A stretch of 64,000 nt of DNA from a virus. The translations under genes were made by a program, and so were the position numbers. The notes beneath the pieces are model-generated. The model was not told the DNA's origin. It worked only from the letters and a program-made list of their open reading frames with translations, and made no database searches. Position 1 is the stretch's first letter. The number at the start of each line of letters is the position of its first letter. Of this stretch, positions 1 through 64,000 are shown piece after piece. The stretch lies in the UHGV virus genome UHGV-0225074. The stretch is one strand, 5' to 3'.

Positions 1-13
1 GCCAACTCGAATA

Positions 14-274
14 ATGAAGTTCCTAAAGGACTTAGTCAGGTCCCCTATAGACCCTGATAAGGCCTCACATACCAAGTTTTGGAGCAATATAGGACTAGCA
101 TCCATGACGGCTGTTTTCCTGTACTGGGGATTTAAAGGAACCCTTACAGAATGGTACATGTGGGTATATGCACCCACTGTAGCAGCTCCACAACTTATAA
201 GCAAGCTAATCTCACTTCGCTGGGGTTTAGCTATAAAGGCAGCGGAAGATGAAGATAAGCAAGAAATTAAATAA
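14..274 (+). CDS. hypothetical small membrane protein
   Basis: 86-aa ORF directly upstream of and co-oriented with the fibre gene; hydrophobic core (MTAVFLYWGF, WVYAPTVAAP); start lies at the window edge so the RBS was not assessed. Confidence 0.35.
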   Translation: MKFLKDLVRSPIDPDKASHTKFWSNIGLASMTAVFLYWGFKGTLTEWYMWVYAPTVAAPQLISKLISLRWGLAIKAAEDEDKQEIK

Positions 275-285
275 GGAGACCTTAA

Positions 286-2046
286 ATGGCTGATACAACA
301 CAATTTGAACAGGCTGTGGATCAGGTTATCGAGGATTCTGAGCGTCTCCATAAAGTGGTCAACGGATCGGCAATCGACACCGTTATTGTAGAAGACGGTA
401 GCACGATTCCAACATTACGTAAAGCGCTTCTTGATAATGTGTATTTTAAAACACCACCACAACCTTGGGCTGCGGGGACACAGACAACAGTTTTTAACCA
501 ACTATATTCATTTACGTCTTCAGCGGGAACATTCTGGTGGTACGCTCCTGGTGCGTCACCATCTACACCTGTAACCTTACCTGCTGATCCGTCTACAAGT
601 ACCGCTTGGAAAGTTTACAATGACTCCGTTGTAGTTTCTGAAAAATTTGCACCTCTTAACACCCCCGCATTTGTCGGTTCTCCGACAGCGCCTACCCCTG
701 CTCAGGGAAGTAATAGTGGTGCAATAGCGACAACTGCATTTGTCAACTTGGCTGTCGCAGCAGCGATCAACTCTCTTACGGGGTCTTCTCCAAGTTATGC
801 TGCTCTTACGGTAGTTGGTGCTTCAACCCTTAACACATTGGTTGTTTCGGGGATATCACAATTTGGTGGGACGATTGATGCCTCTGGTGTGCTTGGTAAA
901 TTCCAGAAAATTTCGTTATCTGGACAAACTGCCACGCTTTCTTTTGATTATACCGCTGCCTCTAACTATCTGAAGACTATCATATCTCCGAACTCTGTTC
1001 AAACCAATAATCTGACTTCCGCAGTTATTGTGAATGGGACAGCCAGTGCAGATAACACCACAATGTCATTAACTGGTGTCGGTAATAACACCTTCGACTA
1101 TGTGTATATCCGAGGGAACTCTTCCAAGGCCTCTACGGAACCAAGACTTAAGGTAACAGGAACGACAGAACTTGAAAACGTAAGAGTAACTGGTTCGTTG
1201 TCCGGTGTCAATGTTGGTGTTGATGGCTTAGACATTCTCCCCAACTCTATTGTCACAACGACAACAGCCGAGATAGGGTCCGATCTAACTGTAAACGGTG
1301 TAACAACTCTCGGGAGTGCCACCATTCAGGATCTGGGTGTAGTAAGCTCATTAACAGTTGATGGAAACAGCACATTAACTGGAGGATTTACAGCCGGTAG
1401 TGCTAGCTCTGTTGCAGGAAATCTCTCCATCACGGGCCTGCTTGCAGTTACCGGAGCAGTTACGGTAAGCACCAACCTTACAGTTACTGGAAACGCCAAC
1501 CTTAATAATGGTGGGACAGGCACAACAACTGTAAACAACCTTAACGTACTTGGTACTCTAACGGGCGTTTCTGTTGATGTCAACGGGAAGAACATTAACC
1601 CTAACTCCGTTCTGGCAACCACTACAATAGAGGCATACGGATCTCTAAAAGGTGCATCCCTCGTTATTACAGGTGAAGCAACGGCTCCGAAGGTCACTGC
1701 GAATTTCGTAGGAACAATCCCCGGTTCTGTTACCACACCTTCCGCAGGGACAACCTGGACACCGGGAGGGACAGGCTCCGATCTAACGAAGATGAATAAC
1801 ATCTACAACGTAGATGTGACAAATACTTTAACTATCGGGCCTTGGGCAAATCTTGGTAGTGCTTTTACTGCCACGATCTATCTGTTCCAGGATGCAACTG
1901 GTGGACATGCCGTCACCCTTGATGCATCTTATAAAATCATAAATGGTGGTACGATCAGCACTGCTGCAAATTCAGTTACAATTCTACAAGTAACCTATTG
2001 TGGAAGAGGGACTGTATATGATGTAGCTGTCTATCAAAGACCGTAA
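286..2046 (+). CDS. tail fibre / receptor-binding-like protein
   Basis: SD AAGGAG upstream of ATG at 286; 586 aa dominated by T/S/G/V/N low-complexity beta-repeat motifs (LTVTGN, VTGSLSGVNVGVDG) typical of phage fibres; intrinsic terminator immediately downstream. Confidence 0.55.
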   Translation: MADTTQFEQAVDQVIEDSERLHKVVNGSAIDTVIVEDGSTIPTLRKALLDNVYFKTPPQPWAAGTQTTVFNQLYSFTSSAGTFWWYAPGASPSTPVTLPADPSTSTAWKVYNDSVVVSEKFAPLNTPAFVGSPTAPTPAQGSNSGAIATTAFVNLAVAAAINSLTGSSPSYAALTVVGASTLNTLVVSGISQFGGTIDASGVLGKFQKISLSGQTATLSFDYTAASNYLKTIISPNSVQTNNLTSAVIVNGTASADNTTMSLTGVGNNTFDYVYIRGNSSKASTEPRLKVTGTTELENVRVTGSLSGVNVGVDGLDILPNSIVTTTTAEIGSDLTVNGVTTLGSATIQDLGVVSSLTVDGNSTLTGGFTAGSASSVAGNLSITGLLAVTGAVTVSTNLTVTGNANLNNGGTGTTTVNNLNVLGTLTGVSVDVNGKNINPNSVLATTTIEAYGSLKGASLVITGEATAPKVTANFVGTIPGSVTTPSAGTTWTPGGTGSDLTKMNNIYNVDVTNTLTIGPWANLGSAFTATIYLFQDATGGHAVTLDASYKIINGGTISTAANSVTILQVTYCGRGTVYDVAVYQRP

Positions 2047-2081
2047 TAAAAAAGGCTCCCATTTGGGAGCCTTTTCTTTTA
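2046..2081. terminator. bidirectional rho-independent terminator between convergent genes
   Basis: A-tract, GGCTCCC-ATTT-GGGAGCC hairpin (2054-2071), then TTTTCTTTT; sits between the plus fibre gene and the minus SSB-like gene. Confidence 0.65.
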
Positions 2082-2116
2082 TACGGCGTTCTTTACCTCG
2101 CCAAAATCATTATAAA

Positions 2117-3289
2117 TCAAAAGGGGATGTCGTCATCGAAGTCCATCGGAGGTTCATCAAAATCCATAGCCGGAGCCTCTTGAGCAGGAGGTGTCGTTAA
2201 ACGCTCCTGGATGGGCTGTGACGGCTTCTGAGATTCTTCCTGTGCCGTTGCACTGGCATAGCTGTAGAACGTCGCTGCAAGCGCATACGCTTCGCGTGTG
2301 GCCTTCTCAAGCTCGTCTGCATCGATGGTCTTTCCTTTGACAGCAATGTTCGTCACCGCATATTTGACAGCGTTACCCACTGTCTGACCAACATCTTTAC
2401 CTTCAGCTTCTGAAAGTTCCTTGATCAGTTTGGTGGTAACATCATGCACTATCTTTCCTGCCGCTTCCACATCACCCTTAAAGCCTGACAGCTTCAGGTT
2501 TACCAGAGCATTCATGGCATGACCAGCAGAAACACCGACAGGGTCGTAATTGCTACGTTTGCCTTTGACACCAGAACCACCGCTGTTCTGACCTGCGGGG
2601 CCATAAGCTTTGAATCCGTTCAGGATGTTACCGTTAGACATATCCACAAAGGCAGTCATTCGTCCACCGACAGATACCTGGGCCAGTTGTTCATCGGAGA
2701 GAACTACACCACCGGGGCCGTTCTTCTCGTCATTAACAGTCGCCAGATTACCTACGATTTCGGTAATCTCACCGAAGATCTTAACACCACCGCCCGACTG
2801 TGCTGCCTGGGCAGAAGACTGCTGTTGACGAGGGGCAGCTTGGCCCGCTTTGCTTTCATCCAGAATGTTGAATGTCTTACCGCTTAAAGTGCCGTTGATA
2901 TAGGTTTTATCCCCATTCTTAGAGACTTTCAGCGGGAAAGATACAACCATGCCAGTCAGAATATCTTTATAACCGGAATCAAACTTGACCTGAACTTTGT
3001 CAGTGTGGCTGGCGTGGAGTTTCTTCTCGCCCATGCCTACCCATTCACCTTGGCCCTGAGGATCGATAACATTGTTGTTCTCATCAACCGCCTGCATCAG
3101 GAAGCTAATGCTGTGGGTTGCTTCGATTACCTTCGCAGGCTGACCGTTACGTGCAGGGATATGGGTACGCTTAACACCGTCCTGATCGGCATTCTTCACA
3201 GGTTTGATGCTGATGAATTTGATGCTGCCTTTTGCGAAGTGGTTTACTTTGCCAGACATCGGGTCTTTGTATTCGTTTACTACGCTCAT
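2117..3289 (-). CDS. SSB-like protein carrying the E. coli SSB C-terminal tip (…MDFDEPPMDFDDDIPF)
   Basis: Start refined to ATG at 3289 (SD AAAGGAGAGAAG; the ORF track extends further to 3412). C-terminal 16 aa reproduce the acidic SSB tip (PPMDFDDDIPF); Gly/Gln-rich linker before the tip, as in bacterial SSBs. Confidence 0.6.
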   Translation of the reverse strand: MSVVNEYKDPMSGKVNHFAKGSIKFISIKPVKNADQDGVKRTHIPARNGQPAKVIEATHSISFLMQAVDENNNVIDPQGQGEWVGMGEKKLHASHTDKVQVKFDSGYKDILTGMVVSFPLKVSKNGDKTYINGTLSGKTFNILDESKAGQAAPRQQQSSAQAAQSGGGVKIFGEITEIVGNLATVNDEKNGPGGVVLSDEQLAQVSVGGRMTAFVDMSNGNILNGFKAYGPAGQNSGGSGVKGKRSNYDPVGVSAGHAMNALVNLKLSGFKGDVEAAGKIVHDVTTKLIKELSEAEGKDVGQTVGNAVKYAVTNIAVKGKTIDADELEKATREAYALAATFYSYASATAQEESQKPSQPIQERLTTPPAQEAPAMDFDEPPMDFDDDIPF

Positions 3290-3302
3290 CTTCTCTCCTT
3301 TA

Positions 3303-3641
3303 TTACTCAGATTTTTCTTCAACGACTTGTGTAACTGGTACAGCAAGAAGTTGATCAACCAACATATCTTCAACTTGCGCCAAAAGGTTTTGCGCGAAGG
3401 TTGAAGCTCCACTCAGTTGCATCACAGCATTACGCTGACCACGAATCCAGGCTAACGCCGTTTCGATAGTTTCGTGTTTGCCTTCACTGATTAAACGTTC
3501 CATTTCTTTTCTGACGGGTTCAGAATTGATATGGTCAGCCATCTGAACGCTGGCACTTGAGAGGAAAATCACAGTTCCGAACTGATTGGGGTCTAGCCCC
3601 AGGAATCGTGCTTCGTTGGTAGGGGTTACTTCTTCAGTCAT
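3303..3641 (-). CDS. hypothetical protein
   Basis: SD GGAGG 4 nt before ATG (MTEEVTP...); first gene downstream of a hairpin at 3650-3690. Confidence 0.5.
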   Translation of the reverse strand: MTEEVTPTNEARFLGLDPNQFGTVIFLSSASVQMADHINSEPVRKEMERLISEGKHETIETALAWIRGQRNAVMQLSGASTFAQNLLAQVEDMLVDQLLAVPVTQVVEEKSE

Positions 3642-3697
3642 CAATCCTCCATTTATTAGTGAAGGGGTATCTTACCCCTTTACACTTGTTATGTCAA

Positions 3698-3916
3698 TTA
3701 CTTTCTTTTCTTTTTTGAATTTGACATCATTTCAGCCACACGGCCTACACTTGCCAGTCCCAGCCACCCGATAATCGCCATCAGGAAGAAGAAAAGAAGA
3801 ACGGCAACACCGAAGTAGAGCGGTAGTAAAACAAGCCACCACGACCAGGCGATCACGCCGCACAGTTTAAGCGTGATAAATACCAACGCCAAAAGACCTA
3901 AGAAACCAATTTTCAT
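3698..3916 (-). CDS. small membrane protein (two predicted TM helices)
   Basis: 72 aa, very hydrophobic (LLALVFITLKLCGVIAWSWWLVLLPLYFGVAVLLFFFL), basic C-terminus. Confidence 0.45.
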   Translation of the reverse strand: MKIGFLGLLALVFITLKLCGVIAWSWWLVLLPLYFGVAVLLFFFLMAIIGWLGLASVGRVAEMMSNSKKKRK

Positions 3917-3925
3917 TTTATCTCC

Positions 3926-4330
3926 TTAATCACAACTACCTGAAAATGATGAACTCGAATCACAGGAGGAATACGAGTCATGACTGCTTGACGAGTGACT
4001 TGGCGTATGATGAGTATACGTATCACTAATCGTGGTTGTATTGATGATCGCCGCATCATCATTTCTCCGGCGATAACCGCCATCCTCCACGACCACACGC
4101 CTTTTAGGCGGTGAAGGTGGCGTTGGGGGTGACATTTTCAATCTACGCTCATTGTTTTGTCTTGCTTGACGAAGGGCCTTGTTGAGCGTCTCATTAAGCG
4201 CTTCAGAAGATATTGTGGTCACCTTGGTTGTTTGGCTAACAAAAGTGCTGTTTCCCTTCCCTATAGATACGACCGTTGTTGTACTGAATAACCCCAATAA
4301 CCATTTGAAAAATTTTCGGATTTTATTCAT
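3926..4330 (-). CDS. hypothetical secreted/Ser-Thr-Pro-rich protein
   Basis: N-terminal hydrophobic segment, PTPPSPP stretch, Ser-rich tail. Confidence 0.4.
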   Translation of the reverse strand: MNKIRKFFKWLLGLFSTTTVVSIGKGNSTFVSQTTKVTTISSEALNETLNKALRQARQNNERRLKMSPPTPPSPPKRRVVVEDGGYRRRNDDAAIINTTTISDTYTHHTPSHSSSSHDSYSSCDSSSSFSGSCD

Positions 4331-4634
4331 CCCGATCTACCTCTTCAAGAACCTCTCTCAGTGGAGGAACAAGACCCCCGTTAGCTGCTAAAAGGTTAGC
4401 AAACTTCCGGTAAACATACCGAGTTTCTTTTCCCGCCAGATGACAGAGTTTGATCGCCCGAACATGCTTGGCCTCTTCAGAGTACATATACTCATAATTG
4501 ATTACCTTCGCTTGTTGTCGTGTTACACCAAGCAGCTCTGCGAAAACAGAATGAGGATCAGCTTGTGGCTTACCATATGCCTCTGCCCAAGCATCTGGGA
4601 CAAGGCCACTAACACCAAGTTCATCAATTAGCAT
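4323..4634 (-). CDS. hypothetical protein
   Basis: 103-aa ORF, co-oriented, overlaps neighbours by a few nt (operon-like packing). Confidence 0.45.
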   Translation of the reverse strand: MLIDELGVSGLVPDAWAEAYGKPQADPHSVFAELLGVTRQQAKVINYEYMYSEEAKHVRAIKLCHLAGKETRYVYRKFANLLAANGGLVPPLREVLEEVDRDE

Positions 4635-4908
4635 AAAATTCCTCCAAAACTTTCCAGATTGTATTTAATTCCCCACCAGACATCAGGGACCAAATCACCA
4701 TGTCTTGATAACCTTTACGGCAGATGTCAACCTGCCGGAATGCTTTGTGGAAACTTGTTGGATCAGACTGGTCCACGGGCAGATCATCTACATTTTTCTT
4801 GAAATATGAGAGAACTAACTGTTCTTCCAGATTAGGATTGTCCCCTAAGCTTGCCTCATACATCTCGACAAACTTGGCACCTGTGCGTTCTTCACGAGTT
4901 AAAGCCAT
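4624..4908 (-). CDS. hypothetical protein
   Basis: 94-aa ORF, tight packing with neighbours. Confidence 0.45.
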   Translation of the reverse strand: MALTREERTGAKFVEMYEASLGDNPNLEEQLVLSYFKKNVDDLPVDQSDPTSFHKAFRQVDICRKGYQDMVIWSLMSGGELNTIWKVLEEFYAN

Positions 4909-5270
4909 TCTCCAGTCTCCATTTGTTTCGGTGTCAGAGTCTTTACCTGATTATCATCAACAGGCGCAAATCCAACAACAGGTTTATAACAGCGCTCTTT
5001 CTTTGCATCAAACACATAGAATGATGCCACAGCCTCTGGCTTTGCGCAAGTAGTATAATGGCGCTGGTACATTCCATAACCACCTAAGTAAGTCACTGCC
5101 CAGAACATTACCCCAAACATTACGGCTGAAAACACATAGGAGGCCACTTTTCCCTTCCAAGTAAGCCCTCCCGACAATAACCATCCTATGTAGGAAAACA
5201 TAGCAAGCGGGATCAGGCTAGATACCCAATTGTGATTCATTGTAAACCATTCCCAGAATCCAATCATCAA
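4899..5270 (-). CDS. membrane protein
   Basis: 123 aa with multiple hydrophobic helices (SLIPLAMFSYIGWLLSGGL; VMFGVMFWAVTYLGGYG). Confidence 0.45.
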   Translation of the reverse strand: MMIGFWEWFTMNHNWVSSLIPLAMFSYIGWLLSGGLTWKGKVASYVFSAVMFGVMFWAVTYLGGYGMYQRHYTTCAKPEAVASFYVFDAKKERCYKPVVGFAPVDDNQVKTLTPKQMETGEWL

Positions 5271-5840
5271 CTACCCCCCAAAAGATGAGCGACTGCTAAC
5301 AGAGCTACCAAAACCACCACGAGAAGATGTGGTGCTACGAGAAACCGTTGTACGAGGAGACTGTACTGTTGGCTTTGCCGCAGAGCTTGTCACCTTGAAC
5401 GTTTGACCAGGTCGTGCATTGTAGCTACGGAACTTGTTGTCCATATACTGACCTGAACGATCCTGATACAGCGGTGCTGAATGATAACCGGAATTCATGC
5501 TATTACCCATCATGTACCCCATCATCAACGGCATCCACGAAGAACCACCATCTGAGCTGCTTGGGTTGTGTCTGCACTGGTCACCGAACTCCGCGTAGCA
5601 GTCAGAATAAGTCGCATAGCGTGGTGCAGTTTCATTTGCAACCTTTTCTGCTTCTTGTCTTGCTGCCCGACAATGATCCGGTTTGTGAGTATCTGCAATA
5701 CACTCATCAACATTTTTGTACATCTTCATGTCAATGTCTGCTTGCTCACAACCTGCAACTGTGATTGCCACCGCGAATGGCAGGGCATAACGCCCCACCT
5801 TGCGAAAAGCATTCTTATTGATATGCTTTGTTCTCTTCAC
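5271..5840 (-). CDS. putative lipoprotein
   Basis: Signal peptide followed by lipobox-like TVAGC; Cys-rich middle, Ser/Gly-rich tail. Confidence 0.5.
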   Translation of the reverse strand: MKRTKHINKNAFRKVGRYALPFAVAITVAGCEQADIDMKMYKNVDECIADTHKPDHCRAARQEAEKVANETAPRYATYSDCYAEFGDQCRHNPSSSDGGSSWMPLMMGYMMGNSMNSGYHSAPLYQDRSGQYMDNKFRSYNARPGQTFKVTSSAAKPTVQSPRTTVSRSTTSSRGGFGSSVSSRSSFGG

Positions 5841-5848
5841 TTTTCACC

Positions 5849-6031
5849 TTACTTATAGTCTGGTAACCCTGCTGCCAATAATCCACCAACTGCCCCGACC
5901 GTCATCCCTGTACCTAAGACCCACCCAAATTCCATAGTTCCGAATTTAGCTCCGCCGCACAGAGCTACTGTTATGGAGCACATAATGACTCCAAAAAATA
6001 CTGCCAAGAACATAATTACCCGAGTTTTCAT
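5849..6031 (-). CDS. small membrane protein
   Basis: 60 aa, two hydrophobic helices. Confidence 0.4.
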   Translation of the reverse strand: MKTRVIMFLAVFFGVIMCSITVALCGGAKFGTMEFGWVLGTGMTVGAVGGLLAAGLPDYK

Positions 6032-6246
6032 ACTGCACCTGAACTTATGCCAAAAGAGGCCATACCAAGAAGTAATCCAGAAGCACTACCGACTGCAACA
6101 GATGTTTCAGTGTACTCACCGAAACCCAGCGTTCCGAACACCTGACCAGCACTGATAGCCAGATAATACCCAAGTGCGATAGAAATTCCAAGTACAATAA
6201 AGAACACTGAGACACTGATGGCTGCGGGGATGATTAAATCACGCAT
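6028..6246 (-). CDS. small membrane protein
   Basis: Start refined to ATG at 6246 (SD AAGGAAA); the ORF track extends further to 6285; Gly-rich hydrophobic helices. Confidence 0.4.
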   Translation of the reverse strand: MRDLIIPAAISVSVFFIVLGISIALGYYLAISAGQVFGTLGFGEYTETSVAVGSASGLLLGMASFGISSGAV

Positions 6247-6961
6247 GTGTGGTTTCCTTTTCTGTTTTACGCCATTTGTAAGCACCGTACACAGAGTTTA
6301 ACAGGAAAGTTACCCACATTGCAAGGACTGCCCACCCTTGTGTTTCATGATGCATTGCTGTCTGAATCCACAGAGCCACAGCAACCACGTTAACAATAAT
6401 CCACACATACCATTGTTCTGCATAACGAACCATCATCAGGTAGGTTGCCAGAACCGACAGGATTGCTGTAGCAGAATCGAGACCCGGCATACTCCCTTTC
6501 AGCAGGCTAACGAACTCGGCGTATAATCCGATCGTCACCAATGTCCCGATACCAACAATCCAGCGCTGTTTTGTGGTCAGATACTTCTTGATGACATCCG
6601 CACGTTCACCATCCGCAGAGACGGTTAACTTACGCGCCCAGATTACCCCTCCAATGACCTGCATGGGGGTGAACAACAGGGTGTACATAATCGTCTCACC
6701 GTACAACTTGTACGTGAAGGAGATATATGCATACAGCACCGTTGCCACAAAGCCCCAGTAATAACTGGAGAGCTTACCTTTTGCCACCAGGATAGCCCCG
6801 ATGATCCCGGTGACAGAAGAGATGAACTCTACTAACCCACCGCCCATAGTCAAGGAGACAATGGCGATCGATGCCGAGCAGATGAGGAGCCAAAGGTATT
6901 CAAGTTTTGACCAGCCATAAAAGTCGGTCCATGCTGTCTTAATGTACAGATTTGTATTCAT
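6239..6961 (-). CDS. pnuC: nicotinamide riboside transporter PnuC-like
   Basis: SD AGGAG 7 nt before ATG; 240 aa with ~7 TM helices; Trp/Tyr-rich motifs YYWGF...LYAYISFTYKLYGE and EQWYVWIIVNVVAVALW closely resemble E. coli PnuC (SNYFFGL..., ENWLLWVIINVISVV). Confidence 0.7.
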   Translation of the reverse strand: MNTNLYIKTAWTDFYGWSKLEYLWLLICSASIAIVSLTMGGGLVEFISSVTGIIGAILVAKGKLSSYYWGFVATVLYAYISFTYKLYGETIMYTLLFTPMQVIGGVIWARKLTVSADGERADVIKKYLTTKQRWIVGIGTLVTIGLYAEFVSLLKGSMPGLDSATAILSVLATYLMMVRYAEQWYVWIIVNVVAVALWIQTAMHHETQGWAVLAMWVTFLLNSVYGAYKWRKTEKETTHA

Positions 6962-6963
6962 GG

Positions 6964-7221
6964 TTATTCTCCTGTTAATCGTTTAAGAAGCGCTTCGATT
7001 TTAGGATTCGCCGCGCCGTTACCGTATAACTTATACTTCAGATCCAACACTGCGTCAAGCAGTTCTGGTGCTGCTGCGATAAGATTTGCATCTTCAATAC
7101 TATTAATCTCTGAACACACGTCGCTGTAAGATCGCCACCCGGAACCTACCTCAAGAGAGCCTGAGACAATGACCTTTATTTCATCGTCATCATGAAATAC
7201 TTCCCATGTATCTTTAGCCAT
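6964..7221 (-). CDS. hypothetical protein
   Basis: 85-aa ORF packed between pnuC and downstream genes. Confidence 0.45.
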   Translation of the reverse strand: MAKDTWEVFHDDDEIKVIVSGSLEVGSGWRSYSDVCSEINSIEDANLIAAAPELLDAVLDLKYKLYGNGAANPKIEALLKRLTGE

Positions 7222-7450
7222 TTTTGCGCCCCTTTTTCTTTTTATTTTTCATTTCTGACCGAACTTTAGTTTGCCAAGCCATTGCTTCGTCAACAGCATT
7301 CGGTCCGTCAAAAACTTGGTTCTTCTCATCTGACTTGAACACAAAATTAGTACCTTTGTTATCCATTGCCTGGAAAACCCAGCCTGTCAGTGTCTCCTCG
7401 ATGATCTTACCTCCGATCAGTAGACCATTACTTTTTGCATGAATAGCCAT
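7214..7450 (-). CDS. hypothetical protein
   Basis: Start refined to ATG at 7450 (SD GGAGGG; the ORF track extends further to 7513). Confidence 0.4.
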   Translation of the reverse strand: MAIHAKSNGLLIGGKIIEETLTGWVFQAMDNKGTNFVFKSDEKNQVFDGPNAVDEAMAWQTKVRSEMKNKKKKGRKNG

Positions 7451-7452
7451 TT

Positions 7453-7602
7453 TTAACCCTCCATTACAACTGGTAAGACAGACCTGATCCCATCTCTCCA
7501 TGCCAACCAACACATTAACTGGAGGATTTCACGCTCCTCTGCATCTGGATAAAGATGTACTGGTGCGTTTTTATCAAACCAGTCCATAAATTCTTTAGAC
7601 AT
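7453..7602 (-). CDS. hypothetical small protein
   Basis: Start refined to ATG at 7602 (SD GAGGAG; the ORF track extends further to 7638). Confidence 0.35.
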   Translation of the reverse strand: MSKEFMDWFDKNAPVHLYPDAEEREILQLMCWLAWRDGIRSVLPVVMEG

Positions 7603-7933
7603 TTTGACTCCTCTGTTTTGCCCATTCGATTGCCGCAAGTATCACATCACAGTGACATGCTACCTCTTTGTTCGGCTGTTTACAGAAGCATACAAGGTCT
7701 TTACCATCCAAGTCAAGCAAATCTTGAATAGTAATTTTCCCCGAACGTATCTGTTGCCATAACCATACACGGTATCGTTCAATGGTTGCTCCACGGGGTT
7801 CATCTTTCGACAACTTATATGGATTGGCAAATTTAGATTGCTTCAAGCCTAGATGGGGCATTGCTCGCCCCATGTATTCAGCATTCTCAGGTATCACTTT
7901 ACCAATGTGGTAGAAGTTGAGTACCTTAGCCAT
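7595..7933 (-). CDS. hypothetical protein with conserved Cys/His cluster (DUF4326-like?)
   Basis: 112 aa; FANPY and LVCFCKQP...CHCD motifs; family assignment is from memory only. Confidence 0.45.
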   Translation of the reverse strand: MAKVLNFYHIGKVIPENAEYMGRAMPHLGLKQSKFANPYKLSKDEPRGATIERYRVWLWQQIRSGKITIQDLLDLDGKDLVCFCKQPNKEVACHCDVILAAIEWAKQRSQNV

Positions 7934-8171
7934 TGACCAGTTCCGGATGTAGGCGACGGTACAACTCCTGAGTCAACTCGCGAATCCAGATAACGATAGG
8001 GACTTGCAGATAAGTATCCAGCAGGTCAGAAGGGTCATCTGTCCCAGGTTCTACCAGCAACCAGTTTATAGCGTTAACAATATGCTCATCAGACATGTGG
8101 CTAATTCGCATATCAAAACCCTCCTGGGTTTTCCAGACCAGGGTCGGCTTAGTTTGCTCCATCTTTATCAC
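7926..8171 (-). CDS. hypothetical protein
   Basis: 81-aa ORF in operon packing. Confidence 0.45.
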   Translation of the reverse strand: MIKMEQTKPTLVWKTQEGFDMRISHMSDEHIVNAINWLLVEPGTDDPSDLLDTYLQVPIVIWIRELTQELYRRLHPELVNG

Positions 8172-8514
8172 CTTTCAGATATGCGATGATCCAGTCTGCC
8201 GCTTCTTCGAACCCCTCATAACCAAAGAATTTCCGGCGATTGAAATAGGTATCGTCCGTAGGGATGTTGGTTTGGAAATTGAAGTCCCGTGTTGACCCAT
8301 AGTACACAGTGATCTGGTCACTGTTACGGCATTCAGAGAATGACACTTGACGACAATTATCTTGCCCACCTGAGTAGTCCAACTTCATGATGGAGAAGCC
8401 CTGCTCACGGCAGTTCGCATAGGCCTGGAGGCCCTGGCCTAACTCTGGATCTTTTTCAAGGACGAGCTTTAATACACCAAACGCTTGGTACATACTTGAG
8501 TTTGTAACATCCAT
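8149..8514 (-). CDS. hypothetical protein
   Basis: 121-aa ORF ending 2 nt before the nadR-like start. Confidence 0.45.
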   Translation of the reverse strand: MDVTNSSMYQAFGVLKLVLEKDPELGQGLQAYANCREQGFSIMKLDYSGGQDNCRQVSFSECRNSDQITVYYGSTRDFNFQTNIPTDDTYFNRRKFFGYEGFEEAADWIIAYLKGDKDGAN

Positions 8515-8515
8515 C

Positions 8516-9589
8516 TTATTCTCCTTTTATATTCAGCAATTTACGGACAGCTTCTTCGGCTTTCTGAGTACGTTCTTTGTAATCACTGCCGGAGATAACC
8601 ACCACCTTGCTTGTATCGTAAGATGCTCTGATCATTGTGTCAAGCAAAGAATGTGTTTCTTTACGTTTTTCTGGTGTATCCTGCAAGCGAAGAGGATCAG
8701 CAACCCACGGGACCTCTGGTGTGAGGAACAGGAATAGGTCGTAGAAGTTGTAGCTCTCTTCACGGCTCAGTGTGCGGAACAGAAGATCGGAGTAGTCGAT
8801 CTTGTCTGCACAAATACCAGAGAAGTGGGTGATCAGGTTTGTGGTGTCAGAGAACATAACCCCACAACCACCACAGCCAGCCAATTCCATCTCCTTCAGG
8901 CGATGCTCCATTGCGATACGCAGGTAGTCTCCACGAGACATTGCTAACTCACTGGAATGGTATTCACGCTCACAGATAAGCCGTCCGACCTCAGGAATCC
9001 AACCAGCACCGAAGGTATGCGCCAGATGCCGTGTCAGTGTGGTCTTGCCCGTACTCTCAACCCCAATGATGGCAACCTTCTTCATGAAGCGCTTACGTGC
9101 AGGCCACGCTAGGTTGTAGAAGTTGTTGTACGGATCATTACGGATCATCGTGGCTGAGATAGGAACAGCTTTACGTTCTGCGTCGATAACTACATGCTTC
9201 GCTTCAGGGAAGAACTCACTGAAGTAAGACTCATACTCCGGCTCAGAAGAGAAAGCAAAATCGTACTTAACGAACGGTTGCTTTTCACGGATCAGTTTTG
9301 CATAGGCAGCACTGCCTTCAGGGTATCCTGGGATATTCGACTCATCAACGTAGTCAACCTTCACGTTGTCCAAGCCCTCATCGGCAATAACATCCAGCAG
9401 GTCACGATAGCGATCAGCAAGACCCAACTTTGGACGAATCCATTCTGGTTGTGCGTCAACGAATTTCTGGTCATAGGACAGGAACAGATACAGAGCACTA
9501 ACCTGTTGCGCCGCCTGACGAATAAAGGCAATATGCCCGTTGGTCAGGGGTGCAAACTTACCGAAGATAAGGCCGCGAGTCATTGTCAT
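8516..9589 (-). CDS. nadR: NadR-like bifunctional NMN adenylyltransferase / ribosylnicotinamide kinase (no HTH domain)
   Basis: SD GGAG before ATG; N-terminal nucleotidyltransferase motifs GKFAPLTNGH (HxGH) and ISATMIRND (ISSTxxR); C-terminal Walker A IIGVESTGKTTL as in the NadR RNK domain. Confidence 0.8.
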   Translation of the reverse strand: MTMTRGLIFGKFAPLTNGHIAFIRQAAQQVSALYLFLSYDQKFVDAQPEWIRPKLGLADRYRDLLDVIADEGLDNVKVDYVDESNIPGYPEGSAAYAKLIREKQPFVKYDFAFSSEPEYESYFSEFFPEAKHVVIDAERKAVPISATMIRNDPYNNFYNLAWPARKRFMKKVAIIGVESTGKTTLTRHLAHTFGAGWIPEVGRLICEREYHSSELAMSRGDYLRIAMEHRLKEMELAGCGGCGVMFSDTTNLITHFSGICADKIDYSDLLFRTLSREESYNFYDLFLFLTPEVPWVADPLRLQDTPEKRKETHSLLDTMIRASYDTSKVVVISGSDYKERTQKAEEAVRKLLNIKGE

Positions 9590-9873
9590 TTGTTTTTCTC
9601 CATTGAATCTATTGATGATTCGGCAACTGCCTTGTCAAACTTTGCTTTTGCAATTTCCAGCTCAAAGGCCGCGATTTTCAAATTGGCAAGTGTGATTTTG
9701 CTTTGAAGTTCCATCCTACGAGCGGACTGCTCCTCGACCGATTTCAATCCTTTACCATAGGACCGCAGCATGTCTGGAGTCTCCTCCTTGATAGGAGTAG
9801 TAGCTTGTGCAACAAAAGATAACGCAAACAACGTAACGAAGATAATCTTTTTCATGATTAATCCTTTTGGCAT
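9586..9873 (-). CDS. secreted/periplasmic coiled-coil protein
   Basis: Signal peptide MKKIIFVTLFALSFVAQA; Lys/Glu/Ala-rich helical remainder. Confidence 0.45.
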   Translation of the reverse strand: MPKGLIMKKIIFVTLFALSFVAQATTPIKEETPDMLRSYGKGLKSVEEQSARRMELQSKITLANLKIAAFELEIAKAKFDKAVAESSIDSMEKNK

Positions 9874-10172
9874 TTGTAAACTTGTGCCACACGAGTTACT
9901 GATTTTTTGGTCGGATTGATAGAAGAACCCTGATACCAGCGAGACTCCTCGCTCAGGATGTTCCCTACCTGTGCGTCCTTTTTTGGGATCACGGTGTCGA
10001 TGCAGGTCTCACCCATGCTATCCTTCATATGGGACCAGATGCTCAGGGAGAAGCGCTCAATTTTATTGCACACCTCAACCTTGCACATCGGTTCGGTTTG
10101 GAAATCATCATCTTCTGCATGGGATGCCGCAACAAAGGCCATAGCCAGCAGAGCAATCGTTAATTTTTTCAT
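9858..10172 (-). CDS. secreted Cys-containing protein
   Basis: Signal peptide MKKLTIALLAMAFVAASHA; mature part with 4 Cys. Confidence 0.45.
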   Translation of the reverse strand: MKKLTIALLAMAFVAASHAEDDDFQTEPMCKVEVCNKIERFSLSIWSHMKDSMGETCIDTVIPKKDAQVGNILSEESRWYQGSSINPTKKSVTRVAQVYKCQKD

Positions 10173-10205
10173 TTGAATCTCCTCTTGAGATTATTTATTC
10201 AGCGC

Positions 10206-10412
10206 TTAGTAGCGAGACCACTTCACGCGACCACCGTCGCAGACCAGTTTATTCTCAACGACAATGCCATCCGCACTGTTTGCCAAGCGTTGTTCACCGT
10301 TAGGCTTACAATTATGAGTGACGGTATCTGCTGTGTCAACAACAAAAAGCGCCACTACCACAATTATTCCAACGATCACTAAAGGTTTCACCCAAGGCAT
10401 AAATCCACGCAT
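10206..10412 (-). CDS. membrane-anchored small protein
   Basis: N-terminal TM (LVIVGIIVVVALFVV) then Cys-containing periplasmic tail. Confidence 0.4.
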   Translation of the reverse strand: MRGFMPWVKPLVIVGIIVVVALFVVDTADTVTHNCKPNGEQRLANSADGIVVENKLVCDGGRVKWSRY

Positions 10413-10422
10413 TTATTTCCCC

Positions 10423-10668
10423 TTACCAGCCAGAAGTATCGACAATCACGCCGCCCAAAAGAAGCAGGAAGAATTCAAGCATAAACATACCGAAACCTGC
10501 TCCCAAAATTTCTTTTGTTTGTTGCTCATGGTCTGCTGTAAATGAAAGCCCCAACGTTGTCAGCATGGTCAGGGCCATAAGGCCTAACACTGCATAAATA
10601 AAATGTGAAAGCTTCATAGGGCGATACTCCAGAGATGCACCGTAAAAGCAGCGTTGATGACTGCACAA
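10423..10668 (-). CDS. small membrane protein
   Basis: 81 aa, two hydrophobic helices. Confidence 0.4.
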   Translation of the reverse strand: MCSHQRCFYGASLEYRPMKLSHFIYAVLGLMALTMLTTLGLSFTADHEQQTKEILGAGFGMFMLEFFLLLLGGVIVDTSGW

Positions 10669-10850
10669 CCTACGTACACCGTGCGGTGTGTTTCATCTTT
10701 TGAAAAGACAGCGCCGAAGGCACAAGAAACACAGGCCACTGCTGCCAGAACTAAAAAGAAATAATTGATTGCCTCTAACATACACCCTCCAGGTTATTTA
10801 GCTTCCATAACAATAAAGCCCCTCAACCATGAAGTCAAGAGGCTTTTGAA

Positions 10851-11210
10851 TTATTTTTGCAGCTCCTTAATGTAGTCCCGCAAACCGCAAATCATATTAT
10901 ATTTTGCCGTTTCTTCTTCGGTGAGCGGTCTGACTTCTTCATCCACACCAACATTGTTGTGGTAGTCCCACCAAGCGTCTACATGGACAAGTACAAGAAA
11001 CTGTTCATATCCTCTTTTACGTGTTTCCCACACGGCCCGCTCACCAGTAAAATCTGCTGGCAAGCTATAGATGAAGTTCCTCAGCAGTTCTTTGGTGAGG
11101 ACATCTGCGAGGTAGTCTGGTGTTTGTGCCTTGACAATATTCATGATCTCTTCATCAGAGATATCTACTTCCACGTTCTGTACAACAGTTTGTTTGCCAG
11201 TTACTTTCAT
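10851..11210 (-). CDS. hypothetical protein
   Basis: 119-aa ORF with RBS; acidic. Confidence 0.5.
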   Translation of the reverse strand: MKVTGKQTVVQNVEVDISDEEIMNIVKAQTPDYLADVLTKELLRNFIYSLPADFTGERAVWETRKRGYEQFLVLVHVDAWWDYHNNVGVDEEVRPLTEEETAKYNMICGLRDYIKELQK

Positions 11211-11222
11211 TTATCCTCCAAT

Positions 11223-11247
11223 GCAAAAAGGCCCCGAAGGGCCTTGG
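11223..11247 (-). terminator. rho-independent terminator (minus strand)
   Basis: GGCCC-TTCG-GGGCC hairpin followed by T-run on the minus strand, directly downstream of the 11256-11660 gene. Confidence 0.5.
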
Positions 11248-11255
11248 CGGGTAGA

Positions 11256-11660
11256 TTACAGAGACTCCAGCTCTTTCAGGATCTCTTCACGAGACATCGC
11301 TGCATCTTTCTCGTTATCCTTCTCTGCCAGCAGATCCAGCAGTTTGCGGCGGCGATCCGCTTTCTCCTGAGCCGCCATGCGGGCAGCTTGTTCAGCCTTA
11401 CGCACTGCGATGATGTGCTTCAGCACATCCAGTTTCAGGACGGCGATATCGTTGACAGGGGTCGCATCAACTACAAAGCTCTCTTCCGCAGAAACCTTCA
11501 CATCGCGGTTTGCCAGTTTGGAAACCGTATCCAGGCTGGTATTACCAGTCATCGGTAGGTCCCACAGGTCTTCTGTGGTCAGCAGACCTTTCGGGCTTGC
11601 GAAACGCAGTTTTTGACGGGTAGCCAGTTCGAACAGGGTCGGTGCGTTGATGATAGCCAT
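11256..11660 (-). CDS. hypothetical protein
   Basis: 134-aa ORF; Ala/Lys/Glu-rich C-terminal half. Confidence 0.5.
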   Translation of the reverse strand: MAIINAPTLFELATRQKLRFASPKGLLTTEDLWDLPMTGNTSLDTVSKLANRDVKVSAEESFVVDATPVNDIAVLKLDVLKHIIAVRKAEQAARMAAQEKADRRRKLLDLLAEKDNEKDAAMSREEILKELESL

Positions 11661-11677
11661 TGTTTTGTTTCTCCTCT

Positions 11678-11890
11678 TTAGTTTTTTAAGATGCCGCGTT
11701 CTTCAAGAATCGCGACTAATTGTGCTTCTGTTGCCCGGTACGTAAAGGAGTGCAACATTTTCTTTGCAGTTATGTACGCACACCCGAACTCATTGCATAT
11801 CCTTTGGTAAGGATTTTCTGGAGGAGCGAACCCCTCCAGACATGCAATGAGTCTATCAGTTACCGGGGTTGGTTGCAACCCCGTTTTCAT
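11678..11890 (-). CDS. hypothetical protein
   Basis: 70-aa ORF with Cys pairs. Confidence 0.4.
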   Translation of the reverse strand: MKTGLQPTPVTDRLIACLEGFAPPENPYQRICNEFGCAYITAKKMLHSFTYRATEAQLVAILEERGILKN

Positions 11891-13920
11891 CAGAATTTAA
11901 TCTTCAGGGTGCGGTTGAAAGAACCAGTAACCTTCACAACCAACTCATTACGCTGGGTAGACGAGAAGCCCAGGCCGCTCAGTTGATCAGCGGAGTGTTC
12001 AGCTTTGAGCTTGGAACCCAACACTTCGAACACTTTACGATGCTCATGCAGCTCGTCACGCAGATATTCATTGTAGAAGCCACGAGTATCGTCAGGGTTA
12101 ATGCAACCTTCCAGCATAAAGAAGTAATGTTTGTTACCTTTGGTCTGACCATCCCAGAAGTTAGGAGAATTCAGCACCAGAGAAACTTTCTGGAAGGTCT
12201 CGGTAGAGACGCCCCATACTTCTTTAGATTGCTTAGTATGCCCGATGCTGTCTACAATTTCAACACCTTTCGCACGAGAATACTTAAAGGTTACAACGGT
12301 CTGGCTCTTGCTATTACCCAAAGCTTGCGGGTATGCGAAGTTGAACACTTGGCCTTTGTATTCCATCTGGACTTCAAAGCCAACGCGATCAGTCATGCGC
12401 TTATTATAGTTGTTAACAACAACCTTGTAAACACCTTCCGTGATATTACGCTCATTTTCCCACGTAACGTTCTCAACCGGATGGTGTGCGTCTGACTTGC
12501 CATAGGCATTCATATCCACATCCAGCGTACCCGTTGAGCGACCACGTTTGTGACCGAAGTAAATTTGACCACCACCCGGCTCGAATACGTGCAGGTCGAG
12601 GTCATCACTGTTGTACCAAGACAACGAAACACGCAGGTCACCAGTAACGCTACCGCCAGCGGCTTTCACACGCTCCTTGATGGAGTCAGCTACTTCGCCA
12701 TTATACGACCAAGAGAAGCCGTTATCCCATTTGAATAGGTTAGGAGCACCTGCGTTTGCCGGGGCAACCAAGCTCATCAGGTTCGGTGTCAGACGACCTT
12801 CAACCAGCGCCTCGATAGTGTCCGCTTTCGGTAGAACGTTGTTGATGAAATCCTCAATGCTGATCTCTTCTACTTTCGACAGTGACTTCGGCGCGTTTTT
12901 GGTTGACGCTGCCAGTTGCTCGAATACGTTCATCTGGGCCTTTGCAGAACGGTCAGCAAACAACACGTTGTTGATCGTCAGGTCAGAGGTCACCGCAAAG
13001 CGACGTGCCAGAGATTCAGTCAAGCCGAGGGCTTCAACCTTCTCTTGTGCTGCCTTGATCATGCCCGGAGTTACCAGAGCTGTAGTACGCTTGTAGTTGG
13101 TCCCTGAGACTTTGTCTTCAAAGGACTTCACTGCGGATTCAAGATCAATACCTTCTGCCAGATCGCTCATCAGTGTACCGATGACATCATTACGGAAGCG
13201 GCCCAGTTTACCCAGCGTTTCACTTTGTTTCCAGCAGAAGTTCATTCGCTGATCTTCCGGCGTTTTGTCGTATGCACGTTTCGCCTTAATAAAGGCAGCA
13301 ACAATGTGCTTTTTCTCATCACCACGATACAGAGAGCCTTGGTTGATCAGGTCCATTACCGTTTCGGCAGAGTCCATATCGATATCTTTCAGAGAACGTG
13401 CCAGCACAGTTGCGTTGTCACGGTACTCACCTAGGGCCGAAGGGATATCTTCACCACGTTTAACCAGCTCGCGAGGCAGGGCCTGATGGAAGTGGGTCCA
13501 GGTTTTGGTTTTCCCATTTTCCAGCAGAGCTACGTTGCTCTCAGTACCAACGCGGCCTTCAAAGTGGAAGAAGCGATCGCGGATCTCGGAGCTTTCAACA
13601 CGCGCTTTCATCGCATCGGCAACAACTTGGTAGTAACCACCAACTTTAACGTCCCAAATAGAGACCAGCTTGCCGTTGTGAATCGCGACTACTCGGCCCA
13701 GAGTACGGATGTAGCTCTTGCAGCAGTTACAGTCATATTCACGGCGCTCTTTATACATCAGGTTGGTGCCTTCCGGGAAAGAATCGAGATACAGGTCGTA
13801 CAGTTCATCTTTCGGTACATCGACCGTGTAAAGCGCACCCAGCGCTTGCATGACAGCGAACTGAGCTTTCAGAGCTTTTACGAAGTCAGCGTAAGGTACG
13901 GTTTCATATTTTGCGGTCAT
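11890..13920 (-). CDS. large hypothetical protein (676 aa)
   Basis: First gene after a sigma70-like promoter; long uninterrupted ORF; no family motif recognised. Confidence 0.6.
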   Translation of the reverse strand: MTAKYETVPYADFVKALKAQFAVMQALGALYTVDVPKDELYDLYLDSFPEGTNLMYKERREYDCNCCKSYIRTLGRVVAIHNGKLVSIWDVKVGGYYQVVADAMKARVESSEIRDRFFHFEGRVGTESNVALLENGKTKTWTHFHQALPRELVKRGEDIPSALGEYRDNATVLARSLKDIDMDSAETVMDLINQGSLYRGDEKKHIVAAFIKAKRAYDKTPEDQRMNFCWKQSETLGKLGRFRNDVIGTLMSDLAEGIDLESAVKSFEDKVSGTNYKRTTALVTPGMIKAAQEKVEALGLTESLARRFAVTSDLTINNVLFADRSAKAQMNVFEQLAASTKNAPKSLSKVEEISIEDFINNVLPKADTIEALVEGRLTPNLMSLVAPANAGAPNLFKWDNGFSWSYNGEVADSIKERVKAAGGSVTGDLRVSLSWYNSDDLDLHVFEPGGGQIYFGHKRGRSTGTLDVDMNAYGKSDAHHPVENVTWENERNITEGVYKVVVNNYNKRMTDRVGFEVQMEYKGQVFNFAYPQALGNSKSQTVVTFKYSRAKGVEIVDSIGHTKQSKEVWGVSTETFQKVSLVLNSPNFWDGQTKGNKHYFFMLEGCINPDDTRGFYNEYLRDELHEHRKVFEVLGSKLKAEHSADQLSGLGFSSTQRNELVVKVTGSFNRTLKIKF

Positions 13921-13978
13921 TTCGTTCTCCTGTTTGTGAAGTTATTTTGAAGCGAGGTCTCTCGTCTTCATGTGATAC

Positions 13979-14007
13979 ACTTTAATGCTATTAGAAACGG
14001 GTGTCAA
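13979..14007 (-). promoter_or_regulatory. sigma70-like promoter (minus strand) upstream of the 676-aa gene
   Basis: Minus-strand TTGACA, 17 nt, TAAAGT, about 60 nt upstream of ATG at 13920. Confidence 0.4.
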
Positions 14008-14041
14008 CACTATTTTTCAAATATTTTCTCATGTATGCCAT

Positions 14042-14245
14042 TCATTCCTTATCTCCAAGCAGGCATGGAGGGACAGGAAGCTCCTGCCAGTGCGTCACAC
14101 CGTCGATGTTATCTAGATAATCTCCATCATCCCAGCGCCCATCTTCTGAGAGGAAGGCAATCCACATACCCTCACCCCTCACAACTAAAACCCATTTACC
14201 TACCTGCGGCAGGGCATCTTTGCATGAAATCCAGTCAGTCAACAT
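14042..14245 (-). CDS. hypothetical protein
   Basis: SD GAGGAG before ATG; 67 aa. Confidence 0.5.
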   Translation of the reverse strand: MLTDWISCKDALPQVGKWVLVVRGEGMWIAFLSEDGRWDDGDYLDNIDGVTHWQELPVPPCLLGDKE

Positions 14246-14339
14246 AATTTTCTCCTCACTCTTCCGTAGCTACTTACTTGATATCTCCCCTCCGAAGAGG
14301 GGATGTCTTTCCATAACTCCATATAAAAATCCTTATATA

Positions 14340-17054
14340 TCAATGACATTGTGCCCAATTAGCGCCAGTCAGGTATGCTCCTGTAATATGCACGGGGCTT
14401 CCCATAATACGAGCTGCCTTCTCTACACATCTTACGACCATTTCACCTACAGGGCAATACTGGATGTGAATTTTACCATCCTCTCCAAAAATACCCTCGT
14501 AGACTGTATTGCCTTCCGCATCCTTGACTTTATCACCATTTTCATCTTTGACGGCCTTTCTCCACTCATGCCCGTCAAATACGCGGCCTTTTGCTTCCCA
14601 TTCTTTTACGAAAGCTGTTGCCTCTTCCAGGGTATCAAACTCCCACTTCTTCAAGTATTTCTTAGGAACCTGGAGCTGGTATTCATCATGGTAGTAAATC
14701 AGGCGACGAACGTCATCATCATACCAGCCACGTTTGATCAGTTCCCAATGAAGAAGGATACCCACCAGATCGAATAGAGATGCACCACCGTTTTGCTGGA
14801 AAGCATTCAGAAGAGAGTGCTTAGAACGGGTCCAAATCTTACGACCATCGAGACCAGGGATATAACGTTTACCCGTTGCTTCCCAGAAGTTTTCAAGCCA
14901 TTCCTTACGACCTTTCAAACCAAAGTTACTATCCCAGAAAGCATCGATTACCGCCTGTGCCTTGTCAAGGGAAATGTGAAGCATTGCTGCAATCTTAGCT
15001 GCCTGAGCACCATACATGATGCCGTAGGTTACCCCTTTACCACCGTTACGCGTTACCAGAGTACCAGAAGCTTTGGTGTATGCCTCGGCGTTTCGTGCGT
15101 GGGCATCTCCACTTTCCATGATACGGAGGTATTCACCACCATCGAACTGATATGCACCCCATGCCGCGATCATACCTTCAAGGTTAGAACCATCGATACC
15201 GACCTGGTAATATTCATCGGTAACACCCCAGAGGCCACGCATCTCTTTACCCAATAACACCTTAGGGTCTGGTTTAGGCATGTTTGCACAAATGGTGTGC
15301 TTACAACGCCCGGTGTTAGTGATACCAGAGAAACGAGCTGGAAGTTTTCCATCAATCGCCAGGCGAGGATGATTCAACAGCCCTGTATCGTTTTTATCCT
15401 CGTCAATAGGGTCGAGAACAGAACGACGGTTACGTAATGACAGCCACTTAACAATCTGTTTAGCCAAGTGAACATCGATAACTTCAAGGTTAGGACACAG
15501 CTTGCCAAAGTTATCCTTCAACTGTGGTGAAGTCGGCAGTTGACGAGCTTTGCGTCTGAACTTCTTGAAGATCTCCTCGTAAACACGATCAGAACCATGA
15601 CGATGGTCGAACTTGTTTTCCGAGATATTGAACTTTGCGTCACTATTATTTAAGTACTCAAGAATCAGAGATTTATACTCGGACTCTCCAAGTTCTTCGA
15701 TGTACTTACGCACCAGACCATCAATCTCCGCATCATCGCGGGTCTTTTTGAACTGGTCTTTCGTCACATCTTTAACACGCCAGAGCGTTGGTTTCCATCC
15801 CGCATCGCGGATCAGATACTTCTTGATGTCGTCCTGGTTCGAGATCTTCATCGGAACCATCAGGTCTGGCATCTTTCCAGCACGAAGATCGGCAATTGCC
15901 TTTTCCATTAGGTCTGGTGGCAATGGGACAAGGGTATTCTCTTTCTTTATCTGGCTTCTAATGAAGTCTGGCATCGCTGCCGGGTCTTCAACACCATTCT
16001 GGATACAGTATCTTTCCCCTGCTGCACTTACATCACCGTTACCTTTAAACGCCGTCTTCGGTGGACCTTTGAATTCCAGCGCTTCACGATTAACTGGATA
16101 TCCCAGCTTGTATTCTAACCAATTCCACCCGTGATGGGAAATTCTTCCTGCACCATCAAAAGGATTAGCAGGGAATTTTGGCTGTTGAGACTTCGTCATC
16201 TCTTTGAGCGGGAGTTGAGGTTCTACTTCTTCCTCAATCTCTTTCATCATTACATCAATACGGTCTCTCAGCTTTTCAGCTTCATGCTTATTGAATGGAA
16301 CACCCTGAATTTCTTGCTCAATCATCAGGTAATCAGTCAACATACGGCGGCGTAGCGCGTTCTTCCAGTTGATCTGCCGCATCCCTTCCGGTTTATCTTT
16401 GTACATGAACTGCTTGTCATCAGGCCAGCGAGCACCTGTAGATTCATCGATCAGGGATTGCCATACTAACTCGTTGATTAAAACGTCTTCCCAGACACGA
16501 TTAACGTATTCCCACAAGGGTTGGTTACGCCAGTCATCGATCTGAACTTTCTTGTTTGCTACGCGGTAGCCCCAGGTCAACAGGCCATGAGGACCTACAC
16601 GGTCTCGCTTCCCAGTTACCGGGTTAAGAACAGAGTCAGGGCAACCGTTAGGTAATGGACGGTCAGGATAAAGCACACGGCTCATAGAGAGGGTGTCGTA
16701 GAGATTTACCTGTGTATCCCCAATCGTCCCCATGCACTTCGGGTCTTTGAACATATCATATTCAATGCCCGATAACTTCTTCCACAGACGCAGGTCATAG
16801 CCAAACAGGTTGTGACACGCAATGGCCCTACACGTCTTCAGGAAGCTTTCCAGCTCGTCGTATGAACGAATTGTAAGGTTAACATCCTTCTTGTTCCTGG
16901 CAAAGGCTACAGCGCTTTCATATTCTGGGTGTGCGGGGTCTAAAAACAGATTCCAGTTGTTGACTCCAAATTCTTTCAGCAAAGTACAATGGTACTTCGT
17001 TACTTCGTCTAACAGGCCATCGGCCTCGTTATCCAGTATAAACAGACCTTTAAT
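14340..17054 (-). CDS. DNA polymerase, family A (T7 gp5-like)
   Basis: N-terminus DNEADGLLDEVTKYHC aligns with T7 gp5 DIEANALLESVTKFHC; motif-B-like KGVTYGIMYGAQAAKIA; C-terminal ...GANWAQCH resembles T7 ...GPNWAICH. Upstream end extended past the track TTG (16982) to an in-frame ATT at 17054 that lies 4 nt after a perfect AGGAGG. Confidence 0.85.
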   Translation of the reverse strand: MKGLFILDNEADGLLDEVTKYHCTLLKEFGVNNWNLFLDPAHPEYESAVAFARNKKDVNLTIRSYDELESFLKTCRAIACHNLFGYDLRLWKKLSGIEYDMFKDPKCMGTIGDTQVNLYDTLSMSRVLYPDRPLPNGCPDSVLNPVTGKRDRVGPHGLLTWGYRVANKKVQIDDWRNQPLWEYVNRVWEDVLINELVWQSLIDESTGARWPDDKQFMYKDKPEGMRQINWKNALRRRMLTDYLMIEQEIQGVPFNKHEAEKLRDRIDVMMKEIEEEVEPQLPLKEMTKSQQPKFPANPFDGAGRISHHGWNWLEYKLGYPVNREALEFKGPPKTAFKGNGDVSAAGERYCIQNGVEDPAAMPDFIRSQIKKENTLVPLPPDLMEKAIADLRAGKMPDLMVPMKISNQDDIKKYLIRDAGWKPTLWRVKDVTKDQFKKTRDDAEIDGLVRKYIEELGESEYKSLILEYLNNSDAKFNISENKFDHRHGSDRVYEEIFKKFRRKARQLPTSPQLKDNFGKLCPNLEVIDVHLAKQIVKWLSLRNRRSVLDPIDEDKNDTGLLNHPRLAIDGKLPARFSGITNTGRCKHTICANMPKPDPKVLLGKEMRGLWGVTDEYYQVGIDGSNLEGMIAAWGAYQFDGGEYLRIMESGDAHARNAEAYTKASGTLVTRNGGKGVTYGIMYGAQAAKIAAMLHISLDKAQAVIDAFWDSNFGLKGRKEWLENFWEATGKRYIPGLDGRKIWTRSKHSLLNAFQQNGGASLFDLVGILLHWELIKRGWYDDDVRRLIYYHDEYQLQVPKKYLKKWEFDTLEEATAFVKEWEAKGRVFDGHEWRKAVKDENGDKVKDAEGNTVYEGIFGEDGKIHIQYCPVGEMVVRCVEKAARIMGSPVHITGAYLTGANWAQCH

Positions 17055-17110
17055 GATTCCTCCTATTCAAGGTGGGCTAGACTGTACCGTCGCCCACCTC
17101 TCAGTTGGTA

Positions 17111-19186
17111 TTAAATTACATAAATTGCATGTTTTGCGTATTGCAATCCTATCGGGGCGAAAGGCGTATCATCGTCAGGACCAAGAGTAGGAACGGGGGT
17201 CCTGTCAAGATCGATGGTTGGCTTATACTCAGGTGCCGGGACATTTACCTTTCCAACCGGAGTTTCCAAGGAGAGTTGATGGATCAGGCTCTGAGGACGA
17301 AGCATAACTTCACCATTAAGCTTGAACATCCCATCTTCCCATTCCCAGCCGGAAGCATCGGAGAACTGCCCGTTGTCATCCATAACCATTGTATCAGCGA
17401 TACCCAGTTTTTTGTGTGGGCGGTTCTTCAGCACCACGATACGTACACGTCCACGGGAGCGGTCAGGAAGCTCTTCTGGTTCAACACCCAGAACCACCCA
17501 TGAGAGTTGTTCAAGGGCCGCAGAACCGCGCAGGTCTTCTTTACGGACCGGATACCAGAACGGTAACAGATTCCCATCTTTATCTTTCGGAAGCTGAAGT
17601 TCTTTACGCTTCATGTGACTGATTGATAAGATGAAAACATCGTACTTCTTACAGAAAGCTGCCAGCTCGGTCATGATGTTATCAAGGTCTCGACGTTCGT
17701 TGTCGGACTTAAGACCAGAGATTACCATTGACAGGTGATCGAGGATGATCCATTTACAACCATCAAGGAACACCATCTGCTTAAGTTTCTGAATAAGCTG
17801 GTCTGTCGGGATAGAACCGAAGTGATCAAAGATCTTAATCTTATCTTCCCGAATCCAGCGTTGGTGAATCTCAAGGTGTTGCTCTTCGGTTAAGAACTGC
17901 TCCGGGTCAGCAACAAATGCCTTAGGGTCCACCTTCAGCTCTTCAGCATACAAGCTGTTTACAGACTCTTCTTCATCCTCTTCCAGACGGATGATGGCTA
18001 CTTTCTCACTCTCGGTCCAGCCATCTAGGCGGGGAATTGACATATCACGAAGATAGTCAATGATCGCGTATTCAATCTTACGAGAGATTGTAGACTTACC
18101 ACCACCAGACGGGCCTGTCAATGTCCAAAGCTCACCAGTACGGGGACCACGGGTCAGGTTATATAGGCCGGGTAGCCCTGGTAATGGAACACCATCTTTT
18201 TTCTTCTTGCGAAGATTCTCAATGGTAATATCCTTAAGACCGATAAGCTTATCAGGAACATAGCGATCGTCTGCTTTAGTAAACATTGCATAAAGCTCGC
18301 GTACCTTACCCGCATCATACATGTCACGAATGTCTTTAAAGCCATCCGGGTCATTACGCTCGTTAGGATATCGCACAACGTAAATGTTTTCTGACAGCAG
18401 GAAGCTAGCGACATCGTCGGTTGCTTCTTTACCTTTCTTTATTTTCTTTTCTTTTTCTAATGCTGTGGCTTCGTCGTTATCAAAGCCCAAGACTACCTTC
18501 TCATAACTGCGAATGAACTTCTCGTTGTTTGCGAAAGTATCAACAGCGTTTGCAGTACCACAGTTTAATCCGACATAGGGTAGTGTCGGAAGACCTCCAA
18601 TGTCCTCGTCGTTCTGAATATGACGGATACCTTTTAAGATGCTATCCGCCCAGTCTTTAACGCCTTTACTGGCCTTTGGACTGGTGGACATAGCCTTAAC
18701 CATCTCATACGCTGCCTGCCATGCGGCGCATACGTCACCTTCACCTTCCACGATATTGATCTGCTTACGACCAACACCCATAGAGGCTTCATGCTGCCCG
18801 AAGAACTGAGATGATGCCTTCACAGCACCAACAGTTGAAAAGTGTCCTGTCTTTTCCTTCTGTAACGTCCAGTCACGTTTCTTGAATCCCGTCAGTTTCC
18901 CATACTTATCATAATAGGGCAAGTATGTTGCTACCGGGGTGATACCATCCGCCGGGGATACCGCAGAACGGATCTTAAAATACTGTGCTGCTTCAAGAGA
19001 GAGACTCATTTCGGGAACAGCCATGATGCGGGTGCCAGACAGCACTGATTCCAGGGTCTCTTCTGCTCGATTGTTACTATAACTCAACTTGCCTCCGCGA
19101 TTACTTCCAAAACCTGCTCTTGGGTTTTCATTGCCACCTTTGCGATACGCCGCCCAATCCGGTCCATTTCCCATTATCCCTCTCAT
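17111..19186 (-). CDS. primase-helicase (T7 gp4-like: TOPRIM primase + DnaB-type helicase)
   Basis: TOPRIM-like VVLGFDNDEA; Walker A LTGPSGGGKST; possible start at ATG 19186 (TAAATG coupling) or 19174 (SD GAGGG). Confidence 0.85.
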   Translation of the reverse strand: MRGIMGNGPDWAAYRKGGNENPRAGFGSNRGGKLSYSNNRAEETLESVLSGTRIMAVPEMSLSLEAAQYFKIRSAVSPADGITPVATYLPYYDKYGKLTGFKKRDWTLQKEKTGHFSTVGAVKASSQFFGQHEASMGVGRKQINIVEGEGDVCAAWQAAYEMVKAMSTSPKASKGVKDWADSILKGIRHIQNDEDIGGLPTLPYVGLNCGTANAVDTFANNEKFIRSYEKVVLGFDNDEATALEKEKKIKKGKEATDDVASFLLSENIYVVRYPNERNDPDGFKDIRDMYDAGKVRELYAMFTKADDRYVPDKLIGLKDITIENLRKKKKDGVPLPGLPGLYNLTRGPRTGELWTLTGPSGGGKSTISRKIEYAIIDYLRDMSIPRLDGWTESEKVAIIRLEEDEEESVNSLYAEELKVDPKAFVADPEQFLTEEQHLEIHQRWIREDKIKIFDHFGSIPTDQLIQKLKQMVFLDGCKWIILDHLSMVISGLKSDNERRDLDNIMTELAAFCKKYDVFILSISHMKRKELQLPKDKDGNLLPFWYPVRKEDLRGSAALEQLSWVVLGVEPEELPDRSRGRVRIVVLKNRPHKKLGIADTMVMDDNGQFSDASGWEWEDGMFKLNGEVMLRPQSLIHQLSLETPVGKVNVPAPEYKPTIDLDRTPVPTLGPDDDTPFAPIGLQYAKHAIYVI

Positions 19187-19917
19187 TTATTTTTCTGGTA
19201 AAACGCCTCCGCAAAACCGCGAGGTGTACAACTACGAATATTTTTAGTCTTGGTGGATTTGCCACCACACTTCTTCCAGCCTGGATTGTCCTTGTACAAT
19301 TCCTTCACAGGAAGCTTGTCAGGCTGTTTTGCGCCATTGCCCATCCAAATGCACGTCTTCTTGTTATACGCGTCCTGAGGAGGGTATACGTGCGGATATA
19401 GTGGGTGTATATCAGTGGTTGGGAGATACCCGCCGTAATCCTTAGGATCAAACATGTAATCAGGTTTTCGATACATTGAAGAGAGAACACCGACAGGGTT
19501 TTCAAAGGCCCACGGAACATTATATAAATCTCCAACCTTCTCTACCAATAGGCAAAGTTCCATTGCTTCCTTCTGGAAGTTAGGGTTTGCTGCTCTTTTC
19601 TTAGCCCAATGACGTGAACCTGCATTGGTCAGGTGAGTACATTCCGGGAAACCAAAGACGATGTGAACATTGTCACCAACCATTTCTTTGATCTCTTGAG
19701 CTTGTTGAACGGTCTTGTCGTGGAAGAACCACATCCCGACTTTAACAAGGTCACCCTCGCGGGTGACTCCTGGTGAATGTTGACCATCAAAAGTCCAAAC
19801 TTCATAGCCAGCCTCTAACCAAGGACGGGCCATGACCGAAGTGTAATCATAAAGAATGATCACTTTCTTCTTCAAACGCCCTCCCTTAGTGGAAACTGAC
19901 CCCTTGGTGATCGGCAT
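19183..19917 (-). CDS. hypothetical protein with degenerate C5-methyltransferase-like motifs
   Basis: 244 aa; IVFGFPECT (cf. GxPCQ) and AFENPVG (cf. ENV) but no FxGxG SAM loop; weak SD. Confidence 0.45.
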   Translation of the reverse strand: MPITKGSVSTKGGRLKKKVIILYDYTSVMARPWLEAGYEVWTFDGQHSPGVTREGDLVKVGMWFFHDKTVQQAQEIKEMVGDNVHIVFGFPECTHLTNAGSRHWAKKRAANPNFQKEAMELCLLVEKVGDLYNVPWAFENPVGVLSSMYRKPDYMFDPKDYGGYLPTTDIHPLYPHVYPPQDAYNKKTCIWMGNGAKQPDKLPVKELYKDNPGWKKCGGKSTKTKNIRSCTPRGFAEAFYQKNK

Positions 19918-20104
19918 TTGTTACCGTACCCATCATGGAAATTGGAATAATTTTAACCAGGGTGTAGGTCAGATATCTAGCGCTTTCAGATTGCCCTGCG
20001 ATAGTATATCCTTCATCAAGATGTTCTGCCAACACTTTAGCCACGTAATTTGGGCCACTGTGGTTATTGAATTCGAATTCGACGACTTTAACTTCGTGTT
20101 TCAT
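19886..20104 (-). CDS. hypothetical protein
   Basis: Start refined to ATG 20104 (SD GAGGAGG; the ORF track extends further to 20131); TAATG coupling with upstream gene. Confidence 0.4.
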   Translation of the reverse strand: MKHEVKVVEFEFNNHSGPNYVAKVLAEHLDEGYTIAGQSESARYLTYTLVKIIPISMMGTVTNADHQGVSFH

Positions 20105-20388
20105 TAAAACTCCTCCTCTTCCTGGAAGCAACCTACAATTTCAAGATTGCGGATATACTCGCGTAAATGATGGTATAGGACATCATCTGGAATGTCAACG
20201 TAGATCTGTTTATCTCCAGAGAATACAGCATAATACTCCAAATCTTGGAAACCGTTGTAATCTACATCGCTTTCACGACTGTTATGGTCGCCTTCCATCA
20301 CAGAATAAAGTGCTTCGACGGTGACGACACCCGCAGTAGGGTGGTCATAACTGAATTCGATCTCTACAGGAAGTGCGGCTTTACTCAT
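20104..20388 (-). CDS. hypothetical acidic protein
   Basis: 94 aa, ends EEEEF. Confidence 0.45.
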   Translation of the reverse strand: MSKAALPVEIEFSYDHPTAGVVTVEALYSVMEGDHNSRESDVDYNGFQDLEYYAVFSGDKQIYVDIPDDVLYHHLREYIRNLEIVGCFQEEEEF

Positions 20389-20617
20389 TAAGTCCTCTCG
20401 CTTCTAAATTAATTACGAACGCGCCTTCTCCACGGCGAAGCTCGGTATCATCACGCCAGTCACGGAACATTCCCCCGGCGCGACCACGAAAATATATGCA
20501 CTTATCGGTTATCCGGGTGATCTCCCCGAATTCCCACTTTTTTGCTCCAGCATTGCCTTGAGAGAAGGCGATCTTGTCGCCAACTCTCGCCTCATTCCCA
20601 AAACAATCTTTGATCAT
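20381..20617 (-). CDS. hypothetical protein
   Basis: 78-aa ORF in operon packing. Confidence 0.45.
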   Translation of the reverse strand: MIKDCFGNEARVGDKIAFSQGNAGAKKWEFGEITRITDKCIYFRGRAGGMFRDWRDDTELRRGEGAFVINLEARGLNE

Positions 20618-21111
20618 TTAGACTCCAGTTCGGCCTTTAATTCAATATTCTGGTCAATCAGTGCCTCGATAAACTGAACTGCATGGACTGCTGCACTATG
20701 ACAACCGTCATCAAACAACTTCCGGCTCACATCATTACGTAAAGCGGCTGCATCACTATGCAGGCGAGTTTCCATATAAGTGCTTATGGTATTCCACGCG
20801 TTAGCACCAGAACTTAGATATTCCAGAACTGCCAGCACATTCTGAGGGCAGGCAGTCGCAATGTATGTTGCATCCATATCATTGCGCCAAGCCGAAAGAT
20901 TACCTGTGTTCTCATGGCGCACAACCGGACCCATATTTCCGTCTGTCACAAACACTGTTTCCATGCCAGCATCTTCCGTTGAAAATGCAACCATAGCATG
21001 ACCATGTGAATCTATCCACCACTTACCTGGTGTTGCTTGACTTGCGATGCGTTTCAAATCATCAATAAGCTTACAAATATTTTCACGATGTTTCATCTTC
21101 TGCGCCTTCAT
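20614..21111 (-). CDS. hypothetical protein
   Basis: 165-aa ORF. Confidence 0.5.
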   Translation of the reverse strand: MKAQKMKHRENICKLIDDLKRIASQATPGKWWIDSHGHAMVAFSTEDAGMETVFVTDGNMGPVVRHENTGNLSAWRNDMDATYIATACPQNVLAVLEYLSSGANAWNTISTYMETRLHSDAAALRNDVSRKLFDDGCHSAAVHAVQFIEALIDQNIELKAELESK

Positions 21112-21397
21112 AACGAGTTAGGGTCAATTTAGTAACAGTCAGGCTCACACCTTCTGAAGTTTCTACCACAAAAGTATTGTGGACACCATCTAAAACTACG
21201 ACGATGAAGTCACCAACCGCAGGCGGGAGATCCGCAAGGTTCAGGGCAACCACTGCCTCAGCGTATTCACCATCATTGATGACTCGTATAGCGATATCAT
21301 GTCCAGGACCTTGCTCTGTGAAGTCGAATACCCGAACTTCATTTTCTGTAGTTTCATCCTCTTTGGCAAAGAGCCAGTTAATTAGACGTTTGAACAT
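21083..21397 (-). CDS. hypothetical protein
   Basis: Start refined to ATG 21397 (SD AGAGGG; the ORF track extends further to 21421). Confidence 0.45.
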   Translation of the reverse strand: MFKRLINWLFAKEDETTENEVRVFDFTEQGPGHDIAIRVINDGEYAEAVVALNLADLPPAVGDFIVVVLDGVHNTFVVETSEGVSLTVTKLTLTRYEGAEDETS

Positions 21398-21560
21398 TCT
21401 TCGCCCTCTTGACAATTTCATGAATTATATCTTGGAGTCTTTCCCACGCTTCCAGTTCAGCTTGTTGCATCTCATCGTGATAATCTTGAGCGATATCACG
21501 GAGTTTCATTAGCTTTTCTGTTGTTACCTTACTCAAGTCGGTAAAATCTTCAACCTGCAT
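21378..21560 (-). CDS. hypothetical small protein
   Basis: Start refined to ATG 21560 (SD GAGGAG; the ORF track extends further to 21671). Confidence 0.4.
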   Translation of the reverse strand: MQVEDFTDLSKVTTEKLMKLRDIAQDYHDEMQQAELEAWERLQDIIHEIVKRAKNVQTSN

Positions 21561-22008
21561 TTTTGTTCTCCTCATAGAACTTAATCCACTTCTTAGTTGA
21601 TTTGATACCACCTTCCAAAGACTTGTCCCTCTGAACCGCCACCTGCTCAACAATACGGTTCTGTAGAGCAAAACTCATGCGATCCCCCAACCTACGGAAT
21701 GGATTACCCTTGTACCCATTACCATTATGGATGCTAACTGCATCCTGTAACGAGATAAAGAATGGGCGACAAATCTTTTTACATCGAGGGAATGCAAGCT
21801 GGTAGCCAAAGCGACCATCTTTAACTTCCGGGAAGTTCGGAAGACGACGAGGGACATACCCATAAGCAGACATCATCTCGTCAAGAGAGGCCATTTGGAT
21901 GTGGGTAGTGTCCATAGCTTTTTCAGAGCGAGGAACCTGCCATTGATTCCATACTTCAAGTTCTTTGCGGAACTTTTCTACCAGCTCCAGACGAGAATAT
22001 GATGCCAT
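21550..22008 (-). CDS. hypothetical protein
   Basis: 152-aa ORF following the Dda-like gene. Confidence 0.5.
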   Translation of the reverse strand: MASYSRLELVEKFRKELEVWNQWQVPRSEKAMDTTHIQMASLDEMMSAYGYVPRRLPNFPEVKDGRFGYQLAFPRCKKICRPFFISLQDAVSIHNGNGYKGNPFRRLGDRMSFALQNRIVEQVAVQRDKSLEGGIKSTKKWIKFYEENKNAG

Positions 22009-22017
22009 TATTTTCTC

Positions 22018-23325
22018 CTAAAATTTTCCTGGGAATGTGTCTTTGTAGAATTTAACAATTCTTTGGTCTACGATAATATCACGTTCTTTAACCGGACGCA
22101 ATAATCTTAAACCTTTTGTAGAAGTGGCCCTGCTAAAGGCAACATAGGCCATCCCAGGAGCAAAAGCTCCATAACCAAAGTCTATATTAACCTCTGGCAA
22201 AGTCAAGCCTTGAGCTTTGTGAATGGTCACTGCATAACCAAGGCGAATGGGTAAGTTTGTGTATGTTCCAACAACAATCTTTTCCAATTCCTCTTCAGTC
22301 TTACCATTCTTGATAACCTTTCTTGGGAAGTATTCAACATTTTCCCAGACATTCTTTTCGATCTCTACAACCTTGCCATCTTCCAGTTCTACATCTACCG
22401 AAAACTTCCTTAGGGCCTTGATAATACCCCGTGTTCCGTTTACAAATTTAGGACCGTCTTCATCTGGATTCTGATCATTAACGGTGATCATGACACGAGT
22501 CCCTACCTTGAGGTGTAGACTCTCAGCAACTGGACGCTGGGCAAAATCTCCTGTTTTGGAGGCTTTGTAAATAACCTCTTCACCAAGTATCTGATCGTAA
22601 TGCTTTTTGTTGATACGCTCCGCTGCGGCATTAGTTGAAGTTAGGGTAATCGCATTCAGTGCTGCACCTTTTGAATAGCACTGATTGTTGAGGAATTTAA
22701 CTATTTCATCAATACGCTCGCCTTTCCTCATATGATTCAACAACGATGAAAAATGCACACTGTTTTGACGATAAATCTTGTCAAGAAGTACAGGGTATGG
22801 ATTTATCTCTCCCCAAGTGTCTGAGAAACACGATAATTCTGTGCTGTGGAGTTCGAAGTAAGCGTTTTCTTCAGAATCTGTCAGAACTGGAGGGTTCTGA
22901 AAGAAATCACCAAACATTATGACCTGAAGACCGCCGAAAGCTTTCTTAGGCTCCCTTCTCGCAACACGTAGTTTCTGATCCATTTCCCACAATTTGTCGG
23001 CTCGCACCATAGATATTTCATCAATAATGATACGCTCAAGAGATTTGCTTTTTAAAAGTTTTTTAGGTTTAGTTTTTACTGTCTTACCATCATCTTCTGT
23101 GGCTATCCCCATTGATAACCCGAAAGCTCGATGAGTTGTCATTCCATCAACATTAAGTGAAGCGACCCCTGTCGGGGCCACTGTTAATGTTGAACTTGGA
23201 TACAGGGATTGGATTGTTTTGATCAGATGGCTCTTGCCACTACCACCAGGTCCCGTAATGAAAACGTTTTTGCCTTCAATGATAGCACCTAAGGCCTCTT
23301 CCGTTCCCACTCCAAAATCAGACAT
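22018..23325 (-). CDS. dda: Dda/RecD/Pif1-like SF1B DNA helicase
   Basis: SD AAGGAGG; Walker A ITGPGGSGKSHLIKT; DExx-like IIDEISMV; C-terminal VTIHKAQGLT (motif VI). Confidence 0.85.
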   Translation of the reverse strand: MSDFGVGTEEALGAIIEGKNVFITGPGGSGKSHLIKTIQSLYPSSTLTVAPTGVASLNVDGMTTHRAFGLSMGIATEDDGKTVKTKPKKLLKSKSLERIIIDEISMVRADKLWEMDQKLRVARREPKKAFGGLQVIMFGDFFQNPPVLTDSEENAYFELHSTELSCFSDTWGEINPYPVLLDKIYRQNSVHFSSLLNHMRKGERIDEIVKFLNNQCYSKGAALNAITLTSTNAAAERINKKHYDQILGEEVIYKASKTGDFAQRPVAESLHLKVGTRVMITVNDQNPDEDGPKFVNGTRGIIKALRKFSVDVELEDGKVVEIEKNVWENVEYFPRKVIKNGKTEEELEKIVVGTYTNLPIRLGYAVTIHKAQGLTLPEVNIDFGYGAFAPGMAYVAFSRATSTKGLRLLRPVKERDIIVDQRIVKFYKDTFPGKF

Positions 23326-24560
23326 TAATCCTCCTTATCGAGATAAATTTCGTCCAGGATAGCACCCCTTACACCCACAACAATAACATCAGGAGCACCT
23401 GCTGGCTTTTCTTTTCCTGTCAATACCTCATAGCGGCAGCAGCGGCATTTCTTGTTATTGTAGTTATATGGTACGCTAACAATGTCTGCCGGGTCAACAG
23501 ATACCTCAACCACATTACCATAATCACGGGCATATTCCTTGGAGGCGATATGTAAACCCTGGCTACAAGCTTTGGTTGGGTCATCTTCAACCATGTTTCT
23601 TGGCATAGTGACTGTGGTGTTAGCCCAGTTAGGGACCAAGCCTGTGAACCAGTCACGAGGACCATTCTCAGTGCGTTTAAGACCCTTGTAGGCCAAGATG
23701 TTGCCATTCTCCAGAATCTCGAACTTGTTATGCTCCAGGAAGTCGTACAGCATTTCAACCGATTTGTAAGAAGGATTGAGCATCAGCTTCCGCATGAACT
23801 CGACATAACGGTTATCGAACTTCCCGGTCTCGATATCGGAAACAATACGGCGAGCAATACCGCTTTCTTGTTTGATACCGTGCCAGTACAGAATACCGTC
23901 CAGCAGCTTCATATCCGGTCCAAGATCGATTGCCACTTCAGCTTTTGCAGCGATTCCCGCCTCAATAAGCGCTACGGCTTCGTCGATCTTGTTGTTTAAC
24001 AGTAACATACCAACGTCGTTAAAGATTTCGCTGTTACTGCCCAGAGTATGAATGGTCCCATCGGGAAGTGTGATGGAAACGTTGCCCGGTGTCATGATGA
24101 CAATGGGATCAGCTTTCGTGTCATCAACAACCGAAATCTTAATAGGCACAGGTGTAGGTTCTGGAAGCTGAGGAACAGTAACGCTCACTTCTACATCAGA
24201 AACTACGAACACCACTTCCCAGCGCTTACCACGCTTGCCAAGGTCCTTGACAACTCCCTCCTCTTTGTCATGTCCTGCTGTTGTCTTTGCATGATCGATA
24301 ATCTTCGCATTCTGTACAGTCTTAGAGAATGCTCGGGCCTCTCCCCGACTCGCAAAGAACATAGAGGCAGTTGGCGCAGGGTAAGTTTCCATATCGAAGG
24401 AAATCGTCTTTTCCGGGGAAGCACCAATACTGTCTTTGGGGACAACCATCCAACGCCCCTCTGCCAGCACCGCCGGGGATACACCCCGGTCCACAACTTT
24501 CATACCACGACTTGCAGCACAAACACGAGCATCTGCACGGGATTTAAAAAGATTACTCAT
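23325..24560 (-). CDS. rIIB: rIIB-like protein (by synteny with the rIIA-like gene)
   Basis: SD AAGGAG; ATGA overlap with the upstream GHKL ATPase gene; assignment is positional only. Confidence 0.45.
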   Translation of the reverse strand: MSNLFKSRADARVCAASRGMKVVDRGVSPAVLAEGRWMVVPKDSIGASPEKTISFDMETYPAPTASMFFASRGEARAFSKTVQNAKIIDHAKTTAGHDKEEGVVKDLGKRGKRWEVVFVVSDVEVSVTVPQLPEPTPVPIKISVVDDTKADPIVIMTPGNVSITLPDGTIHTLGSNSEIFNDVGMLLLNNKIDEAVALIEAGIAAKAEVAIDLGPDMKLLDGILYWHGIKQESGIARRIVSDIETGKFDNRYVEFMRKLMLNPSYKSVEMLYDFLEHNKFEILENGNILAYKGLKRTENGPRDWFTGLVPNWANTTVTMPRNMVEDDPTKACSQGLHIASKEYARDYGNVVEVSVDPADIVSVPYNYNNKKCRCCRYEVLTGKEKPAGAPDVIVVGVRGAILDEIYLDKED

Positions 24561-26548
24561 TTATTTTCTCCTTTGCTATCAATAAATTTACGGTACTCAA
24601 CCACCTCTGGTGAGTTAAAATGTTGCATCGGGACGTGTTTCAGCAACGGGTAACGTTCTTTTACCTTGTTAATCAGACTTTTACCAACACGAATACGTCC
24701 ATTGACGATTCTCTTCGCAGTTCTTTCTGCACTATAATAACCTTTAATATGGTAAAGGGTACTAGCCATATTAACCTTTTCCTTGTATTCAGGATCTTTG
24801 ATAACCTCTACACCTATCCCCTTTAAGTCGTCCAAGAGAGAGCGATACTCACGCTGTCTGGTTAACTGATTAAGATGATAATCCAACAGGTTTGAACTTG
24901 CAACCTTATAAAGGTCGTCCTGTGTAATCATCCTAACATCATCATCCAGCCAACTCACTCGGTTTAAAGGTACGATATACAATTTATCATCAATACCAAG
25001 ATCTGACAAGAAGGTCTCCGGTTGATGACGGTTAGAAAGGTACGCCGTAGACCCAAGGTCACAAGTCCCTCGTGCCTGACCACCAGAATAGATCATGGCA
25101 TATTTGATATCATCAAATTCCGCACGGGAGATACGTGTTTTCCTAATAGCCCCACTCTGCTCAATGATCCATACGGGGTGCCCTGGTTCATACAGGCTAT
25201 AGCCGCCGTACTTTTTATCCGATTTCGATGCTGGACGCTTTTCAAGATCAGACAACTTGTGGATCATACCGGAAAAGAATGGGTTTTCACACATTTCCAA
25301 CACTTTTGCATTATCTGTCAGATAAACCGCTTTCCCAGATACGTCAAACAACTGATTACATTTGCTTCTAACCAGCTTATTGTCGTCGTTGTATACAAGA
25401 TGGTAACCATTCATCATATCCGCATATGAATAGTCTTTGTCAGTTTTACGCTTCTCCCCGTGGCCGTTGTAAGTTACACATTCCTTCACGCTTACAGAGT
25501 CAACATAATCTCTGAACGATTCTGCAATGTATTTTGCGCCGTATTTTGTAGCAAACCACCCGCCAACTCGCTTCATATACTCCAGAACATCCGCAAGTTT
25601 TGGAAGCTTACGGAGTTCATGATAGATTTCTTCACCACGACGATCAAGGGCAGTCTGGACAAATGCCTTAAGACGCTCTTCGAATCCACGGTCATTCTTA
25701 CCCTCGATAGTCCATTCACGTCCTGGGTTTACGTCACAATCCCCGATCGGAATGGACACCATCATCAGAGGCCATTCAGGGTTATTGCTCAGAAACTTTG
25801 ACTTGTACGGCTGTTGTCCCATAACCACAACGCTATCAGCATTGTTAGATACCGCCGAGTACATTTCCAGCATCCAACCAGATTCTTCATCTTTGAACGT
25901 ATACTGCACCGGGTAGGTACGGTCTCGAATAGATGAAGTCACAAATGGGTCATTGATCTCGTAAGGGAACTTAGCATAACGCAGGCAACTGATAATTGCA
26001 CGGCGGTATTTCTCAGTCTCTGCCGGGTCAACGTTGAATTTGATTTCAACACCATTTTCTTCTATGGTTTTTGACTCGTGGAGAGGCACAACCTCAGGTA
26101 TCCCTTGGTCTTTATGAACAGAGTACACAGTTTTAGTACCATCTTTGATAGAGATGACACTGAACATGTCCGTAACGGTGAACGGGGCCTTGGAACCAAT
26201 ACCTTTCGCACCGATCAGATCGTTGGATTCACGTTTAGTGGACGATCCCAGCATCATGAAGGTCTGGGTAACCATGTCAAAGTCCATCCCAATACCACCA
26301 TCCTTGACAGAATACCACGGTTCCAGGTCCGTTGGGGAGTGGATGATAATCGGTTTGTCCCGGCATCCGGCTTCTGTGTGTGCATCTACCGCATTGAACA
26401 GGGGTTCACGACAGGCAGCAAGGATCTTGTCCTCATAAATACCATCGATCAAGATACTGAAAGTTTCAGCATTAATCGCGATACCAGCCTGATAGCGTTT
26501 GACGTTGGTACTAACTTCTACCTTCTTCTCATTACGCTCGATTATCAT
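24557..26548 (-). CDS. rIIA: rIIA-like GHKL-family ATPase
   Basis: SD AGGAG; Bergerat-fold boxes: N-box FNAVDAHTEAG, G1 VKDGGIGMD, G2 GAKGIGSKAPF; no TOPRIM, so not a GyrB-type topoisomerase. Confidence 0.55.
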   Translation of the reverse strand: MIIERNEKKVEVSTNVKRYQAGIAINAETFSILIDGIYEDKILAACREPLFNAVDAHTEAGCRDKPIIIHSPTDLEPWYSVKDGGIGMDFDMVTQTFMMLGSSTKRESNDLIGAKGIGSKAPFTVTDMFSVISIKDGTKTVYSVHKDQGIPEVVPLHESKTIEENGVEIKFNVDPAETEKYRRAIISCLRYAKFPYEINDPFVTSSIRDRTYPVQYTFKDEESGWMLEMYSAVSNNADSVVVMGQQPYKSKFLSNNPEWPLMMVSIPIGDCDVNPGREWTIEGKNDRGFEERLKAFVQTALDRRGEEIYHELRKLPKLADVLEYMKRVGGWFATKYGAKYIAESFRDYVDSVSVKECVTYNGHGEKRKTDKDYSYADMMNGYHLVYNDDNKLVRSKCNQLFDVSGKAVYLTDNAKVLEMCENPFFSGMIHKLSDLEKRPASKSDKKYGGYSLYEPGHPVWIIEQSGAIRKTRISRAEFDDIKYAMIYSGGQARGTCDLGSTAYLSNRHQPETFLSDLGIDDKLYIVPLNRVSWLDDDVRMITQDDLYKVASSNLLDYHLNQLTRQREYRSLLDDLKGIGVEVIKDPEYKEKVNMASTLYHIKGYYSAERTAKRIVNGRIRVGKSLINKVKERYPLLKHVPMQHFNSPEVVEYRKFIDSKGENK

Positions 26549-26717
26549 CTACTTCTCCTACTTTTTGCAGTTGTTTGTATTTAGTCTAAAGGCCGCTGTA
26601 GCCATACCTATTGCGTATGCTCCACAAATTTGTTCCCAATACATGGGCTGTGACAGTGACAATATCACACACAGAGGGGTAATGCAAACAAATATTACTA
26701 AGAATTTCTTCATGAGT

Positions 26718-27248
26718 TCATGCCCCCTGAGAATCTTCTTTCTCTTTATAATAGATATGGTTATCGATCCTGACTGTGCGTAGCATGGCCTTTGTCCAGT
26801 AGGGTTTTACTTTTCGTGAATGGTAGTGAGTGGCCCCGTGTGTTATGTCCAGAGCATCGTAAACGATCCTGTTCTGTTTATGAATCTTGATCAGAACTTT
26901 AGCAAACTCTTGTGCCTTATCCCAGCGATCCTTTTCATAGACTTTAAACGTTGTTCCTGAAGATGTCCAGGAGAATTGTCCTGGTTGGTAGACAATCTTC
27001 TTTACGGTACCCGGATATTTGTCGTTATCCTTACGATTCAAAGTCACGAATGCGATCGACATTAACCCGGAGTCGCTTTCTCCACGGGCCTCTCGATACA
27101 TATTACATGCCAAGATGTTTACCGCTGTGTCATCCTTCTTACAAAGATGGATAACTTTGGGCTTCTTTGCGTTGTCTTTAGCCAGTACAGGTGTGGTGGC
27201 TAGAGAAAACACACAGGCGGTTGCCAGAATCAGATTTTTCAATTTCAA
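26718..27248 (-). CDS. secreted cell-wall hydrolase, SleB/CwlJ (Hydrolase_2)-like
   Basis: TTG start preceded by SD GGAG; signal peptide; motif NMYREARGE...VTLNR...PGTVKKIVYQPGQFSW typical of the SleB family. Confidence 0.6.
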   Translation of the reverse strand: MKLKNLILATACVFSLATTPVLAKDNAKKPKVIHLCKKDDTAVNILACNMYREARGESDSGLMSIAFVTLNRKDNDKYPGTVKKIVYQPGQFSWTSSGTTFKVYEKDRWDKAQEFAKVLIKIHKQNRIVYDALDITHGATHYHSRKVKPYWTKAMLRTVRIDNHIYYKEKEDSQGA

Positions 27249-27263
27249 ATTTACACTCCAAAT

Positions 27264-27288
27264 TAAAAAGCCCCATTGCGGGGCTGTA
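27264..27288 (-). terminator. rho-independent terminator (minus strand)
   Basis: GCCCC-ATTGC-GGGGC hairpin with T-run on the minus strand between the 27291-27656 gene and the hydrolase gene. Confidence 0.45.
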
Positions 27289-27290
27289 TA

Positions 27291-27656
27291 TCAACGACGG
27301 TGAGAGACATCTCCTGAGACTGTTCTAACATTACCTTCAATGGTTTCTGCTATAACGTCTCCCGAGACGGTGGTCACATCTGCAAGTGCCCCTTTTTCAA
27401 CATGGACATCACCAGACACAGTCTTAATATTGCCTGCTGTCCCATAAACATTCACACCACCAGACGTGGTGTTTATGCTACCGGTATTCCCGTGGATGAC
27501 CACAGTGATGTTTTTATCAGAAGTGGCGTAGACCTCTTTTCCGTTGATGAGGATTTTATCCCCATTTGCAGAAATACTCAAGTCCCCACCAATAATGCTA
27601 CCATTAACCACGGTATTCCCGTTGATAGTGATGGTATTACCATTCACCTTAACCAT
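27291..27656 (-). CDS. bactofilin-like beta-helical repeat protein
   Basis: Start refined to ATG 27656 (SD AAGGAG; the ORF track extends further to 27776); 121 aa of degenerate G-x-V/I repeats (NGNTITINGNTVVNG, TVSGDVHV, TVSGDVIA, TVSGDVSH) as in bactofilin/DUF583. Confidence 0.5.
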   Translation of the reverse strand: MVKVNGNTITINGNTVVNGSIIGGDLSISANGDKILINGKEVYATSDKNITVVIHGNTGSINTTSGGVNVYGTAGNIKTVSGDVHVEKGALADVTTVSGDVIAETIEGNVRTVSGDVSHRR

Positions 27657-27709
27657 AGATTGCTCCTTTGCATGTTTTAATTTCACTACTAAGTATTCAC
27701 GCAGACCCA

Positions 27710-27895
27710 TTAAACCGCCTCCAAGTCCGACTCTGGATGGAATAACCACCCGATATGGTCTATAGAATATGCCCATTCGGCCTTGTTGTACTCATCCCCT
27801 TCTGAAAAGTACATGGTTGAAATAGGGCCTATCTTACCGCTCCAAGTATCTTTGACTATCTGCCCGACTTTAAACTTCGGTTCTGGTCTCACCAT
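27710..27895 (-). CDS. hypothetical small protein
   Basis: Start refined to ATG 27895 (SD GAGGGTC; the ORF track extends further to 27952). Confidence 0.4.
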   Translation of the reverse strand: MVRPEPKFKVGQIVKDTWSGKIGPISTMYFSEGDEYNKAEWAYSIDHIGWLFHPESDLEAV

Positions 27896-28058
27896 TCTTA
27901 ATGACCCTCGCTTTTTGGACATGATAGACAAACTGTTTGTTCTCTTTAACAAACTTTTTGCCCTGTTCTTCGTCTTCGAAAATCAAGGTATCACACTCGG
28001 TGAAAGAATGTCCAGGTCTTTTTTCAACAGACCGCGTTGTGGCTACAATGAGGGCCAT
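27870..28058 (-). CDS. hypothetical small protein
   Basis: SD GAGGAGG; starts at the RNA-ligase stop. Confidence 0.45.
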   Translation of the reverse strand: MALIVATTRSVEKRPGHSFTECDTLIFEDEEQGKKFVKENKQFVYHVQKARVIKNGETRTEV

Positions 28059-29044
28059 TAGCCCTCCTCACTCAGACGAGTCATGTACCATGCACGAGCT
28101 TTGTTGCTGATAAACTTGCCAACATCTTTCATGGTCATGGAGCTGGCTTCCAGAACATCACCCTCTTCCTTGTTGATGTCTCGGTTAATCCACCCAATGA
28201 ATTCACCGATCTTAGTCTGGTCAAGACCGACTTCGCTGACACCCTGCTCAAGACGTGCTTCCGTCACAGCGTACTCAACGAACTCACGCATACTTGCGAG
28301 GCGTTCTGGGTCGATTGCCGCCAGGGTCTTAACTTTGGATACAGAGTGTTTATCACCCTTGACTTTAAACCACAGGCCAGAGATTTTAGAAAGCTCAGGA
28401 TCTTTTGGAGACCAGACAATGCCTTCACCGATACCTTCTACGCCAAAGAACTTACCTGCCGGGCATTTGTTTTCCACTTCACGAGTCAGTTCTGCCAGGT
28501 CATTCTGGACAAGCTCTGGCTCATTGAATGGAATATTAGCCATCCAGTAACCAAAGTCAAGGATACTGTAGATACGAGCATCCGGCAATCCAATTCCAAA
28601 CTGGAATGTTGGTGGTAGCCAGTTGAGGGTATCCGTTGCCTCATCCCGCCCCACAGCCACACGGAAGATAGCAAAGAACGGCTCCACTTCAGTGATGGCA
28701 ACACCTTTCTGAATGCCACGCCCAGCCCATTCACCAGCAATTTCAACCGGGAACTGGAACTCAACGTCATTGACTTCACACAGATATTTAACCTGAGAAA
28801 GAAGCTCTGCGGTGTCTTTTCGAGACATGAAGGCCGCGAAGCCATTGTTATCGTCGCCTACAGTCACGACACGCTCTTTGGACTGGAAGACAACTTCATC
28901 CTCAGAGTGGAATACCACACTGCCATTAGTGCCGTGAAGCTTAACCGTACCGATGTACGGGATCAGGTACGCTTCCGGTGGCAACACCTTCCGCTTGATA
29001 TTGCCCTCTTCATCAATACCGTCGAACGTCAGTTTATCATGCAT
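28058..29044 (-). CDS. RNA ligase, Rnl2-like (T4 RnlB family)
   Basis: Nucleotidyltransferase motif I VKLHGTN (T4 Rnl2 KIHGTN); with start at ATG 29044 the lysine is residue 35 as in T4 Rnl2 (the ORF track TTG at 29149 gives a longer product); no obvious SD. Confidence 0.65.
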   Translation of the reverse strand: MHDKLTFDGIDEEGNIKRKVLPPEAYLIPYIGTVKLHGTNGSVVFHSEDEVVFQSKERVVTVGDDNNGFAAFMSRKDTAELLSQVKYLCEVNDVEFQFPVEIAGEWAGRGIQKGVAITEVEPFFAIFRVAVGRDEATDTLNWLPPTFQFGIGLPDARIYSILDFGYWMANIPFNEPELVQNDLAELTREVENKCPAGKFFGVEGIGEGIVWSPKDPELSKISGLWFKVKGDKHSVSKVKTLAAIDPERLASMREFVEYAVTEARLEQGVSEVGLDQTKIGEFIGWINRDINKEEGDVLEASSMTMKDVGKFISNKARAWYMTRLSEEG

Positions 29045-29084
29045 GGTGCGGATAACCTGACGGAACTGTGCGGTGCTTGGGTAT

Positions 29085-29342
29085 TTAATTGGTTTTGTCA
29101 ATTTTATTCTCCTCAAATAATTTGCTAATGTGTCCGCCAGAAAGTTCAAGAACTACATATCTTTGTTGGTCATCAAAATACTGCTTCCCACTCCATGTTG
29201 CGTGGACAAGATTCCACGCATTCTTGGCAGCGCCAGAGCTAATCCATCCAATCTTGGCTTTGTGGTTCCAGAGGCATCTGTCAACAGTGTCATAGATGAC
29301 AAAAACCGATTTACTCATCAGGACCCTCCAGCTTCCAGCCAC
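29085..29342 (-). CDS. hypothetical protein
   Basis: 85-aa ORF between the macro and ligase genes. Confidence 0.45.
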   Translation of the reverse strand: MAGSWRVLMSKSVFVIYDTVDRCLWNHKAKIGWISSGAAKNAWNLVHATWSGKQYFDDQQRYVVLELSGGHISKLFEENKIDKTN

Positions 29343-29546
29343 GACTATTCAGCCATTCGTCAATCTGAATACCCGTGCCGTCACCACTTGGTTTCTCTAC
29401 CCCAAGTAGTAGTATGGCAAAGCTCTGACCACGAGGGGCGTTATAGGTTAACACCGTATTACCCACATAAAGGTCGATCTTTTTGGTATGTGCTACCATA
29501 CCGTCTCTCAATTTAACCACGATAATCCAGTCCCCCCTGTGGATAA
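29311..29546 (-). CDS. hypothetical small protein
   Basis: Internal ATG at 29546 with weak SD; overlaps the macro gene 3' end in another frame. Confidence 0.3.
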
Positions 29547-30119
29547 TCCACATTTTGTCATTTCCCGAATGGCAGCGATCTGTTCTGATGTCAGAGCGCC
29601 GTCGTCTGGAGGGTAGTAACCAGGGATTTCCCATTCTTTCAAGACATAAACTGTCACATCACAATCAAAGAAGATTGATTTGATCATTGCCTCGATGACG
29701 TTCCAGTCACCGCCTGCAAGGCCAGCACCGATTTTAGGGAACCCGATTCGATAGGTGTCCATAGGGCCGTCTGTATAGCTCTGTAAGAGCTTTTTCATCT
29801 CAACCATCGAATCGTACAGGGCATTGTAATCAAGGTCCCTGAGGCCCTGTTTACGGCGATTATAGCCGTATTGCGAATACAGATTAAATCCTGCGAGAGA
29901 TCCATCATTCAAAAAGGCCATTGTACAGGTTCCCAGCTTGGTCTTATCGCCCTTCTCAGTTTTCAGATCGGCAGCGTACATCTTAGGGAATGCTTCTTTG
30001 ATCAACGGGGCGATTCCGCTCCCCATTGTGCAAAAACAGTTACAGCCATGTCCAAAGACATTAATCTCACCGCTTTTTGCAGCCTCGATCAGGTCACCAA
30101 CTTTGTATTTGAAGCTCAT
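29508..30119 (-). CDS. macro-domain (ADP-ribose binding/processing) protein
   Basis: SD GGAGGTG; N-terminal GHGCNCFCTMGSGIA resembles the macro-domain Gly-rich loop; ATGA coupling with upstream gene. Confidence 0.55.
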   Translation of the reverse strand: MSFKYKVGDLIEAAKSGEINVFGHGCNCFCTMGSGIAPLIKEAFPKMYAADLKTEKGDKTKLGTCTMAFLNDGSLAGFNLYSQYGYNRRKQGLRDLDYNALYDSMVEMKKLLQSYTDGPMDTYRIGFPKIGAGLAGGDWNVIEAMIKSIFFDCDVTVYVLKEWEIPGYYPPDDGALTSEQIAAIREMTKCGLSTGGTGLSWLN

Positions 30120-30625
30120 TTCTTCACCTCCATACCGAGTTTGGCAGCGATAGCGGCATCAACAACCGCAGCGAATTTCTGGTTAAGGCGAGCAGAGACA
30201 TGTTTTTCAACATCCTGAAGCGCATTGTCGATATGGCGATCAAGAGTATCCTTCATCGTATTGGTAGAACGAGAAAGGGTATCGTTAATGATCTTTCGCA
30301 TTTCTGAATCTGCAAGCTGTTCCACCTTTTTCTTAACCAACTCACGGATCTGCCCTGTAGTGCTATCCTTAAGACGGAAATCATGCCAGCCCGTTTTCTC
30401 AAGGTGTACATCAAGAGCATTCTTGACCAAGGTATTCAGGTCCATCATGCCGCACTCATGTGTCACATGGGTACGGATCGAGGTTTCCAGGCGAACAGAG
30501 ATGTCGCGATCAAGAATACGCTTGGCGATATTGTTCACCACAGCTTGTTGCAGGTTTACACGCAGTTCTGTCCCTTCTGGGAAAAGCTTTTCTACTGCCG
30601 CTGTGTCTAGTTTTAATTCAACCAT
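30116..30625 (-). CDS. hypothetical protein
   Basis: Start refined to ATG 30625 (SD GAGGAAG; TAATG coupling; the ORF track extends further to 30640). Confidence 0.5.
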   Translation of the reverse strand: MVELKLDTAAVEKLFPEGTELRVNLQQAVVNNIAKRILDRDISVRLETSIRTHVTHECGMMDLNTLVKNALDVHLEKTGWHDFRLKDSTTGQIRELVKKKVEQLADSEMRKIINDTLSRSTNTMKDTLDRHIDNALQDVEKHVSARLNQKFAAVVDAAIAAKLGMEVKK

Positions 30626-30630
30626 TATAC

Positions 30631-30795
30631 TTCCTCGCATTCATATGGATAGATGTCAAGGTCTTGTCCTTTCCATTCACAACGGTAATAGTCAAGAAAT
30701 GTCCCGTTATACACTTCCTCCAGAACATCCAAAATATCACCTTTTTGAGGGGCGTGCCCTTGTTCGCTGTAACTTGCGGTCATTTTAACTTTCAT
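30631..30795 (-). CDS. hypothetical small protein (54 aa, not in ORF track)
   Basis: SD GAGGAG before ATG 30795; stop overlaps the next start. Confidence 0.4.
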
Positions 30796-30968
30796 TTACA
30801 ACTCCTCTCTTTAAACTCTTTCATGGATTCAATAGCATCCGCACGATTTTTCGCACAGACAACAAACACCCGATGACGTCGATAAGTGTACCCCGCCATA
30901 ACACAATCCGCAGTCTCTAACCACCAATGTTCGTTAAGTTCAGAGGCCGGAAATTTGAATTTTGCCAT
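30792..30968 (-). CDS. hypothetical small protein
   Basis: Start refined to ATG 30968 (TAATG coupling; the ORF track extends further to 31022). Confidence 0.4.
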   Translation of the reverse strand: MAKFKFPASELNEHWWLETADCVMAGYTYRRHRVFVVCAKNRADAIESMKEFKERSCK

Positions 30969-31165
30969 TAGCGATTGTACCACGCTACATGAGTAGCCCA
31001 TTCTGGGCGCGGACTCCAGCAACTAACATTGGACTCATATTTATCGTTTTTGCACCAATACCCGCTACCATCATCGGGGATAAACGCACCAACACTGACA
31101 CACATATCCCATACCTCAGATGACATAACATCTGCGTAATCAGGGATAGGCCTGAATTCTACCAT
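30968..31165 (-). CDS. hypothetical small Cys/Trp-rich protein
   Basis: SD GAAGGGGGAA before ATG. Confidence 0.45.
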   Translation of the reverse strand: MVEFRPIPDYADVMSSEVWDMCVSVGAFIPDDGSGYWCKNDKYESNVSCWSPRPEWATHVAWYNR

Positions 31166-31458
31166 AATTCCCCCTTCATTAAAACAATCCGGTTACGATG
31201 TGCATAATCACGGAAGGCTCCAAGATTGTCTTTATCGTGTTTAGCGATCTTCTCAAGAACTTCCATTGCAGTTATGCCAGATGTCCAGCCTGACTGACAG
31301 AAGCCATTGTCTGTACGAATATAACACTCTTTTTCAGCCTGTCCATATCGTGCCTGATTTTCAATATCACTGATGTCAAGGTCACTAATCCTAACAAGGC
31401 GCTCTTCCCCAGTAAAATCGGGAATGTAAACATAACCAAAACCTGGTGAACGTCTCAT
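31159..31458 (-). CDS. hypothetical protein
   Basis: SD GGAGAT before ATG. Confidence 0.45.
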   Translation of the reverse strand: MRRSPGFGYVYIPDFTGEERLVRISDLDISDIENQARYGQAEKECYIRTDNGFCQSGWTSGITAMEVLEKIAKHDKDNLGAFRDYAHRNRIVLMKGELW

Positions 31459-31607
31459 ACTTTAATCTCCACGTAATAAGGTAATCGCTTGATCAAGTCT
31501 TGAGGGGCACCATTTTCTGTCCAGGTGAGGCCTTGGTCACCAGACACATAGCCTTTACCGTTAACAAACTTGCGCCATACATTACGGAGTTGGTTTTTGT
31601 AGATCAT
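31455..31607 (-). CDS. hypothetical small protein (50 aa, not in ORF track)
   Basis: SD GGAG; ATGA overlaps at both ends. Confidence 0.4.
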   Translation of the reverse strand: MIYKNQLRNVWRKFVNGKGYVSGDQGLTWTENGAPQDLIKRLPYYVEIKV

Positions 31608-31795
31608 TCAATCACACTCCAGCCTTCTTCCTGCCATGCTTCACCGCGATACCAGCGGGTCATATCATAACCCATTTCACAACGGATCGCGCCATCGCGC
31701 CACTCAAACCACTCGTCAGAAGTGAAATGTTCGTTACGGACACGTTTACCTTCACGCATAGCCTGCTGTGCTTCTTTCCACGTTAATTTAGACAT
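31604..31795 (-). CDS. hypothetical small protein
   Basis: Start refined to ATG 31795 (SD GAGGATAA; the ORF track extends further to 31855). Confidence 0.4.
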   Translation of the reverse strand: MSKLTWKEAQQAMREGKRVRNEHFTSDEWFEWRDGAIRCEMGYDMTRWYRGEAWQEEGWSVIE

Positions 31796-31833
31796 TGAGT
31801 TTATCCTCGTTTTGTTTGATACATGAAGCATAA

Positions 31834-31851
31834 CAGCCCCGGAAGGGGCTG
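31834..31851 (-). terminator. hairpin, possible weak terminator after the AAA ATPase gene
   Basis: CAGCCCC-GGAA-GGGGCTG stem-loop just downstream of the 31858 stop; T-run is weak. Confidence 0.35.
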
Positions 31852-31857
31852 TCAATA

Positions 31858-33054
31858 TTATTTTCCTTCGATAAGCTTAATATCTTCAGCGTAGTTGACT
31901 TGGAAGTCTGCCATAATTTTCATTATGATGGGCTTTGCCTTCAACAAACGTGCAGGAAGCTTGTCACGGTGGCTTGCAGTGGTCAACAGCGCCTTACCGA
32001 ATGCATTTTCCTTAATGAACGACAGGAAAATAGAGCTTACGAAGTCTCGGTTCTGGTCCATAAAGTGATCGTAAAGATACTGTAAGAAGTTACCAGAGAA
32101 TTCAATAATCTGATCATCGGTGTAGTTGGTATCTGCAATAGCCTTAAGCAACCAAATAGCACCTTCAGAACCCAAAATCCACAAGCTATCTGATGGAAGG
32201 TCTCCAGGGTCTTGGGCAGTACCGTTCATAACATCTTCGATCGGAACCATATTACGAAGTTTAGTGTGGTATGCCCACAATTCAGTCATCAGAGGTGTGC
32301 CGATAAAGCCCTGGAGAGCAACCTTAGCCAAGTTGGCAGATAGCAACTCTGCATCATAATCATATAATACATCACTGGCAAATACCCAAGTACGGGGTGT
32401 GGCGTAAGAAGGACACCCGATATCCAGCATTTCTTCATAGTTTTCAATGGCGCTGTTCTTGCGTGACAGGAAACCAATGATAGAGGGATGAACACCATTC
32501 TGCATGGCGAAGTCCTCAATAAACACCGTTGCGCTATACGCCAGTTCTACTAGCATCATGCGGTTAGCCAGCGGGGCTTCCAGCGGGGTTACCGCAGTAC
32601 CATCACCCGCACGGTTACCCGCAGAAACTAATACAGCCCCTTCCGGGAACTGGTAGGTCCCGATACGACGATCCAGCATGATTTGGAATGCAAGTTTCTG
32701 AAGGTAAGTTTCAGCGTGGAGAAGCTCATCAAGGAACACGATACCTTTCCAGTTAGGATCACGAGGCCAAAAATCCGGCAATGCGTACACTGTGCGAGTA
32801 ACACCATTGTCATCGGTGTAGGGAATCTGCACCCCGGTGAGGTCCGTGTTATCTTTATCCGCCAGGCGGAAGTCTACCAGGTTATCACCAGGCCCGAAAA
32901 GAGAGTCTGCTATTTGCTTCACGGCCTGACTTTTACCAATACCTGCCCCACCGAAGATCATCAGTGAACGTTTGCGACGCTGGCAAAATTGTACGAGTGG
33001 TGGAAGATCGCGTAAAGTGATCCAGTTGCCAGAAAAGATGTTACGACTTGACAT
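31858..33054 (-). CDS. AAA+ ATPase, CobS/MoxR-like
   Basis: SD AGGAGA; Walker A IFGGAGIGKSQAV; Walker B-like GIVFLDEL. Confidence 0.7.
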   Translation of the reverse strand: MSSRNIFSGNWITLRDLPPLVQFCQRRKRSLMIFGGAGIGKSQAVKQIADSLFGPGDNLVDFRLADKDNTDLTGVQIPYTDDNGVTRTVYALPDFWPRDPNWKGIVFLDELLHAETYLQKLAFQIMLDRRIGTYQFPEGAVLVSAGNRAGDGTAVTPLEAPLANRMMLVELAYSATVFIEDFAMQNGVHPSIIGFLSRKNSAIENYEEMLDIGCPSYATPRTWVFASDVLYDYDAELLSANLAKVALQGFIGTPLMTELWAYHTKLRNMVPIEDVMNGTAQDPGDLPSDSLWILGSEGAIWLLKAIADTNYTDDQIIEFSGNFLQYLYDHFMDQNRDFVSSIFLSFIKENAFGKALLTTASHRDKLPARLLKAKPIIMKIMADFQVNYAEDIKLIEGK

Positions 33055-33117
33055 TATTTGTCTCCTGTAAATGAAATTCGGGAGAAGGATACATTAATCC
33101 CTTACCCATTACAATGG

Positions 33118-33540
33118 TTATTTGTCAACCCAAACACGATTTTCATCACACCAATCATAAAAATCTTTCATGATGTCGTTGAATTCCCGCAAGGGTGTAT
33201 AATGACGAATAGGATCAGCATCATATCCCTCATTCTTACATTCTGCAATAGAGGCTAACCAATCTTGGTGTGTTGGAACATCCCGGAAATAGCCGATTAT
33301 ATCGCACAGCTCATAATCGCAGCCATTGTCCCAGTTATCATAGTTTGACTCAAGAGGGAATTTCCGTTCAAGACGACGGGCTATCTCTTTAGCAAGCTCA
33401 TGCACCGTCTTGTCTGTCCAGTCTTCCCGACCACATTCGCCACTCCGCTTATCCCAGATATCGCGGAGGTCCAGAGTTGTTTTCCAGTTAGGCATTGTTC
33501 CTCTCCTTATATCTTCCTCGCCAAGGGCCGAAACGCCCAC
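33118..33540 (-). CDS. hypothetical protein
   Basis: 140-aa ORF, Trp/Asp-rich. Confidence 0.5.
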   Translation of the reverse strand: MGVSALGEEDIRRGTMPNWKTTLDLRDIWDKRSGECGREDWTDKTVHELAKEIARRLERKFPLESNYDNWDNGCDYELCDIIGYFRDVPTHQDWLASIAECKNEGYDADPIRHYTPLREFNDIMKDFYDWCDENRVWVDK

Positions 33541-33635
33541 ATTTTAGACATTCCCAGCTGCGTTGCCCGTAAATGATGGTCTTGCCGATTTCTTTATTTC
33601 GACAATTTGGGCAAGAGTATACTATCCTACCACCT

Positions 33636-34139
33636 TTAGACAGCATTTTTCACCTTCCTCAACTCGAATTCATCGCCATAGCCTATCATATGCCCCTTGG
33701 CTGTGATCACCTTTTCGCCAAACACACTGCCAGTGCATTTACCAATGAATACCTCTGGCATATCCTCTTCTTCCAAGAGGATATTCACATTGAAAATACC
33801 GTGATAATGAGTTGCCATACAATGCGGGGCATTTTTATTTTTATTATCATATTTCTTCCACACACCATGCCCAACATAGCGGTACATATTATACTTATAC
33901 CACGTGTACGAACCCCACAAATCATAGGCTATATGGTCAACCTTCACGTTTACCAGACGACCTGTTTCCTTCAATAGCTCTTTATGCTCAGATCTTAGTT
34001 TCTTTATGGTTTCTTTAGCTCTCTCATAATACTCCAGATAACGATCAGCTCGCCGCATCATAACATCGAGAATACGTTCCTGGGTAGCACCACTGCCTAC
34101 TAAAGAGTCGTACATATCCTTACTTGATTTGATAGTCAT
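33636..34139 (-). CDS. hypothetical protein
   Basis: 167-aa ORF. Confidence 0.5.
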   Translation of the reverse strand: MTIKSSKDMYDSLVGSGATQERILDVMMRRADRYLEYYERAKETIKKLRSEHKELLKETGRLVNVKVDHIAYDLWGSYTWYKYNMYRYVGHGVWKKYDNKNKNAPHCMATHYHGIFNVNILLEEEDMPEVFIGKCTGSVFGEKVITAKGHMIGYGDEFELRKVKNAV

Positions 34140-34152
34140 CAGTGGCTCGCCT

Positions 34153-34662
34153 CTATAGTTTAGATAAAACGTTGATTGCTTCGTGGTGTTCTTTCATCTT
34201 TGTCAGACGAAGGTACATGTCGTGATACTTACGAATACGGAGTAGGTCTTTATCACCAAGACCTTTCAAGCGGCGAACATCAGAGTTGTGACGCAGGTCT
34301 GCAAGTTTCACACGAATTGCATCGTAATTGCTTGCAATACCCTGAAAATACTCCTCCGGCGTCTGGTTTGGTGTCTTCGTCAGCAGAACCACTGCACAGA
34401 CAACACGGTTGGAGAATCCCATCATCACAAGGTCAGCCGCCATAACGTCAGTATCTTCGACAACATCATGCAATGCTGCGATCGCCATAAGTTGAAAATC
34501 ATCGGTCTTCAGGTAGTGCATTACCTTCAGCGGATGAAGGATGTACGGGTTACCACCCTTATCTTTCTGATTCAGGTGGCCTTCTGCTGCAATTTTAATT
34601 GCCAAAGCAAGTTCTTGTGCTGGACTTAAAGCTTGAATACAACTCTTGTCTGTTGATACCAT
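34153..34662 (-). CDS. HD-domain small alarmone hydrolase (SpoT/Mesh1-type (p)ppGpp hydrolase domain only)
   Basis: SD GAGGAAG; motif GGNPYILHPLKV...LMAIAALHDVVEDTDV matches the RelA/SpoT hydrolase H...HD...D signature; 169 aa with no synthetase domain. Confidence 0.7.
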   Translation of the reverse strand: MVSTDKSCIQALSPAQELALAIKIAAEGHLNQKDKGGNPYILHPLKVMHYLKTDDFQLMAIAALHDVVEDTDVMAADLVMMGFSNRVVCAVVLLTKTPNQTPEEYFQGIASNYDAIRVKLADLRHNSDVRRLKGLGDKDLLRIRKYHDMYLRLTKMKEHHEAINVLSKL

Positions 34663-35612
34663 TTGACAGCTTCCTCTAGGTTAAAGGGTTTTATGTTCAG
34701 TCTATCGAAAGATTTTACGTTGTCAAGCCAAAATTCATCTTCATACCCTGCGATCGACATCATCATCAGTTCTTCTTCTGTTGGGGAATCCCCCTCCATC
34801 ATACTCTGTAGCTTAGGGTCATATTCCAAGTGGAACATTGTTTCTTTCGGGGAGCAAACGAACATTGCCTTACGTGCCTTATTAGCGATCTTTCTGTTCA
34901 TGATGTTGATAACCGAATGATTTATTTGGCTACAAATACGATCTAATGCGGAAGGCTCAAGATAGTCAGAGTAAAGAACCAAATCACCACTGATCAGCCT
35001 TACATTTTTAAGGGTGAATCTCTCCGCCTTACGCGGGGTCATCCAAGATTGGATAGGGGCATTTTTTTGATAACCGGTGTATTCGACAACCAAACGAAGA
35101 GCAAGAGCATCCCTTGACATCCCCACCAAAAGCTGCTTTATACACTCAAGAAAATACTTAGTACGGTAGTTAAAATTGCAGAACCCACCAAGAAATGCTT
35201 CACCGCAACCGTGACCATAAATATCGATGGAGATTGTTTCTACAAAGCGATGTGTCCAAGGGTCGCCACCCGTAATATGTGATTGGTGGGCTATTTCCAT
35301 ACGTGAAACATTTAGCTTCTGACTCATATCAGAACCATACTCCCGGACATCACCGGAATGCCATTGCCAATAAAAAGGGCCACCATGCGCCGGGAGTTTA
35401 TGGATACATGACAAAAATATGTCCAATATGGGGTTCGAATCCTGTACCCCTTGAAGATAATCTCTAAAGCGGGTGATAGGATTGTCAACATATTTGTCCC
35501 TCTCAAAAGTTGAAAGAAATCTCTCTTGAGCAGCCACCTTCCCTTGTAACAACTTATCTATGAAATCTCGCTCCTCATTCCAAGCTTTTAAATTAATATC
35601 TACTTTGCTCAT
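34626..35612 (-). CDS. hypothetical protein
   Basis: Start refined to ATG 35612 (SD GAGGGTAAG; the ORF track extends further to 35675); 328 aa. Confidence 0.5.
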   Translation of the reverse strand: MSKVDINLKAWNEERDFIDKLLQGKVAAQERFLSTFERDKYVDNPITRFRDYLQGVQDSNPILDIFLSCIHKLPAHGGPFYWQWHSGDVREYGSDMSQKLNVSRMEIAHQSHITGGDPWTHRFVETISIDIYGHGCGEAFLGGFCNFNYRTKYFLECIKQLLVGMSRDALALRLVVEYTGYQKNAPIQSWMTPRKAERFTLKNVRLISGDLVLYSDYLEPSALDRICSQINHSVINIMNRKIANKARKAMFVCSPKETMFHLEYDPKLQSMMEGDSPTEEELMMMSIAGYEDEFWLDNVKSFDRLNIKPFNLEEAVKWYQQTRVVFKL

Positions 35613-35678
35613 AATCTCACTTACCCTCTTATACGAATAATGAACAAAGATACACCACCACTTTTTAGAAATCAAGGG

Positions 35679-35707
35679 TTGACAACCCTTTCCCGAATGG
35701 TGATAAT
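35679..35707 (+). promoter_or_regulatory. strong sigma70 promoter for the plus-strand block
   Basis: TTGACA, 17 nt, GATAAT, 39 nt upstream of ATG 35746; the -35 sits inside the palindrome AGGGTTGACAACCCT. Confidence 0.55.
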
Positions 35708-35745
35708 CATCTTACTAAGAACGGGTAAGACCCAAGGAGTTAGAA

Positions 35746-36612
35746 ATGTCGGTATTACAAGAGTTTACACCTGAAGAAGTTGAAAAGTTGAGGAATCGTT
35801 TGAAGCATAAGAGGTTGAATGCTCGAAAACGGGGCCTTGACTGTGATTTAACAATGCAAGATATGCGTATGCTCGGATTCAAGCTTCTGGGTCACGGCTC
35901 TTGTGATTACACGGGGCTACCTTTCAGTACCAACATCGCGAATGATGGTGAGGAAGCTAACCCAAGGTATCCGTCTATAGAGAGAATCGATGACTCGAAA
36001 GGGTATGTCCGGGGAAACGTCTGTGTTGTTATGGCTCGTGCAAACCAGCTTAAGGACCGTCTGGTTGACAAAACAACTTCGATCCTGATCCAAGATTTGC
36101 TTGACAGGGAAATAGTAAAGGCCATGATGTTGAACATGTCCAAAGACCACCTTGAAAAACTGAAAACCAAATATATCCCACAACAGGAGAACGAAATGAA
36201 TACTGAAGAGACAATGCAGGACGCTATGGATAATGCTGAAGAACATGTTCACAACCAAAAACCTGCGGCGGAAGAGACAAGTGCTCCGAAAGAGGCCCAG
36301 AAGTTGCCTGAGGACGTCTCTGTTGCATTGGCGTATGCCCGTTACTGCAACACCTTCCACGAGGCTGGAATGTCTGTATCGGTCACCTATTCGCAATTTA
36401 AGGCACGATACATTCGCAACACCTGTGCATTATCTAGTGAAAAATTAACTGAAGAACCGAAATCTATTCTGATTCTGGATCTGAACATTGGCTTTGCCAA
36501 AGATAATTTCATCATTGTCTCCAAGAAAATGGAAACTGCTATGACCCAACTGATGATCCAGACGGGCCTGAGCCTGCCAAAAGTTGCAGCAATGCTGAAC
36601 AAGGTGGTGTAA
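35746..36612 (+). CDS. hypothetical protein with degenerate HNH-like segment and acidic C-terminal half
   Basis: SD AAGGAG; segment RYPSIERIDDSKGYVRGNVCVVMARANQLK resembles an HNH core with the His replaced. Confidence 0.45.
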   Translation: MSVLQEFTPEEVEKLRNRLKHKRLNARKRGLDCDLTMQDMRMLGFKLLGHGSCDYTGLPFSTNIANDGEEANPRYPSIERIDDSKGYVRGNVCVVMARANQLKDRLVDKTTSILIQDLLDREIVKAMMLNMSKDHLEKLKTKYIPQQENEMNTEETMQDAMDNAEEHVHNQKPAAEETSAPKEAQKLPEDVSVALAYARYCNTFHEAGMSVSVTYSQFKARYIRNTCALSSEKLTEEPKSILILDLNIGFAKDNFIIVSKKMETAMTQLMIQTGLSLPKVAAMLNKVV

Positions 36613-36872
36613 TGTACGAGGATATCTTGGGCAGGCCTGCATCCGCACCAGAGCAAAAAATGCTGAATGCTGGCTTCAGGCCGGGTCTTAGTTTCGGGGA
36701 TCTGGTAGAGACTTTCACAGAGAACGCGATTCGCGGGGCTATCGATGGGATCGTCTTGTTTGCTGTTCCTCACCTTCCTGGAGCGCCGGGTCCGCAATTG
36801 GCCTGGGGTTTCAGGATTGAAGGGATAGATGAATTTTTACCCCAAATTGCATTGCAAAGGGTGATGAATTAA
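36612..36872 (+). CDS. hypothetical protein
   Basis: SD AAGGTGG; ATG overlaps upstream stop. Confidence 0.45.
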   Translation: MYEDILGRPASAPEQKMLNAGFRPGLSFGDLVETFTENAIRGAIDGIVLFAVPHLPGAPGPQLAWGFRIEGIDEFLPQIALQRVMN

Positions 36873-36882
36873 CCTATAATAA

Positions 36883-36909
36883 GGCCATCGTAACTGATGG
36901 CCTTTTTTC
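36883..36909 (+). terminator. rho-independent terminator
   Basis: GGCCATC-GTAACT-GATGGCC then TTTTTT. Confidence 0.55.
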
Positions 36910-36921
36910 TTGGAGATAAGA

Positions 36922-38349
36922 ATGTATACAGATGAAAAAGAAAGCATTATGGAACTGGCTGATGAAGCACTGAAGAAAGTTCAGTCTGCCCGCATCGCTT
37001 TACTTACTAATCGACCATTCTACGGGACGCTCTTAAGCGGTATGCCGCTGATAGTTGACTGTGCATGGCTTCCAACCGCAGCGACTGATCATCGCAACCT
37101 ATACTTTAACCCAGAGTTCATTATGGGTATGCCTGTTGATCGCAAGAAAAAAGTCTTTGCTCGTATTGACAAGCATCCGATGATGACACAACAGCAAAAA
37201 GATGAATATAAAGAATATGTTGATGTCTTCTATCGTCAAAAAACCATGAAGGAAATTGTATTTATTCTAATGCATGAGGTCCGCCATGTCACCAACGACC
37301 ACATGTCTCGTGGGAAAACATTTGACCGTAGACGTTTCAATATCGCAGCCGATCACTATATCAACACCGACCTGGTCAAGGAGTTGGGCCAGAAAGCCGA
37401 GAGTTTGAAATGGTTCACTCATCGGCAAGTCTTTGATAAGACAAAAGAATTTGGATTCCTTGCTTACTGCTATTGTGACTATCAGTACGAGGGAAAAACG
37501 GCTGAAGAGATTTATGCTCTGTTGCCGGATGAAGCTGGTGATGGTAAAGGTAAGCCGCTGGGGGCGCACATCGGGGATTATGATAAAGACCTAGATATTC
37601 TGGGGTATACAGACCCACACCCACAGAAGTCTCCTGATCAGGAAGATGAGGATATGTCTTGGTCTGAGGACATGATTGACGCCGCTATGAAAGCCGCTGG
37701 CGGTGAAGGACCGAAAGAAGCCAGAGAATTAATCGCACAAAAAGGTAAACCGAAGATTAATTACCTGCAAATAATTAAGCAACGAATGATTTCTCGTGTT
37801 AAATCTGATCGTACTTATCGGGTTTTAGGTCGTCGGTCCGGCGGGATGACAAAAGTTCTTCGTGATCACGGTGCTTTAACTAAGAAACAGTTCATGGTTA
37901 TGCCTGGCAGAAAAAGAACAGAGACTGTTGATATTGTAATCGGTTTTGACGTTTCAGGCTCTATCTCTCGTCAAACAATGACGCGTATCTTCAATGAGAT
38001 AATCGCTTTGAGCACCCTGTACCAATGTTTCCGTATTACATTGTTCTGTTGGTCAACCCAAGTTGGCAACGTCAACGTGTATACACAGGACAACATAAAG
38101 GAAATTCTGGATTATAGAGTTACATCGACTGGTGGAACGACTGCGGCATGTGCTTTTGAGTACATCGATGAGTTTATTCCTAAGGCAAAAGAGGTTATAA
38201 TCTTCACAGATGGTTACATAGAGGACCTGAGGCATCGTGGCTCAAGCTGGGGGCGTAAGTACAACACTCTCTGGGTTATCTGCGGTGGTCGTAAGGGTTG
38301 GTTAGCTCCATTCGGGAAGGCGGTAGATTTGGATGAGCACTTTAAATAA
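36922..38349 (+). CDS. CobT-like protein: N-terminal metallopeptidase-like domain (HExxH) + C-terminal VWA domain
   Basis: Start at ATG 36922 (SD GGAGA); ILMHEVRHV (HExxH); MIDAS-like DIVIGFDVSGSIS. Confidence 0.65.
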   Translation: MYTDEKESIMELADEALKKVQSARIALLTNRPFYGTLLSGMPLIVDCAWLPTAATDHRNLYFNPEFIMGMPVDRKKKVFARIDKHPMMTQQQKDEYKEYVDVFYRQKTMKEIVFILMHEVRHVTNDHMSRGKTFDRRRFNIAADHYINTDLVKELGQKAESLKWFTHRQVFDKTKEFGFLAYCYCDYQYEGKTAEEIYALLPDEAGDGKGKPLGAHIGDYDKDLDILGYTDPHPQKSPDQEDEDMSWSEDMIDAAMKAAGGEGPKEARELIAQKGKPKINYLQIIKQRMISRVKSDRTYRVLGRRSGGMTKVLRDHGALTKKQFMVMPGRKRTETVDIVIGFDVSGSISRQTMTRIFNEIIALSTLYQCFRITLFCWSTQVGNVNVYTQDNIKEILDYRVTSTGGTTAACAFEYIDEFIPKAKEVIIFTDGYIEDLRHRGSSWGRKYNTLWVICGGRKGWLAPFGKAVDLDEHFK

Positions 38350-38740
38350 GAAAGTTGTCCACAATTTAGATTTTGAGGTTTACTTGATGGGGCTTGGTTG
38401 TTGTCTCATTGTGAACTTTGAAGTACAAAATGGTCATGATCTGACTGGCTATAGGTATGACATTTTCTGTAACAGGAAGATTGTCGAGGTATATGGTGCC
38501 GGAGAAGGTGGTGAGAGGGAGATTCTCATCTCCAGGGATTTCACGGATGATCCCCTCCACATCACAGAAGAAGAGCTTAGTCTGGTCGAAGTTATGATGA
38601 CACACTTGTCTCCATTCGAGAGAAGTTTGCACAAACTTGGATGTGATCTGGCTGTTCTTCACCACAATGATGCATCTCAAGAATATGCCCAAGAGGTTGT
38701 TAAAAATCACTTGAATAATTATCTGGAGGTAGAAACATGA
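38333..38740 (+). CDS. hypothetical protein
   Basis: 135-aa ORF overlapping neighbour ends by a few nt. Confidence 0.45.
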   Translation: MSTLNKKVVHNLDFEVYLMGLGCCLIVNFEVQNGHDLTGYRYDIFCNRKIVEVYGAGEGGEREILISRDFTDDPLHITEEELSLVEVMMTHLSPFERSLHKLGCDLAVLHHNDASQEYAQEVVKNHLNNYLEVET

Positions 38741-39033
38741 GAATCTCTAAGAGTTTCAGTGTTTTATGCTCTTATGGGATGATATCCAATCTGAAGTTAT
38801 CTTCAACGGATATCCGCATTTACCTGTACTTGAAATTCAGGTGGCAGTTCTTTCACAGCAAAGGCTCAGAGTTTTGTGAATCAACCACCACTATCTCTGA
38901 AGAGGTTGGTGTTTCTGAAAGGACTGTTCGTCGGTCTATGGAGAAATTAGAAGAGTTGGGATACCTAGAGGTAGTCAACCGACCAGGAAAAACCAGCCTG
39001 TATATCACCAAAGATGAGGTGGCTATTAAGTAA
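38737..39033 (+). CDS. winged-helix/HTH DNA-binding protein
   Basis: SD GGAGG; C-terminal ISEEVGVSERTVRRSMEKLEELGYLEV is a typical HTH recognition segment. Confidence 0.5.
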   Translation: MRISKSFSVLCSYGMISNLKLSSTDIRIYLYLKFRWQFFHSKGSEFCESTTTISEEVGVSERTVRRSMEKLEELGYLEVVNRPGKTSLYITKDEVAIK

Positions 39034-39256
39034 CCAACCCCGGACACTGGTGACCGGACACCCCGGACATGGATGACCTACGACATAATAAAGAATAAAA
39101 CAATAAAGATAATAAAACCTAAAACATAGATCTTTATAAAAAGATCTTGATCTATGGTTTAGTTAGTGTATAGTTAGTTTCAAGAGGAAGTGATGAATCA
39201 CTTCAGATGTGTGGAAGTGCAATGTGTTCGGAGCCACGGGCGACAGGAGCTTCTAA

Positions 39257-39508
39257 ATGCGACGATTAACTGGGGGCGGCGCGAGCCGTACTGAGATGGA
39301 AGTTATAAAACTACGAAAAACGTGGAATAACCTTGTTGGTGGAAGACGAGGTACGGTAAAAATGCATTTGGTGGCCAGCTTTATTGACCAAGGTCAACAC
39401 GTTGCAACATATCGTTGGTGGTCAAGAAAATATGGCTGGCAATATGAGACCAAACCTGCATACCTTTATGCACAGACATGGCGGCTAATGGAAAAATGGA
39501 ATGACTAA
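39257..39508 (+). CDS. hypothetical protein
   Basis: SD AGGAG; 83 aa. Confidence 0.45.
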   Translation: MRRLTGGGASRTEMEVIKLRKTWNNLVGGRRGTVKMHLVASFIDQGQHVATYRWWSRKYGWQYETKPAYLYAQTWRLMEKWND

Positions 39509-39574
39509 ACAACAAGCTTGGACACTTGACAAGGGCATAGAAGCACTAGATTCAACCCTAAACAAGGATAAAAA

Positions 39575-39835
39575 ATGAAAACGATCCGTATCCGTCAACA
39601 CCGTGGTGGCCTGTTGGAAAGCAAACAAACAGAGAAAGAAATTCCTGCCACCAAAGAAGCTGTGCTTGAATACGTTGTAGATTCTGGTATGATTATGACT
39701 ATGCTTCCTCTGGGAGCTGATGATGTTGTGGTTGTACCTTACTATGAAGATGGTAAGGACAAGATTTATATGGTGAAGGTATTCTCTATGCCCTTCGGCT
39801 TCATTGAAACTGTTGGAAATTTAACACTTAATTAA
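39575..39835 (+). CDS. hypothetical protein
   Basis: SD AAGGA; 86 aa. Confidence 0.45.
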   Translation: MKTIRIRQHRGGLLESKQTEKEIPATKEAVLEYVVDSGMIMTMLPLGADDVVVVPYYEDGKDKIYMVKVFSMPFGFIETVGNLTLN

Positions 39836-39860
39836 AGTTATCCTAAGAGGAGATTACAAA

Positions 39861-40517
39861 ATGGGTTCATGGCCTTTTCTGATTTATGTAATTGATGTTC
39901 TGACTACAGACGGTAATTATGGTGGTTGGGTTGCTCTGATGCTTATCTCTGCTCTCGCATACGCCGCCTGCTATTTCGGTCAGAAGATTTATGAAGATCT
40001 TGAGAAGAATGGTACAGCCTTAGGGTATCAGTTCTTCGAAGGTGAAAACCTGATTCTTAACCAAGACTGGAATGGATGTAAGGCCGGGGATACGATTGAA
40101 ATCGTTACGGTATGGAACAGTGATAATACGCTTCGAGTTCGCTTGCCGAATGGAAGGGTCTCCAGCAACGATATTAAGCAGTCCACAATCTACAAAGTAA
40201 CCCGGAAGGAAGGCCAATCAACAACACCTGTTGTGGTAAAGGATGTTACCAAAGGCCCACGTAAGATCGCAGTCTTTGGCATGGTGATCTGCTTCATTGG
40301 TATCCTGTATGCTAACTTTATGCCTCAGAAAGAAACTGCGTATAAAATGCTGGCAGCGTATGTAGGTCAGAATGTGGTTGAGTCACCACGTACACAACAA
40401 CTGGCTGATAGCACCATTAAGTATCTTGATGCTCAAATCAAGAAATATACTGATGAGCTTGATGCCACTACGAAAAAAGAAAAGGCAGAGAAATCTAAGG
40501 CGGAGGATAAGCAATAA
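39861..40517 (+). CDS. membrane-anchored protein
   Basis: SD GAGGAG; N-terminal TM (WVALMLISALAYAACYF), second TM mid-protein, Lys/Glu-rich tail. Confidence 0.5.
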   Translation: MGSWPFLIYVIDVLTTDGNYGGWVALMLISALAYAACYFGQKIYEDLEKNGTALGYQFFEGENLILNQDWNGCKAGDTIEIVTVWNSDNTLRVRLPNGRVSSNDIKQSTIYKVTRKEGQSTTPVVVKDVTKGPRKIAVFGMVICFIGILYANFMPQKETAYKMLAAYVGQNVVESPRTQQLADSTIKYLDAQIKKYTDELDATTKKEKAEKSKAEDKQ

Positions 40518-40774
40518 TGGAAAAATACTTAGAGGTTGAAGAGGATACTGAATTTTACCGTGGTCGAGCAGAAGTTATGGAATCTTGCTGTAATCCAGGA
40601 ATGGTTCTGATCCAACTCTGGATGACGGATAAGACCAACGATGATCGTGACAGTGCAGGCATCCGTCTCACTCGTACTCAGGCCCGTCAGGTGGCAAACC
40701 ACCTGAATAATCTGGCAGATCAACTCTTCTTTGAAGAACAAGAGAGTAAAAAAGGTGCAAATGAAACTATTTGA
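40517..40774 (+). CDS. hypothetical protein
   Basis: SD GGAGGA; 85 aa. Confidence 0.45.
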   Translation: MEKYLEVEEDTEFYRGRAEVMESCCNPGMVLIQLWMTDKTNDDRDSAGIRLTRTQARQVANHLNNLADQLFFEEQESKKGANETI

Positions 40775-41108
40775 TCGTAGGCGGATAGCACTTGACTTTG
40801 ATGATACTTTCACGTTAAATCCAACCATGTGGCAACACATTGTTGACCTGATGATCATCGAAGGTGATTTTGATGTTCGTTTCGTTACCTTTCGATATCC
40901 AACTGATGATAATGCGGATATTGAATTCTGGGCTAAAGAGATGGATATCAAGGTAATTTACTGTAGTGGTGTACAAAAGGCCCAAGTGTGTGCAGAAAAC
41001 GGCTGGACACCAGATGTCTGGATTGATGATATGCCAATCCTGATTCCAATGAAACAGCAACTCCAGGGCATGATCCTTGGTATTGAAAAGAACGAGGGTA
41101 AGCCATGA
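40761..41108 (+). CDS. HAD-like phosphatase/5'-nucleotidase candidate (short)
   Basis: Start at ATG 40761 (SD AAAAGGTG); N-terminal IALDFDDTFT resembles HAD motif I (DxDxT). Confidence 0.4.
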   Translation: MKLFDRRRIALDFDDTFTLNPTMWQHIVDLMIIEGDFDVRFVTFRYPTDDNADIEFWAKEMDIKVIYCSGVQKAQVCAENGWTPDVWIDDMPILIPMKQQLQGMILGIEKNEGKP

Positions 41109-41395
41109 AATTCGAAGAATGGTTATCGCAACAAGATGGGGTTATTGAAGTAGATTGCGGCTGTGTTACCGCAGAAGCTTTTTATCACTGGATGCGCGTA
41201 GCTTATGAGGCTGGCAACTCTCCGGTAGTGCCGGATGATGTGTCGATATTCGAAGCGGCAATTGAAGAATGTAAAACGTGCGACTCAATTGATGAGCATG
41301 CATGGAATCATGGCGTTTTGGTCGTGATGGCGAAGTATGAATCCTGCCGCGCCGCCATGCTCGCAGCCGCCCCGCAGGAGGTGAGATATGGCTAA
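41105..41395 (+). CDS. hypothetical protein
   Basis: SD GAGGGTAA; 96 aa. Confidence 0.45.
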   Translation: MKFEEWLSQQDGVIEVDCGCVTAEAFYHWMRVAYEAGNSPVVPDDVSIFEAAIEECKTCDSIDEHAWNHGVLVVMAKYESCRAAMLAAAPQEVRYG

Positions 41396-41798
41396 GTTAG
41401 GAAAGCGTGGATATCCCGCACTATACCTCAAAGGCAGTAATGCTTGGTATACCGGGTATGCCCATGACTGGAAGATGGAAGATAAGGTGGATGTTTCCGA
41501 TCGTCATGAAATTCGCGAGCTGAAACTCCAGTACACTGGATTCAGTCGTGGTCGTTCTGCTGCGAATATTGAAATGGTCGATCAAGACGGGAACAAGTTC
41601 CTGATGTCAATGTCGGGGTTTGATTTGCTGATGAAGATAGTCGATGCACCAGAAAATGTCCAAAAAGCGGAAAAGCTTCGCGGATATGATATCCTCCGTA
41701 ACACCCATCATGGTGGTTCCGGTGTCTGGTACGTTGGTTCATTTTGTCAAACAAAACAAGGTCAGAACTATTTTATTGAACCTGTGGAGGTGAGATGA
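41388..41798 (+). CDS. hypothetical protein
   Basis: SD AGGAGG; 136 aa. Confidence 0.5.
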   Translation: MAKLGKRGYPALYLKGSNAWYTGYAHDWKMEDKVDVSDRHEIRELKLQYTGFSRGRSAANIEMVDQDGNKFLMSMSGFDLLMKIVDAPENVQKAEKLRGYDILRNTHHGGSGVWYVGSFCQTKQGQNYFIEPVEVR

Positions 41799-41953
41799 TG
41801 AGCTTAGAAAAACGGTCTAAATATTTGGTTTTTAAGTTCTGGGAGATCATGTATGATGTCTGCTACTTTGTATTTGGAAACCTCCCGGTAACTTACGATG
41901 TCAAACATAAGATGAATATGGCGTATATGCGCTACCAAATGAAACGTGACTGA
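41798..41953 (+). CDS. hypothetical small protein (51 aa, not in ORF track)
   Basis: SD GGAGGTG; overlaps upstream stop. Confidence 0.35.
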   Translation: MSLEKRSKYLVFKFWEIMYDVCYFVFGNLPVTYDVKHKMNMAYMRYQMKRD

Positions 41954-42079
41954 AAAACAGATGCTATGATACCCCGTATGATGCGTAGAAACGCCGTGGC
42001 GGGGTTTTTAGCACATAAGGTAGGCAAACGTACTGCCTTTGCATAAAACGCCTCAGGATTGATTACAGGACGATATACA

Positions 42080-42895
42080 ATGACCACTATTTTAAACACT
42101 CTTGAACTTATCCCTCATAACAAGGTTGGTTATGCTTTCCCAGATATGCAGAATGACCTTAAAAGGCTTTACCTTGATGCAGTATATGCCCTTGATGGTG
42201 TGGAATTCTCTGCTGACGAGGCTGACGAAAGGAATTTCGACCAAGCCAAGGAAAGTGTGAAAAGCGTACTTGATGACCTTAGACAATACGCTACAGGTTC
42301 AGAGGTTGAAGGGCTTCTGGATTATGCCAAGGACACTGAACGTGCCTTTGTTGAAAGAGGTGAGTTTGTACTCAATGCCATGCGCCGCCTGAACAAGTTC
42401 AGCGAGGATATTTTAGATATCGACAACACCTGGAACAGAGAAGACATTGCAAATGGTGTTGCCTGGATCGCAGAGCAACTAGGAGAGATGTTTGATGGAG
42501 GCTCCCATATACGGTACATGATGCAGAATCGTGGATGGCGAGACCTGTATCTTGATTACCTCGTGAACCTTGTCGGTAACCCGGTAGTAGAGGTGCTTGC
42601 ACATTATTCTTCTGCTCATGATTTGGTGTATGGTGTCGATGGTCGTATCAAGATTGCTGATAATACCGTTACACTTATGAATGGCCCTACTTCCTTGGTC
42701 CTTTCTCCTATTCCCGGTGATATGCGTATTGTTTACACAGTCCCAGGAAAGACAGAACGGTTCCTGATTTCTGTATTGAGCACATTTTTCATTGACATTT
42801 GTAATCCGACTCCAGATGAGATTCAAATGTATGAAATTTCTACAGGCACAACCTATGATATTATTAAATGGAAGGGTATTTTCAATCCCAGATGA
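42080..42895 (+). CDS. hypothetical protein
   Basis: Start at ATG 42080 (the ORF track TTG at 42059); 271 aa; last gene before the tandem-repeat region. Confidence 0.5.
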   Translation: MTTILNTLELIPHNKVGYAFPDMQNDLKRLYLDAVYALDGVEFSADEADERNFDQAKESVKSVLDDLRQYATGSEVEGLLDYAKDTERAFVERGEFVLNAMRRLNKFSEDILDIDNTWNREDIANGVAWIAEQLGEMFDGGSHIRYMMQNRGWRDLYLDYLVNLVGNPVVEVLAHYSSAHDLVYGVDGRIKIADNTVTLMNGPTSLVLSPIPGDMRIVYTVPGKTERFLISVLSTFFIDICNPTPDEIQMYEISTGTTYDIIKWKGIFNPR

Positions 42896-43170
42896 GATTC
42901 AAAACTGTGTGATATTTGTATGATATTTAATATCCCAAAGATATTTTAAAATTCGAAATGGTTTTCAAAATCGTTTTTGAAACGGATTTCATCTTCCCTG
43001 CAAATTTTTAAATCAAGAGTTTTGGGAGTAGATTATCTCAAACCTTTGTGGGAGCTATGTCGAAAAATTATGCACAAGTGTATGATTGCTATAGGTATCT
43101 TGGCATCAAGATTGGACATTTATCTCAAATAGGTGAAAAAGATATCTCAAATTTTCAGGTAGAAAACTCT

Positions 43171-43376
43171 GGGTTCTCGATCGACTTTTCGTTTTCAAAA
43201 ACGTATTTGATCTCACTATCAAAAAATTTTTCTCGCTATCAACCGGGTTCTCGATCGGTTTTTCAAAATCGAGATCGTAATTGTTTTTTCTATAGAAAAA
43301 ATTTTTCGGCCCGGTTCTCGATCGAGATCTCAATTTCCAGATCGTATTTGTTTTCTTACGCGAAAAAATTTTTTAG
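43171..43376. repeat. three tandem ~67-74 bp repeats (GGTTCTCGATCG ... A6T5)
   Basis: Units begin at 43171, 43245 and 43312 with GGGTTCTCGATCG(A/G) and end with AAAAAATTTTT; flanked by ATCTCA motifs at 43122, 43143, 43391. Confidence 0.7.
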
Positions 43377-43752
43377 GGGTATCGTTCAGTATCTCACACG
43401 AAAAATCAGAAGTCAATATTTAAATTTTTTGTTGAATGAGAAGCATTCTTATTTAGTTATTTGAATGATAATTATTATCATTTGCTGAATGACAGGCACC
43501 CCCGGTGTTTTGTACTCCGGTTTCAATGTTCCCGCTATGTGTATAATATAGGATACACGACCCTAGGTTGCAAGCGTCTTTACAATTATTTACAAATATA
43601 CTTCAGGCGAGCTACCGGCGATCCACCTTCCAACCAGGTCGCCGCGCCTGGTATGTTAGCCCCGCCTTTTCGCCGTGGGGTGGCGTCTCTTATCCTGTCT
43701 GATAAATATAACCCAGGCCGGGGCCGTTTGCAAGCCCCGCGATAAAATATTT

Positions 43753-43938
43753 TTACTCCCAGGAGTCCGCGATCACTTCTCCATTTTCCGCAACAATTCT
43801 CCCCCTGGTAAATCCTGCATTATACATTTTCAACGCGAAGGGTAAAGGCACGATCCTAACCTGGGGCGCTGCGCTTTCCGTTTCCCAGGTGGAAAGGGTA
43901 ACCATTGTTTCACTCGTTATCACTTTTGCGTTTTCCAT
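43753..43938 (-). CDS. hypothetical small protein (only minus-strand gene in this block)
   Basis: Preceded on the minus strand by AAAGGTAAACGAA-ATG, the same RBS motif as the plus-strand module. Confidence 0.45.
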   Translation of the reverse strand: MENAKVITSETMVTLSTWETESAAPQVRIVPLPFALKMYNAGFTRGRIVAENGEVIADSWE

Positions 43939-44123
43939 TTCGTTTACCTTTATTTGTGGGCGTCCTTATATAGTACACTAACCAGGCCGGGGCGCAAGCC
44001 CACACGAACAAAAATATTTTTAATTTATTTTCATCCAGGGTATTGACGCGGGGATCACTATCCCTTAAAGTTTATCACGTCGGGGCAATTCTCCCCACAA
44101 TAACCAACAAAAGAGGCTACAAT

Positions 44124-44291
44124 ATGAAAAACATTTCTTTTACTACCCGTGACCAGGCCCGCGCTTTTGCCCGTAATGTTAACAGCAAAGTAACCACGGC
44201 GGCGCGTTTACGTCAACCTGTTAAGGATGACGCGGGGCAATGGGTTATCCCTGGAATTAACCACGGCAAAACCTTATCCCTAGCTAAATAA
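44124..44291 (+). CDS. hypothetical small protein
   Basis: Internal ATG at 44124 with SD AAGAGG (the ORF track starts at 44043). Confidence 0.35.
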   Translation: MKNISFTTRDQARAFARNVNSKVTTAARLRQPVKDDAGQWVIPGINHGKTLSLAK

Positions 44292-44384
44292 AATATTTTA
44301 CCCTGGGCGCTTGCTTTCAGTTAGCGCCTTTGCTAAAGTGTTTTCTCAGGCGGCAAGGGCCGCGCTAAATCGAGGTAAAAAGCA

Positions 44385-45170
44385 ATGTCTACGTTTAAAC
44401 TTAACAACGGTCTGGTAGTTAACTCTGAATCAGAGATCGTACATAGTGTACCGGGTAAAAAATCCACAGCAAGAAAGGGTTATGTATTATATAAAGGCCC
44501 GTCAGTTCTGGATAAGGCCCCGATCGTGGTCATTGCTACAATGTCAACCGCTAACGATAAAACCGGCGATATGATCCAGACCTGGATCATGCGGGAAGAT
44601 GTTAGCCCACTGGAAGCGAGCGCAAACAAGCTTGATTCATCCGTTTGCGGTATGTGTCCCCATCGTACCAGCTTAAACGGCGCTTGTTATGTGACGTTGC
44701 ACCAGGCCCCGCTATCGGTCTGGAAGTCTTACAAAAAAGGCAACTATAAAGATCTTGATTCTCGCGATCTGGTACATTTTGCGGGTCGTCATATTCGTTT
44801 AGGTTCCTACGGTGATCCGGCGGCGGTTCCTTTTGAGGTATGGCAAAACATGATCAACCATACGCAAGGTAATACGGGGTACACTCACCAGATCCACCAT
44901 AAGAATTTTGATCATCGTATCGCTACTATTTGCCAGATCTCCGCTGATACGGAAAAGCAAGCGATCACAGCATGGCGCAAGGGTTATAAAACTTTCCGCG
45001 TGAAAACTCCCAATATGCGACGCCTGGAAGGGGAGATCACTTGCGTTAATACCACTCACAATATTAGCTGTTTAGATTGCGGGCTATGCGATGGTAAACG
45101 CGCCAACGTCGTGATCGACGTTCACGGCAGATCCGCAAAAAGATTCGATAAATTCGAACGTATCATTTGA
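44385..45170 (+). CDS. Cys-cluster protein (possible metal/Fe-S binding)
   Basis: RBS CGAGGTAAAAAGCA-ATG; 261 aa with CGMCPH, CYVTLH and CLDCGLCDG clusters. Confidence 0.55.
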   Translation: MSTFKLNNGLVVNSESEIVHSVPGKKSTARKGYVLYKGPSVLDKAPIVVIATMSTANDKTGDMIQTWIMREDVSPLEASANKLDSSVCGMCPHRTSLNGACYVTLHQAPLSVWKSYKKGNYKDLDSRDLVHFAGRHIRLGSYGDPAAVPFEVWQNMINHTQGNTGYTHQIHHKNFDHRIATICQISADTEKQAITAWRKGYKTFRVKTPNMRRLEGEITCVNTTHNISCLDCGLCDGKRANVVIDVHGRSAKRFDKFERII

Positions 45171-45238
45171 CACTAGGCCCGGAAAGGGCCTATAATTACC
45201 AGGCACCAACAAACTAAACACTAAACGAGGTAAATAAA

Positions 45239-45754
45239 ATGGGCTGGACCAGCATTTATTCTAATCTTAACAATAAAGAATTCGTAAAACACTATCTGAC
45301 AGATCCGCACGTTATTGATACCGCCATTGTGGGTAATGAAGTCTATCAACTTGCAATGACCGGAGATAAACAAAATCTTTACATCCGTGTAACTATCCTT
45401 TCCCGTAAAGATGGGCAAGTGTTCTATAAAGATATGGATGAATCTTGCGGCCCGTTTTATTACAAGTGTCCCTCACGTATCCTTAACAGATCGACACAAA
45501 ACGATCCAAGATCTATCGAGTGGCGCGGAATATGCCGCGAGCAAGCCCGATTGAAGAAAGAAAAGAATACTTTAAAAGACCAGATTAAGGCGCTTGCAAA
45601 AGGATCACGCGTGGAAATGGTATCCGGTCGTGTGGTTGTCTTTGAGTTCCCCCATAACCGCGCCCGATTTGCTGGACGTCTGGCGGATGTTGCACCAGGT
45701 AAACAAAATTCCCTTTTTGCATGGTCTTATAAAGACGTTGCAAAGATTCTTTAA
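45239..45754 (+). CDS. hypothetical protein
   Basis: RBS ACGAGGTAAATAAA-ATG; 171 aa. Confidence 0.5.
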   Translation: MGWTSIYSNLNNKEFVKHYLTDPHVIDTAIVGNEVYQLAMTGDKQNLYIRVTILSRKDGQVFYKDMDESCGPFYYKCPSRILNRSTQNDPRSIEWRGICREQARLKKEKNTLKDQIKALAKGSRVEMVSGRVVVFEFPHNRARFAGRLADVAPGKQNSLFAWSYKDVAKIL

Positions 45755-45813
45755 ACCGCTATACTGATTAAAGCCGGGGAATTGTCCCCGGCATAACCTA
45801 AAAGGTAAACAAA

Positions 45814-46191
45814 ATGGCTTACATGAATAAAGAAAAGAAAGCGAAAATTGTCGAAGCGGTGAAAGCTGTATTGCCAAAAGGTTGGAAAGCAACATTTGCG
45901 ATCCGTCACTATTCAACTATTGTTTGCACTATCCGATCCGCGCCGCTGGATCTCAAAGATGCCTTTCATCGTTCCCGTGATGATTGGGATTTTCTAACGA
46001 TCAATACCTATCACGCTGAAAAGCAATGTAAGAATAAAGATATCGCCGATAAATTAGAAAAAATCATTGCGGCGTTAAATCTTGATAATTACGATAACAG
46101 CGATATAATGACAGATTACTTTGATGTTGGTCATTATGTAGATCTTAAGTTCGGATCATGGGATAAGCCATTTAAAAACAGTGCTGCGTAA
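45814..46191 (+). CDS. hypothetical protein
   Basis: RBS AAAAGGTAAACAAA-ATG; 125 aa. Confidence 0.5.
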   Translation: MAYMNKEKKAKIVEAVKAVLPKGWKATFAIRHYSTIVCTIRSAPLDLKDAFHRSRDDWDFLTINTYHAEKQCKNKDIADKLEKIIAALNLDNYDNSDIMTDYFDVGHYVDLKFGSWDKPFKNSAA

Positions 46192-46192
46192 T

Positions 46193-46555
46193 ATGAAAGA
46201 ATTGTTGATTCTACTCATATTTTGTTATTATGCAAAAATCCACGCCAGGATCTGGCGTGTTATAAAATGGTTTTACTACTGGTACAGGGTTAAAACAATG
46301 TTCCATTATATAGAGTATCGCTTCCAGGGGGAGGAGTACCACACCAGGCGATCCGGGCCGTTGAATGATCTGGAGGGTAGCGGCCTGATATGTGAGATTA
46401 AACACCGGGGCGGCGTGGTCCTGGTACATAAAGAGGGATCCTTCGACTACATCGAAGAGCTGATCGAATATCGCAAAAAACAGATCGCAGAATGGCGAGC
46501 GGAAACATACAACCACAGAGGATCAAAATATGACAGCAAAAAGCCGCAACTTTGA
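46193..46555 (+). CDS. hypothetical protein with N-terminal TM segment
   Basis: ATG 46193 right after the upstream stop (coupled); LLILLIFCYYAKIHA. Confidence 0.45.
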   Translation: MKELLILLIFCYYAKIHARIWRVIKWFYYWYRVKTMFHYIEYRFQGEEYHTRRSGPLNDLEGSGLICEIKHRGGVVLVHKEGSFDYIEELIEYRKKQIAEWRAETYNHRGSKYDSKKPQL

Positions 46556-46745
46556 GAAGATGACAAGCCAGCGTGATCGCCTTGCCTTTGGTGAGACTAA
46601 CGAGCGGCGCGAGCGTAACAACAAACGGCATAAGCCGGAACGGATCGCGGTTCAATGGTCGCCGGACCAGTATGATCCGAAGTTGAATAAACGCCTTGCG
46701 GATCGTAAGCGTAATTTGCAGCGATACGCCGTAGCAGGTGAATAA
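46530..46745 (+). CDS. small basic protein
   Basis: SD GAGGAT; 71 aa Arg/Lys-rich. Confidence 0.4.
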   Translation: MTAKSRNFEKMTSQRDRLAFGETNERRERNNKRHKPERIAVQWSPDQYDPKLNKRLADRKRNLQRYAVAGE

Positions 46746-46750
46746 CCAGG

Positions 46751-46775
46751 CCGGGGAATTATCCCCGGTTTTTTT
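46751..46775 (+). terminator. rho-independent terminator
   Basis: CCGGGG-AATTAT-CCCCGG then TTTTTTT. Confidence 0.6.
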
Positions 46776-46804
46776 ATGCAAAAAAGTGAATTTAGCGAGA
46801 TCTC
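46775..46804 (+). promoter_or_regulatory. conserved intergenic box, copy A (TATGCAAAAAAGTGAAT-N7-GAGATCTC)
   Basis: One of three near-identical boxes (also 49921 and 52111), each after a terminator and before the next operon. Confidence 0.5.
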
Positions 46805-47078
46805 AGCGTAGCAATGCACTTACCAGGGTTACAGATTGAAGCGCTTAGAATTGATTTGAGGGCGTTTTAGAGGGTATCCGATAACCGCGCCCCGCTAAAA
46901 ACGTCGCAAATTTAGTTTCATGCTGAAACTAATTGCATAATAGCGATTTTCTATGCATATCGCTGCATATGAGAACAGTTCTCAACAATTCTTAAAAATA
47001 TTTGTTGCATCCTGGCGGCGTTATGTTATCCTTTAATCAGTGGCGGAATTCACCGCCACACTGAAAAAGGTAAACAAC

Positions 47079-47363
47079 ATGCAAAACGTAAAATCTAACA
47101 TCGCCGCCCTTGAATCAGAATTCCTTGGTAAAATGGTTTATCATAACTATGGTCAAATCGCTTTTGGTGTGGTAACCGGAATCGATGACCGCGATCCAAA
47201 TAAATTACGTTTGCGTGTAAAGTTTACCCGCAACAATACTCCGGCGCATATCAAAAAATATGACAACCGCGCGGATCGTGTTCGTTGCTTACTCCCTCAA
47301 TCTGTTACCGTGTCCCGTGTTCAATATGGGATCTATAATCAGACAAACCAGATCAACAAATAA
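47079..47363 (+). CDS. hypothetical protein
   Basis: RBS AAAAGGTAAACAAC-ATG at 47079. Confidence 0.5.
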   Translation: MQNVKSNIAALESEFLGKMVYHNYGQIAFGVVTGIDDRDPNKLRLRVKFTRNNTPAHIKKYDNRADRVRCLLPQSVTVSRVQYGIYNQTNQINK

Positions 47364-47401
47364 TCAATAGCGGGGCCTTGCGCCCCATTAAGGCGGTTAA
47401 C

Positions 47402-47620
47402 ATGTTCGGATTTATTTTATTAGCTTGTCATATTTCTGTTAGTTCGATGTCATTACAATGTGATTGGACTGTAAAGAAAGTTTTTGATGACGAACAAGCT
47501 TGCGAAGTGTACGAAAACAGCTACACTTTGAAAAAGGGTGAGCAGGTGGGGATCTGCGATACGTTAGATCCTGGCGTCAAAGAGGGTGACAAGCGCCCGA
47601 TCATTACTCTGAAAAAATAA
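47402..47620 (+). CDS. small secreted/lipoprotein-like protein (paralogue 1)
   Basis: AAGGCGGTTAAC-ATG; N-terminal MFGFILLACH signal; conserved QCD...ACEV motif shared with the next gene. Confidence 0.45.
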   Translation: MFGFILLACHISVSSMSLQCDWTVKKVFDDEQACEVYENSYTLKKGEQVGICDTLDPGVKEGDKRPIITLKK

Positions 47621-47630
47621 GGCGGTTAAC

Positions 47631-47834
47631 ATGTTTGAAGTATTCGCGGGTATGTGTTTTTATAGTGCGCTGGCTTTAAAACAGTGTGACGATTATGTAG
47701 TAGAAAGCTATGATGATCAATTGACGTGCGAGATCGTCGCCGTTGACTATCAGCGCCAGGGGCGCTGGATTAATCCAGCGTGCATACCATCGCCGGAAGT
47801 CGAACCGATGCCGGAAAGCGAAAATAATCATTGA
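47631..47834 (+). CDS. small secreted-like protein (paralogue 2)
   Basis: Identical upstream AAGGCGGTTAAC-ATG; KQCDDYVV...TCEIVAV parallels the previous gene. Confidence 0.45.
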   Translation: MFEVFAGMCFYSALALKQCDDYVVESYDDQLTCEIVAVDYQRQGRWINPACIPSPEVEPMPESENNH

Positions 47835-47905
47835 TCCTCCGGCCCGGTTAGGTTATATTACTTGGACCGGGCAAGATTGGCCCACTAACAAAAAGGTAAA
47901 ATAGT

Positions 47906-48229
47906 ATGGAAAAGGCAAACAAATTTTTCTTTCTGGAAAATGTTAACGATAATGTTAATTGTGACTTTAATCGCCAGGGTGAAAAAACTATGTTAGTATT
48001 TTGTCATGAGAATGACAGCGAACAAGCGGACCGTTTAACTGTCCTGATCCGTACTGAAAAATCTATTCAATCCCATAGCGGAAAACTTGAAAACCGTCAT
48101 TTTATCGCCTACACTCTTGAAAGAAGCGGAGTAACAATAAAACAGGCTGACAGCCTGCCGATAACTACCCCGGATCTGGTCTGGATGTTTACAACTGCTA
48201 TTGTTAACGATGTTTTTCGTGCTAACTGA
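47906..48229 (+). CDS. hypothetical protein
   Basis: RBS AAAAGGTAAAATAGT-ATG. Confidence 0.5.
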   Translation: MEKANKFFFLENVNDNVNCDFNRQGEKTMLVFCHENDSEQADRLTVLIRTEKSIQSHSGKLENRHFIAYTLERSGVTIKQADSLPITTPDLVWMFTTAIVNDVFRAN

Positions 48230-48245
48230 TTGAGAAAATTAATCT

Positions 48246-48279
48246 AAAAAGTCGCTTGCAAACGTGAGCGACTTTTATT
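48246..48279 (+). terminator. rho-independent terminator
   Basis: AGTCGCT-loop-AGCGACT then TTTTATT. Confidence 0.5.
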
Positions 48280-48335
48280 ATGCTTAATGTGTAGGGCGGC
48301 AATGATGCGACGGCCCACAAATCGAGGTAAACAGA

Positions 48336-49106
48336 ATGACTACTAAAATCACCGTTACTTATTACATCGACTCCGGCAAGCTGAATGCAATGTATACCCT
48401 CCGCCGCCGTAACTGTGGTGGCGGCGTTTTTGCAGATTCTTACATTTGCAATCTTTCAACCGATCCCCAGAAAGCAGAAAATAAAGCAAAGGAATATTTT
48501 GATCGAGTAACCGCCCGGATCGCCAATACAGAAAACTTTGAGCAAGTTTTTGCAGGCTACGCGGATTTTGAGCTGGGGCAACGTCGCGGTAAATTGTCGA
48601 TCGTCGATACCGCGCGGATCGAAGAAATCGAAGCGGGGCGCTTTCCGTTTGGCAAGCATTGCGGTAAAACGTTTGCCGATGTTAAAGAATCCTATGTTTT
48701 ATTTTTTGCTGATATGGCAAACAAGCCAGACAACGGCCCGGTAATGGAAGCATTAAGCGCGGCATGTTTGGGTTATGCCCTTGATCATGGTTACATTGCA
48801 GCCCGTGACCAAAAACGCGCCGAGCGTAAAGCCGAGGATTTAAAAAGCAACTGGATCGGCAACATTGGCGATCGCCTGGTTTTTGAGGGTGAGATCGTTT
48901 TCTCCTATCTCAAAATTGATGAATGGAATCAATCATCATACTATATTATCAAAGTCCGCCAGGGTGATGACCTGGTAACATACATCGGATCAAAAGAGTT
49001 CGGCCCGGTTGGCGCGGTTGTTAAGTTTAAAGCCACCGTTAAAAAACATGATACCTATCAAGACGTTAAAACAACCGTTGTAAACCGTCCCGCCATTGTG
49101 GCATAA
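48336..49106 (+). CDS. hypothetical protein
   Basis: RBS TCGAGGTAAACAGA-ATG; 256 aa. Confidence 0.55.
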   Translation: MTTKITVTYYIDSGKLNAMYTLRRRNCGGGVFADSYICNLSTDPQKAENKAKEYFDRVTARIANTENFEQVFAGYADFELGQRRGKLSIVDTARIEEIEAGRFPFGKHCGKTFADVKESYVLFFADMANKPDNGPVMEALSAACLGYALDHGYIAARDQKRAERKAEDLKSNWIGNIGDRLVFEGEIVFSYLKIDEWNQSSYYIIKVRQGDDLVTYIGSKEFGPVGAVVKFKATVKKHDTYQDVKTTVVNRPAIVA

Positions 49107-49116
49107 TGTACACCAG

Positions 49117-49141
49117 GCCCCGGATCGCCGGGGCAACTTTT
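49117..49141 (+). terminator. GC hairpin / weak terminator
   Basis: GCCCCGG-ATCG-CCGGGGC then AACTTTT. Confidence 0.4.
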
Positions 49142-49301
49142 ACTGGTAAATGCAAATGATACGTTTTCTCAATATGCGATCTGGTAAAATTTATCGCTGG
49201 ATTGAAAACCGTGTTTTAGTTGAAACGCCTAAAGGCTGGCGACGTGTAGATCACTTGCGCCCCGCCGATCTGGCTTGCTTTCCTTTCATGGGGATCAAAA
49301 A

Positions 49302-49769
49302 ATGATTAGTGTACGAATGTTTTATTACGATGAATTATCAGACCAGGCAAAAGCCGCCGCCCGCGCTAACGTTGTGATCCCCGAGGTGGAAGCACTGATC
49401 CGTAATGTTGGCAACGCTCGCCAGGCCTGGAAGGAAAACATTCACCGGGCAATTAATGACCCTTATCACGTCCGCCGGATCTACAATGGACAAATGGCGC
49501 TTTACAAAATCCGGCACCAGGGCGAGGCTTATTTGATACCCTACATCCGGCAAAACTGCACAATTTATCTGGCCGATGGATCATATGTTTACTATGATTG
49601 CAACAAAAAACGGATCGCTATTGTTAACAGTGGTTATCATGGATTATTACCCGACGATCTCCAGGTGGCGGCGCGTGATGAATATGTAAGAGTAAACGAT
49701 CGAGGCCCGGCATACTTTAGAAAATTATATTCCGACATTGCAAAGGCGAAGAGATCCGGCCTGGCATGA
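49302..49769 (+). CDS. hypothetical protein
   Basis: Start at ATG 49302 (GGGGATCAAAAA-ATG); 155 aa. Confidence 0.5.
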   Translation: MISVRMFYYDELSDQAKAAARANVVIPEVEALIRNVGNARQAWKENIHRAINDPYHVRRIYNGQMALYKIRHQGEAYLIPYIRQNCTIYLADGSYVYYDCNKKRIAIVNSGYHGLLPDDLQVAARDEYVRVNDRGPAYFRKLYSDIAKAKRSGLA

Positions 49770-49920
49770 TAGGCAAAATCTTTACAATTCCAGGGCTTGC
49801 TTTCGGTCCTGGTTTTTGCTATTCTTTGTTTGAAGCGGCAACGATGGACACCGGAGGAAAGTCACCGGAGGTGCCCGCTATTCCGGTAATGAGAATTACT
49901 CTCAACAACGCCTAAAATCT

Positions 49921-49950
49921 TATGCAAAATAGTGAATATGGCGAGATCTC
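49921..49950 (+). promoter_or_regulatory. conserved intergenic box, copy B (TATGCAAAATAGTGAAT-N7-GAGATCTC)
   Basis: Second copy of the box; followed by an AATTGCATAGCGAT element and a sigma70 promoter. Confidence 0.5.
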
Positions 49951-50137
49951 CGATAAAATGGACTAGGGTACAGCCTGGACGAAAAACCGCTTAAAACTCG
50001 TTACAGGGCGTTTAAAGGCCATATAAAAACAACTTGACACGGGAAAACGGCTAAAAAGTAATTTCACCATGAAATCAATTGCATAGCGATGCATAAAGAT
50101 GCAAAAAGTGAATAATGTAAAGATACGTAAAGAGCTA

Positions 50138-50166
50138 TTGACAGCGATCCCCGCTTATATTATTAT
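50138..50166 (+). promoter_or_regulatory. sigma70 promoter
   Basis: TTGACA, 17 nt, TATTAT, 50 nt upstream of ATG 50216. Confidence 0.55.
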
Positions 50167-50215
50167 TTATCTCGTAGGGCAAACAAACGAAAACAACTTA
50201 ACGAGGTAAACGAAA

Positions 50216-50575
50216 ATGACTATCATCAATCTGAATTCTACTGTTAAAGGTAAAGATTTTGGCGGCGTAGTAGATCATGATCCGATGTGGTCACTTTCAG
50301 TTTTCAAAGGCGATTTAATCGACGTCGTTACCCTGGACGGCCCGAGCGACGATTACAAATGTGAAATTCGTCTCACTAACTGGTACACTAACAAAACTTA
50401 TGCTCTTGATCGTGTGATTATCGGTAGAATTGAATCACTGACAGACGAAGAGACCGGACAAGATTTTGATTATTATATCAATAGCTCTGATCGCGCTGAT
50501 CGCCTCCTGCAAAAGATTAAAGAAAAAGGCGTTATTGATTTAGCTCTTTGGGTAGACGTTACAGAAAGCAATTAA
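50216..50575 (+). CDS. hypothetical protein
   Basis: RBS ACGAGGTAAACGAAA-ATG. Confidence 0.5.
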   Translation: MTIINLNSTVKGKDFGGVVDHDPMWSLSVFKGDLIDVVTLDGPSDDYKCEIRLTNWYTNKTYALDRVIIGRIESLTDEETGQDFDYYINSSDRADRLLQKIKEKGVIDLALWVDVTESN

Positions 50576-50586
50576 GTTAACAGATT

Positions 50587-50614
50587 AAAAGGCGTTTAGA
50601 TGAGCGCCTTTTGA
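50587..50614 (+). terminator. hairpin / weak terminator
   Basis: AAGGCG-loop-CGCCTT then TTTG. Confidence 0.4.
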
Positions 50615-50651
50615 TAAGTTATCACCAACAATCAAAAGAGGTAAAAAAACA

Positions 50652-50966
50652 ATGACCAAATTAAAATTTTTCGAAATGCTGGATCGTTGTCTCGCAAGTC
50701 ATAACTCTTGGTCAAAATTGACTGGCGACGGTGAAAAATATAACGTAGCTCAATTAAAACCTTATGTTTTTCATGAAGATCCGGCAAAACTTGCGGCATA
50801 TCGGGAACAAGATCCAGATTATGCCTGGACTTCTCATGCTTCAGGGTTTACCCTTGCTGATTGTTGGCATATTGAAGCAATGCAACATAAAACCGCCGAG
50901 GCGGCAGAAAAGCAAGCCAAGATTTTTACCCGCTGGATCGCTGAATATAAAGAGCTTAACAAATAA
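50652..50966 (+). CDS. hypothetical protein
   Basis: RBS AGAGGTAAAAAAACA-ATG. Confidence 0.5.
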   Translation: MTKLKFFEMLDRCLASHNSWSKLTGDGEKYNVAQLKPYVFHEDPAKLAAYREQDPDYAWTSHASGFTLADCWHIEAMQHKTAEAAEKQAKIFTRWIAEYKELNK

Positions 50967-51014
50967 TTAAACCGGGGCGCTAGCCGCCCCGCTATCCTTT
51001 GAGGTAAAGCAATT

Positions 51015-51245
51015 ATGATTAATATTAGTGTTGACAAGTTAGCCGAAATCATCCAGAAAGCAGGCGATGAAAAATACGGCGTAAATGATTGTTATTTCAT
51101 CGGGCAGTATGAGGACGGTCGCTATTATGGCGTGTTGTCTAACAAGGTGAAAAGCCGTAGCAGTGCCGCACAATTGCGCCGCCCGGATTTTTTCGAACAA
51201 AAAGGCCTGAAAGTAATCAAAGTAATGAAACGCAAAAAAGGCTAA
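51015..51245 (+). CDS. hypothetical protein
   Basis: RBS TGAGGTAAAGCAATT-ATG. Confidence 0.5.
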   Translation: MINISVDKLAEIIQKAGDEKYGVNDCYFIGQYEDGRYYGVLSNKVKSRSSAAQLRRPDFFEQKGLKVIKVMKRKKG

Positions 51246-51457
51246 TGATTATGAAAACTGTAAAAGCAAAAGATTTAAAAAGCGGAATGATCATCGAATT
51301 ACCGGACATCGCCCCAGGCTTTAAGCCGGGTAGCGTCCTCATCACACAAATAGAAATCGAAGCGCCTCACATTGTGGAAGTATCTTTCTATTACAAAACT
51401 CGCTATATGGCTGATCTTTATCACCCTGAGGCGGAATTTAAATTAATCAGTGAATGA
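51245..51457 (+). CDS. hypothetical protein
   Basis: TAATG coupling with upstream gene. Confidence 0.45.
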   Translation: MIMKTVKAKDLKSGMIIELPDIAPGFKPGSVLITQIEIEAPHIVEVSFYYKTRYMADLYHPEAEFKLISE

Positions 51458-51467
51458 GGTAAAAGCT

Positions 51468-51788
51468 ATGTTTCTGTTTAATCAATTCGACACGCCAGAA
51501 AAAGCCCTTGATTATTTGTTGACAAAAGGCGAAAACTCATATCGTGGTAGTGCTCATGTGTGGCTAGTTTATCGCCAACTTGGATCGAGCATGAAAGCAA
51601 CGGGCGCACACCCTATCACGCGCCGTGATCTGGAAAACAGGATCTATAAAGTTGCATTCTGTAATGATTCCGTGTCTATAGAGTTTTTAGATTGTATCTT
51701 TATCAATCACATAACAGGCCGATCATTTCCTGATCCAGTACGTTGCCAGGTTGTCAGATATCCATCTAATGAGGTTGTAACATGTTAA
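51468..51788 (+). CDS. hypothetical protein
   Basis: RBS TGAGGTAAAAGCT-ATG at 51468 (the ORF track GTG at 51450). Confidence 0.45.
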   Translation: MFLFNQFDTPEKALDYLLTKGENSYRGSAHVWLVYRQLGSSMKATGAHPITRRDLENRIYKVAFCNDSVSIEFLDCIFINHITGRSFPDPVRCQVVRYPSNEVVTC

Positions 51789-52015
51789 AAATTGATGACG
51801 CGATAACATACGCCACGGATCACGGTTGCAAAGTATCAGATGATTTTATTCGTAAGGGTACAAGACTTAAAGCATTCTATGTTATGGATGGAATAATCCA
51901 GGTTATGATCACTCAGTGCCATAAAGGGGCGCGGCGCTATCGTGTGAACGGCGAAGAGTACAGCCGAGCGCAAGCAATAATTTCCGCTGTAAACTATCTA
52001 AAACAATATGGTTAG
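51782..52015 (+). CDS. hypothetical protein
   Basis: SD GAGGT; last gene of the plus-strand block. Confidence 0.45.
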   Translation: MLKIDDAITYATDHGCKVSDDFIRKGTRLKAFYVMDGIIQVMITQCHKGARRYRVNGEEYSRAQAIISAVNYLKQYG

Positions 52016-52037
52016 CCAGTCATAAGACAACCACACA

Positions 52038-52068
52038 AAGGCCAGGTTTTTACCTGGCTTTTCTCTTT
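52038..52068 (+). terminator. rho-independent terminator ending the plus-strand block
   Basis: GCCAGGT-TTTT-ACCTGGC then TTTTCTCTTT. Confidence 0.55.
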
Positions 52069-52110
52069 GCAGATCCACACCATAAACAACCCACACCACG
52101 GCCCCACCGC

Positions 52111-52139
52111 TATGCAAAAAAGTGCATAATTGAGATCTA
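52111..52139 (+). promoter_or_regulatory. conserved intergenic box, copy C (TATGCAAAAAAGTGCAT-N5-GAGATCT)
   Basis: Third copy; followed by GAGGGTAACCGATAACCACGC, matching copy A GAGGGTATCCGATAACCGCGC. Confidence 0.45.
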
Positions 52140-52397
52140 ACACAAGACATACCATGATGAGGGTAACCGATAACCACGCTCAAAACGCTTTATATTGCGT
52201 TTAATTGTGTGTCGGTCCTGGCTTTTCACCCCACAACCCCACCTAATTAATAACGCATGTTATTAACTGAATAAATCATGCATTTCTATGCACTGGAAGT
52301 GAATATGAGCATAAATCAATATAATGATAACTTTTCTCATCTAACCTATTGTGTGAACTGGTTTTATTGAGCATAAAAATAAAATCTTGTCAAATAA

Positions 52398-52645
52398 AAA
52401 TCGTTCGCGTAATCGTGGGGAGTGGCGCGAGCGTAGCGAGCGACACAATAACACGGGAGTAACTCAAATGATAATCCTTATCATTTTCGTTCGCGTTATC
52501 GTGGCTCGTAGACGCTACGATTAAAAGCGAAATAGTAACATAATTTATCATTACATCCGTAATGATTAGCAAGATCATTTTATCACATCGCCACGATAAC
52601 ACCGATCACGCTCTGCGTGATCGCTCCCGTGTTATTGTGTCGGTA
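52398..52645. repeat. iteron/inverted-repeat cluster in the 1.9 kb non-coding region
   Basis: Perfect 19-bp inverted repeat CGACACAATAACACGGGAG (52441-52459 vs 52624-52642); direct repeat TCGTTCGCGT(A/T)ATCGTGG at 52401 and 52487 with an inverted partial copy at 52589; hairpins AAATGATAA-TCC-TTATCATTT (52466-52486) and TCGTAG-ACG-CTACGA. Confidence 0.65.
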
Positions 52646-53983
52646 TGTGATGGTAACACATGGTTATTATATGCGATCAAATCGCATTAAATCGTGTTTA
52701 ATGGTTGACAAACCATTAAAATGATGATCGTATCTTATGAGAAAAGGCTTGTTTTTGAGCATGATTTTATCTGAAGTGTCAAGTGTTTTTGTTATCGAAA
52801 ATTCCTATCAATGCCTTGCGTAGCAAGGCTTATGTGAGAATAGTTATCATTGCGGAAATGCTCAAAGTATGGCTGTGTGTTAAACACAATTCTCTCTCCT
52901 TGTCAAGCTTTTATTTATAAATTTACAAAATATTTATATTTGCGGAATGATTCTCATTTCGAAATTGAATTCGAAATCGAAATAATAATGATTCTCATTC
53001 GTCGTCTCATTCACAAAACAACCCTAAAACATGAATAATCACACATGAAACTATCACCACAGTAACAGTCACACCATGTAATGACCTGAAGCGGCTGGCC
53101 TATGCGTCACACTGGTAACATTGGGCATTATTAGCTTGCTATGTGTTGTTAGCTAGTGCGCATAACGTGTTTTATGTTAAATAGCGTAATTCATATAAAT
53201 ATAAGCTTGTCAATGACAAATCGTGCTCTAAGCTGGCAAACCATATGCTTGCTATCTGTAACATTTGATAATTATTAGTTTCGGCAAGTAACTATCATGC
53301 CTGAAGAGGCCCCGAGGGACCGGGGACCGGATCGACCTTGCCCATGATATTTTGTAAAGATCCGTAAAGATAGTTGACGCCCGGAGCTGTCCGTCTAGCA
53401 CCGCAGATGGTGAGAACACAATATTTTTACCCAAGGGCCAAGCCATGATATTTTTCGGCAAGTGATATTTTCGGCAGGGGGTCTGTTTTGATTTCTCCAC
53501 GGGGGGAAGGGGTGGTTATACGGGGAAAACAGGGGCCTGTTTACGCGATATGTTTATGGCATCGACACGTTACGGCAATATGTTTATGAAATTATGTTTT
53601 ATCAACATATCGGGGAGTCCCTTCAGATTGTGTGTTAACAGAATGTGCACCATTCCGAGCAGGGGTTGTGATTGTATCCTCCAGCTTCAGGAGACATGGC
53701 TCGTGTTGTGGCTTACATAAAGCATAACAGGGCTGACAGTTTACGTCAACCCTTTTTGTGTGGTAAGCCGCATAGCAGTCTCAACAATCGTCCTTCTTAG
53801 CCACTGGCCCAATAGATACGTACAACATCATCCCATAAGGGATAAGGATCAGGAACGCTGTAATCAGCATCCCCAGCAATAAGAAACCCACGTCGTCCAT
53901 AAAATTCTCCTCGTGTAATTGATAGAGGAAGTATAATAGACGAGCCTGTTTACGTCAAGGTAAATTGATGCGCCACTTTAGAT

Positions 53984-54010
53984 AAAAGAAAAGGAGCCTC
54001 TTCAGGCTCC
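53984..54010 (-). terminator. rho-independent terminator (minus strand) ending the minus block
   Basis: GGAGCC-loop-GGCTCC with T-run on the minus strand; the stop codon of the 54002-54505 gene lies in the loop. Confidence 0.55.
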
Positions 54011-54505
54011 CTTATTGTGTGCTTGTTGTGTGGTGAAACCACCTCGAATTTTCATAACCCCAGTTCTGCTGTACGCCTCTTTTGTGATCCATTCTTCCTT
54101 ACTGGTGTCGTACATATCCAAAATCCTGACGGCCTCTCCTTCTTCTTCACGAACATAGCCTTCCCAAAGGTCCATAGCTACACTGGCAGGAGACCTGTAT
54201 ACATTTAAGATTGTTGTCCAAAAGCTGGGGGATGTTGTGTCCCTGTATTGTTTCAAAATGATCACTGCTTCATGCTTATGCTCTTTGAACCATGTAGCCA
54301 TAATCTCTGCTAAATGAAATACATCTCCTCCGGTGTATTTGATACAGATATCGTGCAAATTACCTGGTAGAATAAAGACCTCGCAACCCTCTCTTTGCGC
54401 GTTCTCAGACCCCTCCGCTATCTTCTTGCAGTAGGCCTTGAGTCCGTCAATATCTTCGATCCACGGAAAGTGTTTAAGTTTTTTCAATTTTGGTGTTTTA
54501 TACAT
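54002..54505 (-). CDS. hypothetical protein
   Basis: 167-aa ORF. Confidence 0.5.
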   Translation of the reverse strand: MYKTPKLKKLKHFPWIEDIDGLKAYCKKIAEGSENAQREGCEVFILPGNLHDICIKYTGGDVFHLAEIMATWFKEHKHEAVIILKQYRDTTSPSFWTTILNVYRSPASVAMDLWEGYVREEEGEAVRILDMYDTSKEEWITKEAYSRTGVMKIRGGFTTQQAHNKGA

Positions 54506-54513
54506 TCTGTCTC

Positions 54514-54798
54514 CTACAGTCTCATCCAGGTCTGGTAGTCTGCTTCTGTGTAGTGGTCATCCCTTGCAACCTTTTGTGGTGGGGCAGGGTTCTTTGCAGC
54601 AGCTTCCATAATGCCTCGTGGGTCCGGATCTTCAATCAGGCCCTTGTGTTCGTCACAGGCGTAATGTTTGTACCAGTCACGTAGTCCCCACGGCGGTTGG
54701 TATTTCGTCATAAATGTGCAGCGCCTGCGGATGCCGATGGCTTTGCAGAATTTGCAGTAGGTTATAGGTTTGCACTTCTTCAGCGGGATATGTTTCAT
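54514..54798 (-). CDS. Cys-rich (zinc-finger-like) small protein
   Basis: CKPITYCKFC...C...C..C pattern. Confidence 0.45.
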   Translation of the reverse strand: MKHIPLKKCKPITYCKFCKAIGIRRRCTFMTKYQPPWGLRDWYKHYACDEHKGLIEDPDPRGIMEAAAKNPAPPQKVARDDHYTEADYQTWMRL

Positions 54799-55001
54799 TA
54801 ATAATAATCCTCAGGTCCACCCATATACCAGGAGTCTGGTGCATCACCCAGATCAGCCTCTCCCCAGTCACGGCTCTTTTTGCCTTTGGTCTGTTCCTTT
54901 CCAAAAAGAGCAGTCCCGTCAAGAAGGTGGCCCATAGCTTTCTCGCCCTTTTTGACGATCCTCCCACGGGCGTTCCATTCCTCAAATGTTCTGTAGGCCA
55001 T
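54798..55001 (-). CDS. hypothetical small protein
   Basis: Start refined to ATG 55001 (SD GGAG; the ORF track extends further to 55019). Confidence 0.4.
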   Translation of the reverse strand: MAYRTFEEWNARGRIVKKGEKAMGHLLDGTALFGKEQTKGKKSRDWGEADLGDAPDSWYMGGPEDYY

Positions 55002-55404
55002 AGAAGCACTCCGGGTCATAGATTACGATCTGGCTACGGAGGCTCTCAACCATCTCTTTGTTTGTGGCACTCTCGTAGTATTCTTCAAAAATATCTTCCA
55101 ATATGTCCTCATGTTCCTCATCCATCAGGAAAAGGTAGACATTATCTTCAGACCGAAGACGGGAGATGGCATAACGAAGGTTGTGTTTACCAAAATTTGC
55201 ACCCGGTTCAACAATGATGCCACCAACCTGGTAGCCGCAGATCCTGTTCCTGAGGTCCTCGCCGTCGTGATGGAAGTGTAGACTTTTCAGCGGGGTAAGC
55301 TCAAGGCATTCTTTAATGCTTTTTGAACCCTTTTTGTAAATAACCAACAAAGGTCCCCTCCTGTTTGCAATAATCCACTCATTTAAAACATGATAATTTG
55401 TCAT
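54982..55404 (-). CDS. hypothetical protein
   Basis: Start refined to ATG 55404 (SD GGAGA; the ORF track extends further to 55542). Confidence 0.45.
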   Translation of the reverse strand: MTNYHVLNEWIIANRRGPLLVIYKKGSKSIKECLELTPLKSLHFHHDGEDLRNRICGYQVGGIIVEPGANFGKHNLRYAISRLRSEDNVYLFLMDEEHEDILEDIFEEYYESATNKEMVESLRSQIVIYDPECFYGLQNI

Positions 55405-55621
55405 CGCAATTCTCCCCAAGAATAAACTCGATAGCGGCATTCCATCCCAGGCAATAAGCATCTGTTCCCCGGAGGATACTCCCCTTGTCATTGATTTCGT
55501 GCTTCTTAAGCATACAGTCTGTCCAACCTTTAAGTGCCTCATCTTTTGTACCGTAAACAGAACGGTTAAGATTTTGCCACCAGAAGTGGAATACTTTTGT
55601 GTAGGTGTTGAGGGTATTCAT
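55379..55621 (-). CDS. hypothetical protein
   Basis: 80-aa ORF. Confidence 0.45.
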   Translation of the reverse strand: MNTLNTYTKVFHFWWQNLNRSVYGTKDEALKGWTDCMLKKHEINDKGSILRGTDAYCLGWNAAIEFILGENCDDKLSCFK

Positions 55622-55854
55622 TTCATAACCTTCGGGTTCTCAGTGTAAAATTTTCTGACTTCCTGCAGTTTCGCGATGAACTCATCAAGGTCATCAAGTT
55701 CGATCATGATGGTATCGTCATCATCACCGTTTGCGTGTAATGGTTGAGTCAGAGTTATTCCGCGAAGACGAGGGTATTTTGCGCCTGTCGCACAGATGGT
55801 TATATCCCCAACCATGCCCTCTAGTGCGGGGATTGGGTCATCAGTTAGCTTCAT
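55618..55854 (-). CDS. hypothetical protein
   Basis: 78-aa ORF, ATGA coupling. Confidence 0.45.
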   Translation of the reverse strand: MKLTDDPIPALEGMVGDITICATGAKYPRLRGITLTQPLHANGDDDDTIMIELDDLDEFIAKLQEVRKFYTENPKVMK

Positions 55855-56087
55855 ACTGTGTACTCCACAAAAACTTCAGTTGGCCTTACCTTTTTGGTGG
55901 AATAAAACATCTCTATTACCCCTGTGTTCAGGTTTAATGCTGGAATTTTAGGGTCTGGGCGATCCATGCCCCATGAAGGACAATCCGCTCTGATAAATAA
56001 ACACTTGTCGTGTAGGAACCCCTCACCAGGACGAATCTCCCACACCTCAACATCCTCTTTAATCCTTTCTTTTATCTTTACCTTCAT
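55851..56087 (-). CDS. hypothetical protein
   Basis: 78-aa ORF, ATGA coupling. Confidence 0.45.
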   Translation of the reverse strand: MKVKIKERIKEDVEVWEIRPGEGFLHDKCLFIRADCPSWGMDRPDPKIPALNLNTGVIEMFYSTKKVRPTEVFVEYTV

Positions 56088-56305
56088 TTCATAACTCCCG
56101 GAGTTGGTATTAATTTAGAAACATCCTTTCCGCAGCTATCGCAAACAAACCTTTTCCCACCAGATACGATCTTATTATCGGATTGCCCATATGGTAAACC
56201 CGTGAAGTCTACACTAAGAGTATATCTCTCTGTGATAACAGTGCTGGCAGAGTAGCCTCCACAGTGTGGGCAGGTTTCTGTTCCCATCTTATCAATATCT
56301 TTCAT
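56084..56305 (-). CDS. zinc-ribbon small protein
   Basis: CPHCGG...CDSCGK; start refined to ATG 56305 (the ORF track TTG at 56350). Confidence 0.45.
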   Translation of the reverse strand: MKDIDKMGTETCPHCGGYSASTVITERYTLSVDFTGLPYGQSDNKIVSGGKRFVCDSCGKDVSKLIPTPGVMK

Positions 56306-56639
56306 TTGAGCACTCACACCAAGGAAAGACTTCTTTGAGTTTTGAAGCAATAACCCGCTCCATGTAGTCTGTGCAACGCCAGAAGTGCTTCACAATATCA
56401 GATCCCTCAAGGGAAGAGTTATCCTCTGCGTGGTAGACGAGCGAACTCCATAGAAGACTATTCATCCATTTGTCGTACAAGCTGATTGTGAGGAGTAAAT
56501 CTTTCGGGAATTTCTCCACAACCTCGTCATCATCTGTTGCCACAAGATACCAGTTACGACCATCCTTAGATACTCGAATAACCTCCGGCTTTTGGTATTC
56601 CCCATACACACGGATGTAGCGTACTTCGTTGAACGTCAT
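56292..56639 (-). CDS. hypothetical protein
   Basis: 115-aa ORF. Confidence 0.45.
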   Translation of the reverse strand: MTFNEVRYIRVYGEYQKPEVIRVSKDGRNWYLVATDDDEVVEKFPKDLLLTISLYDKWMNSLLWSSLVYHAEDNSSLEGSDIVKHFWRCTDYMERVIASKLKEVFPWCECSNERY

Positions 56640-56800
56640 GCAATGATCTCCCTAAAAAGGATTAACGAAAGTGTTCCAACAAAGAACCAGTTAAATACAG
56701 CAACCACTGCTGAATACTTGTTACCCTCCAACAAAGCCTTCTTACTGTGGGATACACCCACGAAGAAATTCAGCAACAACGCAAAAATAGTAAAAAACAT
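56636..56800 (-). CDS. small membrane protein (54 aa, not in ORF track)
   Basis: SD AGGAG before ATG 56800; hydrophobic; ATGA overlap with downstream gene. Confidence 0.4.
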   Translation of the reverse strand: MFFTIFALLLNFFVGVSHSKKALLEGNKYSAVVAVFNWFFVGTLSLILFREIIA

Positions 56801-56809
56801 ATCTTTCTC

Positions 56810-57055
56810 CTACCAAATAAGAACGTAATTGTACTTCAAGCATCTCTTCATACCATAAAGGTCGGCCTGAATACACATGATGACCAACTCACGATCGAAA
56901 GATGTCATGCCGTCTTCATGGCAACTCTTTACGTAGTTTTCGATCCAAACTTCATCTGTTAACAGCGCCTCTGTGGTAGCAATTTCTTGCTTTATCCATT
57001 CACACTCTTCAGGTGTTATTGGGGTCCCCATCCGTGCATCCGTAAAGATATTCAT
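56810..57055 (-). CDS. hypothetical protein
   Basis: Start refined to ATG 57055 (SD GGAGATG; the ORF track extends further to 57088). Confidence 0.45.
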   Translation of the reverse strand: MNIFTDARMGTPITPEECEWIKQEIATTEALLTDEVWIENYVKSCHEDGMTSFDRELVIMCIQADLYGMKRCLKYNYVLIW

Positions 57056-57234
57056 GGTGTCATCTCCAACCAGACATTGAACATCCATGCTGAAAGAAAT
57101 GCATGGGCAATCATCATGAGGCCAGGGAAAACAAACGGGTCTTCTTTTTTACGAAGCAGGAGTGTTAATCCCTGCAACCCACAGCAAACCGTGTTCAAAA
57201 TGAACAAGAAAAACGTAAATACTAAGACAAACAT
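57052..57234 (-). CDS. small membrane protein
   Basis: Start refined to ATG 57234 (SD GGGAG; the ORF track TTG at 57285). Confidence 0.4.
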   Translation of the reverse strand: MFVLVFTFFLFILNTVCCGLQGLTLLLRKKEDPFVFPGLMMIAHAFLSAWMFNVWLEMTP

Positions 57235-57238
57235 ATCA

Positions 57239-57394
57239 TTACTCCCAAAGACCAAAGTGATTAAGTACCGCGATGATGAGAACAATGGCTACGACTTTCA
57301 AGATAAAAGGCAGACATCCGAGGTTCTCATAAACACCGCTTCTTTCCGCATTGAAGTGATCGCGGACGATCGCCCTCATTATCCAGAAATTCAT
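57239..57394 (-). CDS. small membrane protein (51 aa, not in ORF track)
   Basis: SD GAGGAGG before ATG 57394; hydrophobic VVAIVLIIAVL. Confidence 0.4.
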   Translation of the reverse strand: MNFWIMRAIVRDHFNAERSGVYENLGCLPFILKVVAIVLIIAVLNHFGLWE

Positions 57395-57446
57395 AGCTCC
57401 TCCTCTTGATTAGATACCCTGAGGATATATTACTATCCATGAGGTG

Positions 57447-57689
57447 TCAAGGCTCTTTTCCAAAAAGAATACGATCATGACCAACAATAGCCTTCGTCTT
57501 TTCCTTCAGAGCGAACCGCTTTGTCCAGTCAGCCATGTCCTGAATGTACCAACAAGCCTCTGCCGCTGCACGAATATTCGCTACATATTCGAGTGCGCCC
57601 TGATACCCACGAGAAACACCCTCCGCCCACCGGATACCGCCCCTTTTTGCTTCCAGATGCCCTAATGCCTTCTTAACATTTTCCATCAT
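57447..57689 (-). CDS. hypothetical protein
   Basis: Start refined to ATG 57689 (SD GGAGG; the ORF track extends further to 57764). Confidence 0.45.
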   Translation of the reverse strand: MMENVKKALGHLEAKRGGIRWAEGVSRGYQGALEYVANIRAAAEACWYIQDMADWTKRFALKEKTKAIVGHDRILFGKEP

Positions 57690-57987
57690 CAACCTCCAGG
57701 AGATATTTTTGCCGACGGCGCATACTAACATCATGGAGTTTACGACTGCCAAGGAGATTTGCAATCTTCCAAGATTTTACTTCAGAAAATTCCTTTTTTA
57801 CAACACCTTGAAGATGCCCGTTTATTTTTCTACGGGTCTCCACTGCACGTTTATAACCTTTAGTCTTGAACAGACTACACCAGGTCCCTCTGGTATTTGC
57901 ATCGATGCTGAAACTTCTCATCACTAACTGGAAGATACGCTGGCGGTGGCCCGTGCATGTCTCATCGAGGACATAATAATTTTTCAC
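57673..57987 (-). CDS. hypothetical basic protein
   Basis: 104-aa ORF. Confidence 0.45.
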   Translation of the reverse strand: MKNYYVLDETCTGHRQRIFQLVMRSFSIDANTRGTWCSLFKTKGYKRAVETRRKINGHLQGVVKKEFSEVKSWKIANLLGSRKLHDVSMRRRQKYLLEVDDGKC

Positions 57988-58081
57988 AAGAACTCCTTCA
58001 CAAAAAGATCGACGGCAAAATCCAGGCCCCGGCGTAGCGGGGGTACTGGATTTGGACGGCGCGGCGCTTCGCGCCCATATG

Positions 58082-58240
58082 TTAACGCCATTCCAGCTTC
58101 ACGCAACCGTAGCCTTCACCCTTGCATTTTACCATCTGCCGAAGGGCCTCGTCAAAGCTTTCTCCCTGCCAGAATACGTAATATTTATACTCACCCTCGT
58201 GGGCGTTTGTCCAGTATTGGACAGTAAAAGTGCTTCCCAT
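58082..58240 (-). CDS. hypothetical small protein (52 aa, not in ORF track)
   Basis: SD AGGAG (TTAGGAGACTAA-ATG) at 58240. Confidence 0.4.
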   Translation of the reverse strand: MGSTFTVQYWTNAHEGEYKYYVFWQGESFDEALRQMVKCKGEGYGCVKLEWR

Positions 58241-58421
58241 TTAGTCTCCTAATGATTTTCTAATAGCCGCCAAAAACGATCCAGGAAAAGGTTAGCCCAG
58301 AATGCGAATGCTATTCCAAACAACAACATCCCCAAGAATTCGCGAAATTCTGTTGTCAGTACCAAGCCAGTCCCCATGATAATGGTCATGATAACACATC
58401 CCAAGGTTTTCCAGATTTCAA

Positions 58422-58664
58422 TCATAAAGCACCATCCCAGATCTCAAAAGATTCACTACCAAGCCGGGGGAGGTCATGCTCATGAATTGGACAACAACGA
58501 AATCCTTCCAGCAGGCACATTTTGTATAAATTGTAAACAAGATATAAACTGCCTTCCTTGGACATGAAGATGTAAATGCCCTGTAACCACTTCGGGTCTC
58601 TGAAGTAAATTCCATTACTCCGAGATTTCTTCAGAGCAGACTTTATCAAAACCAAATCATCGTA
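58422..58664 (-). CDS. hypothetical protein
   Basis: Start refined to ATG near 58664 (SD GAGGA; the ORF track extends further to 58826). Confidence 0.4.
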   Translation of the reverse strand, partial: YDDLVLIKSALKKSRSNGIYFRDPKWLQGIYIFMSKEGSLYLVYNLYKMCLLEGFRCCPIHEHDLPRLGSESFEIWDGAL

Positions 58665-58683
58665 AATCATATTTTTATCCTCA

Positions 58684-58932
58684 TTAAGGCTTGGAAGGAG
58701 GGGCTGGTGGTGGACCTGGTCGCACCATTTTAGCAGAGACTGCGGAGATAATCTCTTCCCGTGTTGGATAGTAAATGCACTCATCCTCTTTTTCCTGGAC
58801 GTGCTCTGCAATCTTTGCCATTGCACTTTCTTTCGTCAAAGAGGAATTCCAAATGGTTAGCCACAGGAATCCAAAGAATTTTTCCTGCACCCACCAACGT
58901 CCACTTTGACATTTTAGCCTAAATTTATTCAT
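58684..58932 (-). CDS. hypothetical protein
   Basis: 82-aa ORF, Pro-rich C-terminus. Confidence 0.45.
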   Translation of the reverse strand: MNKFRLKCQSGRWWVQEKFFGFLWLTIWNSSLTKESAMAKIAEHVQEKEDECIYYPTREEIISAVSAKMVRPGPPPAPPSKP

Positions 58933-59308
58933 CTTTTACCCTCCGAGCACTGTCCGGCAATGGACCGCCGTTTCTCCAGATCGTACAGGCAGCATACCCA
59001 GGTAGATCAGACCTCGATAAAAGGCACGGCACGTTGGTTGGCTCTACGTACCTTTTTCCTCTCGGAGATACAAAATACATCCATTGACCTGTTTCCTTAA
59101 CCCCGATGTCTGCCCAAGTCACTGACCATTTTGATGTCGCATACAAAGACAACTGCCTGTTTCTAAACAGCTTGAAATAAAGACTTCTAAAAAACTCAAT
59201 CATAAGAGATACCCTTAACATAACGCCAAGTTTTACGGTAATAGGCCAGCCACTTGGCAAGTTCTTCTTCACTGATACCAGATTTGCACAAATACCAGCC
59301 GTTGTCAA
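58925..59308 (-). CDS. hypothetical protein
   Basis: 127-aa ORF. Confidence 0.45.
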   Translation of the reverse strand: MTTAGICANLVSVKKNLPSGWPITVKLGVMLRVSLMIEFFRSLYFKLFRNRQLSLYATSKWSVTWADIGVKETGQWMYFVSPRGKRYVEPTNVPCLLSRSDLPGYAACTIWRNGGPLPDSARRVKDE

Positions 59309-59338
59309 CGCTCACCCGCCCATAGATGCAGAATTTTT

Positions 59339-59542
59339 TCATGCGCCCCTCTTCATTATGAAATCGCCAACATACAAAAGCTCATCGATAGCCACTGTCA
59401 TCGCTGCCCGATTTAATGAGCCTCTCTCAAACTGGTCTCTCTTTTTCTGGTTGTTGGTGACAGCTTTGACAATATACTCAAGGATTTCTCCTCTTTCTTG
59501 TAGCCTCCCCATCTCAATCAGATCCTTCTCATATCTCCCCAT
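59339..59542 (-). CDS. hypothetical protein
   Basis: SD AAAGGAG; first gene of the minus block, leaving the divergent promoter region. Confidence 0.5.
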   Translation of the reverse strand: MGRYEKDLIEMGRLQERGEILEYIVKAVTNNQKKRDQFERGSLNRAAMTVAIDELLYVGDFIMKRGA

Positions 59543-59634
59543 GATTTCTCCTTTGAAGTTGTTTTTGTATATACTACACTATGCCTGTACATGACGTCAA
59601 GATACTTAATTAGAAAAAAAAAACTCAAAAAGAC

Positions 59635-59663
59635 TTGCACATAAAAATGTGGCCGTTTATAGT
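59635..59663 (+). promoter_or_regulatory. sigma70-like promoter for the plus-strand island
   Basis: TTGCAC, 17 nt, TATAGT, 55 nt upstream of ATG 59719; a divergent TTGACG...TAGTAT candidate on the minus strand at 59565-59600. Confidence 0.5.
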
Positions 59664-59718
59664 GTGTCTGTCGAAACGAAACGACCTAAAAATAACTTCC
59701 ATATAGGAGAAATTAAAC

Positions 59719-60606
59719 ATGGCATCTGAAATTACTAAAGCTCAAAAACAAACTTTCTCCGCAACTCATGTTCGCGGTGTCCTGGGTAAATATCCCCGCC
59801 ACAAACTGTGCAAAGATCTTATTGGTACGCAGGTAGGTGCCTTCACTGTCCGCCATTTTTACCGTCATCTGAATGGAAAGACATTGTGGTGGTGTCAGAA
59901 TAACAACAATAGCAATGAGTATATCATTCGGTCTACTAATAGCATCCATAACTCACTCAACTATCGGCGTAAATCGGCGATTACAAAAGATTCGGCTGTA
60001 TTACCACCTGAGCGAACAAATGTTGTCGGTGGGGAATGCGTAATGATCAGCCCTGACGATTCAGGTGTCATCTACGATAACAAGCTGTATCTTCCGGCGG
60101 CTTGGCTATTACGTAACGATACCTCGGGGACCTACGCCCGTCTTTATAACCGAGTAAGTGGAAAGGCCCGTTCTAAAATGCGTCGTATGGACTCCTTTGG
60201 TTGTGTTAAGTCACATCCACACCGGAAATACCGTATGCTTACGACGGAGGATATCAAAGAGGCTATCGACGGTATGGGTGGGGAGGAAGAAACCATTCGT
60301 CGTATCGAAGCATTAGAGAGTAAATTCCTTAACAAAGTACCAAAACAGGAAAGTAAGGTCAAGATTGAGGAGAATACGGTCCAAATCACTGTCGATCTCA
60401 TGGAGGTAGCGAAGGAACGTGTGCAGAATTTCTTCGAGGGACGAGAAGCCCCAGCGGAGGTAAAACAACAAATGTATAATGACCTTGTAGAGAAGATTCT
60501 TAATGACCAACAAACAATCAAGGTAATTTCTGTAGATATCGGGTCTATCGACAGAGCATTTACAACAGAATTTCAGCTGGAAAGCTTGCTAAAACAACTA
60601 AAGTAA
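59719..60606 (+). CDS. hypothetical protein
   Basis: SD TAGGAGA; 295 aa. Confidence 0.55.
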   Translation: MASEITKAQKQTFSATHVRGVLGKYPRHKLCKDLIGTQVGAFTVRHFYRHLNGKTLWWCQNNNNSNEYIIRSTNSIHNSLNYRRKSAITKDSAVLPPERTNVVGGECVMISPDDSGVIYDNKLYLPAAWLLRNDTSGTYARLYNRVSGKARSKMRRMDSFGCVKSHPHRKYRMLTTEDIKEAIDGMGGEEETIRRIEALESKFLNKVPKQESKVKIEENTVQITVDLMEVAKERVQNFFEGREAPAEVKQQMYNDLVEKILNDQQTIKVISVDIGSIDRAFTTEFQLESLLKQLK

Positions 60607-60616
60607 GATAGTATTT

Positions 60617-60647
60617 AAGGCGTACCGATGGGTACGCCTTTTATTTT
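60617..60647 (+). terminator. rho-independent terminator
   Basis: AAGGCGTACC-GATG-GGTACGCCTT then TTATTTT. Confidence 0.55.
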
Positions 60648-60657
60648 GGAGAAAATA

Positions 60658-60897
60658 ATGACCGAGAAAGTTGAAGAACAATTCAAGTATAAGTTCAATG
60701 AAATCGTCCTCATCGATGGTCAATACGAGGCAACCATTCGAGATATCTATACCAGGACTGTCCGTAAGGACGAGGATACCGTTGAGGTCTATGTGTCTTA
60801 TCGTCTTCACGAGAAAGATTGGTGGTATGAGGAGATTCTCCCACACCGTGTACAAAAGTTGAATGGCGAACTTAACTTTGGAGATAAAAAATGCTGA
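60658..60897 (+). CDS. hypothetical protein
   Basis: Start at ATG 60658 (SD GGAGA). Confidence 0.45.
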   Translation: MTEKVEEQFKYKFNEIVLIDGQYEATIRDIYTRTVRKDEDTVEVYVSYRLHEKDWWYEEILPHRVQKLNGELNFGDKKC

Positions 60898-61187
60898 AAC
60901 TAGAAGATAGTGGTATGCCTGATCGTAACGAGCCGGACCATAAGGTTTGTGTTGATTCCATCTGCCTGCTGTATGGGTTCTCGGAGGATAATATCCTTAA
61001 CGGTAAACGTTGCCTTGTGCTGGAGAAGACCGTCCTCGGTGTAAATGGATATTATCCTCGTAACGAATCTTGGTTTCTTTGCCACGTTGATGGACTTCCA
61101 TATCTACATGATATCCGAGCTGATCACTTGATGCACCTGGATGATTCAGATCATCTCGTGATAGAAAAGCTATCCAAAGGTCAATAA
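60891..61187 (+). CDS. hypothetical protein
   Basis: SD GGAGA; 98 aa. Confidence 0.45.
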   Translation: MLKLEDSGMPDRNEPDHKVCVDSICLLYGFSEDNILNGKRCLVLEKTVLGVNGYYPRNESWFLCHVDGLPYLHDIRADHLMHLDDSDHLVIEKLSKGQ

Positions 61188-61214
61188 AAAACCCGGCGCT
61201 TGCCGGGTTTTTTC
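61186..61214. terminator. bidirectional rho-independent terminator
   Basis: AAAAAA-CCCGGC-GCTT-GCCGGG-TTTTTTC between convergent genes. Confidence 0.6.
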
Positions 61215-61588
61215 TATACATCTTTCAACCATTCATTCCTTTCGGTATAGATCATACGGTTTTTCTTCTTCCTGTTGAGGGTCGCAGGTATCACTTGGAT
61301 ATTATCACCACAGTTAAGGCCGGACACTTTAGTTGCCCTGAGCGGAAGCATGTGGTCTGGTTCCCACTTTATTCCAGTATCTTCACAGCGAACAGAACAC
61401 AGGTGATCAGCCTCATCCCTGACAAACTCATCCCACTCACTATGGAGGGTGGCACGTTTCTCTGCTTCAATACGAGCAAGACGGATACGAAGTTGTTCTG
61501 CCTTACCTTCCGGTGTGGAACGCCGCTGACGATCAATCTCACGACGACGGGCGGCATACTGACGATAATACTCCTGACGATCTCTCAT
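61214..61588 (-). CDS. HNH endonuclease
   Basis: SD GAGGAG; motif EPDHMLPL...NCGDNIQVIPATLNRKKKNR (HNH core). Confidence 0.6.
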   Translation of the reverse strand: MRDRQEYYRQYAARRREIDRQRRSTPEGKAEQLRIRLARIEAEKRATLHSEWDEFVRDEADHLCSVRCEDTGIKWEPDHMLPLRATKVSGLNCGDNIQVIPATLNRKKKNRMIYTERNEWLKDV

Positions 61589-61600
61589 AAGAATCTCCTC

Positions 61601-62080
61601 TTAGTGCAAGGTCAGAAATACCGTCAACAGGCCGTAGAGAACTGCCGCCAGGAGAAACCAGCGGTTATTGGAATTTCTGAACCAGTCTTTTACTCGGTAT
61701 TTTACACCTAGCGTTTTCTTGTGTTCACTGATAATCCTATCCAACGATCTATAGAGATCACGAATAGAGGCTTCGAACCCTTCATAACTATCAAAGGCCT
61801 CTTCCAGATGTTCTGGATCGAGCTTCCCCATGTCTCCAACACGAAAAGTGTAAGTTGTTGGTCTTATGGTATTTGAACCCCTAGTGACATCCAGACGACC
61901 AACTTTGATAGAAAAAAGGATGCCGTTTTTGGCATCCCTTATGACGAGAACTCGTTCTTCTGTCACAGGCTCCCTTACGAGAGCGATGCAACCTTTTGAG
62001 TTTTCTATAAAACCCTTTTCCAGCAGAGTATGCCAGTGCTCTCGAAGGATAGGGTGTTCACGTACAATCTTTTGAAACAT
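61601..62080 (-). CDS. hypothetical protein
   Basis: SD AGGAGG; 159 aa. Confidence 0.5.
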   Translation of the reverse strand: MFQKIVREHPILREHWHTLLEKGFIENSKGCIALVREPVTEERVLVIRDAKNGILFSIKVGRLDVTRGSNTIRPTTYTFRVGDMGKLDPEHLEEAFDSYEGFEASIRDLYRSLDRIISEHKKTLGVKYRVKDWFRNSNNRWFLLAAVLYGLLTVFLTLH

Positions 62081-62152
62081 ACTAACCTCCTATCTTAATG
62101 ATAGATCCATTTTATCATGAAAAACAGGGTTATCATATAAGATAGGGACGAT

Positions 62153-62383
62153 TCAGCACTTAAAACTGCACTTGGGACAAGGACAAGATATTCCGTGGAC
62201 GCATAAACCAGTGCCATCTTTTCTGACACCCGTGCCACCACAATTAGGACAAGCGTCGTGCATGCATTTCACAGTTCCGGTATCACCGGGAGAAGGCCAG
62301 ACAACTTTCTTGATGCCTTGCTGCTCATAATAACGGTCTTGCAGGATCTTGGCCTGCTCTGCGGTCAGTGGTCCATAGCTCAT
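62153..62383 (-). CDS. zinc-ribbon small protein
   Basis: CPNCGGTG...CPCPKC. Confidence 0.5.
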   Translation of the reverse strand: MSYGPLTAEQAKILQDRYYEQQGIKKVVWPSPGDTGTVKCMHDACPNCGGTGVRKDGTGLCVHGISCPCPKCSFKC

Positions 62384-62556
62384 ACTGTATACCCCTTACA
62401 TTGTAGCCAAACAAAGAAATCCTCCAACCAATCTTCCTGATCTCTGGTGTCGGGCCAGTTCTCAGGCTCTTCGGAGAGATTCCTGTGCATTTTATATTCT
62501 GATTGCCATTCGGAAATCAGTTCTACCATTCTACCCATAAACTCAAGCTGTCGCAT
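62380..62556 (-). CDS. hypothetical small acidic protein (58 aa, not in ORF track)
   Basis: SD GAGGAG before ATG 62556; ATGA overlap with downstream gene. Confidence 0.4.
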   Translation of the reverse strand: MRQLEFMGRMVELISEWQSEYKMHRNLSEEPENWPDTRDQEDWLEDFFVWLQCKGYTV

Positions 62557-62773
62557 TTCTTCTCCTCATAACATAGTGGATTAAGGCCCCGAAGGGCCAT
62601 GCAAAACCAATGGCAAAGCAGATTTCAGACCAGTCTCGATCTGTACGGGCTTTATAAATCTGCTTCAGGACTACGTCCTTTTCCATCTTTACTGAGTATA
62701 CCACAGCAATTATCGCATATGCAACACCAAAAAGTCCTACCAGAGCTTCAATCATCCCATCTTGCTCCAGCAC
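62543..62773 (-). CDS. small membrane protein
   Basis: 76 aa, two TM helices. Confidence 0.45.
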   Translation of the reverse strand: MLEQDGMIEALVGLFGVAYAIIAVVYSVKMEKDVVLKQIYKARTDRDWSEICFAIGFAWPFGALIHYVMRRRNATA

Positions 62774-63822
62774 ATGTCCTGAGCCGTCATGAGGACCCTT
62801 GCAAACAGGTCAAGATCCGCCATTTTAGGAAGTTGTGTCTTTTTGTACAAATCTTCCCGGATATAACGATCCTTCTCGTCAGCCCATGAGAGCAATTCGT
62901 CAAGAGTCCATTTACCTGCCCGGATGTCGAGAAGTTCCTGAGCATCAGGACGCTTCACGAGTACCTTACCCTCAGAAAGGATCTCTTCCGCCATACGCAT
63001 CAGGCGTACAAGGTGCATCGCGTGTTTGGTATCATAACCAAAGTCAACTTCGAGCTGATGACGAACTTCGTTTCGGTTCTGTTTCCATGTCCAATAGTTA
63101 CGATGCTTCTCTTTGGCCTGTTTGTGTTCCTCTGCCAAATATTTGACAATAAAGACAGGTTTTCTCCGCTTGTCAGAATCAGAAAGTTGCTGATAGTCAA
63201 CATGGCGAATTGAACCGTCAGCATTGAACATCCCTGAGCTACTGAAGTTTTCCATCACCCCATAGATATCGTTCCCATAAGGTACAAGGATACACATATC
63301 GTTGAGATTGTTCATTGCTTCCATGAAGCGATCATGTTTAATTGCCCCAGCAAGGAACTCGTTCTCACTATAGTTGTGAACTAAGCGGAAGAACTCCTTT
63401 TGCGTAGGCTTTGCCTCTGGCTGAGGATTGCTGATCCACTTATCATGACCGCGAATACGCTTAAGCTGTGCCATCGCATAGCCAGAAAAGGAGAACGCTA
63501 CCTTACTGGTCAGTAGCGCCGGAGCCATTGTGCGAAGATATTCATAAACTTCAGAGGTTTGCAGAATATCCTTATCATCGACAAACATCAGTTCGATAAT
63601 GTTGGGGTTCATCTCTGCAAACAATTTCATGAAGTTTGTCAGCTCATAAATCTTCCCATCTTCTTCATCTTTCAGTGTCTGCTCTTTGATGTTAAAGAAC
63701 GGGGTGCGAATGAATTTAGGAGGGGCGCAGAACAGACCCCGGATATCCACATCACTAGTTGGCAGATTTGTGCCATAAGCCAAACTTCCTGAGTGGCATC
63801 GCATCACTTCGAAATTTTCCAT
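62752..63822 (-). CDS. Pol-beta-superfamily nucleotidyltransferase
   Basis: N-terminal HSGSLAYGTNLPTSDVDIRGLF (GS...h[DE]h[DE]h signature); SD AAGGAG before the second ATG (63822); 356 aa. Confidence 0.6.
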   Translation of the reverse strand: MENFEVMRCHSGSLAYGTNLPTSDVDIRGLFCAPPKFIRTPFFNIKEQTLKDEEDGKIYELTNFMKLFAEMNPNIIELMFVDDKDILQTSEVYEYLRTMAPALLTSKVAFSFSGYAMAQLKRIRGHDKWISNPQPEAKPTQKEFFRLVHNYSENEFLAGAIKHDRFMEAMNNLNDMCILVPYGNDIYGVMENFSSSGMFNADGSIRHVDYQQLSDSDKRRKPVFIVKYLAEEHKQAKEKHRNYWTWKQNRNEVRHQLEVDFGYDTKHAMHLVRLMRMAEEILSEGKVLVKRPDAQELLDIRAGKWTLDELLSWADEKDRYIREDLYKKTQLPKMADLDLFARVLMTAQDMCWSKMG

Positions 63823-63831
63823 CATCTCTCC

Positions 63832-64000
63832 TTAGGAGGTTACCAGTTTCATCGGGCGTTTCATATCCCAAAAGTTCAGGAGGCCCTGACACAGTTGCTT
63901 TGTGGGCAGACCATCTTTATTCATCGGGGCTTCGTCACGCAGACGGCGGATCTCTTCAAGCAGAAGGATCACCTCATCTGGATAATAACCAGTAGGCTCT
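63832..64000 (-). CDS. 3' end of a gene that starts beyond the window
   Basis: Open minus-strand frame from the window edge to TAA at 63832-63834 (...FWDMKRPMKLVTS*). Confidence 0.4.
   Translation of the reverse strand, partial: EPTGYYPDEVILLLEEIRRLRDEAPMNKDGLPTKQLCQGLLNFWDMKRPMKLVTS

Follow-up and report, generated by a model that had tools for sequence, protein, structure and literature searches.

Why would a virulent phage carry a free-standing hydrolase of the alarmone type, and which nucleotide would such an enzyme destroy? The question is raised by a gene in a 64-kb window (the whole stretch of DNA analysed), which is from a Mydovirus (Vequintavirinae), a Klebsiella phage. An earlier note on this DNA had placed a 169-aa product at positions 34153-34662, and the ORF listing of the window agrees, the reading frame running from ATG to stop on the minus strand, which the note had not given. 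The gene, called SAH below for small alarmone hydrolase, and its surroundings are as follows.

34153..34662, minus strand: SAH gene, 169 aa, stand-alone small alarmone hydrolase of the probable Aph1-like / 'PbcSpo' type
34670..34677, minus strand: Shine-Dalgarno-like AGAGGAAG, 7 nt before the SAH ATG, read from the sequence
34626..35612, minus strand: upstream 328-aa gene with its ATG at 35612, the stop end of which shares 37 nt with the start of SAH
33636..34139, minus strand: downstream 167-aa gene (PHROG 13383), after a 13-nt gap from the SAH stop
35613..35745, no strand: intergenic region from which the leftward unit (328-aa gene, SAH and onward) and a rightward Srd-like anti-sigma/HNH gene diverge

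The reading frame is confirmed as real, with similarity far beyond chance: there are 4221 database homologues of the 169-aa protein (best E 1e-105) and a match to PHROG 990 (E 2.8e-66). The gene is shown here to be under purifying selection, the dN/dS being ~0.06 against two orthologues. The putative ribosome-binding site falls within the 3' end of the upstream 328-aa gene. Both motifs quoted by the earlier note are present in the product, YILHPLKV from residue 40 and AALHDVVEDTDV from residue 62.

A single hydrolase domain with an intact active site

The product is a single-domain hydrolase of the RelA/SpoT superfamily (RSH), in which the metal-binding and catalytic residues are all intact. 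In the AF2 model, the 169 residues form one helical domain (pLDDT 94.1). The NCBIfam RelA/SpoT model is matched only at positions 1-83 of 687, which are its N-terminal hydrolase part, and the match to NCBIfam spoT_relA is local, at 52.7 bits. The absence of a synthetase domain, stated in the earlier note, is upheld, as the entire 169 aa make up one hydrolase domain.

By alignment with Aph1, the metal and catalytic residues are H43, H65-D66, E69-D70, D122 and N126; the metal ligands among them (H43, H65-D66 and D122) align with B. subtilis Rel as well. This catalytic set is invariant in 36 close homologues. Among 150 diverse cluster representatives, the metal residues are kept in 149-150, and E69-D70 and N126 in 149. 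The earlier note had made its claim depend on conservation of the HD residues; they are conserved on alignment, with 148 of the 150 representatives carrying the complete set. In this respect, the residue mapping and the family matches bear out the earlier note: the protein is a small alarmone hydrolase that stands alone and keeps its HD active site.

The Pfam HD_4 model (PF13328) scores 21.5 bits against a gathering cut-off of 27.2 and aligns at positions 1-68 of 156, its N-terminal half only. Homologues at 60-69% identity to SAH carry PF13328, and the low score reflects the sensitivity of the model; it is not counter-evidence on RSH membership. Taken by itself, this check, which the earlier note had proposed, would have been equivocal; as the score is sub-threshold, reliance is placed on the PDB, PHROG and NCBIfam matches, the residue mapping and the predicted fold. 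PDB Rel hydrolases match SAH at E ~1e-9.

Relation to Aph1 and the choice of substrate

The closest solved relative by sequence is Aph1 of Bacteroides caccae, PDB 7SMG (Ahmad et al. 2023, PNAS 120:e2213771120), which is matched over the full length at E 7e-26; the Rel, SpoT and MESH1 structures are matched at best at E 1.6e-9. The fold tells the same story. Through Foldseek, the AF2 model superposes on all four 7SMG chains with a TM of 0.90-0.92 and an rmsd of 1.2-2.4 A, against a TM of at most 0.66 for MESH1 and PaSAH, a ceiling shared by the nine- or ten-helix SAHs. Eight main helices and one 4-residue turn make up the model, the last element being one long helix. The predicted fold is thus compact, with eight helices and without alpha-0 and alpha-9, as in Aph1, which likewise folds compactly into about eight helices and has no separate C-terminal helix 9. 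Aph1 assembles as a tetramer. Ahmad et al. defined the Aph1 family through the HD-free C-terminal 53 residues (Y90-E143), and the C-terminal segment of SAH without the HD motif matches Aph1 at E 5e-8, with 47% of 34 residues identical. The catalytic residues of the two proteins are identical. They differ in that the B. caccae protein is only 32-38% identical to SAH, which has around 13 extra disordered residues at the N-terminus and a C-terminal helix around 13 residues longer. With Aph1 of Streptococcus pneumoniae prophages, SAH shares 50% identity along 127 residues (E 3e-39) as well as the signature residues. This identity lies within the 43-57% span by which the validated Aph1 immunity proteins resemble one another (PMC12226406).

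Residues D34, D128, R131, K145 and Y146 of SAH correspond to D24, D116, R119, K133 and Y134 of Aph1. SAH thus retains five out of the six residues of the Aph1 signature, among them both of the experimentally proven specificity determinants, D34 and R131. These two are invariant in the 36 homologues and occur together in 141 of the 150 representatives; D128, K145 and Y146 are likewise invariant in the 36 and are found in 112, 113 and 145 of the 150, respectively. The sixth signature residue is changed, Aph1 R96 being G108 in SAH. It has been reported that R96 sits away from the active site (Ahmad et al. 2023), and of the 150 nearest representatives, no more than 56 carry Arg at the G108 position. 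Because this change departs from the published logo, membership of SAH in the Aph1 family of (p)ppApp hydrolases is rated as probable and not certain.

The earlier note had called the enzyme 'SpoT-type' and had suggested that it might block the stringent response. Such an enzyme would be a SpoT-like (p)ppGpp hydrolase that collapses the stringent response of the host and keeps transcription and translation going. Membership in the RSH hydrolase superfamily and the full catalytic set agree with this proposal, as does the report that phages can be restricted by the stringent response (bioRxiv 2026.01.27.700999). Several database records also name the orthologues guanosine-3',5'-bis(diphosphate) 3'-pyrophosphohydrolase; however, these names are automatic and not experimental. 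The pocket argues the other way. The guanine-recognising residue equivalent to R43 of TtRel (of the R43/R44/S45 set) is missing, the guanine-contacting Arg of Rel/SpoT, seen at this position in B. subtilis Rel, having been replaced by Asp (D34). Further, R131 fills the space that the R119A mutation of Aph1 must open for guanine, and an Aph1 D24R+R119A double mutant gains ppGpp hydrolysis (PMC10083569). In the same study, all 12 Aph1-family members assayed hydrolysed ppApp, while ten of them had no ppGpp activity and two a modest one.

The known (p)ppGpp hydrolases are also much more distant. The Rel/SpoT domains, MESH1, PaSAH of P. aeruginosa, RelH of C. glutamicum and PaSpo of SSU5 have in common with SAH the HD superfamily, the metal and catalytic motifs and the chemistry of 3'-pyrophosphate removal. 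They are nevertheless far less similar to it (E 1e-9 to 1e-3, TM at most 0.66), carry Arg at the D34 position, have extra helices (alpha-0 and/or alpha-9) and hydrolyse (p)ppGpp. Since ATfaRel, which is placed in the PbcSpo subfamily, reduced ppGpp in vivo, some ppGpp activity of SAH is possible. Taken as the main function, the hydrolysis of (p)ppGpp is nonetheless unlikely. With regard to specificity, the residues suggest that SAH should not be filed as SpoT-type. It is predicted instead to be an adenosine 3'-pyrophosphohydrolase, the substrates of which are (pp)pApp and, probably, pyrophosphorylated tRNA ends.

An orthologue that disarms toxSAS toxins

SAH is 88% identical, over all 169 residues, to gp220 (ADP02616.1) of Salmonella phage PVP-SE1, and the 20 substitutions between them all lie outside the catalytic and signature positions. 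The two genomes share a gene order: the gene upstream overlaps, the anti-sigma-factor gene points the other way, and a MoxR ATPase is encoded downstream. PVP-SE1 differs in being a Seunavirus and not a Mydovirus, in its host and in the other flanking accessory genes, and the product of its upstream gene, gp219, is only 34% identical to the 328-aa protein of the window. The gene of PVP-SE1 was described by Jimmy et al. 2020 (PNAS 117:10500; PMC7229694) as a stand-alone SAH of the PbcSpo subfamily, to which the identity and the synteny would also assign the protein studied here. This description concerns gp220, the sole RSH-type hydrolase of the PVP-SE1 genome; a second one, which could have confused the orthology, was sought in PVP-SE1 and in the window, and none was found.

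In E. coli, the PVP-SE1 enzyme neutralised all five of the toxSAS toxins CapRel, PhRel, PhRel2, FaRel2 and FaRel (PMC7229694). Thus, the co-expression with toxSAS that the earlier note had put forward as a check has already been done on the orthologue, and a published result on an 88%-identical, syntenic protein supports its proposal that toxic small alarmone synthetases are neutralised by the enzyme. By analogy with this in vivo neutralisation, SAH is predicted to carry out metal-dependent hydrolysis of a nucleotide 3'-pyrophosphate.

The rescue also bears on whether the substrate might be some other 3'-phosphorylated adenosine compound, such as NADPH, pAp/PAPS or an adenosine-based immune signal, and not an alarmone or tRNA. 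MESH1, a related SAH, is also an NADPH phosphatase and was crystallised with NADPH and with PAPS. Genes related to NAD salvage and ADP-ribose are plentiful in the window and its relatives: the window encodes an NMNAT and a macro domain, and PVP-SE1 has genes of the NAMPT, PRPP synthetase and Sir2-like kinds. However, SAH is far less like MESH1 than Aph1, the assayed members of the Aph1 family are efficient ppApp hydrolases, and rescue from toxSAS toxicity, which the orthologue brings about, needs the removal of a 3'-pyrophosphate. A different adenosine substrate is therefore very improbable.

Another possibility is that SAH protects the phage from a (p)ppApp-synthetase toxin of its own, as Aph1 does against MuF-Apk2 in temperate phages. 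Aph1 and the pneumococcal homologue that is 50% identical to SAH come directly after the genes of a MuF toxin and a small immunity protein: the B. caccae gene adjoins the MuF-Apk2 toxin and the Tis1/IapK immunity gene in a prophage, and the pneumococcal one belongs to an apk2-iapK-aph1 toxin-immunity cassette that has the portal and MuF genes at its side (Bartoli et al. 2023; Paulet et al. 2025). SAH, unlike these, is carried by a virulent myovirus, on its own within a region of early accessory genes. The genes adjoining it encode unrelated proteins and include no MuF-fused synthetase or Tis1/IapK-type gene, and the description by Jimmy et al. of a stand-alone SAH fits the same picture. With tblastn, homologues of the pneumococcal Apk2 toxin domain were found in Streptococcus, Pasteurella, Mannheimia, Haemophilus, Aggregatibacter and Ralstonia phages, and none in the Vequintavirinae of Klebsiella, Salmonella, Escherichia and Cronobacter; this search would miss a very divergent synthetase, and the window covers 64 kb of a genome of roughly 145 kb. 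Self-immunity to a phage-borne Apk2 toxin was rejected because tblastn gave no homologue of the toxin in any Vequintavirinae record, and we regard it as the least credible of the explanations weighed.

Neighbouring genes

The neighbours of 328 aa and 167 aa are as the earlier note described them. The 328-aa gene is the first in the leftward unit. Its product has no Pfam or NCBIfam match and no PDB match better than E 0.4, its AF2 model has a pLDDT of 46.6, too low to be of use, and the search reached only 15 homologues. The name 'thymidylate kinase', which PHROG 10920 and RefSeq give to it, was rejected, there being no Walker A motif in the protein.

It had been suggested that these neighbours may be partners of the hydrolase, and this finds little support. 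The 328-aa and 167-aa genes are restricted to Vequintavirinae (62 and 51 phage records, respectively), whereas SAH is present in 347 records of many lineages. Neither gene accompanies SAH in Cronobacter phage CR3 or in T4-like Aeromonas phages. In Seu621 and PVP-SE1, other small genes separate the 167-aa gene from SAH. Because SAH occurs without the two genes and the PVP-SE1 enzyme worked alone in E. coli, they are not obligate partners, a role that was rejected on the phage distribution of the three genes. The overlap between the upstream gene and SAH is kept in Seu621, PVP-SE1 and Av-05, and a lineage-specific association of that gene with SAH is possible.

The earlier note had also put the gene in a replication block. 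This is true in part: genes for a DNA polymerase, a primase/helicase and a Dda-like helicase lie on the same strand, but they are 11-20 kb away, and the nearest genes are accessory early ones. The intervening and adjacent genes include rIIA/rIIB, a cell-wall hydrolase, an RNA ligase, a macro-domain protein, a MoxR-like ATPase and many small unknowns. In the divergent intergenic region, there is a near-consensus sigma-70-like site, TTGACA-17-GATAAT, at 35679-35707 on the plus strand, and the equivalent region of PVP-SE1 bears an annotated promoter. As promoter and terminator scans of the region gave counts not above the shuffled expectation, such sites are used here descriptively only.

Proposed mechanism

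Taken as a whole, the explanation that we consider best, and quite likely to be right, is that SAH is an Aph1-like, adenine-selective 3'-pyrophosphohydrolase with which the phage counters toxSAS defence. It would be a stand-alone, divalent-metal-dependent enzyme of the RSH superfamily, from the compact Aph1-like clade that is called 'PbcSpo' in the case of PVP-SE1. H43, H65-D66 and D122 would hold the metal, while E69-D70 and N126 would position the water and the ribose. A pocket shaped by D34, D128, R131, K145 and Y146 would accept adenine and not guanine, a specificity that we infer from these residues. The enzyme would then cut the 3'-diphosphate from (pp)pApp and regenerate AMP, ADP or ATP.

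A tRNA that has been 3'-pyrophosphorylated at its terminal A76 would probably be treated likewise. SAHs are known to strip the 3'-pyrophosphate from tRNA CCA ends (bioRxiv 2021.04.30.441581; PMC11559606). This has been directly shown only for MESH1, ATfaRel and, as stated, PaSpo of SSU5, and the PVP-SE1-type enzyme is not among them; a direct action of SAH on such tRNA may be expected by analogy.

Judged from the position of the gene only, SAH would be made from an early leftward transcription unit. It may in this way provide a product-destroying ('type IV antitoxin-like') counter-defence against the toxSAS systems of abortive infection, e.g. CapRel, that are found in Klebsiella and related hosts. 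CapRel of K. pneumoniae is among the three fused CapRel systems that were assayed for phage defence in E. coli (PMC9712102). The literature search found no infection experiment with a counter-defence benefit, and the benefit to the phage in a real infection is presumed from the features described above.

A further reading, which we put forward only tentatively and hold to be less probable than the general mechanism, is that the literature on 'PbcSpo' phage SAHs, which cancel toxSAS that pyrophosphorylate tRNA, and that on the adenine-specific 'Aph1' (p)ppApp hydrolases deal with one clade, and that SAH serves virulent phages as a dedicated enzyme for tRNA-3'-end repair and counter-defence. The adenine-selective pocket would, on that account, fit both ppApp and the 3'-pyrophosphorylated A76 of tRNA, and the enzyme would act beside the tRNA toolkit of the lineage. 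In PVP-SE1 the annotation lists over 20 tRNA genes together with a CCA-adding enzyme and both RNA ligase 1 and RNA ligase 2, and in Seu621 a putative polynucleotide kinase. The fast-evolving, overlapping upstream gene could be a co-selected, host-specific partner in counter-defence.

Significance

This gene is largely known already, and since the orthologue has been shown to disarm toxSAS toxins, nothing fundamentally new is claimed for it. Many database records call these genes 'metal-dependent phosphohydrolase' or 'ppGpp pyrophosphohydrolase', whereas the evidence from residues, sequence and fold points to an Aph1-like and probably adenosine-specific enzyme in the Vequintavirinae. If this is true, it would explain how one small enzyme can neutralise both the (pp)pApp-producing and the tRNA-pyrophosphorylating toxSAS, because the products of both are 3'-pyrophosphorylated adenosines. 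CapRel-type defences of Klebsiella, Salmonella and Enterobacter would then be predicted to have no effect on phages of this kind, a point that bears on the choice of therapeutic phages.

The hydrolase gene and its genomic setting

The small alarmone hydrolase (SAH) is encoded on the minus strand at 34153-34662 as a 169-aa product with an ATG start, which bears out the reading frame proposed in the earlier note. Both motifs quoted there are present, YILHPLKV from residue 40 and AALHDVVEDTDV from residue 62, and the third RSH-hydrolase motif, KLADLRHNSD, begins at residue 119. A Shine-Dalgarno-like AGAGGAAG is located 7 nt 5' of the ATG, and the G+C content of the gene equals that of the window (0.447 vs 0.448). 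A large protein database holds 4221 homologues, the top match being at 1e-105. The dN/dS ratio comes to 0.059 in the comparison with Klebsiella phage Seu621 and to 0.062 with Salmonella phage PVP-SE1; in the latter, synonymous sites approach saturation (dS 1.28). The gene is clearly functional.

At the DNA level, the region shares 88-93% identity with ~145-kb Klebsiella/Proteus myoviruses (genus Mydovirus, Vequintavirinae), among them Seu621, KpS8, BIS47, KNP2 and Mydo. A leftward unit begins at a divergent intergenic region, and the SAH is its second gene.

Features of the window referred to in the text
8516-9589, minus: nicotinamide-nucleotide adenylyltransferase
14340-16982, leftward: DNA polymerase
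22018-23325, leftward: Dda/PIF1-like helicase
23325-26548, minus: rIIA (663 aa) and rIIB (411 aa) homologues
28058-29149, minus: RNA ligase
29508-30119, minus: macro-domain protein ('phosphatase' PHROG 335)
31858-33054, minus: MoxR-like ATPase
34153-34662, minus: SAH
34626-35612, minus: 328-aa gene, named 'thymidylate kinase' by RefSeq and PHROG 10920
35613-35745: divergent intergenic region
35746-36612, plus: Srd-like anti-sigma/HNH protein, 288 aa (PHROG matches)
36910-38349, plus: DUF2201 metallopeptidase and VWA-domain protein

Leftward from this region come a 328-aa protein of unrecognised function, the SAH, an equally unrecognised 167-aa protein, small ORFs, the MoxR-like ATPase, further small ORFs, the macro-domain protein, the RNA ligase, a cell-wall hydrolase, rIIA and rIIB, the helicase, a methyltransferase, a primase/helicase and the DNA polymerase. 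Rightward of the divergent region come the Srd-like and the DUF2201-VWA proteins. The gene order around the SAH therefore makes the 'replication block' of the earlier note only loosely correct; the replication genes do lie farther left, while the immediate surroundings are accessory. The location is an accessory host-takeover region, which is probably early.

The 288-aa protein matches an 'HNH endonuclease' PHROG at 6e-93 and Srd-like anti-sigma-factor/sigma-70-decoy PHROGs at 1e-20 to 1e-16, and is called an anti-sigma factor in annotations of relatives. Just 5' of its gene lies a near-consensus TTGACA-17-GATAAT (35679-35707). The MoxR-like AAA+ ATPase and the DUF2201-VWA protein lie on either side of the divergent early region, a pairing kept in PVP-SE1 (genes 225 and 216); MoxR and VWA proteins are usually cooperating pairs. 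The rIIA and rIIB homologues, classic anti-abortive-infection genes of T4-like phages, here separate the accessory region from the replication genes in an rV5-like genome. To the nicotinamide-nucleotide adenylyltransferase, PVP-SE1 adds NAMPT, PRPP synthetase, an NMN transporter and a Sir2-like protein (genes 26, 32, 96, 97, 109). Such NAD+-salvage sets are linked to evading NAD-depleting defences.

Neighbouring genes and distribution

The 328-aa gene (ATG at 35612) overlaps the SAH start by 37 nt, and a 13-nt gap separates the SAH stop from the 167-aa gene. Within the last part of the 328-aa gene, ~37 nt 5' of the SAH start, is a promoter-like TTGACA-16-TAGACT (34699-34726, minus strand). It could drive transcription of the SAH alone, but such sites are no more numerous in the region than expected by chance.

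The idea that these neighbours are partners of the SAH did not hold as a requirement. The SAH is found in 347 phage records (Vequintavirinae, T4-like Aeromonas, PAK_P1-like Pseudomonas and pneumococcal temperate phages, among others), whereas only 62 hold the 328-aa gene and only 51 the 167-aa gene, all of them Vequintavirinae. In Cronobacter phage CR3, which lacks the 328-aa gene, the SAH (57% identical) immediately adjoins the divergent promoter, and Aeromonas phage phiAS4 has the SAH without either neighbour. The SAH and the 167-aa homologue are separated by further small genes in Seu621 and PVP-SE1. The overlap of the 328-aa gene with the SAH is conserved in Seu621, PVP-SE1 and Av-05; a lineage-specific link between the two has a low probability.

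The 328-aa gene diverges much more quickly than the SAH (34% vs 88% identity between the window and PVP-SE1). Its name 'thymidylate kinase' is unsupported: the protein lacks a Walker A motif, matches nothing in Pfam, NCBIfam or the PDB, and yields a poor AlphaFold model. It looks like a fast-evolving early gene with a propagated mis-annotation.

Directly 3' of the SAH, close relatives differ (Seu621 locus L001, 7126-7744; PVP-SE1 locus L002, 5507-6448), with two additional small ORFs in Seu621 and the different genes 221 and 222 in PVP-SE1. This marks a hotspot of accessory-gene turnover adjoining a very stable SAH gene. Half-length SAH matches, covering residues 7-79 at 68% identity or 91-158 at 54%, occur in OK136180 (Escherichia phage 18-1-2) and OP617741 (Klebsiella phage KP13-16); these copies may be truncated, split or mosaic.

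Fold and family

Pfam HD_4 scores 21.5 bits against a cut-off of 27.2, on the N-terminal half only, and NCBIfam spoT_relA matches locally, at model positions 1-83 only. PHROG 990 ('metal-dependent phosphohydrolase') matches at 2.8e-66. Among solved structures, the top match by a wide margin is 7SMG (E 7.4e-26, full length), while Rel, SpoT, MESH1 and other SAHs reach 1.6e-9 or worse. The 7SMG entry, deposited as '(p)ppApp hydrolase', is Bacteroides caccae Aph1 (adenosine 3'-pyrophosphohydrolase 1), the founder of a family of monofunctional (p)ppApp hydrolases (PMC10083569).

The high-confidence AlphaFold model (pLDDT 94.1, pTM 0.88) superposes on all four Aph1 chains with a target-normalised TM of 0.90-0.92 and an rmsd of 1.2-2.4 A, in contrast to TM <= 0.66 for MESH1, PaSAH, RelH and the Rel hydrolase domains. 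Like Aph1, it has eight main helices and one long terminal helix, without a separate helix 9. The Aph1 family is defined by its HD-free C-terminal segment (PMC10083569), and on its own that segment of the SAH aligns with Aph1 at 47% identity (34 residues, E 5e-8). The SAH is a probable member of the Aph1 family.

Catalytic and signature residues

Metal binding and catalysis are assigned to H43, H65-D66, E69-D70, D122 and N126, which vary little or not at all among 36 homologues (54-88% identity). Loss of the HD residues had been named as what would refute the hydrolase reading; of the 150 nearest representatives of 50%-identity clusters, 148 keep H43, H65, D66, D70, D122 and N126 together, and 149 keep E69.

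Ahmad et al. defined the Aph signature as D24, R96, D116, R119, K133 and Y134 (PMC10083569). Five of these are retained, as D34, D128, R131, K145 and Y146, and R96 is replaced by G108. Only 56 of the 150 representatives carry Arg at the R96 position; D34 and R131 co-occur in 141, and all five kept residues in 82. An Arg at the D24-equivalent position is typical of ppGpp hydrolases, and the D24R+R119A change confers ppGpp hydrolysis on Aph1 (PMC10083569). B. subtilis Rel has Arg at the position of D34.

The earlier suggestion that the SAH hydrolyses ppGpp and so blunts the stringent response is disfavoured by this Asp-for-Arg switch and by the weak similarity to ppGpp hydrolases. Caveats to the predicted adenosine specificity are the one altered signature residue, modest ppGpp activity in 2 of 12 tested Aph homologues (PMC10083569) and lowering of ppGpp in vivo by ATfaRel, which is assigned, like the PVP-SE1 orthologue, to the PbcSpo subfamily; still, a ppGpp-directed role is unlikely. 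Action on another adenosine 3'-phosphate substrate lacks positive support and seems quite improbable.

A hydrolase of a pneumococcal temperate phage is 50% identical to the SAH (E 3e-39), its gene following those of a MuF-domain protein and a small ORF. The C-terminal domain of that MuF protein has 43-46% homologues in Pasteurella/Mannheimia phages, in agreement with the published Apk2 toxin family. Among validated Aph1 immunity proteins, mutual identity is just 43-57% (PMC12226406). That the SAH confers immunity to an Apk2 toxin carried by the phage itself is very unlikely, because a tblastn search with the toxin domain gave no homologue in this phage group.

Tested orthologue and proposed role

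The product of PVP-SE1 gene 220 matches the SAH at 88.2% identity across the full 169 residues, and the gene order around the two is the same. By six-frame HMM scan, it is the sole RSH-type hydrolase of the 146-kb genome (E 3e-92, next 0.004), and the window also has only one. The two proteins differ by 20 substitutions, none at a catalytic or signature position; seven of them fall within the first 13 residues, which are disordered. The co-expression with toxic small alarmone synthetases (toxSAS) that the earlier note proposed has therefore already been performed on the orthologue, with a positive outcome: in E. coli it neutralised the five toxins CapRel, PhRel, PhRel2, FaRel2 and FaRel (Jimmy et al., PMC7229694).

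The SAH is best described, as a prediction, as a metal-dependent adenosine 3'-pyrophosphohydrolase. Made from the presumably early unit, it would destroy the (pp)pApp products of toxSAS enzymes and probably also act on tRNA bearing a 3'-pyrophosphate on A76. Such action would need no toxin contact, so the counter-defence would be 'type IV antitoxin-like'. The SAHs MESH1 and ATfaRel recover aminoacylation of 3'-pyrophosphorylated tRNA (bioRxiv 2021.04.30.441581), and removal of the tRNA modification is also ascribed to the SAH of phage SSU5 (PMC11559606). CapRel systems are an anti-phage defence, and one from K. pneumoniae was among the three fused systems tested in E. coli (PMC9712102). The literature search found neither an enzymology paper nor an infection-level counter-defence test for the PVP-SE1-type protein, nor a paper tying the Aph1 family to tRNA-targeting toxSAS.

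The macro-domain protein and RNA ligase lie near the SAH in the window. PVP-SE1 (GU070616) encodes a CCA-adding enzyme and RNA ligases 1 and 2 (genes 106, 159, 239), with >20 tRNA genes also annotated, and a putative polynucleotide kinase is annotated at 14668-15015 of the Seu621 locus. Together with the SAH, these genes form a sizeable RNA/tRNA-repair toolkit that may serve counter-defence.

Overall, the hydrolase observation of the earlier note is confirmed and its interpretation only partly supported. With a tested orthologue and probable Aph1 membership, the SAH is already known in kind. The one useful refinement is that the enzyme is predicted to be adenosine-specific, a reading that brings two separate literatures together.

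Follow-up and report, generated by a model that had tools for sequence, protein, structure and literature searches.

The question raised by this locus is what function is served by a long stretch of DNA that carries no genes, is dense in repeats and hairpins, and lies between two gene blocks converging on it. The DNA analysed, called the window here, is the 64,000-nucleotide stretch of UHGV virus genome UHGV-0225074, and it belongs to a Vequintavirinae (Mydovirus-like) myophage. The first-pass annotation had considered 52070-53000 a candidate replication origin or genome-end region. Judged from sequence comparison, the gene-free part, which spans 52070-53760 (~1.7 kb), very probably holds the physical ends of an rV5-like Klebsiella/Escherichia-type phage chromosome. 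The features of the locus are collected in Table 1.

Gene content and conservation of the locus

The two flanking terminators that had been reported are in place: the plus-strand stem occupies 52041-52058 and is followed by a T-run, and the minus-strand terminator runs from 54013 to 53990. Terminators are annotated at the homologous places in other phages, in Mydo and PVP-SE1 for the plus-strand one and in Mydo for the minus-strand one. The statement that nothing convincing is coded between them holds for 52070-53760, where the open reading frames are broken in other genera, but it fails at the right edge, where a 39-aa ORF is found; a 38-39-aa ORF is annotated at the position of 53781-53900 (minus strand) in Mydo, KPP-1, KB57 and DP. 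Candidate ORFs of 62, 70, 82 and 56 aa are frame-shifted or interrupted in other genera and were therefore not accepted as genes. In public records, 62-aa and similar ORFs are annotated across the repeat, on a strand that differs between phages.

The core alignment comprises 11 genomes from two genera. Comparison with related phages, which the first-pass annotation had called for, found the repeat region conserved across genera, and the gene-free DNA outdoes the flanking genes in this respect. Per-column identity is at least 0.9 over 52320-52515 and 52580-52640, and 0.85-0.95 over 52880-53060. The flanking gene for a 167-aa protein is sporadic, with 7 records found by tblastn, and is consequently useless for locating the locus in distant genera.

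Table 1. Features of the gene-free locus and its borders (positions in the window; a caret marks a cut)
Feature	Position	Strand	Description
Intrinsic terminator	52041..52068	+	GCCAGGT-TTTT-ACCTGGC, then TTTTCTCTTT; closes the plus-strand block of small early-type genes
Invariant word TTGAGCAT, copies	52367-52374 (+), 52755-52762 (+), 52858-52865 (-)		Candidate protein-binding word
Subterminal structured module	52401..52642		19-bp closing stem P1 and inner hairpins
Direct repeat DR1	52401-52418		TCGTTCGCGT(A/T)ATCGTGG
Closing stem P1	52441-52459 (5' arm), 52624-52642 (3' arm)		Conserved TAACTCAA follows the 5' arm
Hairpin H1	52466-52486		AAATGATAA-TCC-TTATCATTT
Direct repeat DR2	52487-52504		TCGTTCGCGT(A/T)ATCGTGG; contains the 5' arm of P2 (52495-52505)
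Stem P2	52495-52505 (5' arm), 52590-52600 (3' arm)
Hairpin H2	52506-52520		TCGTAG-ACG-CTACGA
Hairpin H3	52548-52565		TCATTAC-ATCC-GTAATGA
Hairpin H4	52604-52622		GATCACGC-TCT-GCGTGATC
Palindrome	52699..52718	+	TAATGGTT-GACA-AACCATTA; bears the conserved TTAATGRTTGACAAA word
Left boundary word	52878..52887		TGTTA^AACAC, cut between 52882 and 52883; pyrimidine tract and TTGTCAAG next
Predicted direct terminal repeat (DTR), ~513 bp	52883..53395		Homology to DP, KPP-1 and KP12
AT-rich block (26% G+C)	52899..53010		Nearly invariant; left part of the terminal repeat
Sigma-70-like promoter inside the repeat, rightward	53010..53039	+	-35 TTCACA, 18-nt spacer, -10 AATAAT; 10/12 matches
Right boundary word	53388..53400		TGTCCGTC^TAGCA, cut between 53395 and 53396
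Sigma-70-like promoter, leftward toward the right repeat boundary	53721..53749	-	TTGACG-17-TATGCT; converges with 53010-53039
Small gene, 39-aa hydrophobic peptide	53781..53900	-	Ribosome-binding site and own promoter TTGACG-17-TATACT at 53958-53930
Intrinsic terminator	53990..54013	-	Closes the minus-strand gene block

Direct terminal repeat and genome ends

The termini of KPP-1, DP, KP12 and the Vequintavirus YN3 all map by homology into the gap, and to this extent the proposal of a genome-end region stands. The repeats on which it had been built are not the ends themselves: the inverted repeats and supposed iterons at 52401-52642 belong to a distinct subterminal module, with the terminal repeat ~240 bp further to the right, and the terminal repeat shares only 118 bp with the span 52070-53000. 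We infer that this phage's own ends lie at 52883-53395 from homology, at 92-95% identity, to phages with measured ends. The repeat is present in a single copy in the window assembly, as expected from any circularised or permuted assembly. Terminal repeats of this kind are already-known biology.

The DP record carries an annotated 514-bp repeat_region, whose copies at both record ends are identical and map onto 52883-53395, and it begins at AACACG. For KPP-1, coverage is ~2x at 116,316-116,829, and a 514-bp DTR classed as T7-type was obtained by PhageTerm (PMC9862379). These published coordinates land exactly on the same two junctions as 52883 and 53395, with TGCTA^AACAC at the left one, and the KP12 record was opened exactly between 53395 and 53396. 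Both junctions are the same in two records and one paper, three independent sources within Mydovirus, and by homology this indicates fixed, non-permuted ends; the boundaries of the relatives come from PhageTerm or depositor annotation, not from biochemical end mapping, and may be a few bases off. The KPP-1 and DP repeats resemble that of the window in sequence (92-95% identity), junction words and length (514 versus 513 bp), and occupy the same place between the same convergent gene blocks. They differ in that their ends were measured or annotated, whereas the single copy in the window has its ends placed by homology.

Both boundaries are conserved well beyond the closest relatives. The left consensus is TGYTA^AACAC, with TAAACAC invariant in 11/11 genomes, and the right one is GTCCGTC^TAGCAC, with TGTCCGTCTA(G/A)CA invariant in 11/11. 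In the Vequintavirus phages YN3 and rV5 the homologous left boundary reads TGTCA^GACAAG...TTGTCAA and the right one GTCCGCC^AGGCAGCAC. The spacing of the two words is 509-516 bp in three genera, including the Erwinia Henunavirus. The YN3 record begins and ends with the same 458-bp sequence, an exact repeat that maps inside the 2.6-kb gp158/gp159 gap of rV5, has homologous junctions and is equivalent to the repeat of the window; other Vequintavirus records begin or stop at the same two points. A '77-bp DTR' reported for Mydovirus Macy (PMC12827599) conflicts with the 514 bp found here. The 'repeat_region' of phage naswa was rejected as a DTR, being only a 34-bp feature. A PHROGs scan of 10 window ORFs picked up no terminase.

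Structured module beside the terminal repeat

The ~250-bp module at 52401-52642 is a deeply conserved folded DNA or RNA element and appears to be undescribed in the literature. The description of the region as repeat-dense was borne out, since every repeat and hairpin listed is present, at positions within ~3 nt, and their density is well above chance. These comprise the perfect 19-bp inverted repeat, here named P1, with arms 164 nt apart, the two direct repeats and their inverted partial copy GCCACGATAAC at 52590-52600, hairpins H1 and H2 and, to the right of the module, the ATGATTCTCATT direct repeats at 52947 and 52988 and the TCGAAAT repeats at 52958-52981. Hairpin H3 is also present, with a loop one base shorter than had been given, and the palindrome TAATGGTTGACAAACCATTA begins at 52699 and not at 52696. 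Hairpin H4 had been missed.

In 100 dinucleotide shuffles of 52070-53000, which served as the chance control, the longest perfect inverted repeat averaged 9.3 bp (maximum 14) against the 19 bp observed, and hairpins whose stems reach 6 bp or more numbered 1.3 on average (maximum 6) against 14. The longest exact direct repeat (13) is unexceptional in the same comparison. The segment 52395-52650 folds on either strand with z = -8 to -9.

Of 22 sequences, 17 have a closing stem built of Watson-Crick pairs throughout, and the stem has 9 haplotypes. In the Erwinia phage its sequence is wholly different, yet it forms a perfect 20-bp stem. P1, H1 and H4 all have compensatory changes and zero one-sided changes. 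The covariation test scored 96.9% of cells as paired and found double changes at 10 pairs, a result reached by 0/500 shuffles, while slid controls gave at most 3 pairs with double changes; MAFFT misplaced the 3' half of the Erwinia sequence, so that its cells count against the structure in this test. The pairing of the closing stem and of the inner hairpins is kept by compensation across four genera, the module architecture is collinear in rV5, and insertions in the module are found only in hairpin loops. The earlier suggestion that 52441-52642 folds as a large structured RNA is thus strongly supported by compensatory changes with regard to folding, and unsupported with regard to its RNA nature.

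The module also contains invariant words, namely TCGTTCGCGTTATCGTGGC, GCCACGATAAC, GAGCGTAGCGAGC and TAACTCAA, and the embedded GTTATCGTGGC. P2 and the other words do not change even in the phage whose P1 sequence is entirely new, an indication of sequence-specific recognition. H1 occurs in five versions. The non-Watson-Crick cells of H1 and H4 are all A-C on the plus strand, which corresponds to G-T on the minus strand, and this hints that one particular strand folds. The interior of the module is hypervariable; hairpin cassettes have been swapped mosaically between phages, and a metagenome contig shows one hairpin loop flipped.

Conserved words and promoter-like sites outside the module

The word TTGAGCAT has five copies on both strands of the 64-kb window, three of them within ~500 bp at this locus, and is invariant in the 11-genome alignment. 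The TTAATGRTTGACAAA word of the palindrome resembles a -35 element, but lacks a properly spaced -10. Transcription of the module from a sigma-70 promoter was rejected, because the conserved TTGTCAA and TTGACAA words lack a -10 at legal spacing; a 53-nt insertion between TTGAGCAT and TTGTCAA in Mydo and Ro1 also counts against it.

The AT-rich block inside the terminal repeat contains TTGTCAAGC, TTTACAAAATATTT, two copies of AATGATTCTCATT and the TCGAAAT triplet, and is a possible unwinding, binding or promoter region. The promoter-like site at 53010-53039, whose predicted transcript would start near 53046 (plus strand), is kept in 11/11 genomes with varying hexamers, such as TCGACA or TCTACA with 17 nt, the spacer compensating between 17 and 18. 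The site at 53721-53749, with a start predicted near 53714 (minus strand), is likewise kept in 11/11 genomes, with hexamers varying.

Proposed function and alternative explanations

The reading preferred here, with a probability of about three in four, is that the region is the terminus or concatemer junction of a linear, non-permuted Vequintavirinae genome, with the DTR at 52883-53395 and a cis-acting module beside it. In replicating concatemers, the ~513-bp repeat would be present once per junction. Terminase would cut at both conserved words, TGYTA^AACAC on the left and GTCCGTC^TAGCAC on the right, and the repeat would be duplicated, leaving a copy at both ends of every virion DNA. Both flanking blocks are transcribed toward the ends, so that the gene-free stretch of ~52070-53760 would be cis-acting. 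In virion DNA, the module would sit just inside the right-hand repeat copy. A phage protein, in the simplest case the terminase small subunit, may bind the invariant words of the module, while its stems, free to change sequence as long as they stay paired, may extrude as hairpins or a cruciform in unwound or single-stranded DNA. The extruded structure would mark the start of packaging and repeat duplication. The position of the module and the analogy with T7 and T3 lead us to infer that it acts in cis, either in packaging or in processing of the terminal repeat.

A further proposal, advanced tentatively, is that the module represents a new class of essential multi-hairpin cis structure, shared by all Vequintavirinae and closed by a 19-21-bp stem. 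Such a domain, placed beside the terminal repeat, would form once the DNA is unwound or single-stranded, or else in a transcript, and its role would be to direct duplication of the terminal repeat, the initiation of packaging or the priming of replication. If true, it would account for the insertion intolerance of the ~2-kb gap in the phage Bas54, which is described below.

The region, or part of it, could also be a replication origin, which is rather unlikely and is compatible with the terminus reading. The AT-rich block at 52899-53010 would then be the unwinding element, the convergent promoters would give primer or activating transcripts, as promoters do at the origins of T7 and T4, and the phage primase-helicase would use the hairpin module as a single-strand initiation signal. 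The window does encode a T7-like DNA polymerase and a primase-helicase, although no initiator gene is nearby. The invariant 26% G+C block has short direct repeats, and it lies 400 bp from DR1 and DR2, inside the terminal repeat. An iteron-type origin would have at least three direct repeats in phase, bound by an initiator and adjoining an AT-rich unwinding element; the supposed iterons amount to only two direct copies 86 bp apart plus a partial copy in inverted orientation, and the first one, DR1, drifts between phages. The two promoter-like sites kept in 11/11 genomes, the array of CTGTTTAC-like words that adjoins the module of rV5, and the perfect inverted repeats, which could equally serve an origin, fit this explanation, as does the hint, from the mismatches of H1 and H4, that one particular strand folds. 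The entire ~2 kb is insertion-intolerant in Bas54, beyond the needs of two cut sites. However, no DnaA-box word (TTATCCACA type) was seen on reading the region, where the nearest, TTATCACA, is one base short, and GC skew tracks transcription direction and places nothing here, its cumulative minimum being near 35 kb.

It is improbable that the module encodes a ~250-nt structured non-coding RNA, from a new family whose shape is under selection. Multiple stems with compensatory changes, conserved unpaired words, insertions restricted to loops and very stable folds on either strand would suit such an RNA, and a possible alternative hairpin that overlaps the 5' arm of P1 is also compensatory in the Erwinia phage. 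Structure supported by covariation is common to single-stranded or cruciform DNA, however, and therefore does not by itself identify an RNA. G-U pairs are wholly absent from the 9 haplotypes of the 19-bp stem, as would be expected of DNA but unusual in an RNA, and P2 never varies and hence gives no evidence of pairing. No conserved promoter-like site or terminator flanks the module on either strand, the sole match inside it being an internal one of 9/12; the T-run to its left (minus strand) is missing in the Erwinia phage. Rfam 15 gave zero matches at gathering score across the whole window and, at E <= 5 over 51900-54100, only a chance-level match to snoR71, which lies outside the module. A tRNA/tmRNA scan found none.

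It is very hard to credit that the region is a mere buffer between convergent operons, made of terminators and of selfish or recombination-made palindromes, with no role in ends, packaging or replication. Its position between two terminators, the mosaic exchange of hairpin cassettes and the flipped loop agree with a buffer, whereas the measured termini of relatives, which lie inside the region, contradict it. Conservation across genera above that of the neighbouring genes, the region free of insertions in Bas54 and a long-range stem kept by compensation across four genera are likewise at odds with it.

Comparison with other phages

At their concatemer junctions, T7 and T3 reportedly have, in work by Chung and Hinkle and by Fujisawa, a terminal repeat of 160-230 bp, terminase-binding pac sequences, the phiOR promoter and, immediately to the left, an inverted repeat. 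Processing there also reportedly depends on transcription that starts at a phage-RNA-polymerase promoter on the left side. The window resembles them in its fixed ends, its short direct repeat (the PhageTerm class for KPP-1 is T7-type), its T7-like replication genes, and cis elements, among them an inverted repeat and promoter-like sites, in unique DNA that borders the right-hand repeat copy on its left; the analogy is one of position. It differs from them in having no apparent sequence similarity, a repeat three times longer, and a far larger module (250 bp, five stems) that is separated from the cut by ~240 bp. The scan of 10 window ORFs showed no phage RNA polymerase. In T5, the 'injection stop' is a repeat-rich non-coding region, the terminal repeat is ~10 kb long and carries genes, and a two-step injection has been proposed. 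Nothing in the window suggests two-step injection; what it has in common with T5 is a gene-free stretch, dense in palindromes and repeats, that is tied to the terminal repeat.

Within the Vequintavirinae, the 2.6-kb gap of rV5 is the counterpart of this locus and contains a homologous repeat as well as a collinear module. In Bas54, another member, no transposon insertions were obtained by HIDEN-SEQ in a ~2-kb intergenic region, whose function was left open (preprint, bioRxiv 10.1101/2025.11.20.689424). Like the locus of the window, the Bas54 gap is the single large gene-free gap and separates oppositely transcribed blocks; Bas54 is from a different genus, and its sequence aligns only in short words. 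From its size, its position and the rV5-like records, the insertion-free region of Bas54 appears to be the locus equivalent to the rV5 gap. The insertion gap of Bas54 may partly reflect the need for selection-marker expression.

Significance

When the ends are known, the genome can be written in its biological orientation, and their placement separates true cis-acting DNA from spurious small ORFs. Many Klebsiella, Salmonella, Cronobacter and E. coli phages under development for therapy belong to this group. The way in which they package DNA matters for transduction risk and for engineering, the latter because inserts in or near the repeat and the module are likely to be lethal. A testable explanation is offered for the published and unexplained insertion-free ~2-kb gap of Bas54. 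The nine haplotypes of the long stem and the five versions of H1 constitute a natural mutagenesis set for the module. Exact-word scans found 8 loci in IMG/VR and 5 loci in metagenome contigs, which are mostly from the same phages and add a few extra haplotypes.

Probable genome ends and terminal repeat

Some 60 records of Vequintavirinae phages match the region and its flanks. The closest matches, with 87-95% identity, are Mydovirus (Escherichia phage AV124, Klebsiella phages DP, KPP-1 and KB57, Proteus phage Mydo and Raoultella phage Ro1), followed by Seunavirus (PVP-SE1, GAP31, 4MG) with 72-80% identity, and an Erwinia Henunavirus matches a core of the region. Elsewhere the window codes for a T7-like family-A DNA polymerase, a primase-helicase, a Dda-like helicase and rIIA.

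In GenBank, Klebsiella phage DP carries a 514-bp repeat_region at each end of its record, in two identical copies, which maps onto 52883-53395 with 93-95% identity. KPP-1 shows approximately two-fold coverage at 116,316-116,829, assigned by PhageTerm to a 514-bp direct terminal repeat with T7-type packaging (PMC9862379). The published KPP-1 coordinates, converted to this locus, land exactly on TGCTA/AACAC... and ...GTCCGTC/TAGCAC (slash, junction), which are window 52882/52883 and 53395/53396, and the KP12 record opens exactly at the equivalent of the second. Across an 11-genome alignment the two junction words do not vary, unlike the sequence around them; the junctions lie 513-514 bp apart in Mydovirus, 515-516 bp in Seunavirus and 509 bp in the Erwinia phage. 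This phage thus very probably has its physical ends at 52883 and 53395, with the stretch between them duplicated in virion DNA, and we give this terminus reading, made by homology, a probability of 0.75-0.85. Since the terminal repeat is already documented in close relatives, it is a known feature, here in another phage. The first-pass annotation took 52070-53000 for a candidate origin or genome-end region; the ends very probably do lie in this neighbourhood, but the repeats on which that proposal was built belong to a separate module.

The left quarter of the terminal repeat has 26% G+C, is nearly invariant and carries short repeats. Short direct repeats span the right junction (53275-53480), namely CCATGATATTTT at 53342 and 53443 and TTTCGGCAAGT at 53279 and 53453, and a tandem GATATTTT(T)CGGCA is found near it at 53446 and 53464. 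Two sigma-70-like sites converge on this junction.

Features of the terminus region (window positions)
Feature	Position	Strand	Remarks
Palindrome TTAATAAC-GCAT-GTTATTAA	52246-52265		Perfect; conserved left part of gap, outside module
Module	52401-52642		
Hairpin GTGGCGC-GAGCGTAGCGA-GCGACAC	52423-52447		Overlaps start of P1 5' arm
P1, inverted repeat	52441-52459 / 52624-52642		19 bp
H1, hairpin	52466-52486		
P2, pairing	52495-52505 / 52590-52600		11 bp
H2, hairpin	52506-52520		
H3, hairpin	52548-52565		
H4, hairpin	52604-52622		Perfect; absent from first-pass annotation
Terminal repeat	52883-53395		Predicted; present once in window
Sigma-70-like site	53010-53039	+ (rightward)	Inside terminal repeat; kept in all 11 genomes, hexamers vary
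Sigma-70-like site	53749-53721	- (leftward)	Right of terminal repeat; kept in all 11 genomes, hexamers vary
Hydrophobic peptide gene, 39 aa	53781-53900	-	Own strong promoter
ORF, 167 aa	54002-54505	-	Adjoins region

A conserved base-paired module

The repeats and hairpins of the first-pass annotation are all present, at most 3 nt from where it placed them, and those of 52401-52642 form a conserved, base-paired module distinct from the terminal repeat. P1 closes a domain made up of H1, P2 with the variable hairpins that it encloses (in the window, H2 and H3), and H4. The longest perfect inverted repeat, 19 bp here, was 9.3 bp on average and at most 14 bp in 100 dinucleotide shuffles of 52070-53000; the 14 hairpins with a stem of 6 bp or more compare with a shuffle mean of 1.3 and a maximum of 6. 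The fold of 52395-52650 is 8-9 standard deviations better than shuffles on either strand. The region is conserved in related phages, and its gene-free DNA more so than the neighbouring genes: per-column identity is at least 0.9 at 52320-52515 and 52580-52640 and 0.85-0.95 at 52880-53060, compared with 0.2-0.6 in adjacent coding DNA. No published description of the structured module was found in a literature search.

Complete copies of the module, 22 in number, were gathered from records, IMG/VR and metagenome contigs. P1, which has nine haplotypes among them, is perfectly Watson-Crick paired in 17/22, loses one terminal pair at an insertion junction in 3/22 and has a one-base bulge in 2/22. 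The Erwinia phage has a wholly different P1 sequence (CCACCTATAAAAGCAAGTAG with CTACTTGCTTTTATAGGTGG) that still makes a perfect 20-bp stem between the same conserved words, and H1, which comes in five or more sequence versions, is paired in every one. RNAalifold gives eight pairs with double changes and zero one-sided changes; a trimmed alignment has 96.9% of its cells paired and double changes in 10 pairs (42 cells). This covariation was reached by 0/500 shuffles, and slid controls had at most three double-change pairs, with a misaligned Erwinia row, which counts against structure, kept in the test. P2, TCGTTCGCGTTATCGTGGC, GAGCG(N)AGCGAGC, TAACTC and GCCACGATAAC(R)CCGAT are invariant; this invariance beside changing stems points to sequence-specific recognition. 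Three of the five copies of TTGAGCAT in 64 kb lie within approximately 500 bp, all three invariant.

Several rearrangements of the module were observed. P1, H1 and H4 variants are assorted in a mosaic that crosses genus boundaries (AV124, KP12, Ro1, KNP2 and BIS47, for example, share the ATGCGA/TCGCAT version of H1), which suggests cassette-like recombination. In metagenome contig SKEB01000071.1 the H1 arms are those of the window and the 3-nt loop is GGA instead of TCC, so the whole small palindrome is flipped, which is the mark left by template switching or by inversion within the hairpin. Mydo (locus L001, 2716-3020) and JACCDR010845821.1 have loop insertions of approximately 50 nt at the homologue of 52475-52477, which differ, are each built of small perfect hairpins and retain the H1 stem. 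AV124, PVP-SE1 and SEW_6S have an insertion of approximately 95 nt directly right of the 52642 homologue, after the P1 3' arm; it includes an AAAGGGG...CCCCTTT hairpin and terminates in a second GTGTTAT(T/A)GTGTC, so these phages have the P1 3' arm twice. The hairpin at 52423-52447, a possible rival pairing to P1, has an Erwinia counterpart with compensatory changes, GGTGGC-GAGCGTAGCGA-GCCACC (locus L023, ~3019-3045).

Counterpart in Vequintavirus

In rV5, a member of the type genus, a 2.6-kb gap without annotation separates the convergent genes gp158 and gp159. Both ends of the Vequintavirus YN3 record carry the same 458-bp sequence, an exact repeat that falls within this gap (rV5 104,973-105,431), with recognisably homologous junctions, TGTCA/GACAAG...TTGTCAA and GTCCGCC/AGGCAGCAC, and several further Vequintavirus records start or stop at the same two positions. 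The rV5 module is collinear with that of the window (direct repeat, GC hairpin, 18-bp stem GACATAATATAAAAGCAG then TAAC, inner hairpins, return arm, second direct repeat) and lies approximately 300 bp from the terminal repeat on the same side, which makes the module a subfamily feature. Between module and terminal repeat, rV5 (locus L035, 10480-10640) has about ten close-set CTGTT(T/C)AC-like words. The window lacks such an array, and its copies of GTTTACG are confined to the -35 regions of three promoter-like sites that read leftward (53539, 53739, 53948). The insertion-free gap of approximately 2 kb in Vequintavirinae phage Bas54, whose role its authors left open (bioRxiv 10.1101/2025.11.20.689424), is by its size and position probably the rV5-type gap.

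Possible functions

The region is most probably a concatemer junction with fixed cuts at the two conserved junction words and duplication of the ~513-bp repeat, and the subterminal module may be a recognition or processing element for packaging, a role that we propose tentatively, at somewhat below even odds. An origin, which would rest on the AT-rich block, the convergent promoters and the hairpins as priming signal, is compatible with the data and seems to us rather unlikely. The evidence contradicts the idea of a mere buffer without function.

The suggestion that 52441-52642 folds into a large structured RNA stands for the folding, which has compensatory changes, and is disfavoured at the RNA level: the module has no Rfam match, no conserved promoter or terminator was found flanking it, and G-U pairs are absent from P1 in the nine haplotypes. 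For these reasons a structure at the DNA level is favoured, with hairpins or a cruciform forming where the DNA is unwound or single-stranded, and a new non-coding RNA is the less likely reading, quite improbable in our judgement. The few non-canonical cells (the H1 outer pair in six sequences, H1 in the Erwinia phage, H4 in 4MG, KP12 and KNP2) are all A-C on the plus strand, hence G-T on the minus strand, a weak hint that the minus strand may be the one that folds.

Coding content and records

Both flanking terminators are real. That nothing is coded between them is correct for 52070-53760, where mechanical ORFs are not kept in other genera and public records annotate differing ORFs on differing strands, but not for the right edge, which has the 39-aa peptide gene. 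Relatives differ in small genes there, Mydo, KPP-1 and DP having additional ORFs between the positions homologous to 53760 and 53780. The adjoining 167-aa ORF has tblastn matches in only seven phage records and is an accessory gene of sporadic occurrence bordering the terminus region.

Nineteen records titled ‘Campylobacter phage’ (stated host C. jejuni) have 89-94% identity to the rV5 intergenic region and look like rV5-like coliphages under another host name. Among OY757067, OY978784, OY978796 and PQ002171, some carry ‘major head protein’, ‘tail spike protein’ or ‘terminase large subunit’ over this gene-free DNA, and the Seunavirus-like SEW_6S is classified under Demerecviridae in its record; such entries are probably mistakes of annotation or taxonomy. 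Cumulative GC skew is lowest at ~35 kb (35000-36000), where the minus and plus gene blocks diverge, has a local maximum at 52-53 kb, in the terminus region, and merely tracks transcription direction.
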